Of a stretch of 61,826 nt of DNA, positions 1 through 61,826 are shown in pieces. The stretch comes from an uncultured Clostridium sp. Lineage in GTDB: Bacteria > Bacillota > Clostridia > TANB77 > CAG-508. Every line of letters begins with the position of its first letter. Position 1 is the stretch's first letter. The notes beneath the pieces are model-generated. The model saw only the letters and a program-made list of their open reading frames with translations, was not told where the DNA came from and ran no database searches. Made by a program: the position numbers and the translations under genes. The DNA lies in contig USNR01000002.1 of NCBI GenBank assembly GCA_900556135.1, positions 1-61,826 of the forward strand, given 5' to 3'.

Positions 1-2
1 AT

Positions 3-428
3 GCCATAAGAACATGGTCTATACCTGGTAAAAAGTATGCTGTATATTGGTTATTTGCTTTTAGCAGAACTTTGTTCTTAAAAAACTCTTTTCCAGAGGA
101 TTTAAGATGTTATGAAGATGTTGCATTAATCCCTATTTTAGTAGGCACTGCTAGTTTAGTAACAACTATTGACTATGTTGGGTATAATTATACCTATAAT
201 AACTCTTTTAGTTTAACTCATGTTAATGATTTAGCAACTCAGAAATCACGGGCATTAGATTTCTACAAATCCTGTGAATATGCTGTGTCTCACTTTAAGA
301 ATTTGCCTAATGTAACTCCACATGATATCGATTTTTTTGAGAAAGATTATCAGAGGCGATTGAATGGTAAATTTAATTCTTTAAGTGATGAATTAAAGAA
401 AGAGTTTTCCAGTATTTATGGCAGGTAA
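3..428 (+). CDS. 3' end of a glycosyltransferase (GT2-like), truncated by the window start
   Basis: The frame of tracked ORF 72..428 stays open back to nt 3 (AIRTWSIPGKKYAVYWLFAFSRT...), so the gene enters from upstream. FPEDLRCYEDVALIPIL resembles the FPEG-x-YED segment C-terminal to GT2 catalytic domains. Family call is from motif memory only. Confidence 0.45.
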   Translation, partial: AIRTWSIPGKKYAVYWLFAFSRTLFLKNSFPEDLRCYEDVALIPILVGTASLVTTIDYVGYNYTYNNSFSLTHVNDLATQKSRALDFYKSCEYAVSHFKNLPNVTPHDIDFFEKDYQRRLNGKFNSLSDELKKEFSSIYGR

Positions 429-464
429 AAATAAAAGGTACTTCATTTAATTTTGAAGTACCTT

Positions 465-1001
465 TTATTTTTCTATTAACTTTAAATATTTATATGAAAA
501 GCTCTTCAAGTTTTCTAAATTTGCTTTTGCAAACTCTATAATTTTATTTGCTTTTTCATATGCTAATTCATAATCTTTTTTACTTATTATCCTTTGTTTG
601 TATGCTTGTTCTAGCTCATCTTCGTCTAGTAAATGTATTCTTCCATCATGTACAATAACAACATCTAAATATAAATCATCTTCATATGGTATACCATCTT
701 GCACTCCCAAATTTCTTGCAATATCTATATACCATTCTACTATTTCTTTGTTGTTATTAAAAATTGCTGTAATGCAACAATTTTTATTTTCAGGATATAT
801 TTCTAACCAATAATATCCTTTTGCTAATATACATCTTTCTTCTGGGTCTACACGCCATTCTTCTTTTACTTCTTCTATTTGAAGCAATGATATATTTCCT
901 ACAAATTCTTTATTATTAATATACATATTTTTGCATTTACTTTTTAGAATACTAGTGTTTGCTCTTCCATCTGCAAATCTTCTTTTCAGTTTTTGTTCCA
1001 T
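465..1001 (-). CDS. DUF402-domain protein (FomD/Ntdp-like nucleoside di/triphosphatase family)
   Basis: 178 aa. YWLEIYPENKN...WYIDIA...YEDDLYLDVVIVHDGRIHLLDEDEL pattern is typical of DUF402. GGTGA RBS lies before the ATG at 1001. Confidence 0.6.
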   Translation of the reverse strand: MEQKLKRRFADGRANTSILKSKCKNMYINNKEFVGNISLLQIEEVKEEWRVDPEERCILAKGYYWLEIYPENKNCCITAIFNNNKEIVEWYIDIARNLGVQDGIPYEDDLYLDVVIVHDGRIHLLDEDELEQAYKQRIISKKDYELAYEKANKIIEFAKANLENLKSFSYKYLKLIEK

Positions 1002-1071
1002 CTTTATTCACCATTTCAATATTACTATATTAATTATAAAAAGTCTAGTGTTCCTTATTTTTAATTATACT

Positions 1072-2937
1072 TTACAAATTTTTATTTCTTATAAAATCTC
1101 CTTCAAATTCTTCTGCTAAGATATCCATACTTAATCTATCATAATATTTTCCATTTATAAATTCTGTTTTTCTTATTTCTATTTTTGTTATATGTTTATA
1201 TGAAGCTAGTTCTTTTGTTTCTTTTGATATATCCTTTTTTAGTTGTTCTTCTACATTTTCTATTTCTAATTCTTTTACTTTGTCTGAGTTTAGATATACT
1301 TCTGCACATAGTGCTACTTCTTGTCCTATATCATTTTTTACAGATTTTACTATTGTTTCTTCAACATAAGGTATTCTTAATATATAATTTTCTATTTCTT
1401 CTGGATATATATTTTTACCATTTTGTGTTACTATAACATTTTTTGACCTTCCTGTTATATAAATATAACCATCTTCATCAATTCTTCCTATATCACCTGA
1501 ACAGAAATATCCATCTTGCATAACCTCGTTAGTTGCTTCTTCGTCCTCATAATAACCAAGCATTACAGTTGGTCCTTTTATTAATAGTTCACCTTCTCCT
1601 GCTTCATTTGGATTAATAACTTTTATATCTGTATCTAATACAGCTTTACCTGTTGAGGCATATCTAGAAGGTTCATACTCAGGTGTCAACGCTGCTATAG
1701 GCGCTGTTTCTGTAAGTCCATAACCTTGTAAGAATTTTATTCCTATATCTTCAACCCATTTTCCAACCTTTCCATCAATTGGAGCTGCTGCTGAAACTAT
1801 AATTCTAATGTTTCCGCCAAGGTTATCCAATATTTCTTTAAACACTTTCCTTTTTATATCTATGTTTACAGCTTTAAGGGCATTCGTGATATGTATCATT
1901 GAATTTACCATACCCTCTTTATTGCTCTTTTTGATTGTTTCATTTATTTTTTTGTATAAATTTTCGACTAAAAGAGGGACTGTAAGCATTGCTGTAGGCT
2001 TTGATTCCTGAAGATTTGGAACAATATATTTCAAACCCTCGCATATAGCCACTGACGAACCTGTTGCAAATGGTAATAAAAATCCTATCGTAGATTCATA
2101 TGTATGATGTAATGGCAAAATTGAGAATAATCTGTCTTCTGGATTCAATTTTACATATGCTGAAACAGCATTTATGTTTGCAGCTAAATTTCTATTGCAA
2201 ATCATTACTCCTTTAGATTTTGATGTAGTTCCTGATGTAAATATTAATACCTTAAATTCTTCTGGATCAATTTCTATATCCATATACGAATTATCTCCAC
2301 CATCTAATAATTCTTTTCCTTCTTTTATTAGATAATTTATTCCCATATGTTTACCAACTATGTAATCATCAGAATCCATTTCTATAAAATATTTTACTGT
2401 TGGTATGTTATTTTCTATTTTTCTTATGGCATCCTTTTTCTTAGCTGAAAAAATAACTGCTGTAGCTCTTGCTCTGTTTATTACATTTTCCAATTCGTTG
2501 TCTGGCAACTCCTTATCAACAGGAACAGCTATTCCTGCTCCACAAAGCATTGTCATATAAGATAAATACCATCCGTAAGTCGTTTCACTTACTATAACAA
2601 CTCTTGAATTTTTAGGCAACATTTTTATTAATTTTGTACCTAAAGATACCACATCTTCCCCAAATTGTTTATATGTTGTTTCCTTATAAGGTTCTTTATG
2701 ATTTGGCTTTTGTAATATTAATGGTTGATTAGGATAATTTTCCATAGAATGTATAAAAATTTCTTTTACTGTTTTGTAATTCGTATGTTCATATGGTTGA
2801 TACTTTTTATTTTTGCTATCTTTTTGTTTTTCCACCTTTTCGTAGTCTATCTTCATTTCATCTAAATCTTCTATATTATCCATTTTTATTTTATTAAATT
2901 TTAAATTTGGTATCTTAAAATCTTTTAATATTCTCAT
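1072..2937 (-). CDS. AMP-dependent synthetase/ligase (long-chain fatty-acid-CoA ligase type)
   Basis: 621 aa. AMP-binding signature IFTSGTTSKSKGVM, QGYGLTETAP and GDIGRIDEDGYIYITGRSKN. RBS GAAGGAAGGA. Confidence 0.85.
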   Translation of the reverse strand: MRILKDFKIPNLKFNKIKMDNIEDLDEMKIDYEKVEKQKDSKNKKYQPYEHTNYKTVKEIFIHSMENYPNQPLILQKPNHKEPYKETTYKQFGEDVVSLGTKLIKMLPKNSRVVIVSETTYGWYLSYMTMLCGAGIAVPVDKELPDNELENVINRARATAVIFSAKKKDAIRKIENNIPTVKYFIEMDSDDYIVGKHMGINYLIKEGKELLDGGDNSYMDIEIDPEEFKVLIFTSGTTSKSKGVMICNRNLAANINAVSAYVKLNPEDRLFSILPLHHTYESTIGFLLPFATGSSVAICEGLKYIVPNLQESKPTAMLTVPLLVENLYKKINETIKKSNKEGMVNSMIHITNALKAVNIDIKRKVFKEILDNLGGNIRIIVSAAAPIDGKVGKWVEDIGIKFLQGYGLTETAPIAALTPEYEPSRYASTGKAVLDTDIKVINPNEAGEGELLIKGPTVMLGYYEDEEATNEVMQDGYFCSGDIGRIDEDGYIYITGRSKNVIVTQNGKNIYPEEIENYILRIPYVEETIVKSVKNDIGQEVALCAEVYLNSDKVKELEIENVEEQLKKDISKETKELASYKHITKIEIRKTEFINGKYYDRLSMDILAEEFEGDFIRNKNL

Positions 2938-3007
2938 TTCTTGTTATATCCTTCCTTCATCTCTACAAATATGTCTTTCAATTGTTTTTATAATCTATCT
3001 AAATAAC

Positions 3008-3580
3008 TTATTTTACTTTTTTCAATTTTTTTATAAAGGTTTTATCTATTTCCGAATACAATTCTGGCACTTCTATTTCTTTATCTTTTCTCATTTTATA
3101 AATAAGACTTGAAGAAGTTAAACCAAAAATTCCTGATGCCATTACATTGCTGTCTCCATCTATTATTTCGCCCTTTTTTATTCCTTCTTTTATTATATTT
3201 TCTACTATTTCTATATATTCGAATATATATTTTTTACATATAATGCTTCTAGGACCACTTCCCCAAATTTCACTAAGTACTATTGTCATTAAATCTTCAT
3301 ACTTCACCAATACTTTTATTTGAATTAGTACAATTGCTCTTATCTTGTCTAACGAACTCGTTAAGTTTTCTGTTTTTATTTCAATACTATTTTTTAATAA
3401 TTTTACGCCTTCTTCTATTAGAAATTCAAATATTTCTTCCTTGCTCGAAAAATGATAATACAGAGTACCTTTAGCCACTCCAACAGCGGCAGTAATTTCC
3501 TCCACACTAGTTGCATCATAACCTTTTTCTGCAAATAACTTCATAGAAGCTTCAAATATTTTTCTTTTAGTTTTGTTCAT
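3008..3580 (-). CDS. TetR/AcrR family transcriptional regulator
   Basis: 190 aa. N-terminal HTH KRKIFEASMKLFAEKGYDATSVEEITAAVGVAKGTLYYHFSSKEEIF. Lies directly upstream of the acyl-CoA ligase gene on the same strand. Confidence 0.85.
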   Translation of the reverse strand: MNKTKRKIFEASMKLFAEKGYDATSVEEITAAVGVAKGTLYYHFSSKEEIFEFLIEEGVKLLKNSIEIKTENLTSSLDKIRAIVLIQIKVLVKYEDLMTIVLSEIWGSGPRSIICKKYIFEYIEIVENIIKEGIKKGEIIDGDSNVMASGIFGLTSSSLIYKMRKDKEIEVPELYSEIDKTFIKKLKKVK

Positions 3581-3724
3581 TTTATTTTCTCATTCCCTCA
3601 AAACAATTTAAAGGTATTATATAATATTTTCTTATTTTAATGCAATAGTATTTTTTGAATATCTAGTCGGGTATTCACAGATTGCCTTTCATTTATCCAT
3701 CCATTCAGTTTTTGTTAATTATCT

Positions 3725-4762
3725 TTATATGCTATTTATACTAATTCTATAGTTTTGTTTTTTCACTCTTTTTCCGTCTATCTCATCAAGGTTATTTAAA
3801 GCTTTACCTGTTCCTAACGCAACACATGATACGGCATCATCAGCTATAGTAACTTTTATGCCTGTAGATTCTTGTATCAATTTATCTAATCCATCTATTA
3901 AGCATCCTCCACCTGTCATAAAAATTCCTCTCTCACTAATATCTGCTGCAAGTTCTGGTGGAGTTTTTTCTAGTATAGAATGTACTGCTTCAACAATTTG
4001 CTCTCCGCACTCTTTAAGTGCATCTAACATTTCGCTTGAATAAATCGTTACAGTTTTTGGTAGCCCACTTGTTAAATCTCTTCCTCTTATTTGCATTTCA
4101 GCATCTTGAATTTTAGGATAAACACAACCTATATTAATTTTTAAATCTTCAGCCGTTCTTTCTCCTATCATTATATTATGTTTTTTCTTTATATATTTTA
4201 CAATAGCCTCATCAAACTTATCTCCTGCAACTTTAATAGATGTACTAATTACAGTTCCTCCTAATGAAATAATCGCAATATCTGTAGTTCCTCCACCTAT
4301 ATCTACCACCATATTTCCACATGGTTTTGATATATCTAAACCTGCTCCAATAGCAGCCGCCAATGGTTCCTCTATTAAGTACACTCTTCTGGCCCCTGCT
4401 TGTGATGCAGCATCTATTACAGCCTTTTTTTCAACTTCTGTGACCAAAGATGGTACACAAATCATAATTCTTGGAGCAAAAATATATTTACCACACACTT
4501 TGTTTATGAAATATTTAAGCATTCTCTCTGTAACAGTATAATCTGAAATAACACCTTCCCTTAAAGGTCTTGTTGCAATAATATTTCCAGGAGTTCTTCC
4601 TAACATTTTTCTAGCTTCTTTTCCAACGGCAAGAACCTCTCCAGTATTTTTGTCTGTTGCCACAACCGAAGGTTCTCTTAAAACAACTCCCTTTCCCTTA
4701 ACATATGCTATAACAGTAGCTGTTCCTAAGTCTATTCCTATATCTTGTCCCCAATCAAACAT
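3725..4762 (-). CDS. mreB: rod shape-determining actin homologue MreB/Mbl
   Basis: 345 aa. DIGIDLGTATVIAYVKGKG and VVDIGGGTTDIAIISLGG actin-fold phosphate motifs. RBS AAAGGAAG. Confidence 0.9.
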   Translation of the reverse strand: MFDWGQDIGIDLGTATVIAYVKGKGVVLREPSVVATDKNTGEVLAVGKEARKMLGRTPGNIIATRPLREGVISDYTVTERMLKYFINKVCGKYIFAPRIMICVPSLVTEVEKKAVIDAASQAGARRVYLIEEPLAAAIGAGLDISKPCGNMVVDIGGGTTDIAIISLGGTVISTSIKVAGDKFDEAIVKYIKKKHNIMIGERTAEDLKINIGCVYPKIQDAEMQIRGRDLTSGLPKTVTIYSSEMLDALKECGEQIVEAVHSILEKTPPELAADISERGIFMTGGGCLIDGLDKLIQESTGIKVTIADDAVSCVALGTGKALNNLDEIDGKRVKKQNYRISINSI

Positions 4763-5064
4763 TTATATCTTCCTTTCGTAATTCACATTTTCCCAAAACA
4801 TATAAAACAATTTATATAAAATTTTATTCTATTCATCTATATTATTATTTGTTATTTGTTTCAAATTCATTACAATTATATTACATTTCATGTCAAATAT
4901 CAAATACTTTTTGCAATTATATTAATTTTTATTATCTTTTATTTATACCCAAAATTTATATAACAAATTTTCATGCAACATTTTGTTTATTAGAAAAATA
5001 AACATAGCTTTTCTAATGAATAAAAATATGATGTGCAATTATCTTACACATCATACATAACATC

Positions 5065-7002
5065 TTATTTTGCAAATTCTTTTATTTCTTCATCAATTTT
5101 AGAGATAAATTCTTCTAATCCCATTGCTCCTATATCTCCATCTTTTCTGTCTCTTACACCAACTTGATTACTTTCTTGTTCTTTATCACCAACAATTAAC
5201 ATATAAGGAACTTTCTGTAATTGTGCCTCACGAATCTTGTATCCTGTTTTTTCTGCTCTATCATCAACCTCAACTCTTATACCTTTTTCTTCTAATTCAG
5301 CTTTAACTTTATTTGCATAGTCTAAATGTTTATCTGAAATTGGTAATATTTTAACTTGTAATGGAGCAAGCCATGTTGGGAATGCACCTTTTGTTTCCTC
5401 TATTAAGAATGCCATAAATCTATCAAGGGTACCCAAAATTGCTCTATGAATTACAACAGGTCTGTGTGCTTTTCCATCTTCACCTATATATTCAAGTTCA
5501 AATCTTTCTGGTAACAAGAAATCCAATTGACATGTAGAAACCGTTACATCATGACCAATTGCTGATTTTAATTGAACATCTAATTTTGGTCCATAAAATG
5601 CAGCCTCTCCTTCAGCTTCATAGAAGTCTAGATTTAGTTCTGTTAGTATTTCTCTTAATTCACTTTCAGCCTTTTCCCACATTTCATCATCATCAAAATA
5701 TTTATGTTTATCATTTTTATCTCTTAAAGACAATCTGAACTTATAATCTTTAAATCCAAAATCTTTATATACAGAAAGTATTAATTCAACAACCTTAGCA
5801 ACTTCTTCTTTTATTTGGTCTGGTCTTACAAATAAATGTGCATCATTTTGACACATTTGACGTACTCTTTCTATTCCACATACAGCACCACTATCTTCAT
5901 ATCTAAAGTCATGTGCTAACTCTCCAATTCTTATTGGTAAATCTTTATATGAACGCATCTTGCTTTTAAATATCAGCATATGATGTGGACAATTCATTGG
6001 TCTTAATACTAATTCTTCATTATCCATTTTCATTACAGGGAACATATCTTCTTTATAGTGATCCCAATGTCCTGAAGTTTTGTATAGTTCCACATTTGCA
6101 AGTGATGGAGTATATACATGTTTATATCCCATCTTAATTTCCTTGTCTTGAATATATCTTTCTAACAATCTTCTTACCGTTGCTCCATTAGGTAAATACA
6201 TAGGAAGTCCAGAACCAACCAATTTATGTGTCATAAACAATTCTAGGTCTTTTCCTAATCTTCTATGATCTCTTTGCTTTGCTTCTTCTAACATATTTAG
6301 GTGTTCCTCAAGAAAACTTGCTTTAGGGAAAGAAACTCCATAAATTCTTTGAAGCATTTTGTTCTTTTCATCGCCTCTCCAGTATGCACCTGAAGTAGAT
6401 AGTAGTTTAACACTTTTAACTTTTCCTGTACTAATTAAGTGTGGTCCTGCACAAAGGTCAGTAAACTCACCTTGTTTATAAAAAGATATTACTTCTCCCT
6501 CTGGTAAATCTTTTATTAGTTCAACTTTATAATCTTCTCCTAAATCCTTCATTAGCTTAATAGCTTCTTCTCTAGGAAGTTCAAATCTTTCTATTGGAAG
6601 ATCCTCTTTAATAATCTTTTTCATCTCTTCTTCTATTTTTGCAAAATCATCCTCTGAAAACTTTTCTTCCATATCAAAGTCATAATAAAATCCTGCTTCA
6701 ATAGCTGGTCCTATTGCTAATTTAACATTTTTATATAATCTTTTAATAGCTTGTGCCATTATATGAGAAGTTGTATGCCAATATGCTTTTTTACCATCCT
6801 CATCATCAAAAGTTAATATTTCTAGCTTGCAGTCTTTGTCTAATTTATATCTTAAATCTACAACCTTGCCATCAACTCTTCCAGCCATTGCTATTCTTGC
6901 TAAACCTTCGCTGATTTCTTTTGCAACATCAAAAACAGACACTCCGTTTTCAACTTGCTTTTTGCTTCCATCTTTTAATTCAATATTAATCAATTTAATC
7001 AC
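5065..7002 (-). CDS. thrS: threonine-tRNA ligase
   Basis: Motifs HWDHYKEDMF, RPMNCPHHMLIF and FRYEDSGAVCGIERVRQMCQNDAHLF. Start moved from the tracked 7029 to GTG at 7002 (VIKLINIELKDG), which follows AGAAAGGA and lies downstream of the T-box terminator. Confidence 0.93.
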   Translation of the reverse strand: MIKLINIELKDGSKKQVENGVSVFDVAKEISEGLARIAMAGRVDGKVVDLRYKLDKDCKLEILTFDDEDGKKAYWHTTSHIMAQAIKRLYKNVKLAIGPAIEAGFYYDFDMEEKFSEDDFAKIEEEMKKIIKEDLPIERFELPREEAIKLMKDLGEDYKVELIKDLPEGEVISFYKQGEFTDLCAGPHLISTGKVKSVKLLSTSGAYWRGDEKNKMLQRIYGVSFPKASFLEEHLNMLEEAKQRDHRRLGKDLELFMTHKLVGSGLPMYLPNGATVRRLLERYIQDKEIKMGYKHVYTPSLANVELYKTSGHWDHYKEDMFPVMKMDNEELVLRPMNCPHHMLIFKSKMRSYKDLPIRIGELAHDFRYEDSGAVCGIERVRQMCQNDAHLFVRPDQIKEEVAKVVELILSVYKDFGFKDYKFRLSLRDKNDKHKYFDDDEMWEKAESELREILTELNLDFYEAEGEAAFYGPKLDVQLKSAIGHDVTVSTCQLDFLLPERFELEYIGEDGKAHRPVVIHRAILGTLDRFMAFLIEETKGAFPTWLAPLQVKILPISDKHLDYANKVKAELEEKGIRVEVDDRAEKTGYKIREAQLQKVPYMLIVGDKEQESNQVGVRDRKDGDIGAMGLEEFISKIDEEIKEFAK

Positions 7003-7029
7003 AATCCTTTCTAATTTTGATAATAACAA

Positions 7030-7250
7030 AGCACCCCTAAATGCTTTGTTTTTGCATTTAGGAGTGCAATTTATTTACACGGTTCCATCCTAATTTTAAC
7101 TTAATTCATAAAAGTAAGCCTTAGCCAGCATTATTATACTGTGAGGTAGTTTTTCAAATACGTTTTCCTTTGTTGGCTTTCAGCCACGACCAACAATCTC
7201 TTTTGGCAACCTTTATTTTACTTTGTCTCATTACCTTTTCTTATTAACAT
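7030..7250 (-). promoter_or_regulatory. T-box leader (Thr specifier ACU) controlling thrS
   Basis: On the minus strand: promoter TTGACA (7285-7280), 17 nt, TATTAT (7262-7257). AGAGA box is present. Specifier-loop sequence is GAAAAACUA with ACU at 7150-7148 followed by A. T-box sequence GGAUGGAACCGUG is at 7090-7078. Terminator CCTAAATGC/GCATTTAGG is at 7036-7062. Confidence 0.85.
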
Positions 7251-7316
7251 ATTTTTATAATACAACTTTTTTTATGTTATGTCAATATAAAATTTTAATT
7301 TTTTATATATACTCAA

Positions 7317-8633
7317 TTATTCAACCTCATACCCTGGCTTTTCTAATAACCTAAACATATTCTTCTTGTATGCTTCAACTCCAGGTTGATTGAATGGATT
7401 AACTCCTAATATTTTAGCCGACATAGCACATGCAAGTTCAAAGAAATAAATTAGTTGTCCTAAATTTTCCTCATTCAATTCTTCCATTGTTATCATTATA
7501 TTCGGAACATTTCCTTCCACATGTGCCTCTATAGTTCCTTCCATCGCTTTTTTATTAACAAAGTCCATTGTCTTATCACTTAAATAGTTCAAACCATCTA
7601 AATCGTCTTCGTCAAATAATATTTCCATATCCTGATCAGTTTCATCTATATTAATTACTGTTTCAAATAGATTTCTTCTTCCTTGTTGAATATATTGACC
7701 TAAAGAATGCAAATCGGTTGTAAAGTCAACTCCAGCAGGAAAAACCCCCTTGCCATCTTTTCCTTCGCTTTCTCCAAATAATTGCTTCCACCACTCAGTT
7801 ACAAAATGCATTTTTGGCTCATAGTTAACTAATATTTCTATATTTTTTTGATTCTTATATAATATATTTCTTACCACAGCATATTGGTAACATTCATTAT
7901 ACTTTAAATTTGAGTCACTATATCTTTCTTGTGCAAATCTTGCTCCTTTCATTAATTTGTCTATATCTATCCCCGCAACTGCAATCGGTAATAGCCCAAC
8001 AGCTGTAAGTACTGAGAACCTTCCTCCAATATTATCTGGCACCACAAATGTTTCATATTTTTCTCTATCAGCAAGCTTTTTTAATGCCCCTTTTTCTTTA
8101 TCTGTTGTTACATAAATCCTCTTTCTAGCTTCTTCAAGTCCATATTTTTCTTCTAACAATCTTCTTAGCATCCTAAATGCAATTGCTGGTTCTGTTGTTG
8201 TTCCTGACTTTGATATTACGTTTATAGAAAAATCTTTGTCTTGAATAAACATCATAAGTTCTTTCATATATGATGGACTTATATTATTCCCCGCATATAA
8301 TATTTTAGGATTTGAAATCTTAACAGATTCTTTCATATTATCAAAAGAATTTCTTAATGCTTCAATTACAGCTCTGGCACCTAAATATGACCCACCTATT
8401 CCGATTACTACTAATATTTCTGAATCCTTTTGAATTTTTTTAGCACACTTTTTTATTTTGCTAAATTCTTTTTTGTCATAGTTACTTGGTAATTCCAACC
8501 AACCAAGGAATTTATCCTCTTCATCTTTTGTTTTTTGCAATTCTTCATGTATTTTTTTCACTTCTTTTTCATATTCTAATATCTTCTTTACTTCTATCCC
8601 AGAATATCTCAAATCCATTTTTAAACCTAGCAT
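7317..8633 (-). CDS. pgi: glucose-6-phosphate isomerase
   Basis: 438 aa. [43 protein letters not shown] and [26 protein letters not shown]. Confidence 0.9.
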
Positions 8634-8780
8634 AAGTTCACTCTCCTTTGTTAAATATTATTCATATGTTTTCCTCTTTATTTTCAGTTTTATTTTATAA
8701 TATAATAAAAAAAATAGCAATACGAACTTGCTATTTTTTCTATAACCATTACTTATATATTTTCTTTCACTATTTAACTA

Positions 8781-9620
8781 TTATTCCTCAACTCCAACAT
8801 ATATTGAGTTATCTGAAAATGCTAATATAGATTCAAATATCGGCCACAATAACCATAATCCAAACCCAAATGCAGGAGTTTTATCAAATGCTTCTGCTAG
8901 CATAAATCTACTTGCTACTTTTACTATCCATAGTAAAGCCCATCCCACAACTGGTATGCATAACAATATTAACCATAAAGGTGTCATTCCACAAATTTTC
9001 AACATTGTTACATCCCTATATATTGGAATAAATATTGCCCATGGCTTTTTTCCAGCTTTTTTGTATATTATAAATCTTACTATTAGTTTATACACTTCTA
9101 ATATAACAATTATAATTACTATACTATGAATAATATTGGCAGACCACAAAACAGATAATACTAAATCAGCCTTATCTGCTGTCGTCATATCGGCTGTTGC
9201 CTTTTCCATTAATTCCGAAACTGTTGCACCTGCTTCTAAATCATCCAAAGTTTCATCTATATTTAATTTATCAAGAACCTTGTTTACTTGTTTTTCATCA
9301 AAATTTTTCAATACCTTATTTATAGTATCAACATTATCTGCACTAATATTTTTTTCTTCTAACTCTTCTTTGCTTTCCTCAAGCATTTTTGCTATCTCAT
9401 CATTTGTATACTCTTTACTTAACTCTCTATATTTTTCTATTGCTTGTGCCAGATTAGATTTTGTTAATCCTTGCTCTCCAAAAGATTCTACCACACTATT
9501 TATTATCTCTTTTGGTTCAACTTCTTCTGCTTCTATATTTTCAGCATTCACATTGATATTAAAAGTGCAACACATAATTATCATTGCTATAATCGCTACT
9601 ATTATCTTGACTTTTTTCAT
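8781..9620 (-). CDS. membrane protein with acidic extracytoplasmic region and DUF5684-like C-terminal TM domain
   Basis: Signal/anchor KKVKIIVAIIAMIIMCCTF. C-terminal KKAGKKPWAIFIPIYRDVTMLKICGMTPLWLILLCIPVVGWAL. Start placed at the second ATG (9620), 6 nt after AAGGAG; the tracked ORF extends to 9665. Confidence 0.55.
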   Translation of the reverse strand: MKKVKIIVAIIAMIIMCCTFNINVNAENIEAEEVEPKEIINSVVESFGEQGLTKSNLAQAIEKYRELSKEYTNDEIAKMLEESKEELEEKNISADNVDTINKVLKNFDEKQVNKVLDKLNIDETLDDLEAGATVSELMEKATADMTTADKADLVLSVLWSANIIHSIVIIIVILEVYKLIVRFIIYKKAGKKPWAIFIPIYRDVTMLKICGMTPLWLILLCIPVVGWALLWIVKVASRFMLAEAFDKTPAFGFGLWLLWPIFESILAFSDNSIYVGVEE

Positions 9621-9767
9621 CATTTTCTCCTTTTTTTCTACAGTTAATCTTGTATATTTTAGCACATACTCTTTTGTTATTCAATATATTTTTAATTATT
9701 CTAAGTAACTTTTTTGTGAATTTTTTATAATATTATATTAAAGTATTATTTTTGAAAGGATTTTTAT

Positions 9768-10685
9768 ATGATTGTAAATACAACTATTCCATACACTTCA
9801 GATATTTTGGAAAATACCATACTTTCATTAACTAAAGCATTTCCCTTTATAAGAAAAGTAACTATTGGAAAAAGTGTTCTTGAACTTCCTATTTACTGTT
9901 TGGTATTTGGAAATGGTCCTAAAGAAGTTTTTTATTCTGGAGCTTTTCATGCTAACGAATGGATTGTTACTCCATTGTTACTAAAGTTTATAGAAGATTT
10001 TTGTTTTGCCTACACCACTAACAATTCAATTCACGGTCAAAGTGCTTTAAATATTTTTAACACAAGAACTTTTTATATAGTTCCAATGGTCAATCCAGAC
10101 GGAGTAAATCTTGTAAACAATAATATTCCAGATACATCTACCGCATACATGCAGGCAAGAAAAATCTCGAGCCAATACCCTAATATTTCTTTCCCTTCTG
10201 CTTGGAAAGCAAATATAAATGGTGTAGATTTAAATCTTCAATTTCCTGCCGGTTGGGAAAACGCAAAAACAATAAAATATGCTAATGGTTTTAACTCTTT
10301 TTCTCCCAGAGATTTTGTCGGGCTAAAGCCTTTAACGGAGCCTGAAGCATTAGCAATTTATAATCTTACTTTATCACATAATTTCAAGTTAATCCTAGCT
10401 TATCATACTCAAGGCAAAGAAATTTATTGGCAATTTAGAAACTATGCTTCTTCCAAAGCTTATTTTATAGGACAAAAATTTGCAAAAGTCAGTGGCTACA
10501 CTTTAGCAGATGTTCCATATGAATCTAGCTTTGCAGGTTATAAAGATTGGTTTCTGCAAGAATATGGTAATCCTGCTTACACCATAGAAGCTGGAATTGG
10601 TCAAAGCCCACTATCACTTTCACAATTTGATAAGATTTATAAAGACAATCTTGGAATATTAGTTTATGGAGCCACGTTATCTTAA
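9768..10685 (+). CDS. M14-family zinc carboxypeptidase (gamma-D-glutamyl-L-diamino acid endopeptidase-like)
   Basis: 305 aa. GAFHANEWIV (H-x-x-E zinc ligands), IVPMVNPDGVNLV and AYHTQGKEIYW. Confidence 0.8.
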   Translation: MIVNTTIPYTSDILENTILSLTKAFPFIRKVTIGKSVLELPIYCLVFGNGPKEVFYSGAFHANEWIVTPLLLKFIEDFCFAYTTNNSIHGQSALNIFNTRTFYIVPMVNPDGVNLVNNNIPDTSTAYMQARKISSQYPNISFPSAWKANINGVDLNLQFPAGWENAKTIKYANGFNSFSPRDFVGLKPLTEPEALAIYNLTLSHNFKLILAYHTQGKEIYWQFRNYASSKAYFIGQKFAKVSGYTLADVPYESSFAGYKDWFLQEYGNPAYTIEAGIGQSPLSLSQFDKIYKDNLGILVYGATLS

Positions 10686-10745
10686 TCAAACTACGTTAAA
10701 AAAAGTCCTACCAACTTTTCGAATAAACATCCAACTAGTTAAGCA

Positions 10746-10778
10746 AAAGCATCTCTAAGTAATCATTAGAGATGCTTT
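10746..10778. terminator. bidirectional intrinsic terminator between convergent genes
   Basis: AAAGCATCTCTA (10746-10757) pairs with TAGAGATGCTTT (10767-10778). It is flanked by an A-run and a T-run. Confidence 0.7.
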
Positions 10779-10791
10779 TCAATTTTAATCT

Positions 10792-11268
10792 TTAACGGTT
10801 ATTTATTATTTCTCGTTTAATAGCATTTATTGAATCATTAACATATCTAGTTGCCTGTTCATCACCAATATATTTTCCGTATATTTTTCTTACAACATCA
10901 CCTACTTGTACATTTTCTGGTAAATCCCTTTCAAAAACAACACATTTATGTTCAATTTTATTTTTATACTGAGCTACTTTATATCTATGATATTCATGGT
11001 CATTTTCACACTTATCTGTAACAATAAATACTTCACCATTGCTTAAGTTTGATAACTCTTTTTCAAAATAATTCTCTAAAAAGTCCCATTTTCTTTTATA
11101 CAGCTCCATGTCTTCCTCTGGTGTTAACTTAATATCATCCATTTCTTCACTCTTTCCTTCATTTTTACGGTTAGCATTTTCTAAATATTCGCTTAATTCT
11201 TTTATAAAATTTTTTACAAAAGGACTATTTCCTATTTTTTCCGTTATTCTATTTAATTCTAAATTCAA
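10792..11268 (-). CDS. hypothetical cytoplasmic protein; candidate inhibitor/immunity partner of the upstream nuclease
   Basis: Start re-set to TTG at 11268 (LNLELNRITEK...), 6 nt after an AGGAGG that overlaps the nuclease stop codon. No signal peptide or TM segment. Rich in E/D/K. No recognisable family. Confidence 0.6.
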   Translation of the reverse strand: MNLELNRITEKIGNSPFVKNFIKELSEYLENANRKNEGKSEEMDDIKLTPEEDMELYKRKWDFLENYFEKELSNLSNGEVFIVTDKCENDHEYHRYKVAQYKNKIEHKCVVFERDLPENVQVGDVVRKIYGKYIGDEQATRYVNDSINAIKREIINNR

Positions 11269-11278
11269 ATAAAACCTC

Positions 11279-12043
11279 CTACTCAATTAATTTTGCTTTA
11301 CCTGTACTATAATCAATCTCAAAATTATCTTGTACATTATATATAAATTTATTAAAAGATATCCCTTCCTCTTCAACTGATTTAGCCTCTATTTCCACAC
11401 CAGTTGCTAATTCATTTTCACCGTTATAAATAGGCGTTACTCTATACAAAATATGATAATCCTTACCTTGCTTATTTTTATCCTTAATCCAATTTGCAAC
11501 TTTGTTTTCATGTTCTATCATTGCAGCATTCATCTGCGAAGTACCTGTAATCAAATTTTGTTTATTATTATTTTCATTTCCTAATTGCCATGCTATTAAA
11601 TGGCATCTTTCATATAAATGCTTACTGTTGTTTTCACCATATAAATATTGTACCCAACCTGAAGGCTTGTATGAAATATTGCCTCTCTTAGTTTCTGAAG
11701 GTGGCATAGTATATTTACATACATTTGCAAAAGCTACTCCCGCTCTATTTAAATCATCCAACCTTGAATAATCTTCAAAATTCTCTGTAGTCATATCCTT
11801 TTCTTCAAAGTATGGTACATCATTATTTATATCAATAACTATTTGCCCTGAATATGTTGGAATATCATTGGTTTCAACTTTTACACTGTTTTCAGCTATT
11901 GTATTTATTTGAACATCATTTGATACTTCATTTTCATTCGGTAATACAACATACCTCTTTAAAACTAATAACAGAGCAAAAATTATTAGTACTCCTACTT
12001 GTTTTAAATATCTTTCTTTTATATTATTTTTTTTACTTTTCAT
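11279..12043 (-). CDS. membrane-anchored DNA/RNA non-specific endonuclease (His-Me finger, EndA/EssD-like)
   Basis: 254 aa. N-terminal anchor VGVLIIFALLLVL. Catalytic-type segment YERCHLIAWQLGNENNNKQNLITGTSQMN. The ATG overlaps the stop of the upstream gene (ATGA). Confidence 0.75.
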   Translation of the reverse strand: MKSKKNNIKERYLKQVGVLIIFALLLVLKRYVVLPNENEVSNDVQINTIAENSVKVETNDIPTYSGQIVIDINNDVPYFEEKDMTTENFEDYSRLDDLNRAGVAFANVCKYTMPPSETKRGNISYKPSGWVQYLYGENNSKHLYERCHLIAWQLGNENNNKQNLITGTSQMNAAMIEHENKVANWIKDKNKQGKDYHILYRVTPIYNGENELATGVEIEAKSVEEEGISFNKFIYNVQDNFEIDYSTGKAKLIE

Positions 12044-13413
12044 ATTTTCTCCTGTCTATCTCTGTCGTTTTCTTTTTGATTTGGCCATACATCATCTAAT
12101 CTTATTTCTCTTGTTCCATCTTTACTTTTTCCTAAGGAAATTGATTGTAGTTTAACATTTCCTCTTCTCAAGCCTCTTGCTAATATTTCGTAACATCTTT
12201 CCTCTTCTTCTTTTGTTCCACTCATATTTATAGTTTTAATTACCAAACTACTAATTTCTCTATTTCTTATTTCATTCTTTAATCTTCTAACATATTTTAC
12301 TCTGTCACTTTCCATTTCATCTTTCGCGTTCTCTGCTTTATACCTCTCAATAAATCCATCACAAATTCTATTTGCATCCTCAAACTCATTTCTATTAGCT
12401 AAGTTCTCTACAACTGTTCTAATAGCTACTTCTTCCTCTCCTCCGCATAACTCTTGAATTTGAACTATTGCTTTTTCTGGATTCTGTATCTGAAATCTAT
12501 CTGCTTTTTCTATAATAGCCATTTTTATCTGAAGCAAAATCTGTTTTCTTTCCTGTTCTTCTGTTAAACTAAATCTTGTTTTAGGTTTGCCTTCAACTCT
12601 TCTCTTTGCCTCTTGATCTATAATCCCGTTTGCCTCTCTAATATCTATATTTCCACTTGCTAGCTTTTTTATAATTCCTACTATATCTGTGGAAATATTA
12701 CTTCTTAAATTTTCAACAGCCTGTTGCAACTTAATATCCGATATTCTTTTTAAAATTCTAGCTTTTATTTGCCCAGTTGAAATAAATCTAACATTTCCCA
12801 TAATCTCTCCGATCCTTCTATTTAGCTCTTGCAGTTTATCAATATCATCTACATCACCATATTCTCGTTCAAGAGCTTCTGCCAATCTAATTGCAATTCT
12901 ATCTTGTTGCTTTTTTAGTCTCTTACTATCTAGTTTTGACCATTTTATCTTTGTCTTTTCCAATCCAAGCCTATAAAGTTTCTCAGCATCTTCAAGTGGT
13001 AATTGGTATTTTTCTATTTGTTCCAACTCATCTAATATCTTTCCTACATTTTCTCTTCTTTCTTTTTCAGATAATGTTTCTATTTTCCCTCTCCTATCTT
13101 CTATTGATTCCACAACACGTTTTATTAATTTTCGTTCATATGGTGACAATATCTCTTCTGTACTAGTTTTCTCACTATTGTCTCCCATGTACAGCTGTCT
13201 ATACTTTTCTCTCATTTCTCTTATACCAGAACAGCCAGAATCTTCTTCACTTTCTATAAATTCTTCATCTTTTAACTTCTTGTTTTCTCTATCATTTTTT
13301 ATATACAATTCATATTCTTTTATCGTTTCTAGTGGTATTCCTAACTCAAAAGATATTAATTCTAAATCAAATCCACTTCGTATTAACTCTTTTACTTGTG
13401 CCATTTCTTCCAT
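12040..13413 (-). CDS. hypothetical highly charged, helix/coiled-coil-rich protein (457 aa)
   Basis: Long ORF with RBS AGGGGA 8 nt before the ATG. It has its own promoter TTTACA-17-TGaTATAAT at 13554-13520. No family recognised. Confidence 0.7.
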   Translation of the reverse strand: MEEMAQVKELIRSGFDLELISFELGIPLETIKEYELYIKNDRENKKLKDEEFIESEEDSGCSGIREMREKYRQLYMGDNSEKTSTEEILSPYERKLIKRVVESIEDRRGKIETLSEKERRENVGKILDELEQIEKYQLPLEDAEKLYRLGLEKTKIKWSKLDSKRLKKQQDRIAIRLAEALEREYGDVDDIDKLQELNRRIGEIMGNVRFISTGQIKARILKRISDIKLQQAVENLRSNISTDIVGIIKKLASGNIDIREANGIIDQEAKRRVEGKPKTRFSLTEEQERKQILLQIKMAIIEKADRFQIQNPEKAIVQIQELCGGEEEVAIRTVVENLANRNEFEDANRICDGFIERYKAENAKDEMESDRVKYVRRLKNEIRNREISSLVIKTINMSGTKEEEERCYEILARGLRRGNVKLQSISLGKSKDGTREIRLDDVWPNQKENDRDRQEKI

Positions 13414-13613
13414 AATACTAATCCCCTATTTTTATCTTTTACCTTTTGCATATACAAAAAGAGCTTTAATAATATTCAAACCCTATAAATTTCTTTTCAA
13501 TTATTCTAATAATATCCGCTATTATATCACCATTCCACCAATTTGTAAAGATTATGTAAATATATCGTTTTTTATTTTAAAAGACCTTAGCCTTATCATT
13601 CTATCTTTCTTTC

Positions 13614-13650
13614 TACAAAAAGAAATTCCCCAGAATTTCTGAGGAATTTC
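13614..13650 (-). terminator. intrinsic terminator after the 70-aa gene
   Basis: GAAATTCC (13622-13629) pairs with GGAATTTC (13643-13650). On the minus strand it is followed by UUUUUGU. Confidence 0.65.
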
Positions 13651-13671
13651 TTCTTGTTCCAAAATATAATT

Positions 13672-13881
13672 TTATTCGTTCGGAGTTTCTTCATCATCTT
13701 CTTTCTGCACAATTTCCTTTAAATCTTTAAGGAAATTCAGCAACTTAATTTTTTCCGTAGAGCCTTTAGCACTAACGAAATCATTGATGAACTTTGCAAA
13801 GTTCATTCTTGCCTTCATCCAAGATTCTTCTGGAATATTGGTATCAGCCAAGATTTCCTCCAAAGTCTTTTTTTCCTGCAT
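13672..13881 (-). CDS. hypothetical small acidic protein (69 aa)
   Basis: ORF ATG at 13881 (MQEKKTLEEIL...). No convincing SD. Shares the elevated G+C of the upstream gene. Confidence 0.45.
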   Translation of the reverse strand: MQEKKTLEEILADTNIPEESWMKARMNFAKFINDFVSAKGSTEKIKLLNFLKDLKEIVQKEDDEETPNE

Positions 13882-13914
13882 CACAGCAGAATAAGCAATA
13901 TCAAAAATTTCCTT

Positions 13915-14979
13915 CTAGACATCCGGATTCTCTTTTTCGAGTCCCATAACAGTTAAAATATATCTTAACTTTTCTTCTTTGGACTGAGTTTTTATGACAC
14001 TGCCTAACATACCTGCTAAATAGCTCATTTCAGGAACATTTTCCGTCTGAGAATTTTCCTTCGAGACCTCCTCTTGATTTTTTCCAGGCACTAACACCTG
14101 ACTTTCCCCTTCGGATTCATGAATAGCCAATTCAGGTTCACCCCCAAAAGGGTAATCCTTGTAACTTACCACCATCTCCAAGAAGGAAAAGAATTTCTTA
14201 GAACCTGTCTTCATCTCAAATTTCTTAGCCAGATTGAACCTTTCCCAGTTTTTAAAAGTTACACCATTACTTACACAGGCATTCATCAATTCTTCCCAAC
14301 AAATGTTGGTCACCATAAAGGTTGCTTTTATCACCTCTTCAAAAAAGCTCTGCCTTTTTCCCGTATTCATCCAGTTACCAACCATCTTCACAAAGCTTTC
14401 AAAAGACGTAGCCTTCTCAGCCAATTCTCTTAGCTGATTCATTATTTCGCTTTGAGCATCTGTACCTTCCGCTACATTTTTCTTTTCAACCTGCTCAGCA
14501 ACAGCTTTCTTCCTCTTAGCCTTCTTCGTCCGTCCAGAAATTTCCTGCTTTTCAGCCAGCTCGGTCTGTTCAGGAACTTTCTCCTGCTTTTCAACGCTCT
14601 CCGCCTGATTAGGAATTTCCTCCTTCTTTTCGACCGTCTGATTAGGAATCTCTCCTTTAGCTTTGACGTTTCCTGTCTGATTAGAAGTCTTTTCTTCAGG
14701 CTTTATCTTTTTTCTTCTTGTCCCTGCATTGGGCTTGCTCTTTTCAGGCTTATCATTTTCTTTCTCATTTTCTTCGCCATAAAAAAGATCAAAGCCATCA
14801 CAAGTGCCAATTGCCTCAATGAGTCTCAATGGCGGTTCTCCCTCAAAAAAGATTTCAAGTTCTCCTGTACCTCCTTTGATGTTAATTTTGCTTTTCGGAT
14901 TAAATTCCTCAAAGAAAGCATGAATCAAATCTCCTCCCTGATTATTGTTGCCAATCCGTATCTTTGCTAAAATTTTCAT
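13915..14979 (-). CDS. hypothetical protein with K/E/Q-rich repetitive linker (354 aa)
   Basis: Start set at ATG 14979 (MKILAKIRIG), 9 nt after AAAGGGG. The tracked GTG at 15036 has no RBS. Internal 11-aa periodic repeat (EIPNQ...) is encoded by the ctgattaggaat repeat at 14604-14655. Promoter TTGTGA-17-TGaTATAAT lies at 15143-15110. Confidence 0.65.
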   Translation of the reverse strand: MKILAKIRIGNNNQGGDLIHAFFEEFNPKSKINIKGGTGELEIFFEGEPPLRLIEAIGTCDGFDLFYGEENEKENDKPEKSKPNAGTRRKKIKPEEKTSNQTGNVKAKGEIPNQTVEKKEEIPNQAESVEKQEKVPEQTELAEKQEISGRTKKAKRKKAVAEQVEKKNVAEGTDAQSEIMNQLRELAEKATSFESFVKMVGNWMNTGKRQSFFEEVIKATFMVTNICWEELMNACVSNGVTFKNWERFNLAKKFEMKTGSKKFFSFLEMVVSYKDYPFGGEPELAIHESEGESQVLVPGKNQEEVSKENSQTENVPEMSYLAGMLGSVIKTQSKEEKLRYILTVMGLEKENPDV

Positions 14980-15273
14980 TTGTTTTTGCCCCTTTCTTAA
15001 AAAGACTAAATTAAAATTATATCTTGGTTCTTCCACAATTTCTTATATTCAGCAGATAAATTCATCGCCGAAATATAATAAAAAACTGGAAATCTTCCAA
15101 TACATCTACTATTATATCACATATTTACATAATTCACAACTAAGTTTCAATTATAGATTCTCCCCTTTTTATTACTTATAACATAATAGTGGATTGATTA
15201 ATAATTTTCCTCCTATTAACCAATCCACACAAAATTAATTCTAAAACATTTTTTCACTAAATTGTTTAAAAGT

Positions 15274-15540
15274 TTAATTTTCCAAATGTTTTAAATGATC
15301 ATATTTATTCTTTGTAGCCATTCCTCCTCTAATATGCCTCTCTGCCTTATTTTCATCCAATATAACTCTAACCTCAGAAGCTAAAACAGGGTTAATTTTC
15401 AAGAGTCGCTCAGACACATCTTTGTGTACTGTACTTTTGCTTATTCCATACCTCTTAGCAGCACCTCTAACCGTATCTTTTGTTTCTATTATATAATGTG
15501 CTAACTTACATGCACGTTCTTCTATTGATATTCCTTTCAT
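15274..15540 (-). CDS. spoIIID: stage III sporulation protein D (mother-cell transcription factor)
   Basis: MKGISIEERACKLAHYIIETKDTVRGAAKRYGISKSTVHKDVSERL...AERHIRGG. ATG at 15540 lies 8 nt after GGGGG. Confidence 0.9.
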   Translation of the reverse strand: MKGISIEERACKLAHYIIETKDTVRGAAKRYGISKSTVHKDVSERLLKINPVLASEVRVILDENKAERHIRGGMATKNKYDHLKHLEN

Positions 15541-15718
15541 AAAGTTAACCCCCATTGCGAATACTTTTGTTTAATTGTATTCGCGTTGGGGGTATATTAG
15601 AACATCATAATTGCTGTTATCTATAAAAGAAAAAGGAAATATTTACTAATGCTTTTACATATCTTTCAAGTAATAATGGAGAAACCACAAACGTGGTTTG
15701 CCAGTAATATGCATAAAA

Positions 15719-15752
15719 AAACACACCTAACTGGGCAAGTTACAGATGTGTT
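15719..15752. terminator. intrinsic terminator downstream of spo0A (hairpin flanked by A- and T-runs)
   Basis: AAACACACCTAAC...GTTACAGATGTGTTT with G-U pairs. T-run 15751-15757, A-run 15715-15721. Confidence 0.6.
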
Positions 15753-15821
15753 TTTTTATTGGTTTATTTGCTTTTGCTCAAAATTACTGCTAATGCTATA
15801 ATCAAGGCAATCGCTATGATA

Positions 15822-16643
15822 TTATGCTGTTTTTAATTCTAATCTTAATTTATCAGCTATCATTGCTATAAATTCGCTATTTGTTGGCTTTCCTTTGCTT
15901 GCTGATACTGTGTATCCAAATATATTCTCAACTGTTTCTTGTTGACCTCTTCCCCATGCGACTTCTATCGCATGACGAATTGCACGCTCTACACGGCTAG
16001 GGGTTGTATGATATTTCTCTGCTATTTCAGGGTATAGTTGTTTTGTTATTTGATTTATGATGTCTATGTCATTTACAACCATCATTATTGCTTCTCTTAA
16101 ATATTGGTATCCCTTAATATGTGCTGGTACTCCTATTTCATGTATAACGTTTGTTACTAGTGCTTCCAAATTTTCTTGGCTCTTCTTCTCTGATTGAGGA
16201 ATGTCTATATATTGTGCTTTTGTTTCTTTTAACACAAAACTACTTCCTCTATTTGTTGCAGGTTGATAATTTTTTAGTTCTTTTATTCTATGTATTAATA
16301 CTTGTATGTCAAATGGTTTCACTACATAATATTGAGCTCCTAGTGAAATTGCTTTTTGAGTTATTTTGTCTTGTCCTACTGCTGATAGCATAATACATAT
16401 TGGTGGTTTTTCCATGTCCATTGAATTTATTTGTTCTAGAACTCCTAGTCCATCTAAGTGCGGCATAATTACATCTAATAATACTACATTGGGTTTTAGC
16501 GATTTTATCATTTCTATTGCTTCTTCTCCATCCTTTGCCATACCTATTACTTCGATTTCCTCATCCTTTTCTAAATAGTTTGACAAGGTTGTAGCAAACT
16601 CTCTGTTGTCATCTGAAATTAAAACTGTAATTTTTTCATTCAC
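15822..16643 (-). CDS. spo0A: sporulation master response regulator Spo0A
   Basis: Receiver domain [10 protein letters not shown]...[15 protein letters not shown]. Diagnostic C-terminal [21 protein letters not shown] start 6 nt after AGGGGGAAC. Confidence 0.95.
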
Positions 16644-16782
16644 TCTTATGTTCCCCCTATAATTATTATTTTATAAAATAATATAAATATTTAGTTATTT
16701 AAATATTTTACATTTCGTATTATATATAGTTTTTAGTGGGTTTGCAATAGATTTAGAGTATTTTTCCATTTTTTTCCAGACG

Positions 16783-17439
16783 TTATTCTTCTTTTTGTAT
16801 GTATTTTCGACAAAGTTCGACACAGTTTAATATATTCCCCATTTTATCTTCATTTTTCTCTATGCTATTATTTTTTATTTTTTCATATTGCTCATCATTT
16901 ATCTCAATAATATAAAATATATTTTCCTTATATTCTATATTCACAATTTTTATTTTATTTTTAGTACAATAATACTTGAATTTTTCATTATCAGCATAAG
17001 AAATTTCTACCTTTGCCTCTATTCCATTTTCCATTTTTACAATTTTCGCTTTATTTAGTGCCTCTATACTTGCATTTGAATATGCCCTAACTAAGCCACC
17101 AGCTCCTAGTAAAATTCCTCCAAAATATCTTGTTACTATTATTAAAACATTTTGAAGATTGTTCTTTTGAATAACATTTAATATTGGTTCACCCGCAGTA
17201 CCAGAAGGTTCCCCATCATCATTCATCTTTGTTTTTATTTGATTATCTTCTAAAACACTAAAAGCAAAACAATTATGTTTTGCATCATAGTATTTTTTCT
17301 TTATTTGTTTTATTTTTTCTTCAGCTTCACTAACACTCTCAATATTATATATATTGGCAATAAACTTCGACCTTTTTTCTACTATTTCATTAGTAACACT
17401 TTCTGTTATTGTTTTTATTTCTACACTTTTCATTCCCAT
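16783..17439 (-). CDS. YigZ/IMPACT family protein (UPF0029)
   Basis: 218 aa. EIVEKRSKFIANIY...HNCFAF...DDGEPSGTAGEPIL. Confidence 0.8.
   Translation of the reverse strand: MGMKSVEIKTITESVTNEIVEKRSKFIANIYNIESVSEAEEKIKQIKKKYYDAKHNCFAFSVLEDNQIKTKMNDDGEPSGTAGEPILNVIQKNNLQNVLIIVTRYFGGILLGAGGLVRAYSNASIEALNKAKIVKMENGIEAKVEISYADNEKFKYYCTKNKIKIVNIEYKENIFYIIEINDEQYEKIKNNSIEKNEDKMGNILNCVELCRKYIQKEE
16806..16822 (-). promoter_or_regulatory. two tandem 0A boxes (TGTCGAA) upstream of spo0A
   Basis: Plus-strand TTCGACA at 16806-16812 and 16816-16822, 10 nt start to start. They lie inside the 3' end of the yigZ-like gene, about 60-80 nt upstream of a TTGCAA(16747-16742)-17-TATAAT(16724-16719) promoter. Confidence 0.5.
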
Positions 17440-17497
17440 TATTGTATAATAAATTCAATTTATTATTCCCTTCTTTTAATATCCACTATATAAATTA

Positions 17498-18760
17498 TCA
17501 GTTAAGCCCTGCTGTAAAGCCCGTTGAGTATGCTATTTGTAAATTAAATCCTCCTGTATAAGCATCTACATCAATAACTTCTCCAGCAAAATACAATCCT
17601 TCTACTATTTTAGATTCCATTGTTTTAGGATTAATTTCTTTTATATTTACTCCTCCTGATGTTACAATACCTTCTTCTATCGGTCTAAACCCAGATATAG
17701 TTATTCTAAAGTTTTTTAATAATTCAACTATTTTATTTCTCTCTTGTTTTGTTATTTCATTAACCTTTTTTCCCCCATTAATTCCTGATAATTGAATTAT
17801 CGGTTCTATCATTTTTTGTGGTAATAACGCTCCTAAACTATTTTTAAACTCTTTGTTTTTACTCTCATTAAAATCCCTTTGTAGTCTTAAATCTAACTTT
17901 TCTGGTGTAAGTGCTGGTTTTAAATCTATCATTAGTTGTATATTTCCCGAATTTAATAACTCGTCAACATTTTTATACCTTAATAGATGTGCAGAAGCAC
18001 TAAGAATTGTTGGTCCAGACACTCCAAAATGAGTAAATAGCATTTCTCCAAAATCTTCATATATTTTTTTATTGGTCTTAGTATCCATTATTTTTATCTT
18101 TACATTTCTTAAAGATAACCCCTGTAAATTTTTACATAGTTCTAAGTATTTGCCTTTTGCGGTCAAAGGAACTAATGATGGTTTTATTGTAGTTATTGTA
18201 TGTCCCAATTTTTTTGCTATTTCATAGCCATCACCTGTTGAACCTGTTAATGGGTACGTTGCTCCACCTGTTGCTATTATAATTTTGCCTGCAATTAACT
18301 TCTCTTCTTTACCATTATGAATATATTTAACTTTATCTACCTTTCCATCTTTACACTCAATTCCTGTTACTTTTGAATTTAGTATAATATTTACTTTTAA
18401 TCTTCTTAGTTCTTTTTCAAAAGCCCTCAATACATCTAAAGACTTATCTGAAACAGGAAATATTCTATTGCCTCTTTCTTCTTTTACTTCTACTCCATTT
18501 TTCCTCATCAATCTCATAATGTCTTCATTAGAAAAGTTTTGGAACGCACTATATAAAAACCTACCATTTCCTGGAATGTTTGCTATAAAGTCATTTATAT
18601 TCAAACTGCTAGTTATATTGCATCTTCCTTTTCCAGTTATAAGTAATTTCTTTCCTAACTTTTCATTTTTTTCAATTATCCATACTTCATTACCTAATTC
18701 TGCAGAACTTATGGCAGACATCATTCCTGCCGGTCCTCCACCTATTACTATTACTTTCAC
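17498..18760 (-). CDS. NAD(P)/FAD-dependent oxidoreductase, HI0933/YhiN (BaiN-like) family
   Basis: 420 aa. N-terminal Rossmann VIVIGGGPAGMMSA. C-terminal GLYFAGEVIDVDAYTGGFNLQ. Confidence 0.85.
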   Translation of the reverse strand: MKVIVIGGGPAGMMSAISSAELGNEVWIIEKNEKLGKKLLITGKGRCNITSSLNINDFIANIPGNGRFLYSAFQNFSNEDIMRLMRKNGVEVKEERGNRIFPVSDKSLDVLRAFEKELRRLKVNIILNSKVTGIECKDGKVDKVKYIHNGKEEKLIAGKIIIATGGATYPLTGSTGDGYEIAKKLGHTITTIKPSLVPLTAKGKYLELCKNLQGLSLRNVKIKIMDTKTNKKIYEDFGEMLFTHFGVSGPTILSASAHLLRYKNVDELLNSGNIQLMIDLKPALTPEKLDLRLQRDFNESKNKEFKNSLGALLPQKMIEPIIQLSGINGGKKVNEITKQERNKIVELLKNFRITISGFRPIEEGIVTSGGVNIKEINPKTMESKIVEGLYFAGEVIDVDAYTGGFNLQIAYSTGFTAGLN

Positions 18761-18796
18761 TAAAAAAACTTCCTTTTATAATCTTTTTATCAACAC

Positions 18797-20023
18797 TTAT
18801 TTTAATAAATTTTCTACTGCTTTTTCCAATCCTATTTTTCCATATTGATACGTTAAGCTTCCCTGTTGAAAACCAACATATGGAGGACGTAATGGCCCAT
18901 CACAGCTTAATTCTATTGATGAACCTTGAGTAAAGCTTCCTGCTGCCATTATAATTTGATCTGTGTAACCCGGCATATCTCCTGGTTCTGGTAGAGAATC
19001 AGAATCTATAGGCGAACCCATTTGTATTCCTTGACAATATTTTATAAGCTTATCTCTATCATTAAATTCAATAGTTTGTACAATATCTGTCCTTGGCTCA
19101 TTATATTTTGGTTCTACTCCATATCCTAAATCTTCTAAAACCTTACTTGTTAATATTGCTGTTTTTACACTTGCATTTACAACACTTGGTGCAAAAAATA
19201 ATCCCTGTAATATACTTTTATTAATTCCTAGAGTTGGTCCAACTTCTTTTCCTTCTCCGGGTGCAGTTAATCTTTCTCCTGCAAGTTCTACTAAATCTTT
19301 TCTTCCTGCTATGTATGCACCATTTGGAGCTATTCCTCCACCTAGATTTTTTATAAGTGAACCAACTATTACATCGGCTCCAACCTCTAGCGGTTCTTTT
19401 TCATTTACAAATTCACAATAGCAATTATCTATCATTATTATTACATCATTATCCACGGCTCTAATGCAATTTATTACTTTTTCAACTTTCTCTAAAGATA
19501 TACTTTTTCTTAACGCATATCCTTTTGATCTCTGTATTTCTATAAGCTTTATTTTTTCATTTTTTAAAGTTTCTGTAACTTTTTCATAATCAAAATCATC
19601 ATCAATTAAATCTATTTGTTTATAATTCACTCCAAATGACTTTAATGAGCTTTTGTTCTCTGTAAGCCCAATAACCTCATCAAGAGTATCATATGGTTTT
19701 CCATTTATACTAAGCATTGTATCACCTGGACGCAAAAACGCAAATAAAGCCACTGTTAAAGCATGTGTACCAGATATAAATTGACTTCTAACTAAGCTAT
19801 CCTCAGCATGTAAAATCTCTGAATATACCGCTTCTATTTTTTCTCTTCCTATATCATTATATCCATAGCCAGTTGTTGTACCAAAATGTATATCTGATAT
19901 ATGATTATTTTGAAAAGCCCTCAACACTTTTTTACTATTAAATTCACATATTTCATCAGCTCTTTTCAATTGTTCTTTTGCTGTTTCTTCTGCACTTTTT
20001 ATTAATCCTTCTACTTTATTCAT
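18797..20023 (-). CDS. PLP-dependent methionine gamma-lyase family / aluminium-resistance (YnbB-like) protein
   Basis: 408 aa. FGTTTGYGYNDIGREKIE...VRSQFISGTHALTVALF pattern is typical of this family. Confidence 0.75.
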   Translation of the reverse strand: MNKVEGLIKSAEETAKEQLKRADEICEFNSKKVLRAFQNNHISDIHFGTTTGYGYNDIGREKIEAVYSEILHAEDSLVRSQFISGTHALTVALFAFLRPGDTMLSINGKPYDTLDEVIGLTENKSSLKSFGVNYKQIDLIDDDFDYEKVTETLKNEKIKLIEIQRSKGYALRKSISLEKVEKVINCIRAVDNDVIIMIDNCYCEFVNEKEPLEVGADVIVGSLIKNLGGGIAPNGAYIAGRKDLVELAGERLTAPGEGKEVGPTLGINKSILQGLFFAPSVVNASVKTAILTSKVLEDLGYGVEPKYNEPRTDIVQTIEFNDRDKLIKYCQGIQMGSPIDSDSLPEPGDMPGYTDQIIMAAGSFTQGSSIELSCDGPLRPPYVGFQQGSLTYQYGKIGLEKAVENLLK

Positions 20024-20089
20024 TTTTCAATCCTTCCTAAAATCACATGCAGGTTCAGATTTTATTCTTTGCCTGCATACTCAAATATT

Positions 20090-21922
20090 TTATTTTGTTA
20101 TATCATTTGAATAACAATCTAATTCATAATCAGCACTCTTTTTATAATACTCTCCTATAAACGTAGGGTTTGCATCTGTAATTGTATAAACAGGTTCTTT
20201 TATTACTTGTTTATTTCCGTCTATAACTCCCCATTTTCCGTCTTTTTTTATTGCTGCAAATCCATATTCATTTACGTCCATTGCCATATCATAAATATAA
20301 TCTACAACAACATTTCCGCTTATATCAACATATCCCCATTTTTCATTTTGCTTTTGTGCAAATATTGAATTATTTGTAAATAAGTCCTGAGCCTTTTTTA
20401 CATTACCATCATAATCAACATACATCATTGTATCATCTGATAAAATTTTAATATAATTATCTTTTAAATATATATGTGCATTCTTGGTTTCTGCTACTTT
20501 TTCAATATTCTTATTATATATTTCACTTATTCCAGTATCCGAATTTGTAGCTTGTATTATATTGGTTCCATTTATGTTTTGAACAACACTATATTTATTC
20601 TCTAAAACTTTTCTTCCTGTGTAATCAATCAATCCAGATTTATTTTCATCTGTAAATATAAAATATTTATCAAATACGTATTCTATATAAGAATATTTAT
20701 TATCTATAAGAGTAGTATTAGAACTATCAACTACACCATATTTCCCTTGATTATTTATTGTAATATAATAATCATTTGATTTTGTTGGCATTATACTTGT
20801 GTAATTGAAATCCTTTTTTATATTTCCATTAGCATCAAATACCAATCCTTTTCCGTCTTTTGTTGCCGTAATAATAGTTCCAGCAAATGTCAAATCATCA
20901 TACTGAATAGGCAAAATCATATTTCCATATAAATCATATACACCATATTTTCCATTTTGTTCTATCGCTAAAATCTGATTAGTATTATCATACTCGATTG
21001 ATTCATATTCATTTTTTATAATGCTTTGTCCATTTTTATATAATCCTGTTTTACCATTTTCTACAGTTATTAAATATGCAATTGAATCATTTTTAATATT
21101 CGTAATTCTTTTTATTGAATTATACTTACAATCCAACACTGTTTTTCCATTATAACTTATATATCCATAGGATGTTCCCTCTTCTGACTTTTTGCTTACA
21201 ATATATCCTGCATTTTCATATTTACTTGTTTGGTCATTATAATATCCATCTGTCGAAATTGTATCATATTCTGATTTCAACACAACTTCTCCATTTAATT
21301 TTATTAAACCATATTTTTCATTTTGTTTAATTTTTAATATTCCATCTTTATAATCTAAAGTTTCTATAGAATCATATATCGCCTTTGTTACTTGCTTACC
21401 ACTAGTAGTAATTATTCCATACTTTTCTCCTTCTTTATATTTTAAAATAGCTGTTTGATATGACCATCCGATTGAAGTATTATTACTTGGTATTGCAGTT
21501 ACATTAGAATATTTCGAATATATTTCATCTCCTTTTTCATTAAGTACCTTAGAATTATATGATTTAACACTAGTATCATAATCATATAAACATACAAATA
21601 TTGCTTTTTCTGGGTTTGGTATTTGAATGTAATCATACTCTGGTTTTATTACAATCTTGCCTGTTTTATCTAATACTCCAGTTTTTCCGTTTTCAGATAT
21701 TATAAAATAGTTATATTCTGAAATTTCGGTTTCTTTAATTTTTATTTTTCTGTTTTTTAGAGCCACAATTATACCAGCAACAACAGCTATAGCCAATATC
21801 CATATTATCAATTTTTTTACCAATACTTTTTTATTAGGTTTTCTTCTTTTACTGCCTTCCTTTACAGTTTTTCTAATATCGTCGGCCATTTCTCTTTTTA
21901 GTTTTTCGTTTTGTCTGCTCAT
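20090..21922 (-). CDS. membrane-anchored WG-repeat (KWG) protein
   Basis: Start set at ATG 21922 after AGGGGGA, which overlaps the kinase stop. TM LIIWILAIAVVAGIIVAL. Many repeats of the type GKYGVVDS, EKYGLIKLNG, EKWGYVDISGN and GKWGVIDG. Confidence 0.75.
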   Translation of the reverse strand: MSRQNEKLKREMADDIRKTVKEGSKRRKPNKKVLVKKLIIWILAIAVVAGIIVALKNRKIKIKETEISEYNYFIISENGKTGVLDKTGKIVIKPEYDYIQIPNPEKAIFVCLYDYDTSVKSYNSKVLNEKGDEIYSKYSNVTAIPSNNTSIGWSYQTAILKYKEGEKYGIITTSGKQVTKAIYDSIETLDYKDGILKIKQNEKYGLIKLNGEVVLKSEYDTISTDGYYNDQTSKYENAGYIVSKKSEEGTSYGYISYNGKTVLDCKYNSIKRITNIKNDSIAYLITVENGKTGLYKNGQSIIKNEYESIEYDNTNQILAIEQNGKYGVYDLYGNMILPIQYDDLTFAGTIITATKDGKGLVFDANGNIKKDFNYTSIMPTKSNDYYITINNQGKYGVVDSSNTTLIDNKYSYIEYVFDKYFIFTDENKSGLIDYTGRKVLENKYSVVQNINGTNIIQATNSDTGISEIYNKNIEKVAETKNAHIYLKDNYIKILSDDTMMYVDYDGNVKKAQDLFTNNSIFAQKQNEKWGYVDISGNVVVDYIYDMAMDVNEYGFAAIKKDGKWGVIDGNKQVIKEPVYTITDANPTFIGEYYKKSADYELDCYSNDITK

Positions 21923-21933
21923 TTTATCCCCCT

Positions 21934-23433
21934 CTAACATTCTTTAGATTTTTTTATATCAAAATAGAACTCTACTCCATCTGGTCTATTTATTACTCCA
22001 TATTCTTCATTGTAACTGTTCATTATTGCCTTTACTAATGATAATCCTATTCCAGTTCCACCATCTGCTCTGTTTCTAGAAGCATCAGCTTTGTAAAATC
22101 TTCCCCATATTTTTTCTATATCATCTTCTGCAATATTATCACCAGTGTTAAACACAGACACTCTAATTTTTTCATCTTTATCTTCAAGTTTTATTACTAT
22201 TTGTTTTCTGCCATCCACATCTTTTACATGTTTTATTGCATTTGTAATATAATTGGTAAATGCTTGCTCTATATAAAATGAATCTGCATATACATTTATT
22301 TCTTCTGTATTTTCGAACATTATATTTGCCTGTTTTTCCTCAGACATAACTTTACATTTTCTTATTACTTCATTTATTAATTCGCATATATCAAAAGAAT
22401 CATCATTAAATTCTCTTTTGCCATACTCTATCTTCATCAATTCTAATAATTGTCTTACTAGCTTATCCATTTTGTTTGATTCGTCTAAAATTACTTCTGC
22501 ATAATATTTTTTAGACTCTTCATCACTATTAACATTTTCAACTAAACCTTCAGCATACCCTTGAATTAATGCTATTGGAGTTTTAAGTTCATGAGAAACA
22601 TCAGAGATAAATTGTGTTCTCATTTCATCTATTTTAGATTTTTCTTCAATATCTTTTTCTAATTGATTGTTATTTTTTCTTAATTGTTTTATTGTTCTTT
22701 CCAACTTATCAGACATTTTATTTATGCTTTTTCCAAGCTCATTTATTTCGTCATCTGAATCTGTTATTCTATATTTCTCACTAAAATCTAAATTTGCCAT
22801 TTTATTTGCAATATTGTTTAACTGCAATATTGGCTTTGTAAATTTCTTTGAAATTATAGATGCAATTACTGCAGATAGTAGTATAATAATTGCTCCCATT
22901 ATTAGCAACAAATTATTAGATATCCTTACACTCTCTTCTATCGCAGCTATTGGTATAGATATATATATTAAATAACCATTATCTAATTTTCCTGAAAGTA
23001 ATATGTATTTGATGTCATTTGTAGAGACAATATTAATCGCCATATTATCTTCCACATATATCAACTGCTTGTCTTTTTTTATAAGACTTTGAAATTTCAT
23101 TATATCTTTATTGCTGTTTATTTCATTTGCAAAATTTTGATTTGTGCTATATATTATCAATTCATTATCAGTTTGAATTAATATTTTTACATTATTTTGC
23201 AAAGACATTTTTTCTAGTTTTTCCTCTAGTGGTAATTCCTGCTCATTAAATAAATCATTAATATTTGCATATATTTGTTTTACACTATATATTTTAGAAT
23301 AAGTATAAAAAGACTCTAACACAATGCTATTCGTTAATATAAGAACTACTATTATTGCTGTTATAACACCACTTAAAGTTAGAAACAATCTCATTCTAAC
23401 AGATTTAAATCTTTCACCCATTAATTTTTTCAC
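21934..23433 (-). CDS. sensor histidine kinase (TM-HAMP-HisKA-HATPase)
   Basis: H-box FISDVSHELKTPIALIQGY. G-box GGTGIGLSLVKAIM. GTG start after AAGAGGAA. Confidence 0.9.
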   Translation of the reverse strand: MKKLMGERFKSVRMRLFLTLSGVITAIIVVLILTNSIVLESFYTYSKIYSVKQIYANINDLFNEQELPLEEKLEKMSLQNNVKILIQTDNELIIYSTNQNFANEINSNKDIMKFQSLIKKDKQLIYVEDNMAINIVSTNDIKYILLSGKLDNGYLIYISIPIAAIEESVRISNNLLLIMGAIIILLSAVIASIISKKFTKPILQLNNIANKMANLDFSEKYRITDSDDEINELGKSINKMSDKLERTIKQLRKNNNQLEKDIEEKSKIDEMRTQFISDVSHELKTPIALIQGYAEGLVENVNSDEESKKYYAEVILDESNKMDKLVRQLLELMKIEYGKREFNDDSFDICELINEVIRKCKVMSEEKQANIMFENTEEINVYADSFYIEQAFTNYITNAIKHVKDVDGRKQIVIKLEDKDEKIRVSVFNTGDNIAEDDIEKIWGRFYKADASRNRADGGTGIGLSLVKAIMNSYNEEYGVINRPDGVEFYFDIKKSKEC

Positions 23434-23445
23434 TTATATTCCTCT

Positions 23446-24123
23446 TTACTTTATTTCAAATTTATATCCAATTCCTCGTATTGTTTCTATATATTTTCCC
23501 TTTTTTCCTAATTTGTGTCTTATCTTTTTTATATGACTATCAATAGTTCTTGAATCTCCATAATAATCGTAATTCCATACATTATTTAAAATCTTGTCTC
23601 TTGATAATGCAATTGATTGATTTTCTACTAAATATGTTAACAGTTCATATTCTCTTAAACTAAGTTCTATTTCTTTCCCTTCAACTCTTACTGTTCTTCC
23701 TTCTTTATCAATCTCTATGCCGCCATAATCTTTTACCTCTTTTTTATCTCCATTTGTTCTTTTTAATATAGCTTCTACTCTTGCCACTAATATTTTAGGA
23801 CTAAATGGTTTAGATATATACTCATCTACGCCTAATTCAAAGCCAAATAGCTCATCTTGTTCTTCTCCTCTAGCAGTTAACATTATAATTGGTACTTTAG
23901 ATGTTTGTCTTATTTGCCTTAATACAGACCACCCATCTAATTTTGGCATCATTACATCAAGTAAAATTAACTGTATTTTATTTTTATTTTCCTCAAATAC
24001 CTTTAGCGCCTCTTCTCCATCACCTGCTTCTAATGTTAAGAAATTTTTTTGTTTCAAAAAGTCTTTTATTAAACTTCTCATTCTTTGTTCGTCATCTACA
24101 ATAAGTATATATTTGCTATCCAT
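23446..24123 (-). CDS. OmpR/PhoB-family response regulator
   Basis: ILIVDDEQRMRSL, LILLDVMMPKLDGWSV, and winged helix IETIRGIGYKFE. ATG at 24123 lies 5 nt after GGAGG. Confidence 0.9.
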   Translation of the reverse strand: MDSKYILIVDDEQRMRSLIKDFLKQKNFLTLEAGDGEEALKVFEENKNKIQLILLDVMMPKLDGWSVLRQIRQTSKVPIIMLTARGEEQDELFGFELGVDEYISKPFSPKILVARVEAILKRTNGDKKEVKDYGGIEIDKEGRTVRVEGKEIELSLREYELLTYLVENQSIALSRDKILNNVWNYDYYGDSRTIDSHIKKIRHKLGKKGKYIETIRGIGYKFEIK

Positions 24124-24244
24124 AAAAACCTCCAAATTGTCTTTAATCTTAATAAAATTCTTACATATTTTATAACATTTTTGTGTCTTTAGTATGTCCT
24201 TATTACAAAATTTTATTATTTATTAGGAAAGCTGGCTTATCTTT

Positions 24245-24772
24245 CTAATAAATTGTTTTATCTTCTTTTTTATTCCAAACTTTAAAAGGTTCTTTACATT
24301 CATAATCAATTAATTGAATTTCATTTATCAATTCTGGATTTGTTCCTTGCAAATATTCTAAAATATTATCGTCTCTAAATCCGCTAGTTGTTGCTTCATC
24401 ATAAGATTCCGAATAATATATTGTTGGTATACTTGCCCAACAAGCTGCCGACAAACACATAGGGCAACTTTTTGCTGTAGTTACTAATATACAATTATCT
24501 AAACGTTCAGTATTTAACATTTTACAAGCTTTTCTTATTGCATTAACTTCTGCATGAGCAGTTGGATCTTTAGTTTTCAAAACACTGTTGCTTTCTATTA
24601 CTAAAATTATATATCTACCATTATCTTTTTTATAAATAATACCTGCACCAAAAGGTCCTCCTACATTTGTTTTTACCCCAACTATAGCCTGTTTTGATGC
24701 CAATTTATACACATCTCTTACACACTCTTCTAAATTATCGTACTCACTATTTTCTTGTTCATAATTAAACAT
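24245..24772 (-). CDS. CDA-superfamily nucleoside deaminase, guanine-deaminase (GuaD)-like
   Basis: GGPFGAGII...DPTAHAEVNAIRKAC...KSCPMCLSAACWA (H-A-E and C-x-x-C zinc motifs). ATG at 24772 lies 8 nt after GGAGG. Confidence 0.75.
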   Translation of the reverse strand: MFNYEQENSEYDNLEECVRDVYKLASKQAIVGVKTNVGGPFGAGIIYKKDNGRYIILVIESNSVLKTKDPTAHAEVNAIRKACKMLNTERLDNCILVTTAKSCPMCLSAACWASIPTIYYSESYDEATTSGFRDDNILEYLQGTNPELINEIQLIDYECKEPFKVWNKKEDKTIY

Positions 24773-24909
24773 TATCTTGCCTCCCTTTTGCCCCTTATAT
24801 TTTATACAATTTTTCAATAAATTTCTACCTTTTTATACAAATTTATAAATTTTATGCTATAATTACTCTTGAATTAACCAAAAGATATAAAGTAAAGGAA
24901 TGATTTATT

Positions 24910-26373
24910 TTGAAAAATACAAATGAAACTATGATGCAATTCTTTGAGTGGTATTTAAAACCAGATTGCTCACATTGGAATAGAACTGCCAGTCAAGCTA
25001 ATTATCTAGCTAATATTGGCATAAACTATATATGGCTTCCACCAGCTTATAAGGGTTCTTCTGGAGTTACTGATACAGGATATGGAGTTTACGACTTATA
25101 CGATTTAGGTGAGTTTGACCAGAAGGGTGAAAAGAAAACAAAATACGGTTCAAAGGAAGAATATTTGCAAGCAATAAAAGTTCTTAGAGGCAATGGTATA
25201 AAAGTACTTGCTGATATTGTTTTTAATCACAAAATGGGTGCAGATGAAACCGAAGATGTAATTGCTGTTGAGTATAATCCTCAGAATAGAAACGAACCAA
25301 TTGGTGAACCACACTTAATTAAAGCTTGGACTAAATTTACTTTTCCTGGAAGAGGCAATCAGTATTCAGACTTTAAATGGAATTGGACACATTTTCACGG
25401 TGTAGATTGGGATGAAAATTCTAAAAGAACATCTATATATGGATTTTATGGAAGACATTGGGATAACTTAGTAGATACAGAAAATGGGAACTTCGATTAT
25501 CTAATGGGTTGTGATGTAGATTTAAATAATGTTGATGTTGTGGAAGAACTTATACACTGGGCTAAATGGTATTTAAATTTAACCAATATAGACGGTTTTC
25601 GTATAGATGCGGTAAAACATATACGCGCTTCATTTTTTGATGATTGGCTAAAAGTTCTAAAAGCCGATACTTCAAAAGAATTGTTTTCTATTGGAGAATA
25701 TTGGAGTACTAATTTAGACTCATTAAAAAATTATTTAAAAGAAACTAGTAATATGATTTCCTTGTTTGATGTACCTTTACACTACAATTTTTATTCTGCT
25801 TGCTATAGTAACGGAACATATGATATGAGAAAAATTTTTGATAACACACTTGTAAAAGAAGTTCCAGATAAAGCTGTAACTTTTGTAGATAATCACGACA
25901 CAGAGCCTGGTCAATCATTAGAATCATGGGTTGCAGATTGGTTTAAACCTCTTGCTTATTCATTAATACTTCTTAGAAAAGACGGTTTACCTTGTATTTT
26001 TTATGGAGACTTATATGGAATACCTTATAAATCAATTTCTGCTAAAAAAGATATGTTAGAAAAAATGTTAAAAGCTAGAAAATATTTTGCTTATGGAAAT
26101 CAAACAGATTATTTCGACGACCCTAATGTTATCGGCTGGGTACGCCAAGGTGATGTAGATCATCCAGACTCAGGAATGGCAGTACTACTTACAAACGGAA
26201 ATGGTGGAAACAAAATAATGAATGTTGGCAAACGTTTATCTAATACTATATTTTATGATTGCACTGGAAATGTAAAAGAACCTGTTTATGTAGATTCTGA
26301 AGGAAATGGAATTTTCTATGTAAATGGTGGCAGTGTTTCTGTTTGGATAAAAAAAGATAATATTTATGATTAA
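24910..26373 (+). CDS. cytoplasmic GH13 alpha-amylase
   Basis: 487 aa. MMQFFEWY, DIVFNHKMGAD, GFRIDAVKHI, IGEYWS and FVDNHDTEPGQ. No signal peptide. TTG start after AAAGGAA. Confidence 0.9.
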   Translation: MKNTNETMMQFFEWYLKPDCSHWNRTASQANYLANIGINYIWLPPAYKGSSGVTDTGYGVYDLYDLGEFDQKGEKKTKYGSKEEYLQAIKVLRGNGIKVLADIVFNHKMGADETEDVIAVEYNPQNRNEPIGEPHLIKAWTKFTFPGRGNQYSDFKWNWTHFHGVDWDENSKRTSIYGFYGRHWDNLVDTENGNFDYLMGCDVDLNNVDVVEELIHWAKWYLNLTNIDGFRIDAVKHIRASFFDDWLKVLKADTSKELFSIGEYWSTNLDSLKNYLKETSNMISLFDVPLHYNFYSACYSNGTYDMRKIFDNTLVKEVPDKAVTFVDNHDTEPGQSLESWVADWFKPLAYSLILLRKDGLPCIFYGDLYGIPYKSISAKKDMLEKMLKARKYFAYGNQTDYFDDPNVIGWVRQGDVDHPDSGMAVLLTNGNGGNKIMNVGKRLSNTIFYDCTGNVKEPVYVDSEGNGIFYVNGGSVSVWIKKDNIYD

Positions 26374-26426
26374 TGTATTTTATATAATAGAAAAGTTTCA
26401 TAACTTTCCTATTATATAAAAAAATA

Positions 26427-26455
26427 AAAACCAGGTTAATTATAACCTGGCTTTT
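26427..26455. terminator. bidirectional intrinsic terminator shared by the amylase gene and the 82-aa gene
   Basis: CCAGGTTA (26431-26438) pairs with TAACCTGG (26443-26450). It is flanked by an A-run and a T-run. Confidence 0.75.
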
Positions 26456-26461
26456 ACTGGC

Positions 26462-26710
26462 TTAACGGCTAGCATCGGGATAACCCTTGATAACACCTGT
26501 TGCCTTATCAGGCCCATTGCCTACGGTAACAAAAACTGTCACATTCGGCTCTGCACTCGCCTCCATCTCAGGCTCGCAGGCATTCTCGCGAGAATTCCTT
26601 GCATGGCTCTGGATTTCCTCCAAGACCTCGCCAGGTTCCCTTTCTCTCATAGAGCTCGCTCTACGAGACCGCATTACCGCCTTATTAACTACATTATTAA
26701 TTCTTGCCAT
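26462..26710 (-). CDS. orphan 82-aa protein with strongly atypical (about 55%) G+C
   Basis: GGAGG (26725-26721) lies 10 nt before the ATG. About 78% of codons start with a purine. Own promoter and terminator. No family recognised. Confidence 0.55.
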   Translation of the reverse strand: MARINNVVNKAVMRSRRASSMREREPGEVLEEIQSHARNSRENACEPEMEASAEPNVTVFVTVGNGPDKATGVIKGYPDASR

Positions 26711-26742
26711 TTTTAATGTACCTCCTTGAAGTTGATTTATAT

Positions 26743-26771
26743 ATTATAGCACACTTTTGTAAAAAAATCAA
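26743..26771 (-). promoter_or_regulatory. sigma-A-type promoter with extended -10 for the 82-aa gene
   Basis: Minus strand: TTGATT (26771-26766), 17 nt, TGcTATAAT (-10 at 26748-26743). Confidence 0.6.
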
Positions 26772-26781
26772 ATGAATTCCT

Positions 26782-28842
26782 TTATTTTGTAGCACTTTCG
26801 TGTTCTTTTTTTCTTTGTATTTCAACATATTCCTCTATTAATTCGACAGCATTATCAACTCCAATTTTTGAAGTGTCTATAAATAAATCATATCCGCTTC
26901 TATCTCCCCATTTTTCATTAGTATAATAATTATAATAATTTGCTCTTTCTTTATCATTCTTTAATATCAACTTTTCAGCTTTATTTTTAGAAAGATTTGC
27001 ATATTGCATTTTTCTTGCTATCTTAAAGTTCATATCAGTTGCATATATAAACACATTAATTACATTTTTATTATCTTTTAGTATTCTGTTAGAACATCTA
27101 CCTATTATTACACAAGATTCTTTTTCTGCAATTTCCTCTATTACTTTTGCTTGCTTTATAAATATAGCATCATTACTTGGTAAATCTGTTAAAGAATTTA
27201 CACTATCCGTTGTTGATAAAGAAGACATTGCCATTGTATACCAGAAACTGCTTTTTTGTTTTTCATCAGCTTCTTCTAGTAATTTCATATCAATATTTTC
27301 TTCGTTAGATACTCTTTTTAATAATTCATTATCATATAATTTAATATTATAGTGTTTAGCAAGTTGCTCTCCTATATATTTTCCGCCACTGCCAAACTCT
27401 CTTCCAATAGTTATTATTAATTGATTGTCTAATTTTGTATCTTCTTTTTCTACAATCTCTGGTTCTTTAGTTTCATCCATTTTCTTAATATTCTTTAACT
27501 CTACTGATATAAAAGCTATTGTAATTAAGAATGCTAACATATCAGCAACCGGTCCTGCATACAAAACTCCATTTACTCCAAAGAATATTGGTAATATAAG
27601 TGTTGCTGGAATTAATATAAGTATTTGTCTTGACAATGATAATATTGCTGATTTTACAGATTTGCCTATTGCTTGTAAAAATATACTTGATACAACTTGC
27701 ACTCCATTTAGCATTAAGAACATTAAGAATATTCTAAAGCACATCTTAGCAAATTCATTATATAATTCATTTTCTTGACCAAATAAACTTATTACTAATT
27801 GTGGAGCAAATTGGAATATAAGTGTTCCTATTATTGTAACTATCAAAGACATTTTTATTGCCAATGAATAAGTTTTTGTTACTCTGTCATACTTTTTAGC
27901 GCCATAATTGAATCCTATTATTGGTTGTGCTCCAACTGCAATTCCAACTAATATGGATGTAATTATTTGATTTACCTTCATTACTATTCCTAATGCAGAT
28001 AAAGGTATTTCTGCACCATATTTAGACATAGCTCCATATTTTGTTAAAGCATTATTAGATATTACCATTACAACTGTTATAGCCATTTGTGTTATAAAGC
28101 TAGATACACCTAAAGCACAAATTTTCTTTATAACTTTATAATCAATTCTTAGGGTTTCTTTATTTACCCTTACAGTTTTGAATTTCTTAATATACAAGAA
28201 TGATAATACACAAGTTGCTATTTGTCCTATAACCGTTGCTATTGCAGCACCAGCAACTCCTGCATTTAATTTAAATATAGCAATAGGATCTAATATAACA
28301 TTTATAATAGCACCTGTTAACATTGTTTTCATAGCATATTTAGGAGAGCCATCTGCTCTAATCATCGAGTTCATTGTTGTTGTTATCATATAGAATGGTA
28401 AACCTAATACTATATAAAACATATAATCACAAGCATATTCCCATATATTATCTGTAGCTCCAAATAATCTTAATAATGGTTCTTTAAAAATCAAACCAAT
28501 AGCAAGAAATAAAAGTCCTAATATTGTGATTAAAATAATACCTGTATTTATTCCTTTTTCTGCACTCTTCTTATCATTTTTTCCTAAACATAAACTTAAG
28601 AATGCTGCCGCACCATCACCTATAAGTAATGCTACTGCTGTTGCAATTACTGTAATTGGAAATACTACGTTTGTAGCTGCATTTCCTAAATAACCTACCT
28701 TTTGTCCAATAAAAACCTGGTCAACTATATTGTAAAGAGAACTTACAAGCAATGATATTATACAAGGTATTGAAAACTTTCTTATCAGTTTGCTTATCTT
28801 CTCTGTTGCCAATGGATTTTTCTCAACTTCTGTTTCGTTCAT
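26782..28842 (-). CDS. MATE-family efflux transporter fused to a C-terminal cytidylate-kinase-like (P-loop) domain
   Basis: One uninterrupted ORF. MATE part has SLYNIVDQVFIGQKVGYLGNAATNVVFP and about 12 TM. C-terminal ~210 aa has LIITIGREFGSGGKYIGEQLAKHYNIKLYDNELL. Start set at ATG 28842 after GGAAGGA; the tracked TTG at 28911 has no RBS. Confidence 0.8.
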   Translation of the reverse strand: MNETEVEKNPLATEKISKLIRKFSIPCIISLLVSSLYNIVDQVFIGQKVGYLGNAATNVVFPITVIATAVALLIGDGAAAFLSLCLGKNDKKSAEKGINTGIILITILGLLFLAIGLIFKEPLLRLFGATDNIWEYACDYMFYIVLGLPFYMITTTMNSMIRADGSPKYAMKTMLTGAIINVILDPIAIFKLNAGVAGAAIATVIGQIATCVLSFLYIKKFKTVRVNKETLRIDYKVIKKICALGVSSFITQMAITVVMVISNNALTKYGAMSKYGAEIPLSALGIVMKVNQIITSILVGIAVGAQPIIGFNYGAKKYDRVTKTYSLAIKMSLIVTIIGTLIFQFAPQLVISLFGQENELYNEFAKMCFRIFLMFLMLNGVQVVSSIFLQAIGKSVKSAILSLSRQILILIPATLILPIFFGVNGVLYAGPVADMLAFLITIAFISVELKNIKKMDETKEPEIVEKEDTKLDNQLIITIGREFGSGGKYIGEQLAKHYNIKLYDNELLKRVSNEENIDMKLLEEADEKQKSSFWYTMAMSSLSTTDSVNSLTDLPSNDAIFIKQAKVIEEIAEKESCVIIGRCSNRILKDNKNVINVFIYATDMNFKIARKMQYANLSKNKAEKLILKNDKERANYYNYYTNEKWGDRSGYDLFIDTSKIGVDNAVELIEEYVEIQRKKEHESATK

Positions 28843-29001
28843 AATCTCTAATTCCTTCCTCTCTATTTCCTTTTTTATTATATTTGCCTTATTATTTTTT
28901 TTAAAGCGCAATATAATAGAAGTAGCTCAAATTGTTTTTAAGCCACCTCAACCTAGAACTTTATTATAACACTTTTTTTTAACTGATGCAAATGAAAATT
29001 T

Positions 29002-29577
29002 TTAAAATTTTAAAATTTCTTTTATTTCTTCTTTGGTCTTTTCAAAATTTTTACCATTTTCAATTTTATAAACATGAATATTAGGATATTTTTCTTTTAT
29101 CTCATCTGCCATTTTCAGATACTCATGTTGTTGCTCTATACTTTTTTCTGCCGCATATTTAGCATAGTCTGGAGTTCCTTTTTCTTTTCTATTTAATCTC
29201 TTTTCAAATGTTTCCTCTTTTTCTAAATACAGAGTAATGTAGTATATATCAAAGTCCATTTTACTTAATTCATCAACTAGTTCATTATAAACATCTGAAA
29301 AATTATAATCTTTATATCCTAATCTACAATATATCTCCTCTGTAAAAAAAGTTCTATCAAACAACAAATTTACACTACAATTTTCTAAAGTTTTCATATA
29401 TTGCTGTAAATCCTTATACATCTTTACTGATTTTTTTAACCCTTCTTTTGAACTATCAGCTGTTCCAGACAATCTATACAAGTTGGTATAATGCATAGAA
29501 TGTCTTATATAATCTGTTACTGTTGTTTTTCCTGCTCCTTGTGCTCCTTCAACTATTATAATCTTTGAGTTTGCCAT
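29002..29577 (-). CDS. P-loop NTPase, nucleoside/nucleotide-kinase-like
   Basis: 191 aa. Walker A IIIVEGAQGAGKTTV. RBS AAGGAG. Confidence 0.6.
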   Translation of the reverse strand: MANSKIIIVEGAQGAGKTTVTDYIRHSMHYTNLYRLSGTADSSKEGLKKSVKMYKDLQQYMKTLENCSVNLLFDRTFFTEEIYCRLGYKDYNFSDVYNELVDELSKMDFDIYYITLYLEKEETFEKRLNRKEKGTPDYAKYAAEKSIEQQHEYLKMADEIKEKYPNIHVYKIENGKNFEKTKEEIKEILKF

Positions 29578-29740
29578 CTTAAATTTCTCCTTTTCTTATA
29601 AATATTTTTACTTTCCATTTAATTTCACACTTCGCTTTTTATTATATCATAAAAAATATTTTTTTAAAGTCAGTTTATAACATTTTGTTCACGTTTATTT
29701 TCATAACATAATATTATATAAAAAAGGAGGTAATCATATT

Positions 29741-29896
29741 ATGTTTGAGGCTTTAAAAAAGACTCTGGGAGTATGCTTAATTGGAATTGGAACTGGTGTA
29801 TTATTAGTATTATTACTTCCGATAACAGGATGGCTATTTATAATAGGAGTATGTTTATTTGTATTAGGAATAGCATGGCTATTTTGCAATAAATAA
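29741..29896 (+). CDS. 51-aa two-TM micro-protein (not in the ORF track)
   Basis: AAGGAGG lies 10 nt before the ATG. Sequence MFEALKKTLGVCLIGIGTGVLLVLLLPITGWLFIIGVCLFVLGIAWLFCNK. Confidence 0.5.
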   Translation: MFEALKKTLGVCLIGIGTGVLLVLLLPITGWLFIIGVCLFVLGIAWLFCNK

Positions 29897-29915
29897 GGGA
29901 AGGAAAGTGATATGT

Positions 29916-29993
29916 ATGAAAATTGTTGTAAAAAAAGTTCCTAAATTTTTAAGAGGTTTTGTAAAACTAATATTTGGAATTAAAGATGATTAA
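29916..29993 (+). CDS. spoVM: stage V sporulation protein M (25 aa, not in the ORF track)
   Basis: MKIVVKKVPKFLRGFVKLIFGIKDD closely parallels B. subtilis SpoVM (MKFYTIKLPKFLGGIVRAMLGSFRKD, from memory). It lies next to rpmB, as in Bacillus. Confidence 0.75.
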   Translation: MKIVVKKVPKFLRGFVKLIFGIKDD

Positions 29994-30067
29994 ACTACAT
30001 AAGATATTATAAAGACCAAAAAAGCCCATACATTTTTAAAATGTGTGGACTTTAACTATATGCCAGT

Positions 30068-30265
30068 TTATGCTCTTTCAACTTTTCCAGAACGTAAACA
30101 TTTTGCACATACTGGTATTTTTTTTGTTTCACCATTAACAATAGCTCTTACAGTTCTTAAGTTAGCTTGCCAAGTTCTAGAAGCTCTTCTACTAACATGA
30201 GAACGTGCTATACTAATTTTATTTCCATGTGATACAGATTTTTCGCAAATTGCGCACTTTGCCAT
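30068..30265 (-). CDS. rpmB: 50S ribosomal protein L28
   Basis: MAKCAICEKSVSHGNKISIARSHVSRRASRTWQANL. Start set at ATG 30265. Confidence 0.9.
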   Translation of the reverse strand: MAKCAICEKSVSHGNKISIARSHVSRRASRTWQANLRTVRAIVNGETKKIPVCAKCLRSGKVERA

Positions 30266-30444
30266 AATAAATTGCACCTCCTATTGATTTACTAAAAATG
30301 ACTATTACATATGATACCACAAAATATCTAAAAAAACAAGTCTTTTGATTGATTTTTTTCGTTATGCTTATATTTTCTAATAAAAACTATTTTTCTTTCG
30401 TTAACTTTTTCTACTTTTCAATTTATATTTGACGTATTTTTCTT

Positions 30445-31017
30445 TTATATTTTTTCCCAATTACATTTTATATAATCTACAACCTCTTTTTTAGTGTATT
30501 TTTCCATTTCATCATATTTTTTCTGCTTTTCCAATTCTCTTAAAACTCCTGAACGATAATCTTTATATTTTTCTATTTTTAATATTTTTATGTTTTCTTT
30601 ATCTATCTTTACTTCATATTCGTCCCTTGTAAAAACAATCAAATTATAATTATTTAATAAACTTTCTGATTCGTTCCAACTCGGTAATTTAGCAAAATTA
30701 TCAGCTCCCATTATAAAATAATTCTTAGAATCAATATACTTATTGTTTATCTTTTTAATCGCATCTATTGCCTGCATCTTTTCTTTTGTTCCCAGTTCAA
30801 TATCTTCTACTTCTATTTTTTTCTCTCCTACGCACATCAGTTTAAGCATATTATATCTGCATTTTTCATCTTGTAAATCTGGTTTATCATAACTATTACC
30901 AACGGGAACAAAAAACACCTTATCCAGACCAATTTCATCTAATGCCTTTTTTACAATTTCTAAATGTGCATATGTTGGAGGATTAAAACTTCCTCCAAAA
31001 AATCCATACTTTTTCAT
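30445..31017 (-). CDS. nadD: nicotinate-nucleotide adenylyltransferase
   Basis: GFFGGSFNPPTYAHLEI nucleotidyltransferase motif. 190 aa. RBS GAAGGAAG. Confidence 0.88.
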   Translation of the reverse strand: MKKYGFFGGSFNPPTYAHLEIVKKALDEIGLDKVFFVPVGNSYDKPDLQDEKCRYNMLKLMCVGEKKIEVEDIELGTKEKMQAIDAIKKINNKYIDSKNYFIMGADNFAKLPSWNESESLLNNYNLIVFTRDEYEVKIDKENIKILKIEKYKDYRSGVLRELEKQKKYDEMEKYTKKEVVDYIKCNWEKI

Positions 31018-31203
31018 AAAATTACTTCCTTCTCTTATATTTCATTCACTTATAAATCGTAGTTTTTTTCTCTTTTCAAACTAAATATTAACATTTTTTT
31101 TGCATATTGTAAAGAAAATCATTCTTAAGCCTTGCAAAATCCTATTTTTCGTGATACAATAATACGCGTTAATGAATTAGTTACATAAAGGGAGGTGCAA
31201 AAC

Positions 31204-31470
31204 ATGCCAAATATTAAATCAGCAATAAAACGTGTTAGCGTAATTGAAAAGAAAACTGCAAGAAATAATATGATTAAATCTGGATATAAATCAGCTGTAA
31301 AGAAATTTGAACAAGCCGCTGCTGCAGGTAATGTAGAAGAAGCTACAACTTTATTCTCTGCTGCAACAAAGAAAATAGATCAAGCTTGTACAAAAGGTGT
31401 TTTAGTAAAAAACACAGCTGCTAGAAAAAAATCTTCTTTAGCAAAGAAATTAAATGCTATAAGTAAATAA
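31204..31470 (+). CDS. rpsT: 30S ribosomal protein S20
   Basis: MPNIKSAIKRVSVIEKKTARN. ATG at 31204 follows GGAGGTG. Confidence 0.9.
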   Translation: MPNIKSAIKRVSVIEKKTARNNMIKSGYKSAVKKFEQAAAAGNVEEATTLFSAATKKIDQACTKGVLVKNTAARKKSSLAKKLNAISK

Positions 31471-31506
31471 TTAAGTAATAAAAAATTGTGCACAGTTTTT
31501 TATTGC

Positions 31507-31534
31507 AAAGCTCGCTTTTCAGCGGGCTTTTTTA
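31507..31534 (+). terminator. intrinsic terminator of rpsT
   Basis: AGCTCGCT-TTTC-AGCGGGCT followed by TTTTTT. Confidence 0.7.
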
Positions 31535-31614
31535 TATTCCTAAATCTTCCATGTTAATCTTATTAGAAATATGATATTATATAATTAACGTTAGCACATA
31601 GGAGGATATTACAT

Positions 31615-31887
31615 ATGATAAAAAACATAAAGAAAGTATTAAACTTATTCAATTCAACAAGTTTAAAGAGCTCTATAAAAAGAACTATGCAAATTGGTAT
31701 CAGTTCATCTTTTGTTTTACTTTTATTTTCTACATTGCTATTTGCTTTATACATAGAATTCCATTTTCCTAACTTCTTATATGAAATAGGAGCCACTCTA
31801 TTTAAGAGTTCAAGTATGTTCATTGCATTTTTCATCATTTATGGAATCAGTTTTAATAAAATAGCAAATGATTTTAATTTAAAATAG
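31615..31887 (+). CDS. hypothetical 90-aa membrane protein
   Basis: AGGAGG lies 9 nt before the ATG at 31615. Two hydrophobic segments. Preferred over the overlapping minus-strand ORF 31563..31838, which lacks an RBS. Confidence 0.5.
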   Translation: MIKNIKKVLNLFNSTSLKSSIKRTMQIGISSSFVLLLFSTLLFALYIEFHFPNFLYEIGATLFKSSSMFIAFFIIYGISFNKIANDFNLK

Positions 31888-31992
31888 TTATTATATTTTT
31901 GTGCAATAATTTTTATTTATTAGAAAATTTTTCTTACCTTTATACTAAAAAACAAAGTTTAATAAAACTTAATTTATTAAACTTTGTTTTTT

Positions 31993-32481
31993 TTAATATG
32001 TTGTTTGCCCACTTAATAACTCATCATTGTCAATCCAATCTTGAACTTCAATTCTCTGGTATTTATCTTTATCTATTCTAACTATTACCTCTTTTATACC
32101 AGAATTTATTATCATTTTTCTACACATTAAGCAAGGTGAAGCCCCTTCTTCATACACACCTTTTTCCCTATATCCACATAAATATAAAGTAGAACCTATC
32201 ATATCTTTTCTGGCTGCACTTATTATTGCATTTTGCTCACTGTGAACTGATCTACACATATCATAACCACCATGACGTGTGTCTGGTAAATATTGTTTCT
32301 TCGTGCAATATCCTAAGTCCATACAATTCTTTCTGCCTCTAGGAGCCCCACTATATCCTGTAGAAATTATTTCATCATTATTTACTATAACTGTTCCGTA
32401 TTTTTTTCTTAAACATGTAGATCTTTCTGCAACAGCTTCGGCTATATTTAAATAATAATTTATTTTATCTATTCTCTCCAT
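31993..32481 (-). CDS. comEB: dCMP deaminase (ComEB-type)
   Basis: HSEQNAIISAA and PCLMCRKMIINSGI zinc-binding motifs. 162 aa. Confidence 0.82.
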   Translation of the reverse strand: MERIDKINYYLNIAEAVAERSTCLRKKYGTVIVNNDEIISTGYSGAPRGRKNCMDLGYCTKKQYLPDTRHGGYDMCRSVHSEQNAIISAARKDMIGSTLYLCGYREKGVYEEGASPCLMCRKMIINSGIKEVIVRIDKDKYQRIEVQDWIDNDELLSGQTTY

Positions 32482-32498
32482 AACACTTTACCTTATTT

Positions 32499-33950
32499 CT
32501 ATTTTTTTAACTCTTCTATAAACATTTTGTTAAGCATTTGTGGATTAGCCTTTCCTTTTGTTTGTTTCATTGCTTGTCCTACTAAAAATCCTAAAGCTTT
32601 ATCTTTACCTGCTTTATAATCTGCTATTGATTGTGGATTTTCGCTTAGTACTTTTAATACTACTTCTTTTATTGCTCCTTCATCTGATATCTGTATCCAG
32701 CCTTTTTCTTTTATAATCTCTTCTGGATCTTTTGTATTTTCCTTTTCTCCTGTAAATAATTCTTCTATTACTTTCTTTCCTATTGCTGAACTAATAGTTC
32801 CTTTATCAATTAGCATCACTAGCTTTGCCAATTCTTTTCCTGTAAAAGGAATATTTTCTGGCTCTAGTTCTTCTTCATTTAATATACGTGAAATATCAGA
32901 TAATATCCAGTTTGCTACTGCCTTTGCATTTTTACATTCTTTTTCTGCTGCTTCAAACAAATTAGACAAATATTTTGAAGCTGTTAGTAATCTAGCATCT
33001 TTTTCAGATAGTTTAAATTCATTCATATATCTTGCTTTTCTACTCTCTGGTAGTTCAGGCAGATTTTTCTTTATATTTTCTACATATTCATCTGATAATC
33101 TAATTGCAACTAAATCTGGATCTGGGAAATATCTATAATCCTGAGCATCCTCTTTATCTCTCATAGAAAATGTTCTGCCAGATACATCATCCCACCTTAA
33201 TGTTTCTTGTTCTATTACTCCTCCATCTTCTATTACCTCAATCTGTCTTGAAACTTCATATTCAATTGCTCTTGAAATAGATTTAAAAGAGTTCATGTTT
33301 TTCATTTCAGTACGCGTTCCATAAGGTGTTCCTGGTTTGTGAACAGATACGTTAACATCAGCTCTTAAAGACCCTTCTTGCATTTTACAATCAGATACTT
33401 CTATATACTCTAATGTTGATTTTAATTTTCGTAAATATTGGTCAGTCTCTTTTGATGACCTAATATCTGGTTCTGAAACTATTTCTATTAAAGGAACTCC
33501 AGCTCTATTTAAATCAACTAAGCTTCCTCCACCAAATTCATTATGATTTAACTTTCCAGCATCTTCTTCTATATGAATTCTTAGAATTCTTATTTGCTTC
33601 TTCTCTCCATTTTCATCTTCAATTTCTATATAACCATTATTGCAAAGAGGTTTATCAAACTGTGATATCTGATATGATTTTGGTAAATCTGGATAAAAAT
33701 AATTTTTTCTATCATTCTTACTATCTCTAGCAATAGAGCAATTAGTTGCAAGTCCTGCCTTTACTGCATATTCCACAACTTTTTCATTTAAAACAGGAAG
33801 TGTTCCTGGCATAGCCATACAAACAGGGCAAGTATGCGCATTTGGTGCAGCACCAAACTCTGTAGGACAACTACAAAATATCTTAGTTTTTGTTGAAAGT
33901 TCTGCATGAACTTCAAGTCCTATTACAACTTCATAATCTTCTTTTGACAT
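32499..33950 (-). CDS. gatB: Asp-tRNA(Asn)/Glu-tRNA(Gln) amidotransferase subunit B
   Basis: 483 aa. VIGLEVHAELSTKTKIFC. C-terminal YqeY-like tail. Confidence 0.95.
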   Translation of the reverse strand: MSKEDYEVVIGLEVHAELSTKTKIFCSCPTEFGAAPNAHTCPVCMAMPGTLPVLNEKVVEYAVKAGLATNCSIARDSKNDRKNYFYPDLPKSYQISQFDKPLCNNGYIEIEDENGEKKQIRILRIHIEEDAGKLNHNEFGGGSLVDLNRAGVPLIEIVSEPDIRSSKETDQYLRKLKSTLEYIEVSDCKMQEGSLRADVNVSVHKPGTPYGTRTEMKNMNSFKSISRAIEYEVSRQIEVIEDGGVIEQETLRWDDVSGRTFSMRDKEDAQDYRYFPDPDLVAIRLSDEYVENIKKNLPELPESRKARYMNEFKLSEKDARLLTASKYLSNLFEAAEKECKNAKAVANWILSDISRILNEEELEPENIPFTGKELAKLVMLIDKGTISSAIGKKVIEELFTGEKENTKDPEEIIKEKGWIQISDEGAIKEVVLKVLSENPQSIADYKAGKDKALGFLVGQAMKQTKGKANPQMLNKMFIEELKK

Positions 33951-33984
33951 TGTATTATTCTCCCTTCATCTATTTTTCTACATC

Positions 33985-35457
33985 TTATTTTTTAAACTCT
34001 GGAGCATATTTCTCTCTAAACTTATACTCTTGTTCAAATGTATATGCTGTATTTAATAAAGTTTCTTCTGAAAATCTATCCCCTATTAATTGCATTCCAA
34101 TAGGCATTCCTTGACTATTTACTCCACATGGAATAGAAATTCCTGGAAGTCCTGCTATATTTACAGAAACAGTACAAATATCTGCTAAATACATTTCTAA
34201 CGGATTATTAGACTTTGTTCCTATTTCAAAAGCAACATTTGGAGAGGTTGGCGTTAATAATACGTCATACTTCTCAAACACTCTGTCAAACTCCTTTTTA
34301 ACTAAAGTACGAACAGCCAAAGCCTTTTTATAATATGCATCATAATATCCTGATGATAAAACATATGTACCAAGAATAATTCTTCTTTTTACTTCTTCAC
34401 CAAAACCTTCTGTTCTTGAGTTTTTAAATAATTCTCTTAAATTGCTATAGTCTTTTGCTCTATATCCATAACGTATTCCATCAAATCTACCTAAATTAGA
34501 GCTAGCTTCAGCACAAGCAATTATATAATATGTTGCTAGTGCATATTCTGCGATATCTAAAGAGCATTCTTCAACAATAGCTCCTAATTTTTTATAAGTT
34601 TCTATAGCCTCTTCTAATTTAGCTTTAACCTCCGGATTTATTCCTTCTCCAAAGTACTCTTTTGGAACTCCTATTTTTAGTCCTTTTACATCACTTTTTA
34701 ATGCTTTTGTATAATCAACTTTTGGTCTTTCTATTGATGTTGTATCTTTTTCATCATGTCCTACTATTAAGTTTAATAACATTGCATTATCTCTTACATC
34801 CTTAGTAATAGGTCCAATTTGATCTAATGATGATGCAAAAGCTACAAGACCATATCTTGAAACTAATCCATATGTTGGTTTTAATCCAACAACTCCACAA
34901 AAACTTGCTGGCTGACGAATAGATCCACCAGTATCAGAACCTAAAGCCCATGGCACTTCACAACCTGCAACTGCTGCTGCACTACCACCTGATGAACCAC
35001 CTGGTACAGTTTCCAACTTCCATGGATTATGAGTTTTATGGAACGCTGAATATTCTGTAGATGCTCCCATTGCAAATTCATCCATATTTAGCTTTCCTAA
35101 ATTAATCATTCCTTCATTGTTTATTTTTTCTATAACAGTTGCATCATAAGGTGATACAAAATTCTCTAGCATTTTAGAAGAACATGTTGTTTTCACACCT
35201 TTTGTACAAATATTATCCTTTATTCCAATGGGAATACCTGCAAAACCCGAATTTTCTTTACCTTCTGCTCTTTTGCTATCTATCTCTTCTGCCTTTTTCA
35301 TTGCATCATCTTCTAATGTTGTAACAAAGGCTTGTACATCTGATTCTTTTTCCTTTATTCTATCTGTATATGCCTTTGTAATTTCGACAGACGTTAATTC
35401 TTTATTCTTCAACTTTTCAACAAGTTCATGTACTGTTAAATTAGTAATATCCATCAA
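33985..35457 (-). CDS. gatA: Asp-tRNA(Asn)/Glu-tRNA(Gln) amidotransferase subunit A
   Basis: 490 aa. Amidase signature [12 protein letters not shown]. Confidence 0.95.
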
Positions 35458-35534
35458 AAATCAATCCTTTCAATCTATTGTTCCACTATATTAGTAATTT
35501 CTAATTCTAAATATACTATTACAAACTCATAAAT

Positions 35535-35822
35535 CTAGTTTATAACCTTTGGTATTTTAAACATGTTTCTTTCTTTTTCAGGAGCGTTAGCAAGTAATGC
35601 TTCATTATCTTCGAAAACCTTTATTTCGTCTTTTCTAAACACATTATAATTTTCATTTGCACCTATTGTTCCTTCCAAACCCTCGATTGGTGCTTTGTTT
35701 ACAACATCTGCAAAATTTAAAATGTCTTGCAAATTTGCAATATATTTATCTACTTCGTCATCTTTAATGTTAAGATTTGCAAGTTTTGCAATGTGTAAAA
35801 TTTCCTCTTTACTAACATTCAT
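35535..35822 (-). CDS. gatC: Asp-tRNA(Asn)/Glu-tRNA(Gln) amidotransferase subunit C
   Basis: MNVSKEEILHIAKLANLNIKDDEV. Start set at ATG 35822 after GGAAAGGAA. It is the first gene of gatCAB. Confidence 0.85.
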   Translation of the reverse strand: MNVSKEEILHIAKLANLNIKDDEVDKYIANLQDILNFADVVNKAPIEGLEGTIGANENYNVFRKDEIKVFEDNEALLANAPEKERNMFKIPKVIN

Positions 35823-35855
35823 ACTATTCACATTCCTTTCCGCTATAACCAAAAA

Positions 35856-35889
35856 CGTCCCGTATATAAATTACGCATATACCAGGACG
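35856..35889 (-). terminator. terminator-like hairpin inside the gatCAB 5' leader
   Basis: Minus strand: promoter TTGACA (35934-35929), 17 nt, TATAAT (35911-35906), then CGTCCTGGTATAT...ATATACGGGACG followed by UUUUU (35855-35851), all before the gatC RBS. Confidence 0.45.
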
Positions 35890-35953
35890 AAACTTTATGT
35901 ATGTTATTATATTCGCTTTGCCTTTTTTTGTCAATAGATAATTGGCAAAAGCC

Positions 35954-35982
35954 TTTACATTTCCAGTTTTTTATGCTATACT
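35954..35982 (+). promoter_or_regulatory. sigma-A-type promoter with extended -10 for the 69-aa gene
   Basis: TTTACA (35954-35959), 17 nt, TGcTATACT (-10 at 35977-35982). Followed by the palindrome ATTGGC-N6-GCCAAT at 35992-36009. Confidence 0.55.
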
Positions 35983-36033
35983 AATATTTCAATTGGCAAA
36001 TTGGCCAATATTATATTAAAGGAGTGTTTCTAT

Positions 36034-36243
36034 ATGTTATCAACTCATGTTTTGGCAAGCGAGTCTACTCCTCGCATTGGTCACCCCGTCGTAGCCTTTC
36101 AGGTCGGACGCGAACCCTACAGCATGAAGGTTAGCTGTCAGAAAATCACAACTGTAGATGTTGTAGAGTGTTCAATAGTTGAGGACAATCTGTATCGTAT
36201 TATCGATGCACATGGAAACAGGTACCTTTGTGAAGTAATCTGA
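36034..36243 (+). CDS. hypothetical 69-aa beta-rich protein (5' half about 60% G+C)
   Basis: AAAGGAG lies 9 nt before the ATG at 36034; the tracked ORF starts at TTG 36001. Sequence MLSTHVLASESTPRIGHPVVAFQVGREPYSMKV... Own promoter and terminator. Confidence 0.5.
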   Translation: MLSTHVLASESTPRIGHPVVAFQVGREPYSMKVSCQKITTVDVVECSIVEDNLYRIIDAHGNRYLCEVI

Positions 36244-36262
36244 CATAAAGATTACCTAAGCA

Positions 36263-36312
36263 AAAGCAATAGTTAATTTAACATTCATGTTAAGTTAATT
36301 ATTGCTTTTCTC
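36263..36312 (+). terminator. intrinsic terminator after the 69-aa gene
   Basis: A 20-nt arm AAAGCAATAGTTAATTTAAC (36263-36282) pairs with GTTAAGTTAATTATTGCTTT (36289-36308), then a T-rich tail. Confidence 0.7.
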
Positions 36313-36384
36313 TTATTTCTGGCCAAATTCCAGGCTTCCGTAGATTTTTGTAGTTTTTTGTCGACCATTTGTTTTTTTAATCTC

Positions 36385-36413
36385 TTGCTTTTTTCCAAAT
36401 TTTGTGTTATACT
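36385..36413 (+). promoter_or_regulatory. sigma-A-type promoter with extended -10 in front of the ORF-free structured region
   Basis: TTGCTT (36385-36390), 17 nt, TGtTATACT (-10 at 36408-36413). Predicted start about 36420. Confidence 0.5.
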
Positions 36414-36419
36414 TGTAAT

Positions 36420-36950
36420 CGGTGGTGCATTATTCTAGTAATACACACTAATACGAGGGTGGGGCTAAAAATCCACTAAAGGGCACATCGTTGAAGTTTC
36501 TTGTTTATGCGCGAAATGCCAGTTTTGTGTGTTTTCAGGAAGTAAGATTTTAGGGAAATATGTAATGGCATACATAATTGCTCCCTATCATCGCGGAGAC
36601 TTAAAATAAAATTTTAAGTGTAACCTATGTAGAGTGCCAAGACACAACACATAGTGTAGCCTGTCTTGAGTGATAGTATTGGGATTATATGAATCGTTAT
36701 ATGAAATTGCTATTGCAAAAAAGACTAGTATTAGTTTTATGTATTTCAAGGAAAACTTCTAGGCTGTTTGTTTCAACCATAGAAACATGAAGTTATAAGG
36801 ATTAAGGTACGGATTTAAGTGGCGATCTGGCTTTCTATACAGGATAGAATGTCTACTTTAAAAGGAAACTGCTAATTAGTAATGATTAGTAGTAGATAGA
36901 GAAATTCTGCTAGACCTAAAACCGTAAAATTTACTTGTAATTTTACCATC
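36420..36950 (+). ncRNA. candidate large structured ncRNA (OLE-like by context; class unverified, ends approximate)
   Basis: No ORF of 60 aa or more on either strand across 36244-36991. About 40-43% G+C by hand count, versus about 20% in other spacers. Helices at 36425-36446, 36553-36585, 36600-36618, 36625-36654 and 36924-36946. No terminator before the downstream 4-TM protein gene. Confidence 0.45.
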
Positions 36951-36991
36951 TATAAACACTTTATTTATTAAAGGAGTTTTTTATTTAATTT

Positions 36992-37591
36992 ATGAATCAA
37001 ACTTTAAAAGAAACAAAAAATATAAAAAATAATGAAGTCAAGAAAAGTAATAATAAAGACAAAGCTGATAAATCCAATTTAAAATGGTTTGTCACGGTCT
37101 TTATTACTACTTTTATTTTATCTATTACTTTTTCATTTATTTCAACAAATGCAATAAGTAATTTATCTATATTTCCTGCAATTATAATTTTACTATTAGT
37201 AATTGGTATTGGAATTTTATTTGATATAATTGGTGTTGCAGTTACAGTTGCTGATGAAGATGAATTTCATGCAAAAGCAAGTAAAAAGATTGCTGGTGCA
37301 AAAACCTCTGTAAAACTTATTCGAAATTCAGCCAAAGTTGCTAACTTCTGTGCTGATGTTGTAGGCGATATTTGCGGTGTACTTAGTGGTTCTGTAAGTG
37401 CTCTTATCGCAATTAAAATCATGGAAAGATATAATCTATCTTCTAGTCTCCAATTTATAATTAGTGCATTAGTCGCTTCTGTAACAGTTGGTGGAAAAGC
37501 ATTAGGGAAAAACCTTGCTCAAAAAAAATCCACAAAAATAGTTCATCTTGTAGCCAATGTTTTAAATAAACTGCATCTAAATAAAAATTAA
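36992..37591 (+). CDS. small 4-TM membrane protein (OapA-like by size, topology and position; homology unverified)
   Basis: 199 aa. RBS AAAGGAG. Lys-rich N-terminus, then WFVTVFITTFILSITFSFIS, IFPAIIILLLVIGIGILFDIIGVAVTV, VANFCADVVGDICGVLSGSVSALIAI and LQFIISALVASVTVGG. Confidence 0.6.
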   Translation: MNQTLKETKNIKNNEVKKSNNKDKADKSNLKWFVTVFITTFILSITFSFISTNAISNLSIFPAIIILLLVIGIGILFDIIGVAVTVADEDEFHAKASKKIAGAKTSVKLIRNSAKVANFCADVVGDICGVLSGSVSALIAIKIMERYNLSSSLQFIISALVASVTVGGKALGKNLAQKKSTKIVHLVANVLNKLHLNKN

Positions 37592-37700
37592 AATAGATTT
37601 ATGTAATAATTTTAATATAATAGAATATTTGATAAATTTTTTCTATTATACTTAAAAAATCTAATACAATATTTGAATTTTAGAATTATCTTTAATTTTT

Positions 37701-37727
37701 AAAGGCTTGGATTTAGTCCAAGCCTTT
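37701..37727. terminator. bidirectional intrinsic terminator
   Basis: AAAGGCTTGGA-TTTAG-TCCAAGCCTTT between convergent genes. Confidence 0.75.
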
Positions 37728-37764
37728 ATTAGTTCTTATTGAAATTTTTCAGTTTCGTTCTTAT

Positions 37765-38046
37765 CTAATATAACATTGATACTAGGTATAATCCAATTAT
37801 GCTTATATATATAAATATACATATTGAAATTCCGATTATTCCAGTAATTAATCCCGCTTTTCCAAGTTTGCTTCCCATTGATTTAGCTGTTTTCCATCCA
37901 AATATTATAGCTAAAACTCCTGTTGGTAAACTCATATACCAAAATAGATTTGTTACTATAGATATTATTCCTAATGTTAGTGCGGCTACACACATCCCAG
38001 TTTTATTTTTGTCCTTTGTTTCAACTTTAACCTTCTCTTCTTCCAT
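37765..38046 (-). CDS. small two-TM membrane protein (DUF4190-like)
   Basis: 93 aa. Sequence MCVAALTLGIISIVTNLFWYMSLPTGVLAIIFGWKTAK...GLITGIIGISICIFIYISIIGLYLV. Confidence 0.55.
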   Translation of the reverse strand: MEEEKVKVETKDKNKTGMCVAALTLGIISIVTNLFWYMSLPTGVLAIIFGWKTAKSMGSKLGKAGLITGIIGISICIFIYISIIGLYLVSMLY

Positions 38047-38087
38047 ATGTAAAATCTCCTTTCAAATATTATATTTTTCTATTAAAT

Positions 38088-40058
38088 TTATTTTATTACC
38101 AATGTGCTTATTTCTGATAAATCCTCTAATCTATTTACTTTTATCATTTTTTCTGAAATCGTGTATAGATTATCTTCAATCCATAATCCCCTTAGTAATT
38201 TGCTTTTATTATAATAATACTTTCCTTTTGTTGATGCATTTTCGTGGGTTATTGTTCCCTTTAATTTAAATCCGTCTTCTACGTTAATATTATAGACAAA
38301 ATATCCCTCAGATACATAGTTTTTATAATAATTTTCGTATGATGCAATTGTTCCCGAAATACTTTCAGTATCGCTTGTATTAACCTTAAAGTCCTCATCA
38401 TAATTATTTACCGGTATTGCAATTATTCCTTTTTCTTTATCAAATAATAAAGCTTTATGATTTGTAAGAACCGCTGATGTTGCTCTGCTATCCCCTATTA
38501 TCGTATCTGATATTTGGATAGGATTATTTACATCCGTAATATCAAATAGCGCCATTTTCATTCCAGTTATTACTGCACTAGTACTTATAATTTTACCACT
38601 TGAATTTCTATTGATTTTTTCTTCTGTTTGCATTCCAATACCTATAATATGAGTATCATCATATGGTTGCAAATATGTACTATATCCTGGAATTTTCAAT
38701 TTGCCTAACACAGTAGGATTAGTTGCATCACTTAAATCTATAACAAATAATGGATCTACAGTTTTATATGTTACCATATATGCTTTATTTCCAACAAATC
38801 TTGTTGAATACATTTTCTCTCCTTCTGCAAGTTTTTGCGTCTCACCTAAAAGTTTTAGATTCTTATCAAAAACTGCTATTCTAGACCCTTCATCTGTGTA
38901 TAATCCAATTCTTAAATTTTCCTGATATTCATCTAATGAAAATTGATTTATTGTAGTTCCTTCAGTCTTTGCTTTGCAATCATATTTAACATTACCATCA
39001 TCTTTTATGTTAAATTTGTAGATATATGTCTCTTTATTATAGTTGTAATCATAATCGTATGAACATTTAAAGAATCCAATTACTCCACCAAACCCAAACA
39101 ATTTTCTAAGTAGTGGCATTTCATTTTCTGCATACTTTTCTTGTAATAAATACATGTTTTCTTCTGATATGTATGCATTTTTCACATTAAATAAATACGA
39201 TTTAACTTTAACGTTTTCACTTTTATTAAGGTCAAAACTTGCAATTATAGTTTGATTATTCGACTCTAAGCCTTTTAAATACTTTATATCTTCTAGTTTA
39301 ATCTCTTTTAGTACATTATCTTCTTCATAATATGTATCTATTTCATTATTTTCTTTTCTCAAACCACCTGATGCAATTATAATTAGCTTACCATCTATAC
39401 TTCTTGATGTATAATATTTCTCATGTAACGAGAAAGTCTCTAATAGTCGTGGTTTTGATTTTGTTGTTATATCATATATGCCCACATAAGTATTAGATTT
39501 ACTATAATTTATATATTGTGTTGAAATAACAACCAATCTATTACCATACAAAATCAAATCTTCTGGTATATAATCTTCTGTTGGTGTTATAGTTGTTTCT
39601 ATTTTTATATTATTTGGATCAATAACATTCGTAATAACAACTTTTGATTCTGAAATCGAATAAATATAGTCTCCATCCGTTTTAGTTATATCTGCTTCAT
39701 CAACATTTTCTACCTGTATATTAGTAGTCGAATGTTCTTTTGAAGTAGAACTTACTGCAGTATTCGTTACAGCATCAGCCGTTACCCCCTCTTCTATGCT
39801 ATATGACAAATCTGCCTTAGAATAACTACGTGTATTAATACCATATATCAAATTATATGGCATTACCAAAGCACCTAATAATCTCTCCCCCAGTTCGTTA
39901 TCGTCACCTTCGTATATTTTTAACAATTCAGCCTTTGACTTCACCGATTTTAATTCAGTTTCATCCTTTTTGATACAAAAAAAGGCACATAAAATCACAA
40001 TAATTATTGCAATTATTATGAGTCCAATTACTATCTTTTTAGTTTTTGTTTTTTTCAA
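38088..40058 (-). CDS. membrane-anchored beta-propeller-domain protein (Beta_propel family)
   Basis: VDPLFVIDLSDATNPTVLGKLKIPGYSTYLQPY is characteristic. TTG start at 40058 lies 6 nt after GGAGGGG. N-terminal anchor IVIGLIIIAIIIVILCAFFCI. Confidence 0.72.
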   Translation of the reverse strand: MKKTKTKKIVIGLIIIAIIIVILCAFFCIKKDETELKSVKSKAELLKIYEGDDNELGERLLGALVMPYNLIYGINTRSYSKADLSYSIEEGVTADAVTNTAVSSTSKEHSTTNIQVENVDEADITKTDGDYIYSISESKVVITNVIDPNNIKIETTITPTEDYIPEDLILYGNRLVVISTQYINYSKSNTYVGIYDITTKSKPRLLETFSLHEKYYTSRSIDGKLIIIASGGLRKENNEIDTYYEEDNVLKEIKLEDIKYLKGLESNNQTIIASFDLNKSENVKVKSYLFNVKNAYISEENMYLLQEKYAENEMPLLRKLFGFGGVIGFFKCSYDYDYNYNKETYIYKFNIKDDGNVKYDCKAKTEGTTINQFSLDEYQENLRIGLYTDEGSRIAVFDKNLKLLGETQKLAEGEKMYSTRFVGNKAYMVTYKTVDPLFVIDLSDATNPTVLGKLKIPGYSTYLQPYDDTHIIGIGMQTEEKINRNSSGKIISTSAVITGMKMALFDITDVNNPIQISDTIIGDSRATSAVLTNHKALLFDKEKGIIAIPVNNYDEDFKVNTSDTESISGTIASYENYYKNYVSEGYFVYNINVEDGFKLKGTITHENASTKGKYYYNKSKLLRGLWIEDNLYTISEKMIKVNRLEDLSEISTLVIK

Positions 40059-40199
40059 AAAAATCCCCTCCTTATAGGATATATTATACACTATAATATA
40101 AAGTAACTTCAACTAAAAACCTGAAATTAATAAAAAAACTTTTTTCATTTTTTCTCGAATAAATATTGACAAATAAGCTTAAACTATGTAATAATATAT

Positions 40200-40446
40200 A
40201 ATACTTTATGTATTGCGTTGAAAATGACGAGCAGTTAAAAGTTCCTAACAGAGATTAAAGGTGATACGCTGAGAGCCTTTTTAGAAAAACGTAACTGAAT
40301 AACACATTGGAGCAAATATATAATATTTACAAAGTGGAAGATTATAATTTTTATATTATATATATAATTTTCAAGCTGGGTGGCACCGCGGAATTTATTT
40401 CGTCCTAGTATATATGAGAAAAAATCATATATACTAGGACTTTTTT
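40200..40446 (+). promoter_or_regulatory. T-box leader with Asn (AAC) specifier controlling aspS
   Basis: Promoter TTGACA at 40166-40171. UGCGUUGA K-turn region and AGAGA box are present. Specifier loop AAU-AAC-A has AAC at 40301-40303, in the same register as GAA-GGC-A of B. subtilis glyQS. T-box AAGCUGGGUGGCACCGCGG is at 40373-40391. Terminator 40402-40440 is followed by U6. Confidence 0.85.
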
Positions 40447-40514
40447 ATAATCTAATATAATCTAAAACAATATTGGGTGTAAAATTTTAAATGATTAGAA
40501 AGGATTGAAATTTT

Positions 40515-42278
40515 ATGAATAATTTTAAAACAGAATATCGTACACATAATTGCAACGAGCTTAGATTAGCTGACGTTGGCAAAGAAGTTAAAATATCTGG
40601 TTTTGTTGAAACAATCAGAGACTTAGGAGGTCTTGTATTCTTAGATATCAGAGATATGTATGGTGTAACTCAAGTAGTTACTTCTGCTGAAGATAAAGAT
40701 GTTGATTTTGCCTCTCACATACCTATAGAATCTACAGTTTGTGTTACAGGTACTGTAAAGAAAAGAGATCCAGAAACATATAATCCAAACATTGAAACTG
40801 GTGAAGTTGAAGTAAAAATTAAAGACATTGTAATATTAGGAAAACGTACTAAGAATTTACCTTTCGAAATTAATGGAAATCAAGATGTTAGAGAGGATTT
40901 ACGTCTGCAATATAGATTTCTAGATTTGCGTGGTAACAAATTAAAAAACAATTTAATATTAAGAGCTCAGGTTATTCAATTCTTACGCAGTCAAATGATA
41001 GAACAAGGATTTTTGGAAGTTCAAACTCCAATTCTTACGAGTTCCTCTCCTGAGGGAGCTAGAGATTACTTAGTTCCAAGTAGAGTTCACCCTGGAAAGT
41101 TTTATGCACTTCCTCAAGCTCCACAACAATTTAAACAATTACTCATGGTTTCAGGAATTGACAAATATTTTCAGATTGCCCCATGTTTTAGAGATGAAGA
41201 CGCAAGAGCAGATCGTGCTCCTGGTGAATTTTATCAACTAGATATGGAAATGAGCTTTGCAGGACAAGAAGATGTTTTTGCTGTTATGGAACCTGTTATT
41301 TATAACACATTCAAAAAGTTTTCTGATAAGGAAATTGCTGCTTATCCATTTCCTAGAATTCCATATAAAGAATCTATGGTTAAGTACGGAACAGATAAAC
41401 CAGATTTAAGAAATCCTTTATTTATAATTGATGTTACGGAATTCTTCCAAAAATGTACATTCAAACCATTTCATGGCTTAACAGTTAGAGCCATAAAAGT
41501 TAACGGACATATGTCTAAAGGATTCCATGAAAAGATGCTTTCTTTTGCAACATCTATTGGAATGGCTGGCCTTGGATACTTAGAGGTTCAAGAAGATTTA
41601 AGTTTCAAAGGACCTATCGATAAATTTATTCCAGCTGATATGAAACAAGAGCTTCTTGATTTAGCAGATTTGAAAAAGGATGATACTATTTTCTTCATTG
41701 CAGATAATGAAGCTAAAGCTACATTTTTAGCTGGTCAAATAAGAACGGAATTAGGAAATCGTTTAAATCTGATAGACGAAAATGTTTTCCAATTCTGTTG
41801 GATTGTAGATTTTCCTATGTATGAATTGGATGAGCATGGAAAAATAGCATTTAATCACAATCCATTTTCTATGCCTCAAGGTGGTTTAGACAGCTTAAAC
41901 AACATGAATCCATTAGACATTTTAGCATATCAATATGATATTGTTTGTAATGGTATAGAATTGTCTTCTGGAGCTGTTAGAAACCATGATACACGCATAA
42001 TGGTTAAAGCCTTTGAGCTTGCTGGTTATACCAAAGAAACTATAGAGGAAAAATTTCCAGCATTATTTAATGCTTTTCAATATGGTGCTCCACCTCATGC
42101 AGGTATTGCTCCTGGTGTTGATAGAATGTTAATGCTTTTAGCTGGATGCGATACTATTAGAGATGTAATAGCTTTCCCTATGAATAGCAAGGCTCAAGAT
42201 CTATTAACTGGCGCTCCTGGTATTGTAACAAAAGAACAACTTCAGGATGTTCATATAAAATTAGATATCAAAGATTAG
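40515..42278 (+). CDS. aspS: aspartate-tRNA ligase (bacterial type; probably non-discriminating)
   Basis: 587 aa. Class II motifs FRDEDARADRAPGEFYQLD and GIAPGVDRMLMLL. Confidence 0.93.
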   Translation: MNNFKTEYRTHNCNELRLADVGKEVKISGFVETIRDLGGLVFLDIRDMYGVTQVVTSAEDKDVDFASHIPIESTVCVTGTVKKRDPETYNPNIETGEVEVKIKDIVILGKRTKNLPFEINGNQDVREDLRLQYRFLDLRGNKLKNNLILRAQVIQFLRSQMIEQGFLEVQTPILTSSSPEGARDYLVPSRVHPGKFYALPQAPQQFKQLLMVSGIDKYFQIAPCFRDEDARADRAPGEFYQLDMEMSFAGQEDVFAVMEPVIYNTFKKFSDKEIAAYPFPRIPYKESMVKYGTDKPDLRNPLFIIDVTEFFQKCTFKPFHGLTVRAIKVNGHMSKGFHEKMLSFATSIGMAGLGYLEVQEDLSFKGPIDKFIPADMKQELLDLADLKKDDTIFFIADNEAKATFLAGQIRTELGNRLNLIDENVFQFCWIVDFPMYELDEHGKIAFNHNPFSMPQGGLDSLNNMNPLDILAYQYDIVCNGIELSSGAVRNHDTRIMVKAFELAGYTKETIEEKFPALFNAFQYGAPPHAGIAPGVDRMLMLLAGCDTIRDVIAFPMNSKAQDLLTGAPGIVTKEQLQDVHIKLDIKD

Positions 42279-42335
42279 AAAAACAAAACGTATAGATATA
42301 AAATTTAATTTATTTCTATACGTTCTATTTTTGTA

Positions 42336-43187
42336 TTAATTTCCACTTCCATACTTTAGTACTATATATGTATTTTTTAGAAATAGTTTAAATGATGAAG
42401 CACTTAAAGGATAATACCTATGTAGTTTACTTAGATTTAAGTTTTTACTTTCATTAACTTTGTTATCCGTTAAATTTTGTATATATCCTTCATCTTCTAG
42501 CGCCTTTACATCATCATTAGTATATAGTCCATATGGATATGTAAATACCTTCAGCAATTGTTCATCATCTAGATTTACTTTTAAATTTTCATATGCCTGA
42601 TTTGTTTGATTTACCAACTCCAGTGTATCCACTTTATCATATTCAGTATGTGTTAATCCGTGTGAATAAATATCCATTACTCCACTATCATGCATCTCCT
42701 TTGCTTGCTCCCAATTGAAATAATTCTGTATTCCAACACAATCATCTATAACAAAGGTAGTCATTGGAATATTATATTTTTTTGCAATTTCAAATGCATA
42801 TTTATATACTCCCATATAGCCATCATCAAATGTTATTAAAAAACTCCACTTTGAAAGTGCTTTTTCCCCATTTTTATAATCTACTAAATCCTGATAACTA
42901 ATTGGTTTATATCCTAATTTCATAAGACCAGTAATTTGTTTTTCAAAAGTATCTACGGTTGTCTGCATAAAATCATATTCTATTTCAGATTCATCTTTTA
43001 CAATATCATGATAAATATAGATTGGAATTTCTATATTTTTTTCACTGATATAATATGTTTTGTTTCTTGTAAAAAATTCATATGCAATAACAAGTATTAA
43101 AAAAATTATCACTGCAACCAATAAATAAATAATAACCTTTATTACTTTTTTAGGTATCGATTTTTTTACGTTATTTTTTTCTTTCAT
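42336..43187 (-). CDS. membrane-anchored polysaccharide deacetylase (NodB domain), paralogue 2
   Basis: LITFDDGYMGVYKYAF and YSHGLTH. N-terminal TM. Long identical stretches with the neighbouring gene, e.g. MQTTVDTFEKQITGLMKLGYKPISYQDLV. Confidence 0.85.
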   Translation of the reverse strand: MKEKNNVKKSIPKKVIKVIIYLLVAVIIFLILVIAYEFFTRNKTYYISEKNIEIPIYIYHDIVKDESEIEYDFMQTTVDTFEKQITGLMKLGYKPISYQDLVDYKNGEKALSKWSFLITFDDGYMGVYKYAFEIAKKYNIPMTTFVIDDCVGIQNYFNWEQAKEMHDSGVMDIYSHGLTHTEYDKVDTLELVNQTNQAYENLKVNLDDEQLLKVFTYPYGLYTNDDVKALEDEGYIQNLTDNKVNESKNLNLSKLHRYYPLSASSFKLFLKNTYIVLKYGSGN

Positions 43188-43203
43188 CTTGTCTCCTTAC
43201 AAT

Positions 43204-44067
43204 TTAGTATCCACTGCCATATCTCATTATTCTATAATTAATTTTTAATAAAATCTTAAATACTGAATCACTTAAAGGATAACATCTATGTAGCATACTT
43301 AAATTCAAATTCTTACTTTCATTAACTTTGTTATCTGTTAAATTCTGAATATAGCCTTCATCAGCCAAAGCATTGATATCATTCATATTATATAATCCAT
43401 ATGGATATGTAAATACTTTTAATATATTTTCATCTTGCAACTTTATTTTCAAATCTTCATAAGCTTGATTTGTTTGACTAACTAAATCTCCTGAATTTTG
43501 TTTATCATACTCCAAATGTTGATATCCATGAGAATAAATTGAAATCAACCCACTATCATACATTTCTTTTGCCTGAGCCCAAGTAAAGGTTCCGTCATCT
43601 TTTTCTAAAGTTTGATCTATTACAAATGAAGTCATTGGAATATTATATTTTTTTGCAATATCAAATGCATATTCATATACTCCACTGCATCCATCATCAA
43701 AGGTTATTAAAAAACTCCATTTTGGAATTGCTTTTTCTCCATCTTTGTATTCCACTAAATCCTGATAACTTATTGGTTTATATCCCAATTTCATCAATCC
43801 CGTAATCTGTTTTTCGAAGGTATCTACCGTTGTTTGCATATACTCATATTGTATTTCTGTTTCATCCTTAACTATATTATGGTATACAAAAATCGGTATT
43901 TGTAAATTCCTTTCTCCTATATAATATGTATTGTTTCTTGTTGCAATTTCATATATAACAAAGCTTGTACATGCTAACACTACTAAAATTATTAGTGTTA
44001 GTAGTACTTTCTTCTTGATATTTTTTTCTTTTAATCCATCCTGTTTTTCTAAAACTTTCTCTTTCAT
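43204..44067 (-). CDS. membrane-anchored polysaccharide deacetylase (NodB domain), paralogue 1
   Basis: LITFDDGCSGVYEYAF and YSHGYQH. N-terminal TM. Tandem duplicate of 42336..43187. Confidence 0.85.
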   Translation of the reverse strand: MKEKVLEKQDGLKEKNIKKKVLLTLIILVVLACTSFVIYEIATRNNTYYIGERNLQIPIFVYHNIVKDETEIQYEYMQTTVDTFEKQITGLMKLGYKPISYQDLVEYKDGEKAIPKWSFLITFDDGCSGVYEYAFDIAKKYNIPMTSFVIDQTLEKDDGTFTWAQAKEMYDSGLISIYSHGYQHLEYDKQNSGDLVSQTNQAYEDLKIKLQDENILKVFTYPYGLYNMNDINALADEGYIQNLTDNKVNESKNLNLSMLHRCYPLSDSVFKILLKINYRIMRYGSGY

Positions 44068-44173
44068 TTTTCCTTCCTTTTATTAAAGTGTTATCAATTT
44101 TCTTAAAACTATTAAAAATTTGTATAACAATTAACTACAATAAATTCAATGCATTTTTCTTAATTTTATAACT

Positions 44174-44315
44174 ACCTACAATATATGTTAACAATTATCG
44201 TGCGCCAGTAGCCCCAGAATTTTTCCTTATCGTCCTATGAAAAAGACACATTCTCATAGTTAAGAGAAAATTTCAATTCCTAGCTTTCTCTAATTGTTAA
44301 CATAGTATTGTAGGT
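44174..44315. repeat. 24/25-bp inverted repeat enclosing a 93-bp core
   Basis: Left arm ACCTACAATATATGTTAACAATTA (44174-44197). Right arm TAATTGTTAACATAGTATTGTAGGT (44291-44315). They are identical apart from a one-nt indel. The core holds hairpins 44235-44259 (CTATGA/TCATAG) and 44264-44290 (GAGAAA/TTTCTC). Confidence 0.7.
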
Positions 44316-44389
44316 ATAACTTAAATTTATACAGTATTTCTATTAAAATCTCTATAAATCATTTATTCTTGTATAATTTTTAATTATGT

Positions 44390-46993
44390 TTAAAAAGTCT
44401 CTTTTCCATAGTAACTGTCAATTAAGATTTGCTTAATTTCTTCAACTAATGGAACTCGTGGATTTGCTGTTGTACATTGGTCTGAAAAAGCTCTGTCAGC
44501 CAATTCGTCCACTTTTGCCATCCACTCTGCCTCATCAATTCCTGCATCCTTGAACGAACGTGGAATTCCAACATCATCTGCCAATCTTCTAACTTCTCTT
44601 ATTAAAGATTGAACACCCTCTTCATTAGTGTAAGCTGGAAAATTCATTCTTCTAGAAATATCCGCATATTTTTGGTCTGCTATATAATATTCATATTTAG
44701 GGAAAGATACAAATTTACTTGGTTCCCTTACACCATTATATTTTACAACATATGGAAGTAATATAGCATTAATTCTACCATGAGGCAAATGGAATTCTGC
44801 ACCTATTTTATGCGCCATTGAGTGACACACTCCTAAAAACGCATTTGTAAATGCCATTCCTGCTATTGTACTCGCATTGTGCATTTTTTCTCTGGCAAGT
44901 TTATTACTTGCTCCATTATTATATGCTTCTCTTAAATTTTTAAACACTAACTCTGCTGCCTTTTCTGCTAGTCCATCAGTATAATCAGATGCCATATTAG
45001 ACACATATGCCTCTAATGCATGAGTTAAAACATCCATACCAGTATCTGCTGTAACAGATTTTGGAAGGCTCATTACTAATTCTGGATCCACAATAGCAAC
45101 ATCTGGTGTTAATTCATAATCTGCTAATGGATATTTTTTATTCTTTTCTTTATCAGATATTACCGCAAAAGAAGTAACTTCTGAACCTGTTCCTGATGTT
45201 GTAGGTATTGCAACCATTTGAGATTTTTCACCTAATTTAGGAAACTTGTATGTGCGTTTACGTATATCCATAAATTTAAGTTTCATTCCCTCAATATCTG
45301 CCTCTGGATGTTCATAAAATAACCACATTCCTTTTGCAGCATCTATTGGACTTCCTCCTCCTAAAGCAATTATGACATCAGGTTTAAATTCATTCATTTT
45401 CTCTACACCTTTTTTTATCGTAGCAAATGAAGGGTCAGACTCTACATCTGCAAAGATTTCTGAATGAACATATTCTCTTCTATTCCTTAAATGATACAAA
45501 ACTTTATCAACATATCCTAACTTTAACATTCCTTCATCAGTTACTATAAAAGCCCTTGTTATACCTGGCATTTTTTCTAAATACCCAAGTGAACCTGCTT
45601 CAAAATATATTTTATCTGGAACCTTAAACCACTGCATATTAACTCTCCTATTTGCCACTCTTTTAATATTTATTAGGTTTACTGATGAAACATTTGCAGT
45701 TGTAGAATTGCCACCAAATGTTCCACATCCTAAAGTTAGAGATGGCATATTAGTATTATATATATCTCCTATAGCTCCGTGCGTAGAAGGAGAATTAACT
45801 ATTATTCTTCCAGCTTTTACAACCTCTGAAAATTTATTAATAACATCTTTATCTTCTGCATGAATAACAGCCGAATGGCCTAAACCACCAAATTCTATTA
45901 ATTTTTCTGCTAGGTCAATTCCCTCATCACTACCATCTACAACGTAATAAGTAAGAACTGGACTCAACTTTTCCTTTGAAAAAGGATATTCTATTCCAAC
46001 ACCATTTTCTTTTAAAACCAATACTTTTGTATTTTCTGGCACATCAATTCCTGCACCTTTTGCAATATTATATGGACTTTTTCCTACAATATCTGCGTTT
46101 AAAGAGCATCCTTTTTCTTCTATAAACATGCTAGAACGTAATCTATTTGTTTCTTCTTCATTTAAGAAATAGCATCCTGCTTCTCTCATTAAGTTTTCAA
46201 AATCCTCATGAATTTCTCTATCAACGATAACAGATTGTTCAGAAGCACAGATCATACCATTATCAAAAGTTTTTGAATGAATAATTGAGTTTACTGCTAA
46301 TATAACATCTGCTGTATCATCAATAATTGCAGGTGTATTTCCAGCGCCAACACCTAAAGCAGGTTTACCACTTGAATATGCTGATTTAACCATTCCAGGT
46401 CCACCAGTAGCAAGAATAGTGTCTGCTGATTGCATTAATGTATTTGTAAGTTCTAGTGATGGAACATCTATCCATGCAATAATTCCTTCTGGTGCTCCAG
46501 CTTTAACAGCTGCCTCTAAAACTATTTTTGCAGCAGCAATAGTAGAATTTTTAGCTCTTGGATGAGGACTAATAATAATTCCATTTCTTGTTTTTAATGA
46601 AATTAATGTCTTAAATATTGCTGTTGATGTAGGATTTGTTGTTGGAATAACAGCAGCAATTAATCCTAAAGGTTCAGCTACTTTTCTTACTCCATAAGAA
46701 GCATCATATTCTAAAGTTCCACAAGTTTTTTCATTTTTATACTTATTGTAAATATACTCAGCCGCATAATGATTCTTTATAACTTTGTCTTCTACAACTC
46801 CCATCCCAGTTTCTTCAACTGCCATTTTAGCAAGAGGAATTCTTGCTTGGTTCGCAGCAATAGAAGCAGCTAAAAATATTTTATCAACTTGTTCTTGAGT
46901 ATAATGAGAAAACTCTTGTTGAGCTTTTTTCACATTTCTTATTGTCTCTTCTAAAGCTTCTACGCTGTCTACAATTTTGTACTCTTTTTCCAT
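44390..46993 (-). CDS. adhE: bifunctional acetaldehyde-CoA/alcohol dehydrogenase
   Basis: 867 aa. N-terminal aldehyde dehydrogenase and C-terminal iron-type alcohol dehydrogenase halves. Confidence 0.95.
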   Translation of the reverse strand: MEKEYKIVDSVEALEETIRNVKKAQQEFSHYTQEQVDKIFLAASIAANQARIPLAKMAVEETGMGVVEDKVIKNHYAAEYIYNKYKNEKTCGTLEYDASYGVRKVAEPLGLIAAVIPTTNPTSTAIFKTLISLKTRNGIIISPHPRAKNSTIAAAKIVLEAAVKAGAPEGIIAWIDVPSLELTNTLMQSADTILATGGPGMVKSAYSSGKPALGVGAGNTPAIIDDTADVILAVNSIIHSKTFDNGMICASEQSVIVDREIHEDFENLMREAGCYFLNEEETNRLRSSMFIEEKGCSLNADIVGKSPYNIAKGAGIDVPENTKVLVLKENGVGIEYPFSKEKLSPVLTYYVVDGSDEGIDLAEKLIEFGGLGHSAVIHAEDKDVINKFSEVVKAGRIIVNSPSTHGAIGDIYNTNMPSLTLGCGTFGGNSTTANVSSVNLINIKRVANRRVNMQWFKVPDKIYFEAGSLGYLEKMPGITRAFIVTDEGMLKLGYVDKVLYHLRNRREYVHSEIFADVESDPSFATIKKGVEKMNEFKPDVIIALGGGSPIDAAKGMWLFYEHPEADIEGMKLKFMDIRKRTYKFPKLGEKSQMVAIPTTSGTGSEVTSFAVISDKEKNKKYPLADYELTPDVAIVDPELVMSLPKSVTADTGMDVLTHALEAYVSNMASDYTDGLAEKAAELVFKNLREAYNNGASNKLAREKMHNASTIAGMAFTNAFLGVCHSMAHKIGAEFHLPHGRINAILLPYVVKYNGVREPSKFVSFPKYEYYIADQKYADISRRMNFPAYTNEEGVQSLIREVRRLADDVGIPRSFKDAGIDEAEWMAKVDELADRAFSDQCTTANPRVPLVEEIKQILIDSYYGKETF

Positions 46994-47195
46994 ATAGCAC
47001 TCTCCTTTATTTATATTTTAAGTCTAATCGAATTAATTTATTCTTTCTTCATGTTCACGAAGCAATAATATCATTTCAAAATTGTTTTTTCAATATGTTA
47101 TTAATTAATATTTTCATTTATTTTTAGCTATTTCAAAATTTTTGACATTTTATGTTTACGCCTATATAATATTACAAAAAAGATTGGAAAAAATA

Positions 47196-48116
47196 ATGGA
47201 AGAAAGATATTTAAGATACAAACATTTAAATGAATATTTAAAGAATAAATTTGGAGAAAGAACATTAAAAATATGTGTTGATGGTGGCTTTACTTGTCCG
47301 AACAGAGATGGCAAATGCGGATATGGTGGATGTATTTTTTGCAGTGAAACAGGCTCAGGAGATCATTTAAAGCATACTAGTATCCCTGAACAAATCAATC
47401 AATTTTTCAATAGCTATAAAGCATCTCGTGCTAATAAATTCATAGTATATTTTCAGAACTTTACAAATACATATGATACTATTGAAAATCTAAAAAGAAA
47501 ATATGATTCATGTTTTATAGATGATAGAATTGTTGGAATCGAAATTGCAACAAGACCAGATTGTATTACTGAAGAAATAGCCAAATTGATACACTCATAT
47601 TCTGAAAAATATTATGTATGTGTAGAACTAGGTTTACAAACTTCAAACGATAAAACAGCAAACTTTATCAATCGTGGTTATTCCTCAGCAGACTTTACAA
47701 ACGCTGTAAATATTTTAAGCAAATATAATATCAATGTTGTAACACATATAATGATTGGATTACCAAATGAAACAAAAATAGATTTAGAAAATACCATAAA
47801 TTTCATTAACTCTCATAATATTAATGGTATTAAAATTCACTCAACTTATATTGTAGAAAACACTAAACTAGAAGAACTATATAATCAACATTTATATGAA
47901 CCGATATCATATGAATATTATATGGATTGCTTAGAATATGTTATTACTCACATTTCTCCAGAACTTGTCATTCATCGAATTTCTGGAGATGCTCCAAAAG
48001 ATTTACTTGTTGCACCAGAATGGAACCTTCACAAAAAGAAAGTAATGAACGGATTAGACAAAATTCTAAAAGAAAAAAATCTATATCAAGGAATTTTTTA
48101 CAAATCTGAAAAATAA
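47196..48116 (+). CDS. TIGR01212-family radical SAM protein (YhcC-like)
   Basis: GFTCPNRDGKCGYGGCIFCSE cluster motif. Start set at ATG 47196 (MEERYLRYKHL). Confidence 0.82.
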   Translation: MEERYLRYKHLNEYLKNKFGERTLKICVDGGFTCPNRDGKCGYGGCIFCSETGSGDHLKHTSIPEQINQFFNSYKASRANKFIVYFQNFTNTYDTIENLKRKYDSCFIDDRIVGIEIATRPDCITEEIAKLIHSYSEKYYVCVELGLQTSNDKTANFINRGYSSADFTNAVNILSKYNINVVTHIMIGLPNETKIDLENTINFINSHNINGIKIHSTYIVENTKLEELYNQHLYEPISYEYYMDCLEYVITHISPELVIHRISGDAPKDLLVAPEWNLHKKKVMNGLDKILKEKNLYQGIFYKSEK

Positions 48117-48311
48117 TACAATCTTCCAATATATAAAACTTCATTGTGCAGAAAATTTACTGCATAAATCTTTGCAAACAAACAAATTTACTGAATGAAT
48201 TTCTATTTTTAAAAATCGTTTTAATCAATAATATTTCTTTGACATTTTAATAGTATTATGATATAGTATTCAATACTAGATGATATAGTTTAAAATAACG
48301 GAGGGATTCAA

Positions 48312-48989
48312 ATGAAAAGAACAAAATTAGCCGACAGAATTTTACCCACTTACACAAAAGGCGAAGAAATTTTTAATATGGTAACGCACATAGTAGGCGG
48401 CGCTTTCGGTATAGCCGCGCTTGCCACCTGCGTTGTGAGGGCGTTTTTACACGGCGGCGCTTATGAGGTTGTAAGCGCCTTTATATATGGCTTTTCAATG
48501 ATTCTTTTATACACAATGTCAAGCGTATACCACGGCTTAAAGCCCGAAACGGCAAAAAAGGTTATGCAGGTTATAGACCACTGCTCCGTGTTTATACTTA
48601 TTGCAGGTACATATACACCCATTGCGCTGTGCTCATTAAGGCGCGCAAGCACCGCCCTTGGTTGGACGGTATTCGGCATAGTGTGGGGCATATCTGCCTT
48701 GGGTATAACGCTCAATGCAATTGACCTTAAAAAATACAGCGTATTTTCAATAATTTGCTACTTAGCGCTTGGCTGGTGCATTGTTTTTACCGGCAAAACC
48801 GCCGTTACCTCGGTAGGCACTACCGGGTTTATGTGGCTGCTCGCCGGCGGAATAGCATACACCGTAGGCGCGGTGCTTTACGGAATAGCCGGCAGAAGCG
48901 TTCACCGCTATATGCATTCCGTTTTTCATATTTTCGTTGTGGCGGGCAGTATACTGCAATATTTCTGTATTTTGTTTTATGTTCTGTAA
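48312..48989 (+). CDS. hemolysin III / PAQR-family 7-TM protein
   Basis: 225 aa, 7 predicted TM. SSVYHG and HSVFHIFVVAGS motifs. First gene of the ~50% G+C segment. Promoter TTGACA (48239-48244), 17 nt, TATAGT (48262-48267), overlapped by the palindrome TAGTATT-C-AATACTA (48264-48278). Confidence 0.82.
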   Translation: MKRTKLADRILPTYTKGEEIFNMVTHIVGGAFGIAALATCVVRAFLHGGAYEVVSAFIYGFSMILLYTMSSVYHGLKPETAKKVMQVIDHCSVFILIAGTYTPIALCSLRRASTALGWTVFGIVWGISALGITLNAIDLKKYSVFSIICYLALGWCIVFTGKTAVTSVGTTGFMWLLAGGIAYTVGAVLYGIAGRSVHRYMHSVFHIFVVAGSILQYFCILFYVL

Positions 48990-48998
48990 TACCGTAAA

Positions 48999-49040
48999 AA
49001 GAGCCGACGCACGTGGGTATAATCACGCGCGTCGGCTCTT
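48999..49040. terminator. bidirectional intrinsic terminator
   Basis: GAGCCGACGC (49001-49010) pairs with GCGCGTCGGCTC (49027-49038). Flanked by an A-run and a T-run, between convergent genes. Confidence 0.8.
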
Positions 49041-49045
49041 TTGTT

Positions 49046-49603
49046 TTATAAATATACTGTTTCCGCGCCGAGCAGCTGCGCCTCGTATTCGGAGTGGGTA
49101 ACCGCTATAAGCGTTCTGCCGTTTAAGCCTTGCAATATATGCTTTGCGGCTTTTTCGGTGTTTTCTTTATCAAGCCCCGCAAACGGCTCGTCCAGTACCA
49201 GGCAATCGTATTCAGCTGAAAGCGCGCGGGCTATTGCCACGCGCCGCCGCATACCGCCCGATAACTCGGATGGATATTTTTCGGCTGACTCCCCTACTCC
49301 CAACGCCGAAAGATTATAAAGCGCGGTCTTTTCATCTGCGCCTATCAGCGTTATATTGCCGAGTGCGGTTTTAAATGGCAGCAGTCTGTCCTCTTGAAAA
49401 ACGGCGGACATTCGTGCGCCGCCCGTTTCAATACTGCCGCCGCATGGCTTTTCAAGCCTCAATATCAGCCGTAAAAGGGTGGTTTTTCCGCGTCCGCTTT
49501 CTGCGAAAATACAAATTCGTTTACCGCTCGGAATTTCAAGTGAAAAATTTCCGAAAACGCTTTTATCGGCATAAGAAAAGGAAAGGTTATTTATTTTTAT
49601 CAT
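49046..49603 (-). CDS. ABC transporter ATP-binding protein (short, NitT/TauT type)
   Basis: Walker A SGRGKTTLLRLI. Signature LSGGMRRRVAIARAL. Walker B LVLDEPFAGLD. Confidence 0.85.
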   Translation of the reverse strand: MIKINNLSFSYADKSVFGNFSLEIPSGKRICIFAESGRGKTTLLRLILRLEKPCGGSIETGGARMSAVFQEDRLLPFKTALGNITLIGADEKTALYNLSALGVGESAEKYPSELSGGMRRRVAIARALSAEYDCLVLDEPFAGLDKENTEKAAKHILQGLNGRTLIAVTHSEYEAQLLGAETVYL

Positions 49604-50345
49604 TCAAATACCTCCCCGCCAGCCGCTTTATTATAAGCTCAATAAGCAGCGATAACACCGCCACAACCGCCGTAAGTGCAAAAACGCGCGGCGTTTCAAG
49701 GTACAGCTTTGCGTCCTGTAACAACCTGCCGATTGAATTTATCGGTCGGCAAATAACCTCTGCCGCAACGCCCGATTTCCAGGCAAAGCCCAGTGCATTT
49801 ACTGCCGCCGCCGCAAAAGAGGGCAATATAAGCGGCAGCTTTATTTTAAAAAGTATTTTTATGGGCGACAGCCCGAAAACCTTGCCCAGCTCTATATAGC
49901 CTTTATCGAGGTTAAGTATTCCGTTTTCCACATTCGACCATATCATAGGCAGCACCATTAAAAACGAAATGAACACCGATAAATAGGCACTTTTAATCCA
50001 CACAAGCGCCAGTATTATAAACGAAGCCACGGGAACCGCGCGTATAAGGTGCAAAACAGGCGCGAAAATATCCCTGAAAACGCGAAAACGCGCCGATAAT
50101 ACCGCGCACACCGCGCCGACAATAAGCCCCGATAAATACCCCGCCGTAATTCTGAGCATGCTAAGCAAAACGGCGCGCCAAAATTCGGCTGTTTTTCCAA
50201 GCTCTGCCAATGTTAAAAAAACCGCGCGCGGGTAAGGAATAAGCAATTCTTTGCCCACGGCGGCAGCGGCAAGCTGCCATACCGCAAGCCATAAAAGCGC
50301 CACGGCAGCCCGCCTTAAAATATTCTTTAACTTACTTTGCTTCAT
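49587..50345 (-). CDS. ABC transporter permease (NitT/TauT type)
   Basis: Start set at ATG 50345 (MKQSKLKNILRR), overlapping the end of the binding-protein gene by 14 nt. About 6 TM. Confidence 0.8.
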   Translation of the reverse strand: MKQSKLKNILRRAAVALLWLAVWQLAAAAVGKELLIPYPRAVFLTLAELGKTAEFWRAVLLSMLRITAGYLSGLIVGAVCAVLSARFRVFRDIFAPVLHLIRAVPVASFIILALVWIKSAYLSVFISFLMVLPMIWSNVENGILNLDKGYIELGKVFGLSPIKILFKIKLPLILPSFAAAAVNALGFAWKSGVAAEVICRPINSIGRLLQDAKLYLETPRVFALTAVVAVLSLLIELIIKRLAGRYLNDKNK

Positions 50346-51354
50346 AGTAGAAAGCGTCGTCCGGCAATGCCCCGCCCACGCTCTTGGGGTTAGCGTCAAA
50401 GAGGAACTTTAAATATGCCGAAAGGTCGGTTTTAAGCTCTTTTCCGTCTTCAAATACTATATTGCAGTAGGGCAGAGCCTTTTTGGCTATTGCGGCGGCT
50501 GCAACTATACCGTATTTCTCGCAAAGTGCGGCGGCGGTATCGGGGTCGGAATTAACCGATTTAACCGATTCCTCGTATTCCTCCATAAATATTTTAACCG
50601 CGTCGGGGTTCTGTTCGGCGTATTTCTTGCGAACGACTATGCAGCCCATAACAAGCTTTGTATCGTTCACCTTATCCCACTCTTTGTTCATATCAAGCGC
50701 TATAGTTGAGCCTTGAGCCTTAACGGTAATGGTTGTTGCAACCGGCTGGGGAGCAACCGCGATTATCTTCTCATTCTGCGCAAAGGCGGTAACAAGCTCG
50801 GTCGGCTGCGAAACAAAGTTAAGGGTTACGTCTGTGCCTACCTTCAAGCCGTTCTTTTCAAATATATAGTTTATAATGTATTCGGGGTTTGCGCCCTGAC
50901 CCGTAGCGTATACGGTTTTGCCCTTTAAGGACTTAATGTCGGTTATTTCCTCACCCTTTGTAACCAGACAAAGAACGCCTAAAGTATTAGCCGCAAGCAC
51001 CTTTATGCCGCCCTCGGTCTTTTTGTAAAGGGTTGATGCTAAGTTAGTAGCTATTGCGGCAATATCCGCCTCGCCGTTTGTAAGCTTAGCTACAATTTCA
51101 TCATTGCTGCCAACGGTTGAAACCGTGTAGTTAAGTCTGCCGGTTTTATCCTCCGCCTTTTTCATAAGCGGCGCCAGCCCCATACCGGTAGGTCCGTTAA
51201 GCGCAAAGACATTGCAGGCGGTATTAAGCTTTTCGGGGGTGGAGCTTACGGGAGCCGCCGAGCTTTGCGGGGTGCTGCTTTCGTTCTTTGTGCCGCAGGC
51301 GGCAAATGTAAGCACCATAGCCACAGCCAACAGCATACTGATAATTTTTTTCAT
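50332..51354 (-). CDS. ABC transporter substrate-binding lipoprotein (NMT1/THI5-like)
   Basis: Lipobox LTFAACGTK. 340 aa. First transporter gene after the regulator. Confidence 0.72.
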   Translation of the reverse strand: MKKIISMLLAVAMVLTFAACGTKNESSTPQSSAAPVSSTPEKLNTACNVFALNGPTGMGLAPLMKKAEDKTGRLNYTVSTVGSNDEIVAKLTNGEADIAAIATNLASTLYKKTEGGIKVLAANTLGVLCLVTKGEEITDIKSLKGKTVYATGQGANPEYIINYIFEKNGLKVGTDVTLNFVSQPTELVTAFAQNEKIIAVAPQPVATTITVKAQGSTIALDMNKEWDKVNDTKLVMGCIVVRKKYAEQNPDAVKIFMEEYEESVKSVNSDPDTAAALCEKYGIVAAAAIAKKALPYCNIVFEDGKELKTDLSAYLKFLFDANPKSVGGALPDDAFYYEAK

Positions 51355-51977
51355 TTTTCTGTCACCTTTATCTTATTATTTTCCCTTATTATACTGCCGC
51401 GCTTTTCAAGGGCTTCAAGGCTGCGGTAGAGGCTCGCTCTGCCCAGTCCCAGCATTTTTGCCAGCTCGGTCATACTTACGGGAATAACAGCGTATCCGTT
51501 ATCGTCAGCCGAGAGCGTAAGGTATTTTAGCACCGTATTCTCCGCATCGGAACAGGAAATAACGCTGAGCCTTTTATTAAGAAATCTTATTCTGTCAGAT
51601 AAAAAGGCTATATAGTTTACCGCCGTGACAGGATGCTTTTCAAAAAGCGAAACGAGCGTTTCCTCGGTTATAAAGCATATATCCGAGCTTTCAGCCGCCG
51701 AAACGGTGCTGACGTATGCATCAGCCGTGCCGAAAACCGCCGCCGCCCCAAAGCACGAGCCGGCGTAAATACGTTTCATAACCATTTGCTGCGAATTGCT
51801 TGTAACCGCCGAAACAGACCCCGATTTTACAAAACCGATGGCGCGGCGAAAGCTTTCGGGCGAATAAACAATTTCACCCTTTTTAAATTTCTCCGCTTCG
51901 GGCAAAGCCGAAATTATTTCGCGCTTTTCATTCTCTTGCAAACCGTCAAGTAAAAATAAGCCGTCGTATACTGACAT
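51351..51977 (-). CDS. Crp/Fnr-family transcriptional regulator
   Basis: cNMP-binding-like N-terminus (FKKGEIVYSPES...GFVKSGSVSA). C-terminal HTH MTELAKMLGLGRASLYRSLEALEKRGSI. ATGA overlap with the next gene. Confidence 0.8.
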   Translation of the reverse strand: MSVYDGLFLLDGLQENEKREIISALPEAEKFKKGEIVYSPESFRRAIGFVKSGSVSAVTSNSQQMVMKRIYAGSCFGAAAVFGTADAYVSTVSAAESSDICFITEETLVSLFEKHPVTAVNYIAFLSDRIRFLNKRLSVISCSDAENTVLKYLTLSADDNGYAVIPVSMTELAKMLGLGRASLYRSLEALEKRGSIIRENNKIKVTEK

Positions 51978-51994
51978 TAAGACTCCTAAATTTT

Positions 51995-52010
51995 TGTCTC
52001 AAATGAGACA
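51995..52010 (-). promoter_or_regulatory. 7-2-7 palindrome TGTCTCA-nn-TGAGACA at the start of the Crp-like operon transcript
   Basis: Lies between the promoter TTGACT-16-TGcTATAAT (-10 at 52025-52020, minus strand) and the AGGAG RBS. Confidence 0.4.
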
Positions 52011-52227
52011 GTTTATTATATTATAGCATAAGAAACGCATAAGTCAAGCAAAATTTATTTTTCAGCGTCGCGTGTTTTAATTATTCAAAAGCTCAATCCG
52101 TATATACCGTGATATTAAAGGCGCTGTCCTTTAATATATGCCGGCTTTGCCGGTTTCTTATACAGAACCCCTTATCTGTATAAGAGAATATGCCGAGAGA
52201 TAAACACTCACGGCATATTTTTTGTAT

Positions 52228-53565
52228 TTAAGCTATGTCACGTTTTTTTCGCTGTATAATCACAAACGCTGCGGCGCATATTAGTGCCGAAAGCAGCGAG
52301 CCCGCCGCAGTTGCAAGCCCCATAGGATAGAGTGTTTCGGGGAACATTGAAGACATTAAATAAGAACCGGGAACACGCACAAGCAGTATTGCAATTATAT
52401 TGTGCATAAACGAAATTCCCGATTTACCGCAGGCGCAGAAATACCCGCTGAACGCAAAGTGTATTCCGGCGAAAAGGCAATCCCACGCGTAGCCGCGCAG
52501 GTACCCGCCGCCGAGCCGTATGACTGCCGCGCTGTCAGTAAACAGCGATACCGCCCTGCCCGATAAAAACTGCATAATAACCGCTACCGTGCCGCCGAAG
52601 CCTGCGGCAATAAAAATTGCGTAAAGCAGCGTTTTTCTTGCACGTTCGGGCTTTTGCGCCCCGATATTCTGCGCGCCGAGCGCAGAAACGGCTGAAAGCA
52701 TAGAGGAGGGAACAAGGAACAAAAAGCCGATTATTTTTTCAACAATTCCCACCGCCGCCGCGTCATTAAGCCCGCGGCGGTTTGCTATTACGGTGATTAC
52801 CATAAAGGCAATTTGAATAAAACCGTCCTGCATGGCAACCGGCACGCCTATTTTAAGAATTTTTCCGGTTATTTGCTTATCGGGCTTTAGGTCCGCTTTT
52901 TTAAGCGCAAAGTCAGTTTTGCGCATTTTTACAAAGATAAGCGATATAACAACGCTTACAGCCTGAGATAGCGTTGTGCCGAGCGCCGCTCCCGCTGGGC
53001 CCATACCGAGAGCGCCTATAAACAGGTAATCGAGCGCTATATTGGCGGCGCATGCAACCGCTATAAAGTACATGGGGCTTTTGCTGTCCCCCATACCGCG
53101 GAAAACGGCGCTTATAATATTATACGCCGTTATAAACGGTATGCCTATAAAGCAAATCGTAAGGTAATCCACCGTGCCCGCAGCAGCGTCTGCGGGGGTT
53201 GAAACGGCGGAAACTATGGTGTTTCGCAGAATAAGCAGCAAAAATGTCAGAGTCACGGAAAGCCCCATAAACAGCGTTACGGTGTTACCCGTAAAAAGCG
53301 CCGCTTTGCGGCTGTCCTTTCCGCCCACAGCCTGACCGATATTTACCGTGGCGCCCATGGCAAGCCCCACTATCATTACCGTTAACATATGCATAACCTG
53401 CGAGCCCACGGAAACCGCGGTAGTATCGGCAACGCTGCCGAACTGACCTATTATGAGCAGATCCGCCATTCCGTAAAGGGTTTGCAGGAAAAAAGATAAA
53501 AGGTACGGCAGCGAGAAGAACAAAAGGTTCTTCATAACGCTGCCGCTTGTAAGCTCCCGTTTCAT
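52228..53565 (-). CDS. MATE-family efflux transporter
   Basis: 445 aa, 12 TM. LQTLYGMADLLIIGQFGSVADTTAVSVGSQV. Starts 8 nt after the livF stop. Confidence 0.85.
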   Translation of the reverse strand: MKRELTSGSVMKNLLFFSLPYLLSFFLQTLYGMADLLIIGQFGSVADTTAVSVGSQVMHMLTVMIVGLAMGATVNIGQAVGGKDSRKAALFTGNTVTLFMGLSVTLTFLLLILRNTIVSAVSTPADAAAGTVDYLTICFIGIPFITAYNIISAVFRGMGDSKSPMYFIAVACAANIALDYLFIGALGMGPAGAALGTTLSQAVSVVISLIFVKMRKTDFALKKADLKPDKQITGKILKIGVPVAMQDGFIQIAFMVITVIANRRGLNDAAAVGIVEKIIGFLFLVPSSMLSAVSALGAQNIGAQKPERARKTLLYAIFIAAGFGGTVAVIMQFLSGRAVSLFTDSAAVIRLGGGYLRGYAWDCLFAGIHFAFSGYFCACGKSGISFMHNIIAILLVRVPGSYLMSSMFPETLYPMGLATAAGSLLSALICAAAFVIIQRKKRDIA

Positions 53566-53573
53566 ACAGAGGC

Positions 53574-54272
53574 TTAACCCCCGAGGTAAGCTTTTTTAAC
53601 CGAGTCGCTTTGTGCAAGCTCTGCACCCGTGCCCGAAAGGGTAATTCTGCCCGATTCAAGAACATAAGCGCGGTCGGCTATTCTGAGCGCCATTTCGGCG
53701 TTCTGTTCAACCAAAAGAATGGTAGTGCCCGCCTCGTGCAGTTCCTTAATTATATCAAATATCTGCTGAACAAGTATAGGTGCTAAGCCCATTGAGGGTT
53801 CGTCGAGCATTAAGAGCTTGGGTTTACTCATAAGCGCCCTGCCCATGGCGAGCATTTGCTGCTCGCCGCCCGAAAGCGTGCCGGCAATCTGATTTTTGCG
53901 GTGCTTAAGGCGCGGAAAACGCTCAAAAACATCCGCTATGCCTTCTTTAACATAGCCCGGCTGTGTATAAGCGCCCATTTCCAGATTTTCAAGCACGGTC
54001 ATATGCAAAAATATACGTCTGCCCTCGGGAACGTGAGCCAAACCCTTTGATACCAGCTTGTGCGCCTCGGCGTGGGTAATATCCTCGTTCATAAGGGTTA
54101 TACTGCCGGTTTTTGAGTGCATAAGCCCCGAAATGGTTTTAAGGGTGGTTGACTTGCCCGCGCCGTTTGCGCCTATAAGGGCTACAATTTCATCCTCGTG
54201 CACTTCAAGCGAAATGCCTTTAAGCGCGTGAATATTGCCGTAATAAACGTTTATATCATTTACTTTCAGCAT
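53574..54272 (-). CDS. livF: branched-chain amino acid ABC transporter ATP-binding protein
   Basis: LIGANGAGKSTTLK and LSGGEQQMLAMGRAL. ATG at 54272 lies 9 nt after AAGGAGG. Confidence 0.9.
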   Translation of the reverse strand: MLKVNDINVYYGNIHALKGISLEVHEDEIVALIGANGAGKSTTLKTISGLMHSKTGSITLMNEDITHAEAHKLVSKGLAHVPEGRRIFLHMTVLENLEMGAYTQPGYVKEGIADVFERFPRLKHRKNQIAGTLSGGEQQMLAMGRALMSKPKLLMLDEPSMGLAPILVQQIFDIIKELHEAGTTILLVEQNAEMALRIADRAYVLESGRITLSGTGAELAQSDSVKKAYLGG

Positions 54273-55107
54273 TGCCGTCAGCCTCCTTTTTCTTTCCGAG
54301 ATACGCCTCAATAACCTTGGGGTTAGCCTTAATTTCATCCGGCGTGCCCTTTGCGATTATTTTACCGTGATCAAGCACGCAAATGCCCTCGCAAATGTTC
54401 ATAACAAGGTTCATATCGTGCTCAATAAGCATTATTGCAATATTGAAGGTATCGCGTATACGGCGAATATTTTCCATAAGCTCCGCCGTTTCTGAGGGGT
54501 TCATACCCGCCGCGGGCTCGTCAAGCAAAATAATGCTCGGGTTGGTGGCAAGCGCTCTTACAATTTCAAGTCTTCTCTGCGCACCGTAGGGCAGCGAGCC
54601 TGCCTCCTCGTTTGCAACATCTGCCATTGAGAAAAAGTCAAGCAGCTCTATTGCGCGCTCATTAGCCGTTTTTTCGGCTTTTTTATAGCCGAGACCGTGG
54701 GTGACCGAGGCGAAAAAGCCCTCTTTAATGGAGTTATGCAAGCCTACCTTAACATTATCAAGCACCGACATATTGGAAAACAGGCGTATGTTTTGAAAAG
54801 TACGCGCAATTCCCATACGGTTTACCTGCGAGGTCGTTTTGCCGGCAGTTGACTTTCCGTCCAAAATAATAGAACCGCGCGAGGGCTGATAAACGTTTGT
54901 AAGCAGGTTGAAAACTGTGGTTTTGCCTGCGCCGTTAGGGCCTATAAGACCGGCTATTTCGGTTTTGCCTACGGTAAGTGAAAATTCGTCAACTGCGGTA
55001 AGTCCGCCGAAATCAATACCCAAATGGTGAGTTTCAAGCACGGGGCGTTTATCAACATCGCGCTCGGGAACAATCGCGCCCGAGGGGTAAGGTACCATTT
55101 TATCCAT
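54256..55107 (-). CDS. livG: branched-chain amino acid ABC transporter ATP-binding protein
   Basis: GPNGAGKTTVFNLL and LPYGAQRRLEIVRAL. Confidence 0.9.
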   Translation of the reverse strand: MDKMVPYPSGAIVPERDVDKRPVLETHHLGIDFGGLTAVDEFSLTVGKTEIAGLIGPNGAGKTTVFNLLTNVYQPSRGSIILDGKSTAGKTTSQVNRMGIARTFQNIRLFSNMSVLDNVKVGLHNSIKEGFFASVTHGLGYKKAEKTANERAIELLDFFSMADVANEEAGSLPYGAQRRLEIVRALATNPSIILLDEPAAGMNPSETAELMENIRRIRDTFNIAIMLIEHDMNLVMNICEGICVLDHGKIIAKGTPDEIKANPKVIEAYLGKKKEADGNAESK

Positions 55108-56197
55108 TTGATTTTACCTCCCCGTTTTTATTCTTGCGGAACATTTCGTTTAATTTAATCTTAGTGTTTTCAAAAAAGAGCTTTGCTTTTGAGCTGTTTT
55201 TAAGCAGCATTACCGCAATAAGCAGTATTGCGTAAATAAGCATACGGTAGTCGCCCGCGTTTATGTTGCGTAAAAGCTCGGGCAGCATATAAAGCAGGGC
55301 GGTTGCTATAATAGTACCGAAAATATTGCCCATTCCGCCAAGCACCACGAAAACAAGAATTAAAATTGAAGTGTTAAAGTTGAACTTTTCAGCCGCGATA
55401 GCCGAGAAATTCATAGCGTAAAGCACGCCCGCCATGCCTGCCAGGGCAGCTGAGGTAATAAATGCGGTAAGCTTGTACTTTGTAATGCTTATACCTACCG
55501 ATTCGGCGGCTATGCGGTTATCCCTTATAGCGGTTATAGCGCGGCCCGAACGGCTGTAAATAAGGTTAATTACCACAAACAGGGTGAAAAGAATAAGCAC
55601 AAAGCCTGCCGTAAAGGTGGCAATTTTGGTTATACCCACCGCGCCCTGCGGGCCGTTGAGAATAATTCTGCCGTTTTTCATACCGAGGCTTGCCGCGTCC
55701 TTCATATTAACGTGAAGCCCGCTTTTATCAATACCCACATAAAGGCAGTTTATTATATTCTTTATAATTTCACCGAATGCGAGGGTAACTATTGCAAGAT
55801 AGTCGCCCGAAAGCCGCAGAACGGGTATACCGATTAAAAAGCCCATAATTCCCGCGATTATACCGCCCGCAACCATTGCGATAACAAGTCTTACGGGGTC
55901 GGACCCGACCTTATCCTGCAGAGCCGCCGTGACTATGGCTCCCGTGAACGCGCCCACGCTCATAAAGCCGGCGTGACCGAGAGACAACTCACCCAAAACA
56001 CCGACGGTCAGGTTAAGCGAGATAGCCATAACTATATATGCGCAGATAGGAATTAACTGACCGGAAATGGAGTTGCTTATCATTCCCGCGTTTTGCAGCG
56101 GGAAAAGTATTGCAAATAAAGCTATTACAAGACCGTAGGTTTTAATATTTGTTCGGGCATATTTGCTAAGCCCTTTGTATTTTGAAGCGATACTCAT
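55100..56197 (-). CDS. livM: branched-chain amino acid ABC transporter permease
   Basis: Start set at ATG 56197 (MSIASKYK) after GAGGTGGG. Multi-TM LivM-type permease. Confidence 0.88.
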   Translation of the reverse strand: MSIASKYKGLSKYARTNIKTYGLVIALFAILFPLQNAGMISNSISGQLIPICAYIVMAISLNLTVGVLGELSLGHAGFMSVGAFTGAIVTAALQDKVGSDPVRLVIAMVAGGIIAGIMGFLIGIPVLRLSGDYLAIVTLAFGEIIKNIINCLYVGIDKSGLHVNMKDAASLGMKNGRIILNGPQGAVGITKIATFTAGFVLILFTLFVVINLIYSRSGRAITAIRDNRIAAESVGISITKYKLTAFITSAALAGMAGVLYAMNFSAIAAEKFNFNTSILILVFVVLGGMGNIFGTIIATALLYMLPELLRNINAGDYRMLIYAILLIAVMLLKNSSKAKLFFENTKIKLNEMFRKNKNGEVKSNG

Positions 56198-56207
56198 ATT
56201 TCCCACC

Positions 56208-57089
56208 TCACACCTTTTCCGTTATCTTCTTGCCGAGCAAGCCGGTAGGCTTAACAAGGAGTACTATTATAAGCACCGAGAAAACAATAGCGTCGGACAG
56301 CTGGGTGGAAATATACGCCCTGCCGAGAATTTCTATAACGCCCAAAAGTATGCCGCCTATCATGGCTCCGGGAATTGAGCCTATACCGCCGAAAACCGCC
56401 GCCGTAAACGCCTTTATACCGGGCATTGAGCCGGTGGTAGGTATCAGCACCGGGTACGCAGAGCAAAGCAGAACGCCCGCTATTGCAGCCAAAGCGCTGC
56501 CTATTGCAAAGGTCATTGAAATGGTGCGGTTGGTGTTTATGCCCATAAGCAAAGCGGCGTCCTTATCCTCAGATACCGCGCGCATTGCCTTACCCATTTT
56601 ACCCTTTTTGGTAAAGAAGGTAAGTCCCACCATTATAAGCACGCAGGCGGCAACGGTAACGAGCGATTCGGGCGTTATTATAAGCTTGCCGTCAAATAAT
56701 GAAATGGATTTAAACGGCACTACCGATGTGAACGCACGCGGAGTGCTGCCCCAGATTATAAGCGCCGCATTCTGTAAAAAGTAGCTCACGCCGATAGCCG
56801 TTATAAGCACGGCAAGCGATGTTGCCTTTCTCAAAGGACGGTAAGCAAGGCCCTCAATAAGAATACCCAATACCGTACAAACAGCCATTGAAATAAGTAT
56901 AGACAGCACCGTGGGAATACCTAAGGTTGTGGAGCATATGTAAGAAACATACGCGCCTACCATAATAACGTCGCCGTGCGCAAAGTTGAGCATTTTCGCA
57001 ATGCCGTAAACCATTGTATAGCCGAGCGCTATTATGGCGTAAACGCTGCCGAGACTTATTCCGTTTATTAAGTTGGAAATTAAAGTCAT
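56208..57089 (-). CDS. livH: branched-chain amino acid ABC transporter permease
   Basis: 293 aa. MTLISNLINGISLGSVYAIIALGYTMVYG is a typical LivH N-terminus. Confidence 0.9.
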   Translation of the reverse strand: MTLISNLINGISLGSVYAIIALGYTMVYGIAKMLNFAHGDVIMVGAYVSYICSTTLGIPTVLSILISMAVCTVLGILIEGLAYRPLRKATSLAVLITAIGVSYFLQNAALIIWGSTPRAFTSVVPFKSISLFDGKLIITPESLVTVAACVLIMVGLTFFTKKGKMGKAMRAVSEDKDAALLMGINTNRTISMTFAIGSALAAIAGVLLCSAYPVLIPTTGSMPGIKAFTAAVFGGIGSIPGAMIGGILLGVIEILGRAYISTQLSDAIVFSVLIIVLLVKPTGLLGKKITEKV

Positions 57090-57163
57090 TGCTTACACCC
57101 CTTTTAAAAATGGGAAAACGGGGTCATATAAGACCCCCTTTCCCCTATTAAACCGAATACGGA

Positions 57164-58375
57164 TTATTTATCCATACCGACGTATGCGCCGTTTTTGATT
57201 ACCATGCCCTTAGGAGACTTGGAAACCTCACCGGTGGTTTTCCATGTCATACCCGTACCGGTAAGACCGTCAAACTTAAAGGAAGAATCGGTGAACTGTG
57301 CGGTCAAAGCCTCGCATATATCGGCCGCCTTATCGCTTGCCTTTACACCCTTTGCCTTGCATGCTTCATAGAGTGCGTAAACGCAGTCATAGGTATCGGC
57401 AGCGAACTGGTTCGGAGTCTCGCCGAATTTCTCTTTGTACTTCTTAACAAAGTTCTGCGTCTTTTCATCGGTTGCGTCAGCCGTGAAAGGAGTTAAAAGC
57501 ATAACGTTTTCGGCAAGCTTTGTATCAAAGTTTTTAACTGTGAGTATACCGTCCATACCGTCAACGCCGAAGAACTTAGGTGCGTAGCCCATCTTGTTTG
57601 CCTGGGTCAGTATGAGGGATGCCGGAGTATAGTAGATCGGGAGGAAGAGCAGATCCGCACCCTTTGCCTTAGCGTCGTTAAGCTGAGCGGAGAAGTCGCT
57701 GTTGGTATCATCCGGGAAGGTGGTAGTGCTTACAATCTCAAGACCTTCTTTTTTAGCCTCGGCCGCGAATTTCTGATAGATACCGGTCGAATAAGCATCA
57801 CCGTTGTTGTAGATTATCGCAATCTTGGTGCCGAGCTTCTGCTCTTTTATATACTGAGCGGATGCAACGCCCTGGTTCGGGTCGGTAAAGCACATCTGGA
57901 ATACGTTATCCTTACGCTGAATGGTTACGTTACCGTCGCCGTCAGGCTGACCGCCTATAACGTCGGTAGAAGAAGCGGAAGGAGTAAGCTGGAAGATCTT
58001 ATCGGAATTGGTTTCGGTGGAAACAGCAATGCAGGGCTTCGTGGTAACAGTACCCATAAGGATCTGCATGCCCCAGTCTTTCAGCTTGTTGTAAGCATTG
58101 ACTGACTTTTCGGCGTCGTTTTCATCGTCTTCAAACTGCAGCTCGAACTGTACGTCCTCGCCCTTTGCGTTGATTTCCTCAACCGCAATTTCAGCAGCGT
58201 TTTTAACTGCCTGGCCGTAAATAGCCGCAGCACCGGTGATAGGTCCTATACCGCCAATTTTGATCTTGCCGCTTGAAGAGCCGCCGCTGTCTTTAGAGCC
58301 GCCGCAGCCGGCCATAGCGGTAAGAACGAGGGCAGCCGACATAGCCGCGCTCATAAATCTTACAAATTTTTTCAT
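57164..58375 (-). CDS. livK: branched-chain amino acid ABC transporter substrate-binding lipoprotein
   Basis: Lipobox LTAMAGCGGS. Type-I periplasmic binding fold (GGIGPITGAAAIYG). ATG at 58375 lies 9 nt after AAGAGG. Confidence 0.85.
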   Translation of the reverse strand: MKKFVRFMSAAMSAALVLTAMAGCGGSKDSGGSSSGKIKIGGIGPITGAAAIYGQAVKNAAEIAVEEINAKGEDVQFELQFEDDENDAEKSVNAYNKLKDWGMQILMGTVTTKPCIAVSTETNSDKIFQLTPSASSTDVIGGQPDGDGNVTIQRKDNVFQMCFTDPNQGVASAQYIKEQKLGTKIAIIYNNGDAYSTGIYQKFAAEAKKEGLEIVSTTTFPDDTNSDFSAQLNDAKAKGADLLFLPIYYTPASLILTQANKMGYAPKFFGVDGMDGILTVKNFDTKLAENVMLLTPFTADATDEKTQNFVKKYKEKFGETPNQFAADTYDCVYALYEACKAKGVKASDKAADICEALTAQFTDSSFKFDGLTGTGMTWKTTGEVSKSPKGMVIKNGAYVGMDK

Positions 58376-58605
58376 TTTAAACAACCTCTTTCAAAGTTTT
58401 TTATATTTAACAGCCCGAAAGCTGAAAAACAACAATAATAAAAAATGACCTTGCCTTTTTTTGAAAAGCAAAGTCAGCAGGTTTACAAGCCTTTTCAGCT
58501 TTTAACAGGCTCATAAAAAGCCGTTTTGCTTTTCATATTTATATGTTTTAAAATTCCAATCGCTCTTATTATAATTAGCTGTAGGAAAATAATGGCGCTA
58601 ATTAC

Positions 58606-58636
58606 AAAAAGGGACACTGTGTTGACAACAGTGCCC
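58606..58636 (-). terminator. intrinsic terminator inside the liv operon leader
   Basis: Minus strand: GGGCACUGU-UGUCAAC-ACAGUGUCCC followed by UUUUU. It lies about 150 nt downstream of promoter TTGACA (58790-58785), 17 nt, TAAAAT (58767-58762). Confidence 0.55.
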
Positions 58637-58898
58637 TCGTTAAGACGTATTAAAGAAGCAGACGAAAATTCAGGTGCGGTATTGGCATCTGTTGACTGTT
58701 CATATGATTTTGTCATAAATGAAACACGCATTGTCTTTCGTCCTTTCCTTTTGTTGCACCCATTTTATCACAAGCATATAATCTTGTCAAGTACACTTTA
58801 GCGATTTAAACTAATTTTCCGCTTTTTAATAAAAATATACGAAATTAAACTCGCATTTTGTAGAATATTGAAGAAAGATTAAAATATGCAAATTTGCT

Positions 58899-58916
58899 AT
58901 TGCATAATTATTCATT
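58899..58916. promoter_or_regulatory. ARG-box-like palindrome overlapping the argG promoter
   Basis: The reverse strand reads AATGAATAATTATGCAA, compared with the consensus TNTGAATWWWWATTCANW. It overlaps TTGCAT (58900-58905), 17 nt, TATACT (58923-58928). Confidence 0.45.
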
Positions 58917-58972
58917 GTATGCTATACTTTATGCAAAGAAAACAAGCAAATATGCAATCGGAGGAATATATT

Positions 58973-60202
58973 ATGAATAAAAAAGACATTAAAAAGGTAG
59001 TTTTGGCGTATTCGGGCGGACTTGATACTTCCATAATCATTCCGTGGTTAAAGGAAAATTACAATAATCCCGAGATTATTGCCGTTTCGGGAAATGTAGG
59101 TCAGGCAAGCGAGCTTGAGGGGCTTGAGGAAAAAGCGCTCAAGACCGGCGCCTCCAAAGTATATATAGAAGACCTTACAAAGGAATTTTTGGAAGATTAC
59201 GTTTTTCCCTGCGTTCAGGCGGACGCGCTTTATGAGGATTATATGTTAGGCACGGCGTTTGCACGCCCCCCTATAGCAAAGCGCATTGCCGAAATTGCAA
59301 TTGCCGAGGGAGCCGACGCTATTTGCCACGGCTGCACGGGCAAGGGCAACGACCAAGTAAGGTTTGAGCTTGCAATAAAGGCGTTTGCGCCCGATATTAC
59401 AATAATCGCCCCGTGGCGTGAGTGGAGCATTAAATCAAGGGAAGAGGAAATTGAGTATGCCGAGGCGCATAACGTTCCGCTTAAAATAAGCCGCGAGACC
59501 AACTACTCAAAGGATAAAAACATCTGGCATTTATCGCACGAGGGACTTGACCTTGAAGACCCGAAAAACGAGCCGCAGTACAACAAGCCGGGCTTTCTTG
59601 AAATGGGCGTATCCCCCGAAATGGCGCCCGATAAGCCGACCTATGTAACGCTCCACTTTGAAAAGGGCATTGCCACAGCGATTGACGGCAAGGAAATGGG
59701 TGCTGTGGAGCTGGTTGAAACCCTTAATAAGCTGGGCGGCGAAAACGGTATAGGCTTGCTTGATATTGTGGAAAACAGGCTTGTGGGTATGAAGTGCCGC
59801 GGCGTGTACGAGACCCCCGGCGGAGCTATTCTTTACAAGGCGCACAAGGTGCTTGAAACTATCTGCCTTGATAAAGAGACCGTACATTATAAAGCGCTTG
59901 TGGCGCAAAAGCTTGCCGACCTGGTTTACAGCGCGCAGTGGTTCACCCCGCTTACAAAGGCTATACTTTCCTTTGTTAAAACAACGCAGGAAACCGTTAC
60001 GGGCGACGTTACCCTGAAGCTTTACAAGGGCAATATGATAAACGCGGGCGTTTCTTCGCCGTATTCGCTTTATGACCCCGAAATAGCCACATTCGATGAG
60101 GACGACGTTTACAACCAGTCCGACGCTACGGGCTTTATAAACCTTTACGGCCTGCCGACGAGCGTTTACGCAAAAATGAAAGCTAAAAACAATCTCAATT
60201 AA
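58973..60202 (+). CDS. argG: argininosuccinate synthase
   Basis: [23 protein letters not shown] at 58973 follows GGAGGAA; the tracked ORF starts upstream at 58886. Confidence 0.95.
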
Positions 60203-60259
60203 ATTTTAAAATCTATGCCGCCTGAATTTTCAGACGGCATAATTATAGGAGTGCGGAAA

Positions 60260-61651
60260 ATGGGAAAAATGTGGGCAGGGCGCTTTAAGGGCGCGCTTGA
60301 CAAGCAAGCGGACGATTTTAATTCTTCGTTTCACTTTGATAACCGTATGTATAAGCAGGATATTTCAGGCTCCGTTATGCACGCGAAAATGCTCGGTGAT
60401 AAAAAAATAATAACCGAGGATGAAAAAGCCGAAATCATAAAGGGGCTTTCGGGCATTTTAACGGATATAGAGAGCGGCAAGCTCCCGCTTGACAGTGATG
60501 CCGAGGATATACATATGTTTATTGAGGAGGAGCTTACCAAAAGAATAGGCGACTCGGGTAAAAGACTTCACACCGCGCGCAGCCGTAATGACCAGGTGGC
60601 GCTTGATATAAGAATGTATATGGCAAACGAATGTGAGGAGATAGGCGGACTTATTTTAAAGCTTATCGCCGCAATAACCGACAAGGCAAAGGAAAACGTA
60701 AACACAATAATGCCCGGCTACACCCATTTGCAGCGCGCGCAGCCCATAACCTTTGCCCACCACATTTTAACCTACGCCTTTATGTTAAAGCGTGATTTTG
60801 AAAGAATTGCCGACGCTGAAAAAAGGATGATTTCCCAGTGTCCCATAGGCTCCTGCGCGCTTGCGGGAACTACATACGATACCGACCGCTATTTTGAAGC
60901 TGAGCATTTGGGCTTTACCGATATTTCGCTTAACAGTATAGACGGCGTATCCGACAGGGATTTCTGCCTTGAGCTTTTAAGCGCTTTTTCAATACTTATG
61001 ATGCACCTTTCGCGCTTTTCAGAGGAAATAATACTCTGGTCTTCGTGGGAATTTAAGTTTATAGAGCTTGACGACAGCTACACCACAGGCTCCAGCATTA
61101 TGCCGCAAAAGAAAAACCCCGATATGGCAGAGTTGGTACGCGGAAAGACAGGGCGTGTTTACGGCGACCTGATGGGACTTTTAACAACCCTTAAAGGTCT
61201 GCCGCTTGCATACAATAAGGATATGCAGGAGGATAAAGAAGCGATTTTTGACGCGGTTGACACCGTAAAACAGTGCCTTAATGTATTCGCACCCATGATA
61301 GCCACAATGAAAGTGCTGCCCGAAAATATGTATAAGGCAGCCGGGGAAGGTTTTATTAACGCTACCGATTTAGCCGATTACCTTGTTAAAAAGGGTATGC
61401 CGTTCAGAACGGCTTATAAAAAGGTGGGTGAAATTGTGGCGTACTGCATTGAAAATAAGCTGGTGCTTGAAACCGTTCCGATTGAAAAATATAAGGAGCT
61501 CGACAGCCTTTTTGACTCAGACCTTTATAATGAAATTTCGCTTGAAACCTGCGTTTCAAAACGTATTTCGGCAGGCAGCACCGGACCGAAATCAGTTAAA
61601 ACACAAATTGATTTCTTTACTGACTTTTTAAACCAATACCCTGCCGTTTAA
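60260..61651 (+). CDS. argH: argininosuccinate lyase
   Basis: MGKMWAGRF...GSSIMPQKKNPDMAEL fumarate-lyase signature. ATG at 60260 follows AGGAG. Confidence 0.95.
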   Translation: MGKMWAGRFKGALDKQADDFNSSFHFDNRMYKQDISGSVMHAKMLGDKKIITEDEKAEIIKGLSGILTDIESGKLPLDSDAEDIHMFIEEELTKRIGDSGKRLHTARSRNDQVALDIRMYMANECEEIGGLILKLIAAITDKAKENVNTIMPGYTHLQRAQPITFAHHILTYAFMLKRDFERIADAEKRMISQCPIGSCALAGTTYDTDRYFEAEHLGFTDISLNSIDGVSDRDFCLELLSAFSILMMHLSRFSEEIILWSSWEFKFIELDDSYTTGSSIMPQKKNPDMAELVRGKTGRVYGDLMGLLTTLKGLPLAYNKDMQEDKEAIFDAVDTVKQCLNVFAPMIATMKVLPENMYKAAGEGFINATDLADYLVKKGMPFRTAYKKVGEIVAYCIENKLVLETVPIEKYKELDSLFDSDLYNEISLETCVSKRISAGSTGPKSVKTQIDFFTDFLNQYPAV

Positions 61652-61771
61652 GGGTTAAAAATGTTATAAAAACCGATATTAACACCTTTTTTAAAAAATT
61701 AAAGCAAAAAATGAATTTTGGGGCTTGACTTTATGCTTTTAATATGGTATAGTAGTTAGGCGCTGAAAAAT

Positions 61772-61826
61772 GCTGGTGTAGCTCAGTTGGTAGAGCAGCT
61801 GATTTGTAATCAGCAGGTCGGGGGTT
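61772..61826 (+). tRNA. tRNA-Thr (anticodon UGU), 3' end cut by the window
   Basis: GCTGGTG-TA-GCTC-AGTTGGTA-GAGC-A-GCTGA-TTTGTAA-TCAGC-AGGTC-GGGGGTT. Anticodon loop is TT-TGT-AA. Promoter TTGACT-17-TATAGT lies just upstream. Confidence 0.85.

What the first reader, a model, noticed from the sequence alone, without database searches (positions are those of the whole stretch)
36244..37591. ORF-free, promoter-bearing, hairpin-dense ~0.53-kb region feeding into a 4-TM membrane protein gene: candidate large ncRNA-protein (OLE/OapA-like) locus
The 748-nt gap 36244-36991 is the longest stretch of the AT-rich part with no ORF of 60 aa or more on either strand, and it is not ordinary spacer. (i) It begins after a strong terminator (36263-36312). 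(ii) A near-consensus promoter TTGCTT-17-TGtTATACT sits at 36385-36413 and predicts a start near 36420. (iii) My hand counts give 40-43% G+C for 36421-36540, versus about 20% in other spacers here. (iv) It is packed with local helices: 36425-36446; 36553-36585 (nested GGGA/TCCC plus TATGTA/TACATA); 36600-36618 (CTTAAAAT/ATTTTAAG); 36625-36654 (CTATGT..GTG/CAC..ACATAG); and 36924-36946 (GTAAAATT/AATTTTAC). (v) No U-tract terminator precedes the AAAGGAG RBS of 36992..37591, so the RNA and that gene should be co-transcribed. The gene encodes a ~200-aa protein with a Lys-rich N-terminus, four predicted TM helices and an ADVVGD (DxxxD) motif. A ~0.55-0.6 kb ornate RNA immediately upstream of and co-oriented with a small 4-TM protein in an anaerobic Firmicute is the arrangement described for OLE RNA and its membrane anchor OapA. 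The preceding 69-aa beta-rich protein could be a further small RNA-binding partner (OapB-type), but I cannot show homology. I cannot reproduce the OLE consensus from memory, so the class is inferred from context. If it is not OLE, this is an unclassified large ncRNA.
Basis: partly seen in the sequence, partly recalled or inferred. Interest (0 to 1): 0.8.

Follow-up and report, generated by a model that had tools for sequence, protein, structure and literature searches.

The report
OLE RNA with its OapA gene

Summary
Window 36406-36965 (+) matches Rfam OLE (RF01071) end to end at 334 bits (threshold 50).

- **Conservation:** All 87 related loci I fetched have an OLE homolog on the same strand directly upstream of a homolog of the 199-aa gene. 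Across 75 relatives the consensus structure pairs in 90% of cells, against 36-48% for shifted controls.
- **Transcription:** No terminator lies between the RNA and the gene.
- **Protein:** It has the published OapA hallmarks: four TM helices, an invariant DxxxD, a sub-threshold CNNM match, and archaeal CorB as the best structural match.
- **Form:** This is a reduced OLE of the "variant 1" type reported for the uncultured gut order TANB77. P7 is short. The distal P9 with its palindromic dimerisation loop is missing. P13 lacks the GNRA loop and bulge that bind OapB.
- **Upstream ORF:** The 69-aa ORF is an orphan, not OapB.

Novelty is low. The class, the gene pairing and this reduced variant are all published, and a routine Rfam scan finds the locus.

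The parts
36385..36413 (+). Promoter of the ole-oapA unit: -35 TTGCTT (36385-36390), 17-nt spacer, extended -10 TGtTATACT (36405-36413). Predicted start near 36420.
   Evidence: Read from the sequence. Conserved in position in 75 of 75 relatives (alignment). Not listed by the consensus scan because the -35 matches only 3 of 6 bases.
36406..36965 (+). OLE RNA gene as matched by Rfam RF01071. The likely mature RNA is about 36420-36951 (~530 nt), bounded by the terminal helix.
   Evidence: 334.3 bits (gathering score 50), E = 1.5e-94, model 1-616/616, not truncated. Covariation across 75 relatives.
36421..36426 (+). 5' strand of the terminal helix. It pairs with 36945-36950 (ACCAUC).
   Evidence: 100% of cells paired, 2 of 6 pairs with compensatory changes. 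Not part of the Rfam consensus structure.
36440..36454 (+). 5' strands of P3 (36440-36444) and P3.1 (36448-36454). They pair with 36741-36745 and 36728-36734, giving 12 bp in all. This is the helix proposed in the literature to cross the membrane.
   Evidence: 89% and 92% of cells paired, and 11 of 12 pairs have changes on both sides. Slid controls pair in 28-53%. A 12-bp length is what PMC12265935 cites.
36458..36477 (+). P4 hairpin with the A-rich loop CUAAAAAU. This is a dimerisation contact in the cryo-EM models.
   Evidence: Invariant in 75 of 75 relatives. Its role is taken from PMC12265935.
36487..36496 (+). 5' strand of the alternative k-turn (the OapC/bS21 site in H. halodurans): A83 U84 C85, bulge GUU, then G89 A90 A91 G92. 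The partner strand is 36543-36548 (U-AAGAU).
   Evidence: Position mapping. The C85/G144 equivalents and the tandem G.A / A.A are retained, and one nucleotide (model U141) is deleted. Variants are tabulated. The site is defined in PMC9723947.
36497..36542 (+). P5/P5.1 hairpin. Its loop UGCCA (36517-36521) is complementary to the P6.1 loop.
   Evidence: Helix 2 (92% paired, 7 pairs with double changes). The loop is invariant. The kissing-loop role is from PMC12265935.
36546..36592 (+). P6/P6.1 hairpin, loop UGGCA (36566-36570).
   Evidence: Helices 3 and 4. The loop is invariant.
36600..36618 (+). P7, shortened to about 6-7 bp (CUUAAAAU/AUUUUAAG). About 25 model positions are deleted.
   Evidence: Helix 5.
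36625..36654 (+). P8 hairpin, carrying the conserved GAGUGCCAAGACAC motif.
   Evidence: Helices 6 and 7.
36663..36725 (+). P9, truncated. The distal arm with the palindromic (GGCC or AGCU) kissing loop is absent.
   Evidence: 40 model positions are replaced by 4 nt. 56 of 75 relatives have the palindrome; 19 of 75, including the window, lack it.
36789..36944 (+). 3' domain (P12 to P15). P13 is 36833-36849 (UUCUAU-ACAGG-AUAGAA), with no GNRA loop and no bulge. The P14.1 loop is GUAA at 36879-36882.
   Evidence: Helices 13-19. Only 2 of 75 relatives have a GNRA loop on P13. The P14.1 G-N-A-A is invariant. The OapB site is defined in PMC7936274.
36970..36976 (+). Ribosome-binding site AAAGGAG of oapA. 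The junction from the end of the OLE terminal helix to the ATG is 41 nt.
   Evidence: Sequence. No terminator in the junction.
36992..37591 (+). oapA homolog, 199 aa: Lys-rich N-terminus, four TM helices, DVVGD at residues 122-126, basic loop at residues 87-118.
37700..37728 (+). Intrinsic terminator that ends the ole-oapA unit.
   Evidence: 13-bp stem with 5 G-C pairs and a T-rich tail.

Best explanation
This is an ole-oapA locus of an uncultured gut member of the Clostridia, most likely of the order TANB77.

**Shown here**
- A conserved sigma-70-type promoter with an extended -10 starts transcription near 36420.
- The roughly 530-nt transcript segment 36420-36951 is an OLE RNA.
- It runs, with no terminator, into a gene for a four-TM protein with the OapA signature. 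The unit ends at the terminator at 37700-37728.
- The RNA keeps the terminal helix, the 12-bp P3/P3.1 helix, the P4 A-rich loop and the complementary P5.1/P6.1 loops. It also keeps the k-turn core nucleotides and the whole 3' domain, including the P14.1 GNRA loop.
- It has lost most of P7, the distal P9 arm with its self-complementary loop, and the GNRA loop plus bulge of P13.

**Inferred from work on Halalkalibacterium halodurans and two Clostridium OLE RNAs (PMC12265935, PMC11332333)**
- The RNA is cut out of, or coexists with, the ole-oapA transcript.
- It dimerises through the P4 and P5.1/P6.1 contacts.
- OapA, a distant CNNM/CorB-type putative divalent-cation transporter, binds it and holds it at the membrane.
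- The complex helps the cell cope with stresses such as excess Mg2+, alcohols, cold or poor carbon sources.
- Because the OapB site and the P9 arch are missing, this organism probably runs a stripped-down particle built mainly from OLE and OapA.
For: - **RNA identity:** Rfam OLE at 334.3 bits over the full model. The same family is found in all ten related loci scanned with Rfam.
- **Linkage:** An OLE homolog lies on the same strand, ending just upstream of the oapA homolog, in 87 of 87 loci. 80 of these came from a scan of named genomes.
- **Structure:** The Rfam structure pairs in 90.0% of cells, against 36-48% for slid controls. 68 pairs change on both sides, against 19-36. The covariation score is 0.278, against 0.05-0.08.
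- **Extra helices:** P3, P3.1 and the terminal helix pair in 93.9% of cells, against 28-53%.
- **Promoter:** Conserved in 75 of 75 relatives.
- **No junction terminator:**
- **Protein:**
  - The Pfam CNNM hit is just under threshold (23.1 bits against 28.4), the pattern published for OapA.
  - D122 and D126 are invariant in 32 homologs.
  - The protein has four TM segments and a basic loop.
  - The top three PDB fold hits are MtCorB 7M1T/7M1U. 7M1U is the match reported for H. halodurans OapA.
- **Reduced form and host:**
  - The reduced stems are shown and agree with the 'variant 1' description for TANB77.
  - A close relative is Clostridium sp. CAG:245. Genus CAG-245 belongs to TANB77.
Against: - There are no expression data, so the RNA ends, any processing and its abundance are unverified.
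- I could not align the protein directly with the H. halodurans OapA sequence, because no reference sequence or curated model is available in the tools. The Foldseek E-value to CorB is weak (8.6e-3, TM 0.48).
- P8 is not obviously shorter than the Rfam model, so the fit to 'variant 1' is three of four listed features.
- The k-turn has a one-nucleotide deletion on its 3' strand, so it is uncertain whether an L7Ae-type protein can bind.
- Whether the genome lacks oapB, oapC or mpfA was not checked, because only the window was available.
- The biochemical function of OLE RNA is unknown in any organism, so the functional part is extrapolation.
Confidence: 0.95

Rival explanations
1. The structured region is only a long cis-acting leader (riboswitch-like or attenuator) that controls the downstream membrane-protein gene. 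It is not a stable RNA that works with the protein.
For: The RNA and the gene share one promoter and are separated by only 41 nt with no terminator. The RBS lies in a weak hairpin.
Against: - The region is a full-length match to OLE, which is known to be an abundant, stable, membrane-bound RNA in an RNP.
- The junction hairpin is no better than shuffled sequence (z = -0.13).
- About 18 of 70 relatives have a terminator-like hairpin with a U tract between OLE and oapA. This fits a separable RNA product better than a leader.
Confidence: 0.03
2. It is a decaying, non-functional remnant of OLE in a genome-reduced symbiont.
For: It has lost the distal P9 arm, most of P7 and the OapB-binding loop of P13. 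Still shorter forms exist in relatives: L037 has 375 nt, and L038 matches only the 3' domain.
Against: - Hundreds of positions are invariant across 75 species.
- Compensatory changes maintain 68 of 131 consensus pairs, and the promoter is conserved.
- The partner gene is intact and highly conserved, with 63-77% identity and 47 invariant columns.
- The losses are clean deletions of peripheral arms, not scattered damage.
Confidence: 0.02
3. It is an unclassified large ncRNA that only resembles OLE by context.
For: None after testing.
Against: The covariance-model score is nearly seven times the family threshold and covers the full model.
Confidence: 0.003

Closest known systems
OLE RNA (Rfam RF01071), 'variant 1' form described for TANB77 and other clades (Fernando & Breaker 2024, PMC11332333)
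   Same: - Full-length covariance-model match.
- The same conserved blocks: P4 A-rich loop, P5.1/P6.1 loops, the 3' domain, and a 12-bp P3/P3.1.
- oapA immediately downstream.
- Host is an anaerobic member of the Bacillota.
- Shortened P7 and P9, and a missing OapB site on P13, as stated for variant 1.
   Different: - P8 is about as long as in the Rfam model, not clearly shortened.
- Within the clade sampled here, the window belongs to a minority (19 of 75) that has lost the palindromic P9 loop altogether.
- The loci sampled here sit next to gatCAB in the window and the close relatives examined. In H. halodurans the gene lies inside a larger gene cluster transcribed as one polycistronic RNA (PMC12265935).
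OapA (OLE-associated protein A) of Halalkalibacterium halodurans
   Same: - Four TM helices, a DxxxD motif and a basic cytoplasmic segment.
- Weak similarity to the CNNM domain, and structural similarity to archaeal CorB.
- Position directly after ole.
   Different: The N-terminal Lys-rich tail varies in length among relatives.
MpfA / CorB / CNNM divalent-cation transporters (Pfam PF01595 plus CBS and CorC domains)
   Same: The transmembrane region resembles the CNNM domain. The Pfam hit covers residues 65-195 against profile positions 1-128, and MtCorB is the best fold match.
   Different: The score is below the Pfam threshold. There are no CBS or CorC domains. The protein has four TM helices rather than three. 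It has a DxxxD motif, which CNNM domains lack (PMC11332333).

Membership tests
OLE RNA (RF01071) | Covariance-model match above the curated threshold over the whole model | tested here: met
   334.3 bits against a gathering score of 50, model 1-616/616, E = 1.5e-94.
OLE RNA (RF01071) | Conserved multi-helix secondary structure supported by covariation | tested here: met
   90% of cells paired against 36-48% for slid controls. 68 of 131 pairs have changes on both sides. P3, P3.1 and the terminal helix pair in 93.9% against 28-53%.
OLE RNA (RF01071) | Highly conserved loops used for dimerisation: P4 A-rich loop and complementary P5.1/P6.1 loops | tested here: met
   CUAAAAAU, UGCCA and UGGCA are present and invariant in 75 relatives. 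Their roles are taken from PMC12265935.
OLE RNA (RF01071) | Self-complementary P9 loop (the fourth dimerisation contact, the 'arch') | tested here: not met
   The distal P9 is deleted in the window and in 18 other relatives. 56 of 75 relatives have a GGCC or AGCU palindrome. This is a feature of full-length OLE, and variant forms are known to have a short P9.
OLE RNA (RF01071) | OapB-binding site: P13 with a GNRA tetraloop and a single bulged nucleotide | tested here: not met
   P13 here is UUCUAU-ACAGG-AUAGAA, with no bulge. Only 2 of 75 relatives have a GNRA loop on P13. This matches the published variant 1. The weak secondary site, the P14.1 GNRA loop, is retained.
OLE RNA (RF01071) | K-turn flanking P5 (the OapC/bS21 site): C85-G144 pair, 3-nt bulge, tandem sheared pairs | tested here: inconclusive
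   The core nucleotides are present at 36487-36496 and 36543-36548, but model U141 is deleted. Protein binding cannot be judged from sequence.
OLE RNA (RF01071) | oapA gene as the immediate downstream neighbour, in an anaerobic or extremophilic member of the Bacillota | tested here: met
   87 of 87 loci. Nearly all records are titled as uncultured gut or rumen Clostridia; a few carry other family names. CAG-245 belongs to TANB77.
OLE RNA (RF01071) | Expressed as an abundant, discrete ~0.6-kb RNA that localises to the membrane | not testable with these tools
   No transcript or localisation data are available.
OapA | Four transmembrane helices | tested here: met
   Hydropathy cores lie at about residues 33-55, 64-82, 123-144 and 149-171. 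The AlphaFold helices match.
OapA | DxxxD motif (absent from CNNM domains) | tested here: met
   DVVGD at residues 122-126. D122 and D126 are invariant in 32 homologs. The criterion is from PMC11332333.
OapA | Distant, sub-threshold similarity to the CNNM domain, and a CorB-like fold | tested here: met
   PF01595 at 23.1 bits against a threshold of 28.4. The top three PDB fold hits are MtCorB 7M1T/7M1U, with probability 1.00 and TM 0.44-0.48.
OapA | Cluster of basic residues on the cytoplasmic face | tested here: met
   There are 7 Lys/Arg in residues 87-118. K98 is invariant, and K95, K104, K108 and K115 are nearly invariant. The membrane topology itself was not determined.
OapA | Sequence homology to the experimentally studied H. 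halodurans OapA, and binding to OLE RNA | not tested
   No reference sequence, curated HMM or solved structure is available in the tools. PDB and NCBIfam searches were empty or irrelevant.
OapB (YbzG), for the 69-aa ORF 36034-36243 | KOW-motif beta-barrel protein with widespread homologs | tested here: not met
   No Pfam or NCBIfam hit. No match to any PDB sequence at E <= 10. Only 2 homolog clusters. The low-confidence model gives no meaningful fold hits.

The most novel reading that the evidence does not exclude
The orphan 69-aa beta-rich protein has its own promoter, an operator-like palindrome and its own terminator. It lies immediately upstream of ole, in a genome whose OLE RNA has lost the OapB site. 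It could be a lineage-specific replacement RNA-binding partner of this reduced OLE particle. Nothing supports this beyond adjacency, and relatives carry unrelated genes or none in the same slot.
Probability: 0.03. Interest if true: 0.5.

Novelty: already known. Interest (0 to 1): 0.15.

Why it matters
OLE is one of the largest and best-conserved bacterial RNAs whose biochemical function is still unknown. Recent cryo-EM work suggests it may span the membrane. This locus adds no new class.

It is, however, a clean natural example of a trimmed-down version. It has about 530 nt, no P9 arch and no OapB site, and it is fused transcriptionally to oapA by a 41-nt junction. Its host is a prevalent but uncultured human-gut lineage. 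Such minimal forms show which parts of the RNA are dispensable: P7, distal P9 and the P13 loop. They also show which parts are never lost: P3/P3.1, the P4 loop, the P5.1/P6.1 loops and the 3' domain core. A minimal form could be a convenient construct for structural or reconstitution work.

For the genome scan, the result is that reading raw sequence alone correctly recognised a known RNA class.

Tried and rejected
- **Promoter scan:** I did not take that as evidence against it, because positional conservation in 75 of 75 relatives is stronger evidence.
- **Junction hairpin:**
  - My own crude terminator scan flagged a hairpin in the window's OLE-oapA junction that includes the RBS.
  - I rejected it: it is -3.9 kcal/mol and no better than shuffled sequence, and the standard scan does not call it.
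- **Naming OapA by sequence:**
  - PDB and NCBIfam searches with the 199-aa protein gave nothing useful.
  - The 5.8-billion-protein search gave only one source name among the listed hits, 'hypothetical protein'.
  - OapA identity therefore rests on published hallmarks, not on a named homolog.
- **69-aa ORF:**
  - Family, PDB, homolog and fold searches all came back empty, so the OapB idea is rejected.
  - A comparison with L003 suggests a real but fast-evolving gene (about 10 synonymous and 7 nonsynonymous changes, plus an in-frame 6-nt indel).
- **Partners in the window:** I looked for OapB, OapC or bS21 among the small ORFs. Only L28, S20, SpoIIID and unrelated families turned up. The rest of the genome was not available.
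36425-36446 and 36924-36946 are rejected as structural elements, because those segments pair elsewhere in the consensus.
Full report
**1. What is in the sequence.**
The stretch 36244-36991 has no ORF of 60 aa or more on either strand. At 748 nt it is the longest such gap in the whole 61.8-kb window; the next is 490 nt.

- It starts after a strong terminator at 36263-36308. That terminator closes a small 69-aa gene.
- It ends at the RBS AAAGGAG (36970-36976) of a 199-aa ORF at 36992-37591.
- G+C reaches 42.5% at 36420-36539. The AT-rich part of the window averages about 30%, and nearby spacers are 11-25%.

**2. Identity of the RNA.**
A scan of the whole window against Rfam 15 gives one strong hit: OLE (RF01071) at 36406-36965 on the + strand. 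The score is 334.3 bits against a threshold of 50, with E = 1.5e-94. The match covers model positions 1-616 of 616 and is not truncated. A permissive scan of 36200-37100 finds no other family at E <= 1.

**3. Related loci.**
- The 199-aa protein is encoded on an NCBI metagenome-assembled genome, GCA_902476995.1 (contig CABSFN010000002.1). The gene order there matches the window.
- A scan of one genome per species found 581 stretches that encode relatives. The best 80 are nearly all titled as uncultured gut or rumen Clostridia, including Clostridium sp. CAG:245 and CAG:780; a few carry other family names.
- Genus CAG-245 belongs to the uncultured order TANB77 (PMC11680825). The host is therefore most likely a TANB77 bacterium, which is an inference.
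- In all 87 loci fetched, nhmmer finds an OLE homolog on the same strand, ending just upstream of the protein gene.
- Rfam confirms OLE in all ten loci I scanned with it.

**4. Structure and covariation.**
I transferred the Rfam consensus structure onto the window sequence. This gives 131 pairs, of which 13 are non-canonical. I then counted those pairs on a MAFFT alignment of 75 distinct relatives.

| Measure | Consensus structure | Partners slid by 1-3 columns |
|---|---|---|
| Cells that pair | 90.0% | 36-48% |
| Pairs with changes on both sides | 68 | 19-36 |
| Covariation score | 0.278 | 0.05-0.08 |

The Rfam structure lacks the long-range helices described in recent papers, so I looked for them by eye and tested them.
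- The terminal helix is 36421-36426 with 36945-36950.
- P3 is 36440-36444 with 36741-36745.
- P3.1 is 36448-36454 with 36728-36734.
- Together these pair in 93.9% of cells, against 28-53% for slid controls. 13 of the 18 pairs have changes on both sides.
- P3 plus P3.1 is 12 bp. This is the length quoted for the helix proposed to cross the membrane (PMC12265935).

**5.
Three of the five are real consensus helices: P6/P6.1, P7 and P8. The other two are chance local complements in segments that pair long-range instead.

**6. Transcription unit.**
- The proposed promoter (TTGCTT, 17-nt spacer, TGtTATACT, 36385-36413) is missed by the consensus scan, because the -35 matches only 3 of 6 bases.
- In 75 of 75 relatives a -10 box within one mismatch of TATAAT lies just upstream of the invariant GGTGCA. 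65 are exact and 55 have the TG extension. In 74 of 75 it ends 9-11 nt before GGTGCA.
- All 75 have TTG at -35 with a 16-18 nt spacer.
- The predicted start, near 36420, coincides with the first base of the terminal helix.
- Between the 3' strand of that helix (ending at 36950) and the ATG at 36992 there are 41 nt and no terminator.
- The only hairpin there is -3.9 kcal/mol with z = -0.13.
- A good terminator follows the gene at 37700-37728.

In this organism the RNA and the gene must therefore be co-transcribed. A discrete RNA would have to be made by processing, which is an inference. About 18 of 70 relatives do have a terminator-like hairpin with a U tract in the junction, so the arrangement varies within the clade.

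**7. The protein.**
- It has four hydrophobic segments, and 9 Lys in its first 31 residues. It also has a basic loop at residues 87-118, and DVVGD at residues 122-126.
- D122 and D126 are invariant in an alignment of 32 homologs.
- Pfam gives only a sub-threshold CNNM hit, 23.1 bits against 28.4.
- An AlphaFold model (mean pLDDT 73.8) has the archaeal CNNM protein MtCorB (7M1T, 7M1U) as its top three PDB matches.
- Fernando & Breaker 2024 describe OapA in the same terms (PMC11332333). It scores just below MpfA against PF01595, has four TM helices and has a DxxxD motif that CNNM domains lack. Its best structural match is 7M1U.
- I could not align it directly with the H. halodurans protein. That criterion remains untested.

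**8. Which kind of OLE.**
Compared with the model, several elements are reduced.
- P7 is cut to about 6-7 bp (36600-36618).
- Forty model positions in distal P9 are replaced by 4 nt.
- The four loop positions of P13 are deleted.
- P13 here is UUCUAU-ACAGG-AUAGAA (36833-36849). It has no GNRA loop and no bulge, the two features needed for OapB binding (PMC7936274). Only 2 of 75 relatives have a GNRA loop there.
- The P14.1 GNRA loop (GUAA, 36879-36882) is invariant.
- The distal P9 in 56 of 75 relatives carries a palindrome: GGCC, or AGCU, which is also self-complementary. This matches the P9-P9 kissing loop seen by cryo-EM. The window and 18 relatives lack it.
- The other dimer contacts are intact and invariant: the P4 loop CUAAAAAU, and the P5.1 loop UGCCA opposite the P6.1 loop UGGCA.
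- The k-turn core nucleotides are present, but one nucleotide is deleted on the 3' strand. Binding of an L7Ae-type protein cannot be judged.

This pattern agrees with the 'variant 1' OLE RNAs reported mainly from TANB77. Those have shorter P7-P9, often lack the OapB site, and occur in organisms that largely lack OapB and OapC. P8 is not clearly shortened here.

**9. The 69-aa ORF (36034-36243).**
- It has its own promoter (35954-35982), an operator-like palindrome (35992-36009), an RBS and a terminator.
- Its G+C is unusually high, about 45-49%.
- It has no family hit or PDB sequence hit. Only two near-identical homolog clusters exist. Its low-confidence all-beta model gives no meaningful fold match.
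- Against L003, whose OLE is identical to the window's, it shows about 10 synonymous and 7 nonsynonymous changes plus an in-frame 6-nt indel. It is probably a real, fast-evolving gene.
- Relatives have a 162-aa bPH_2 protein, or nothing called, in this slot.
- It is not OapB.

**10. Mechanism and verdict.**
Shown: a conserved promoter drives an OLE RNA that is co-transcribed with an OapA-type gene. The RNA keeps the core helices and three of the four dimer contacts.

Inferred from H. halodurans genetics and Clostridium cryo-EM (PMC12265935):
- The RNA dimerises.
- OapA, a putative divalent-cation transporter related to CNNM/MpfA, holds it at the membrane.
- The complex supports stress tolerance.
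- This lineage uses a reduced particle without OapB.

The class, the ole-oapA pairing and this reduced variant are all published, and a routine Rfam scan finds the locus. The finding is correct but already known, and interest is low.

Noticed in passing
window 36034-36243 (with promoter 35954-35982, palindrome 35992-36009, terminator 36263-36308): An orphan 69-aa beta-rich ORF with 45-49% G+C in a ~30% G+C background, transcribed as its own unit. Only two near-identical homolog clusters exist among 5.8 billion proteins. Compared with L003 it diverges far more than its flanks: about 10 synonymous and 7 nonsynonymous changes, plus an in-frame 6-nt indel.
   Followed up: yes
window 1-49000 versus 49000-61826: There is a sharp compositional break: 29.7% G+C before about 49 kb and 46.7% after. 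This could be a chimeric MAG contig or an acquired island.
   Followed up: no
L037:3289-3663 and L038:3706-3862: Two relatives next to oapA homologs carry still more reduced OLE forms. One is a 375-nt RNA that spans the whole model at 183 bits. In the other, only model positions 436-595 (the 3' domain) match, at 100 bits.
   Followed up: partly
OLE-oapA junctions of L009, L011, L022, L040, L041, L046, L047, L068, L080-L082, L085 and others: About 18 of 70 relatives have a terminator-like hairpin with a U tract between OLE and oapA. The window and most others have none. The degree of transcriptional coupling between the RNA and its partner gene therefore varies within the clade.
   Followed up: partly
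alignment A2 columns ~385-400 (distal P9 of relatives, e.g. L066, L070, L075, L078, L079, L083): The P9 loop palindrome is GGCC in most relatives but AGCU in six. This change keeps self-complementarity and fits the P9-P9 kissing interaction seen by cryo-EM.
   Followed up: partly
window 32499-35852 (-) and loci L004, L006: In the window and the close relatives examined, ole-oapA lies divergently next to gatCAB. The slot between gatC and ole holds variable cargo: the 69-aa orphan here, a 162-aa bPH_2 protein in L006, and nothing called in L004. L004 and L006 each also have an extra gene between gatC and gatA.
   Followed up: partly
L018, L029, L048 (record titles): A few loci with near-identical ole-oapA arrangements carry NCBI titles such as Bacteroidaceae, Erysipelotrichaceae or Lachnospiraceae bacterium. 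These are probably mis-binned or mis-named MAGs, consistent with the remark in PMC11680825 that traditional taxonomy does not resolve TANB77.
   Followed up: no
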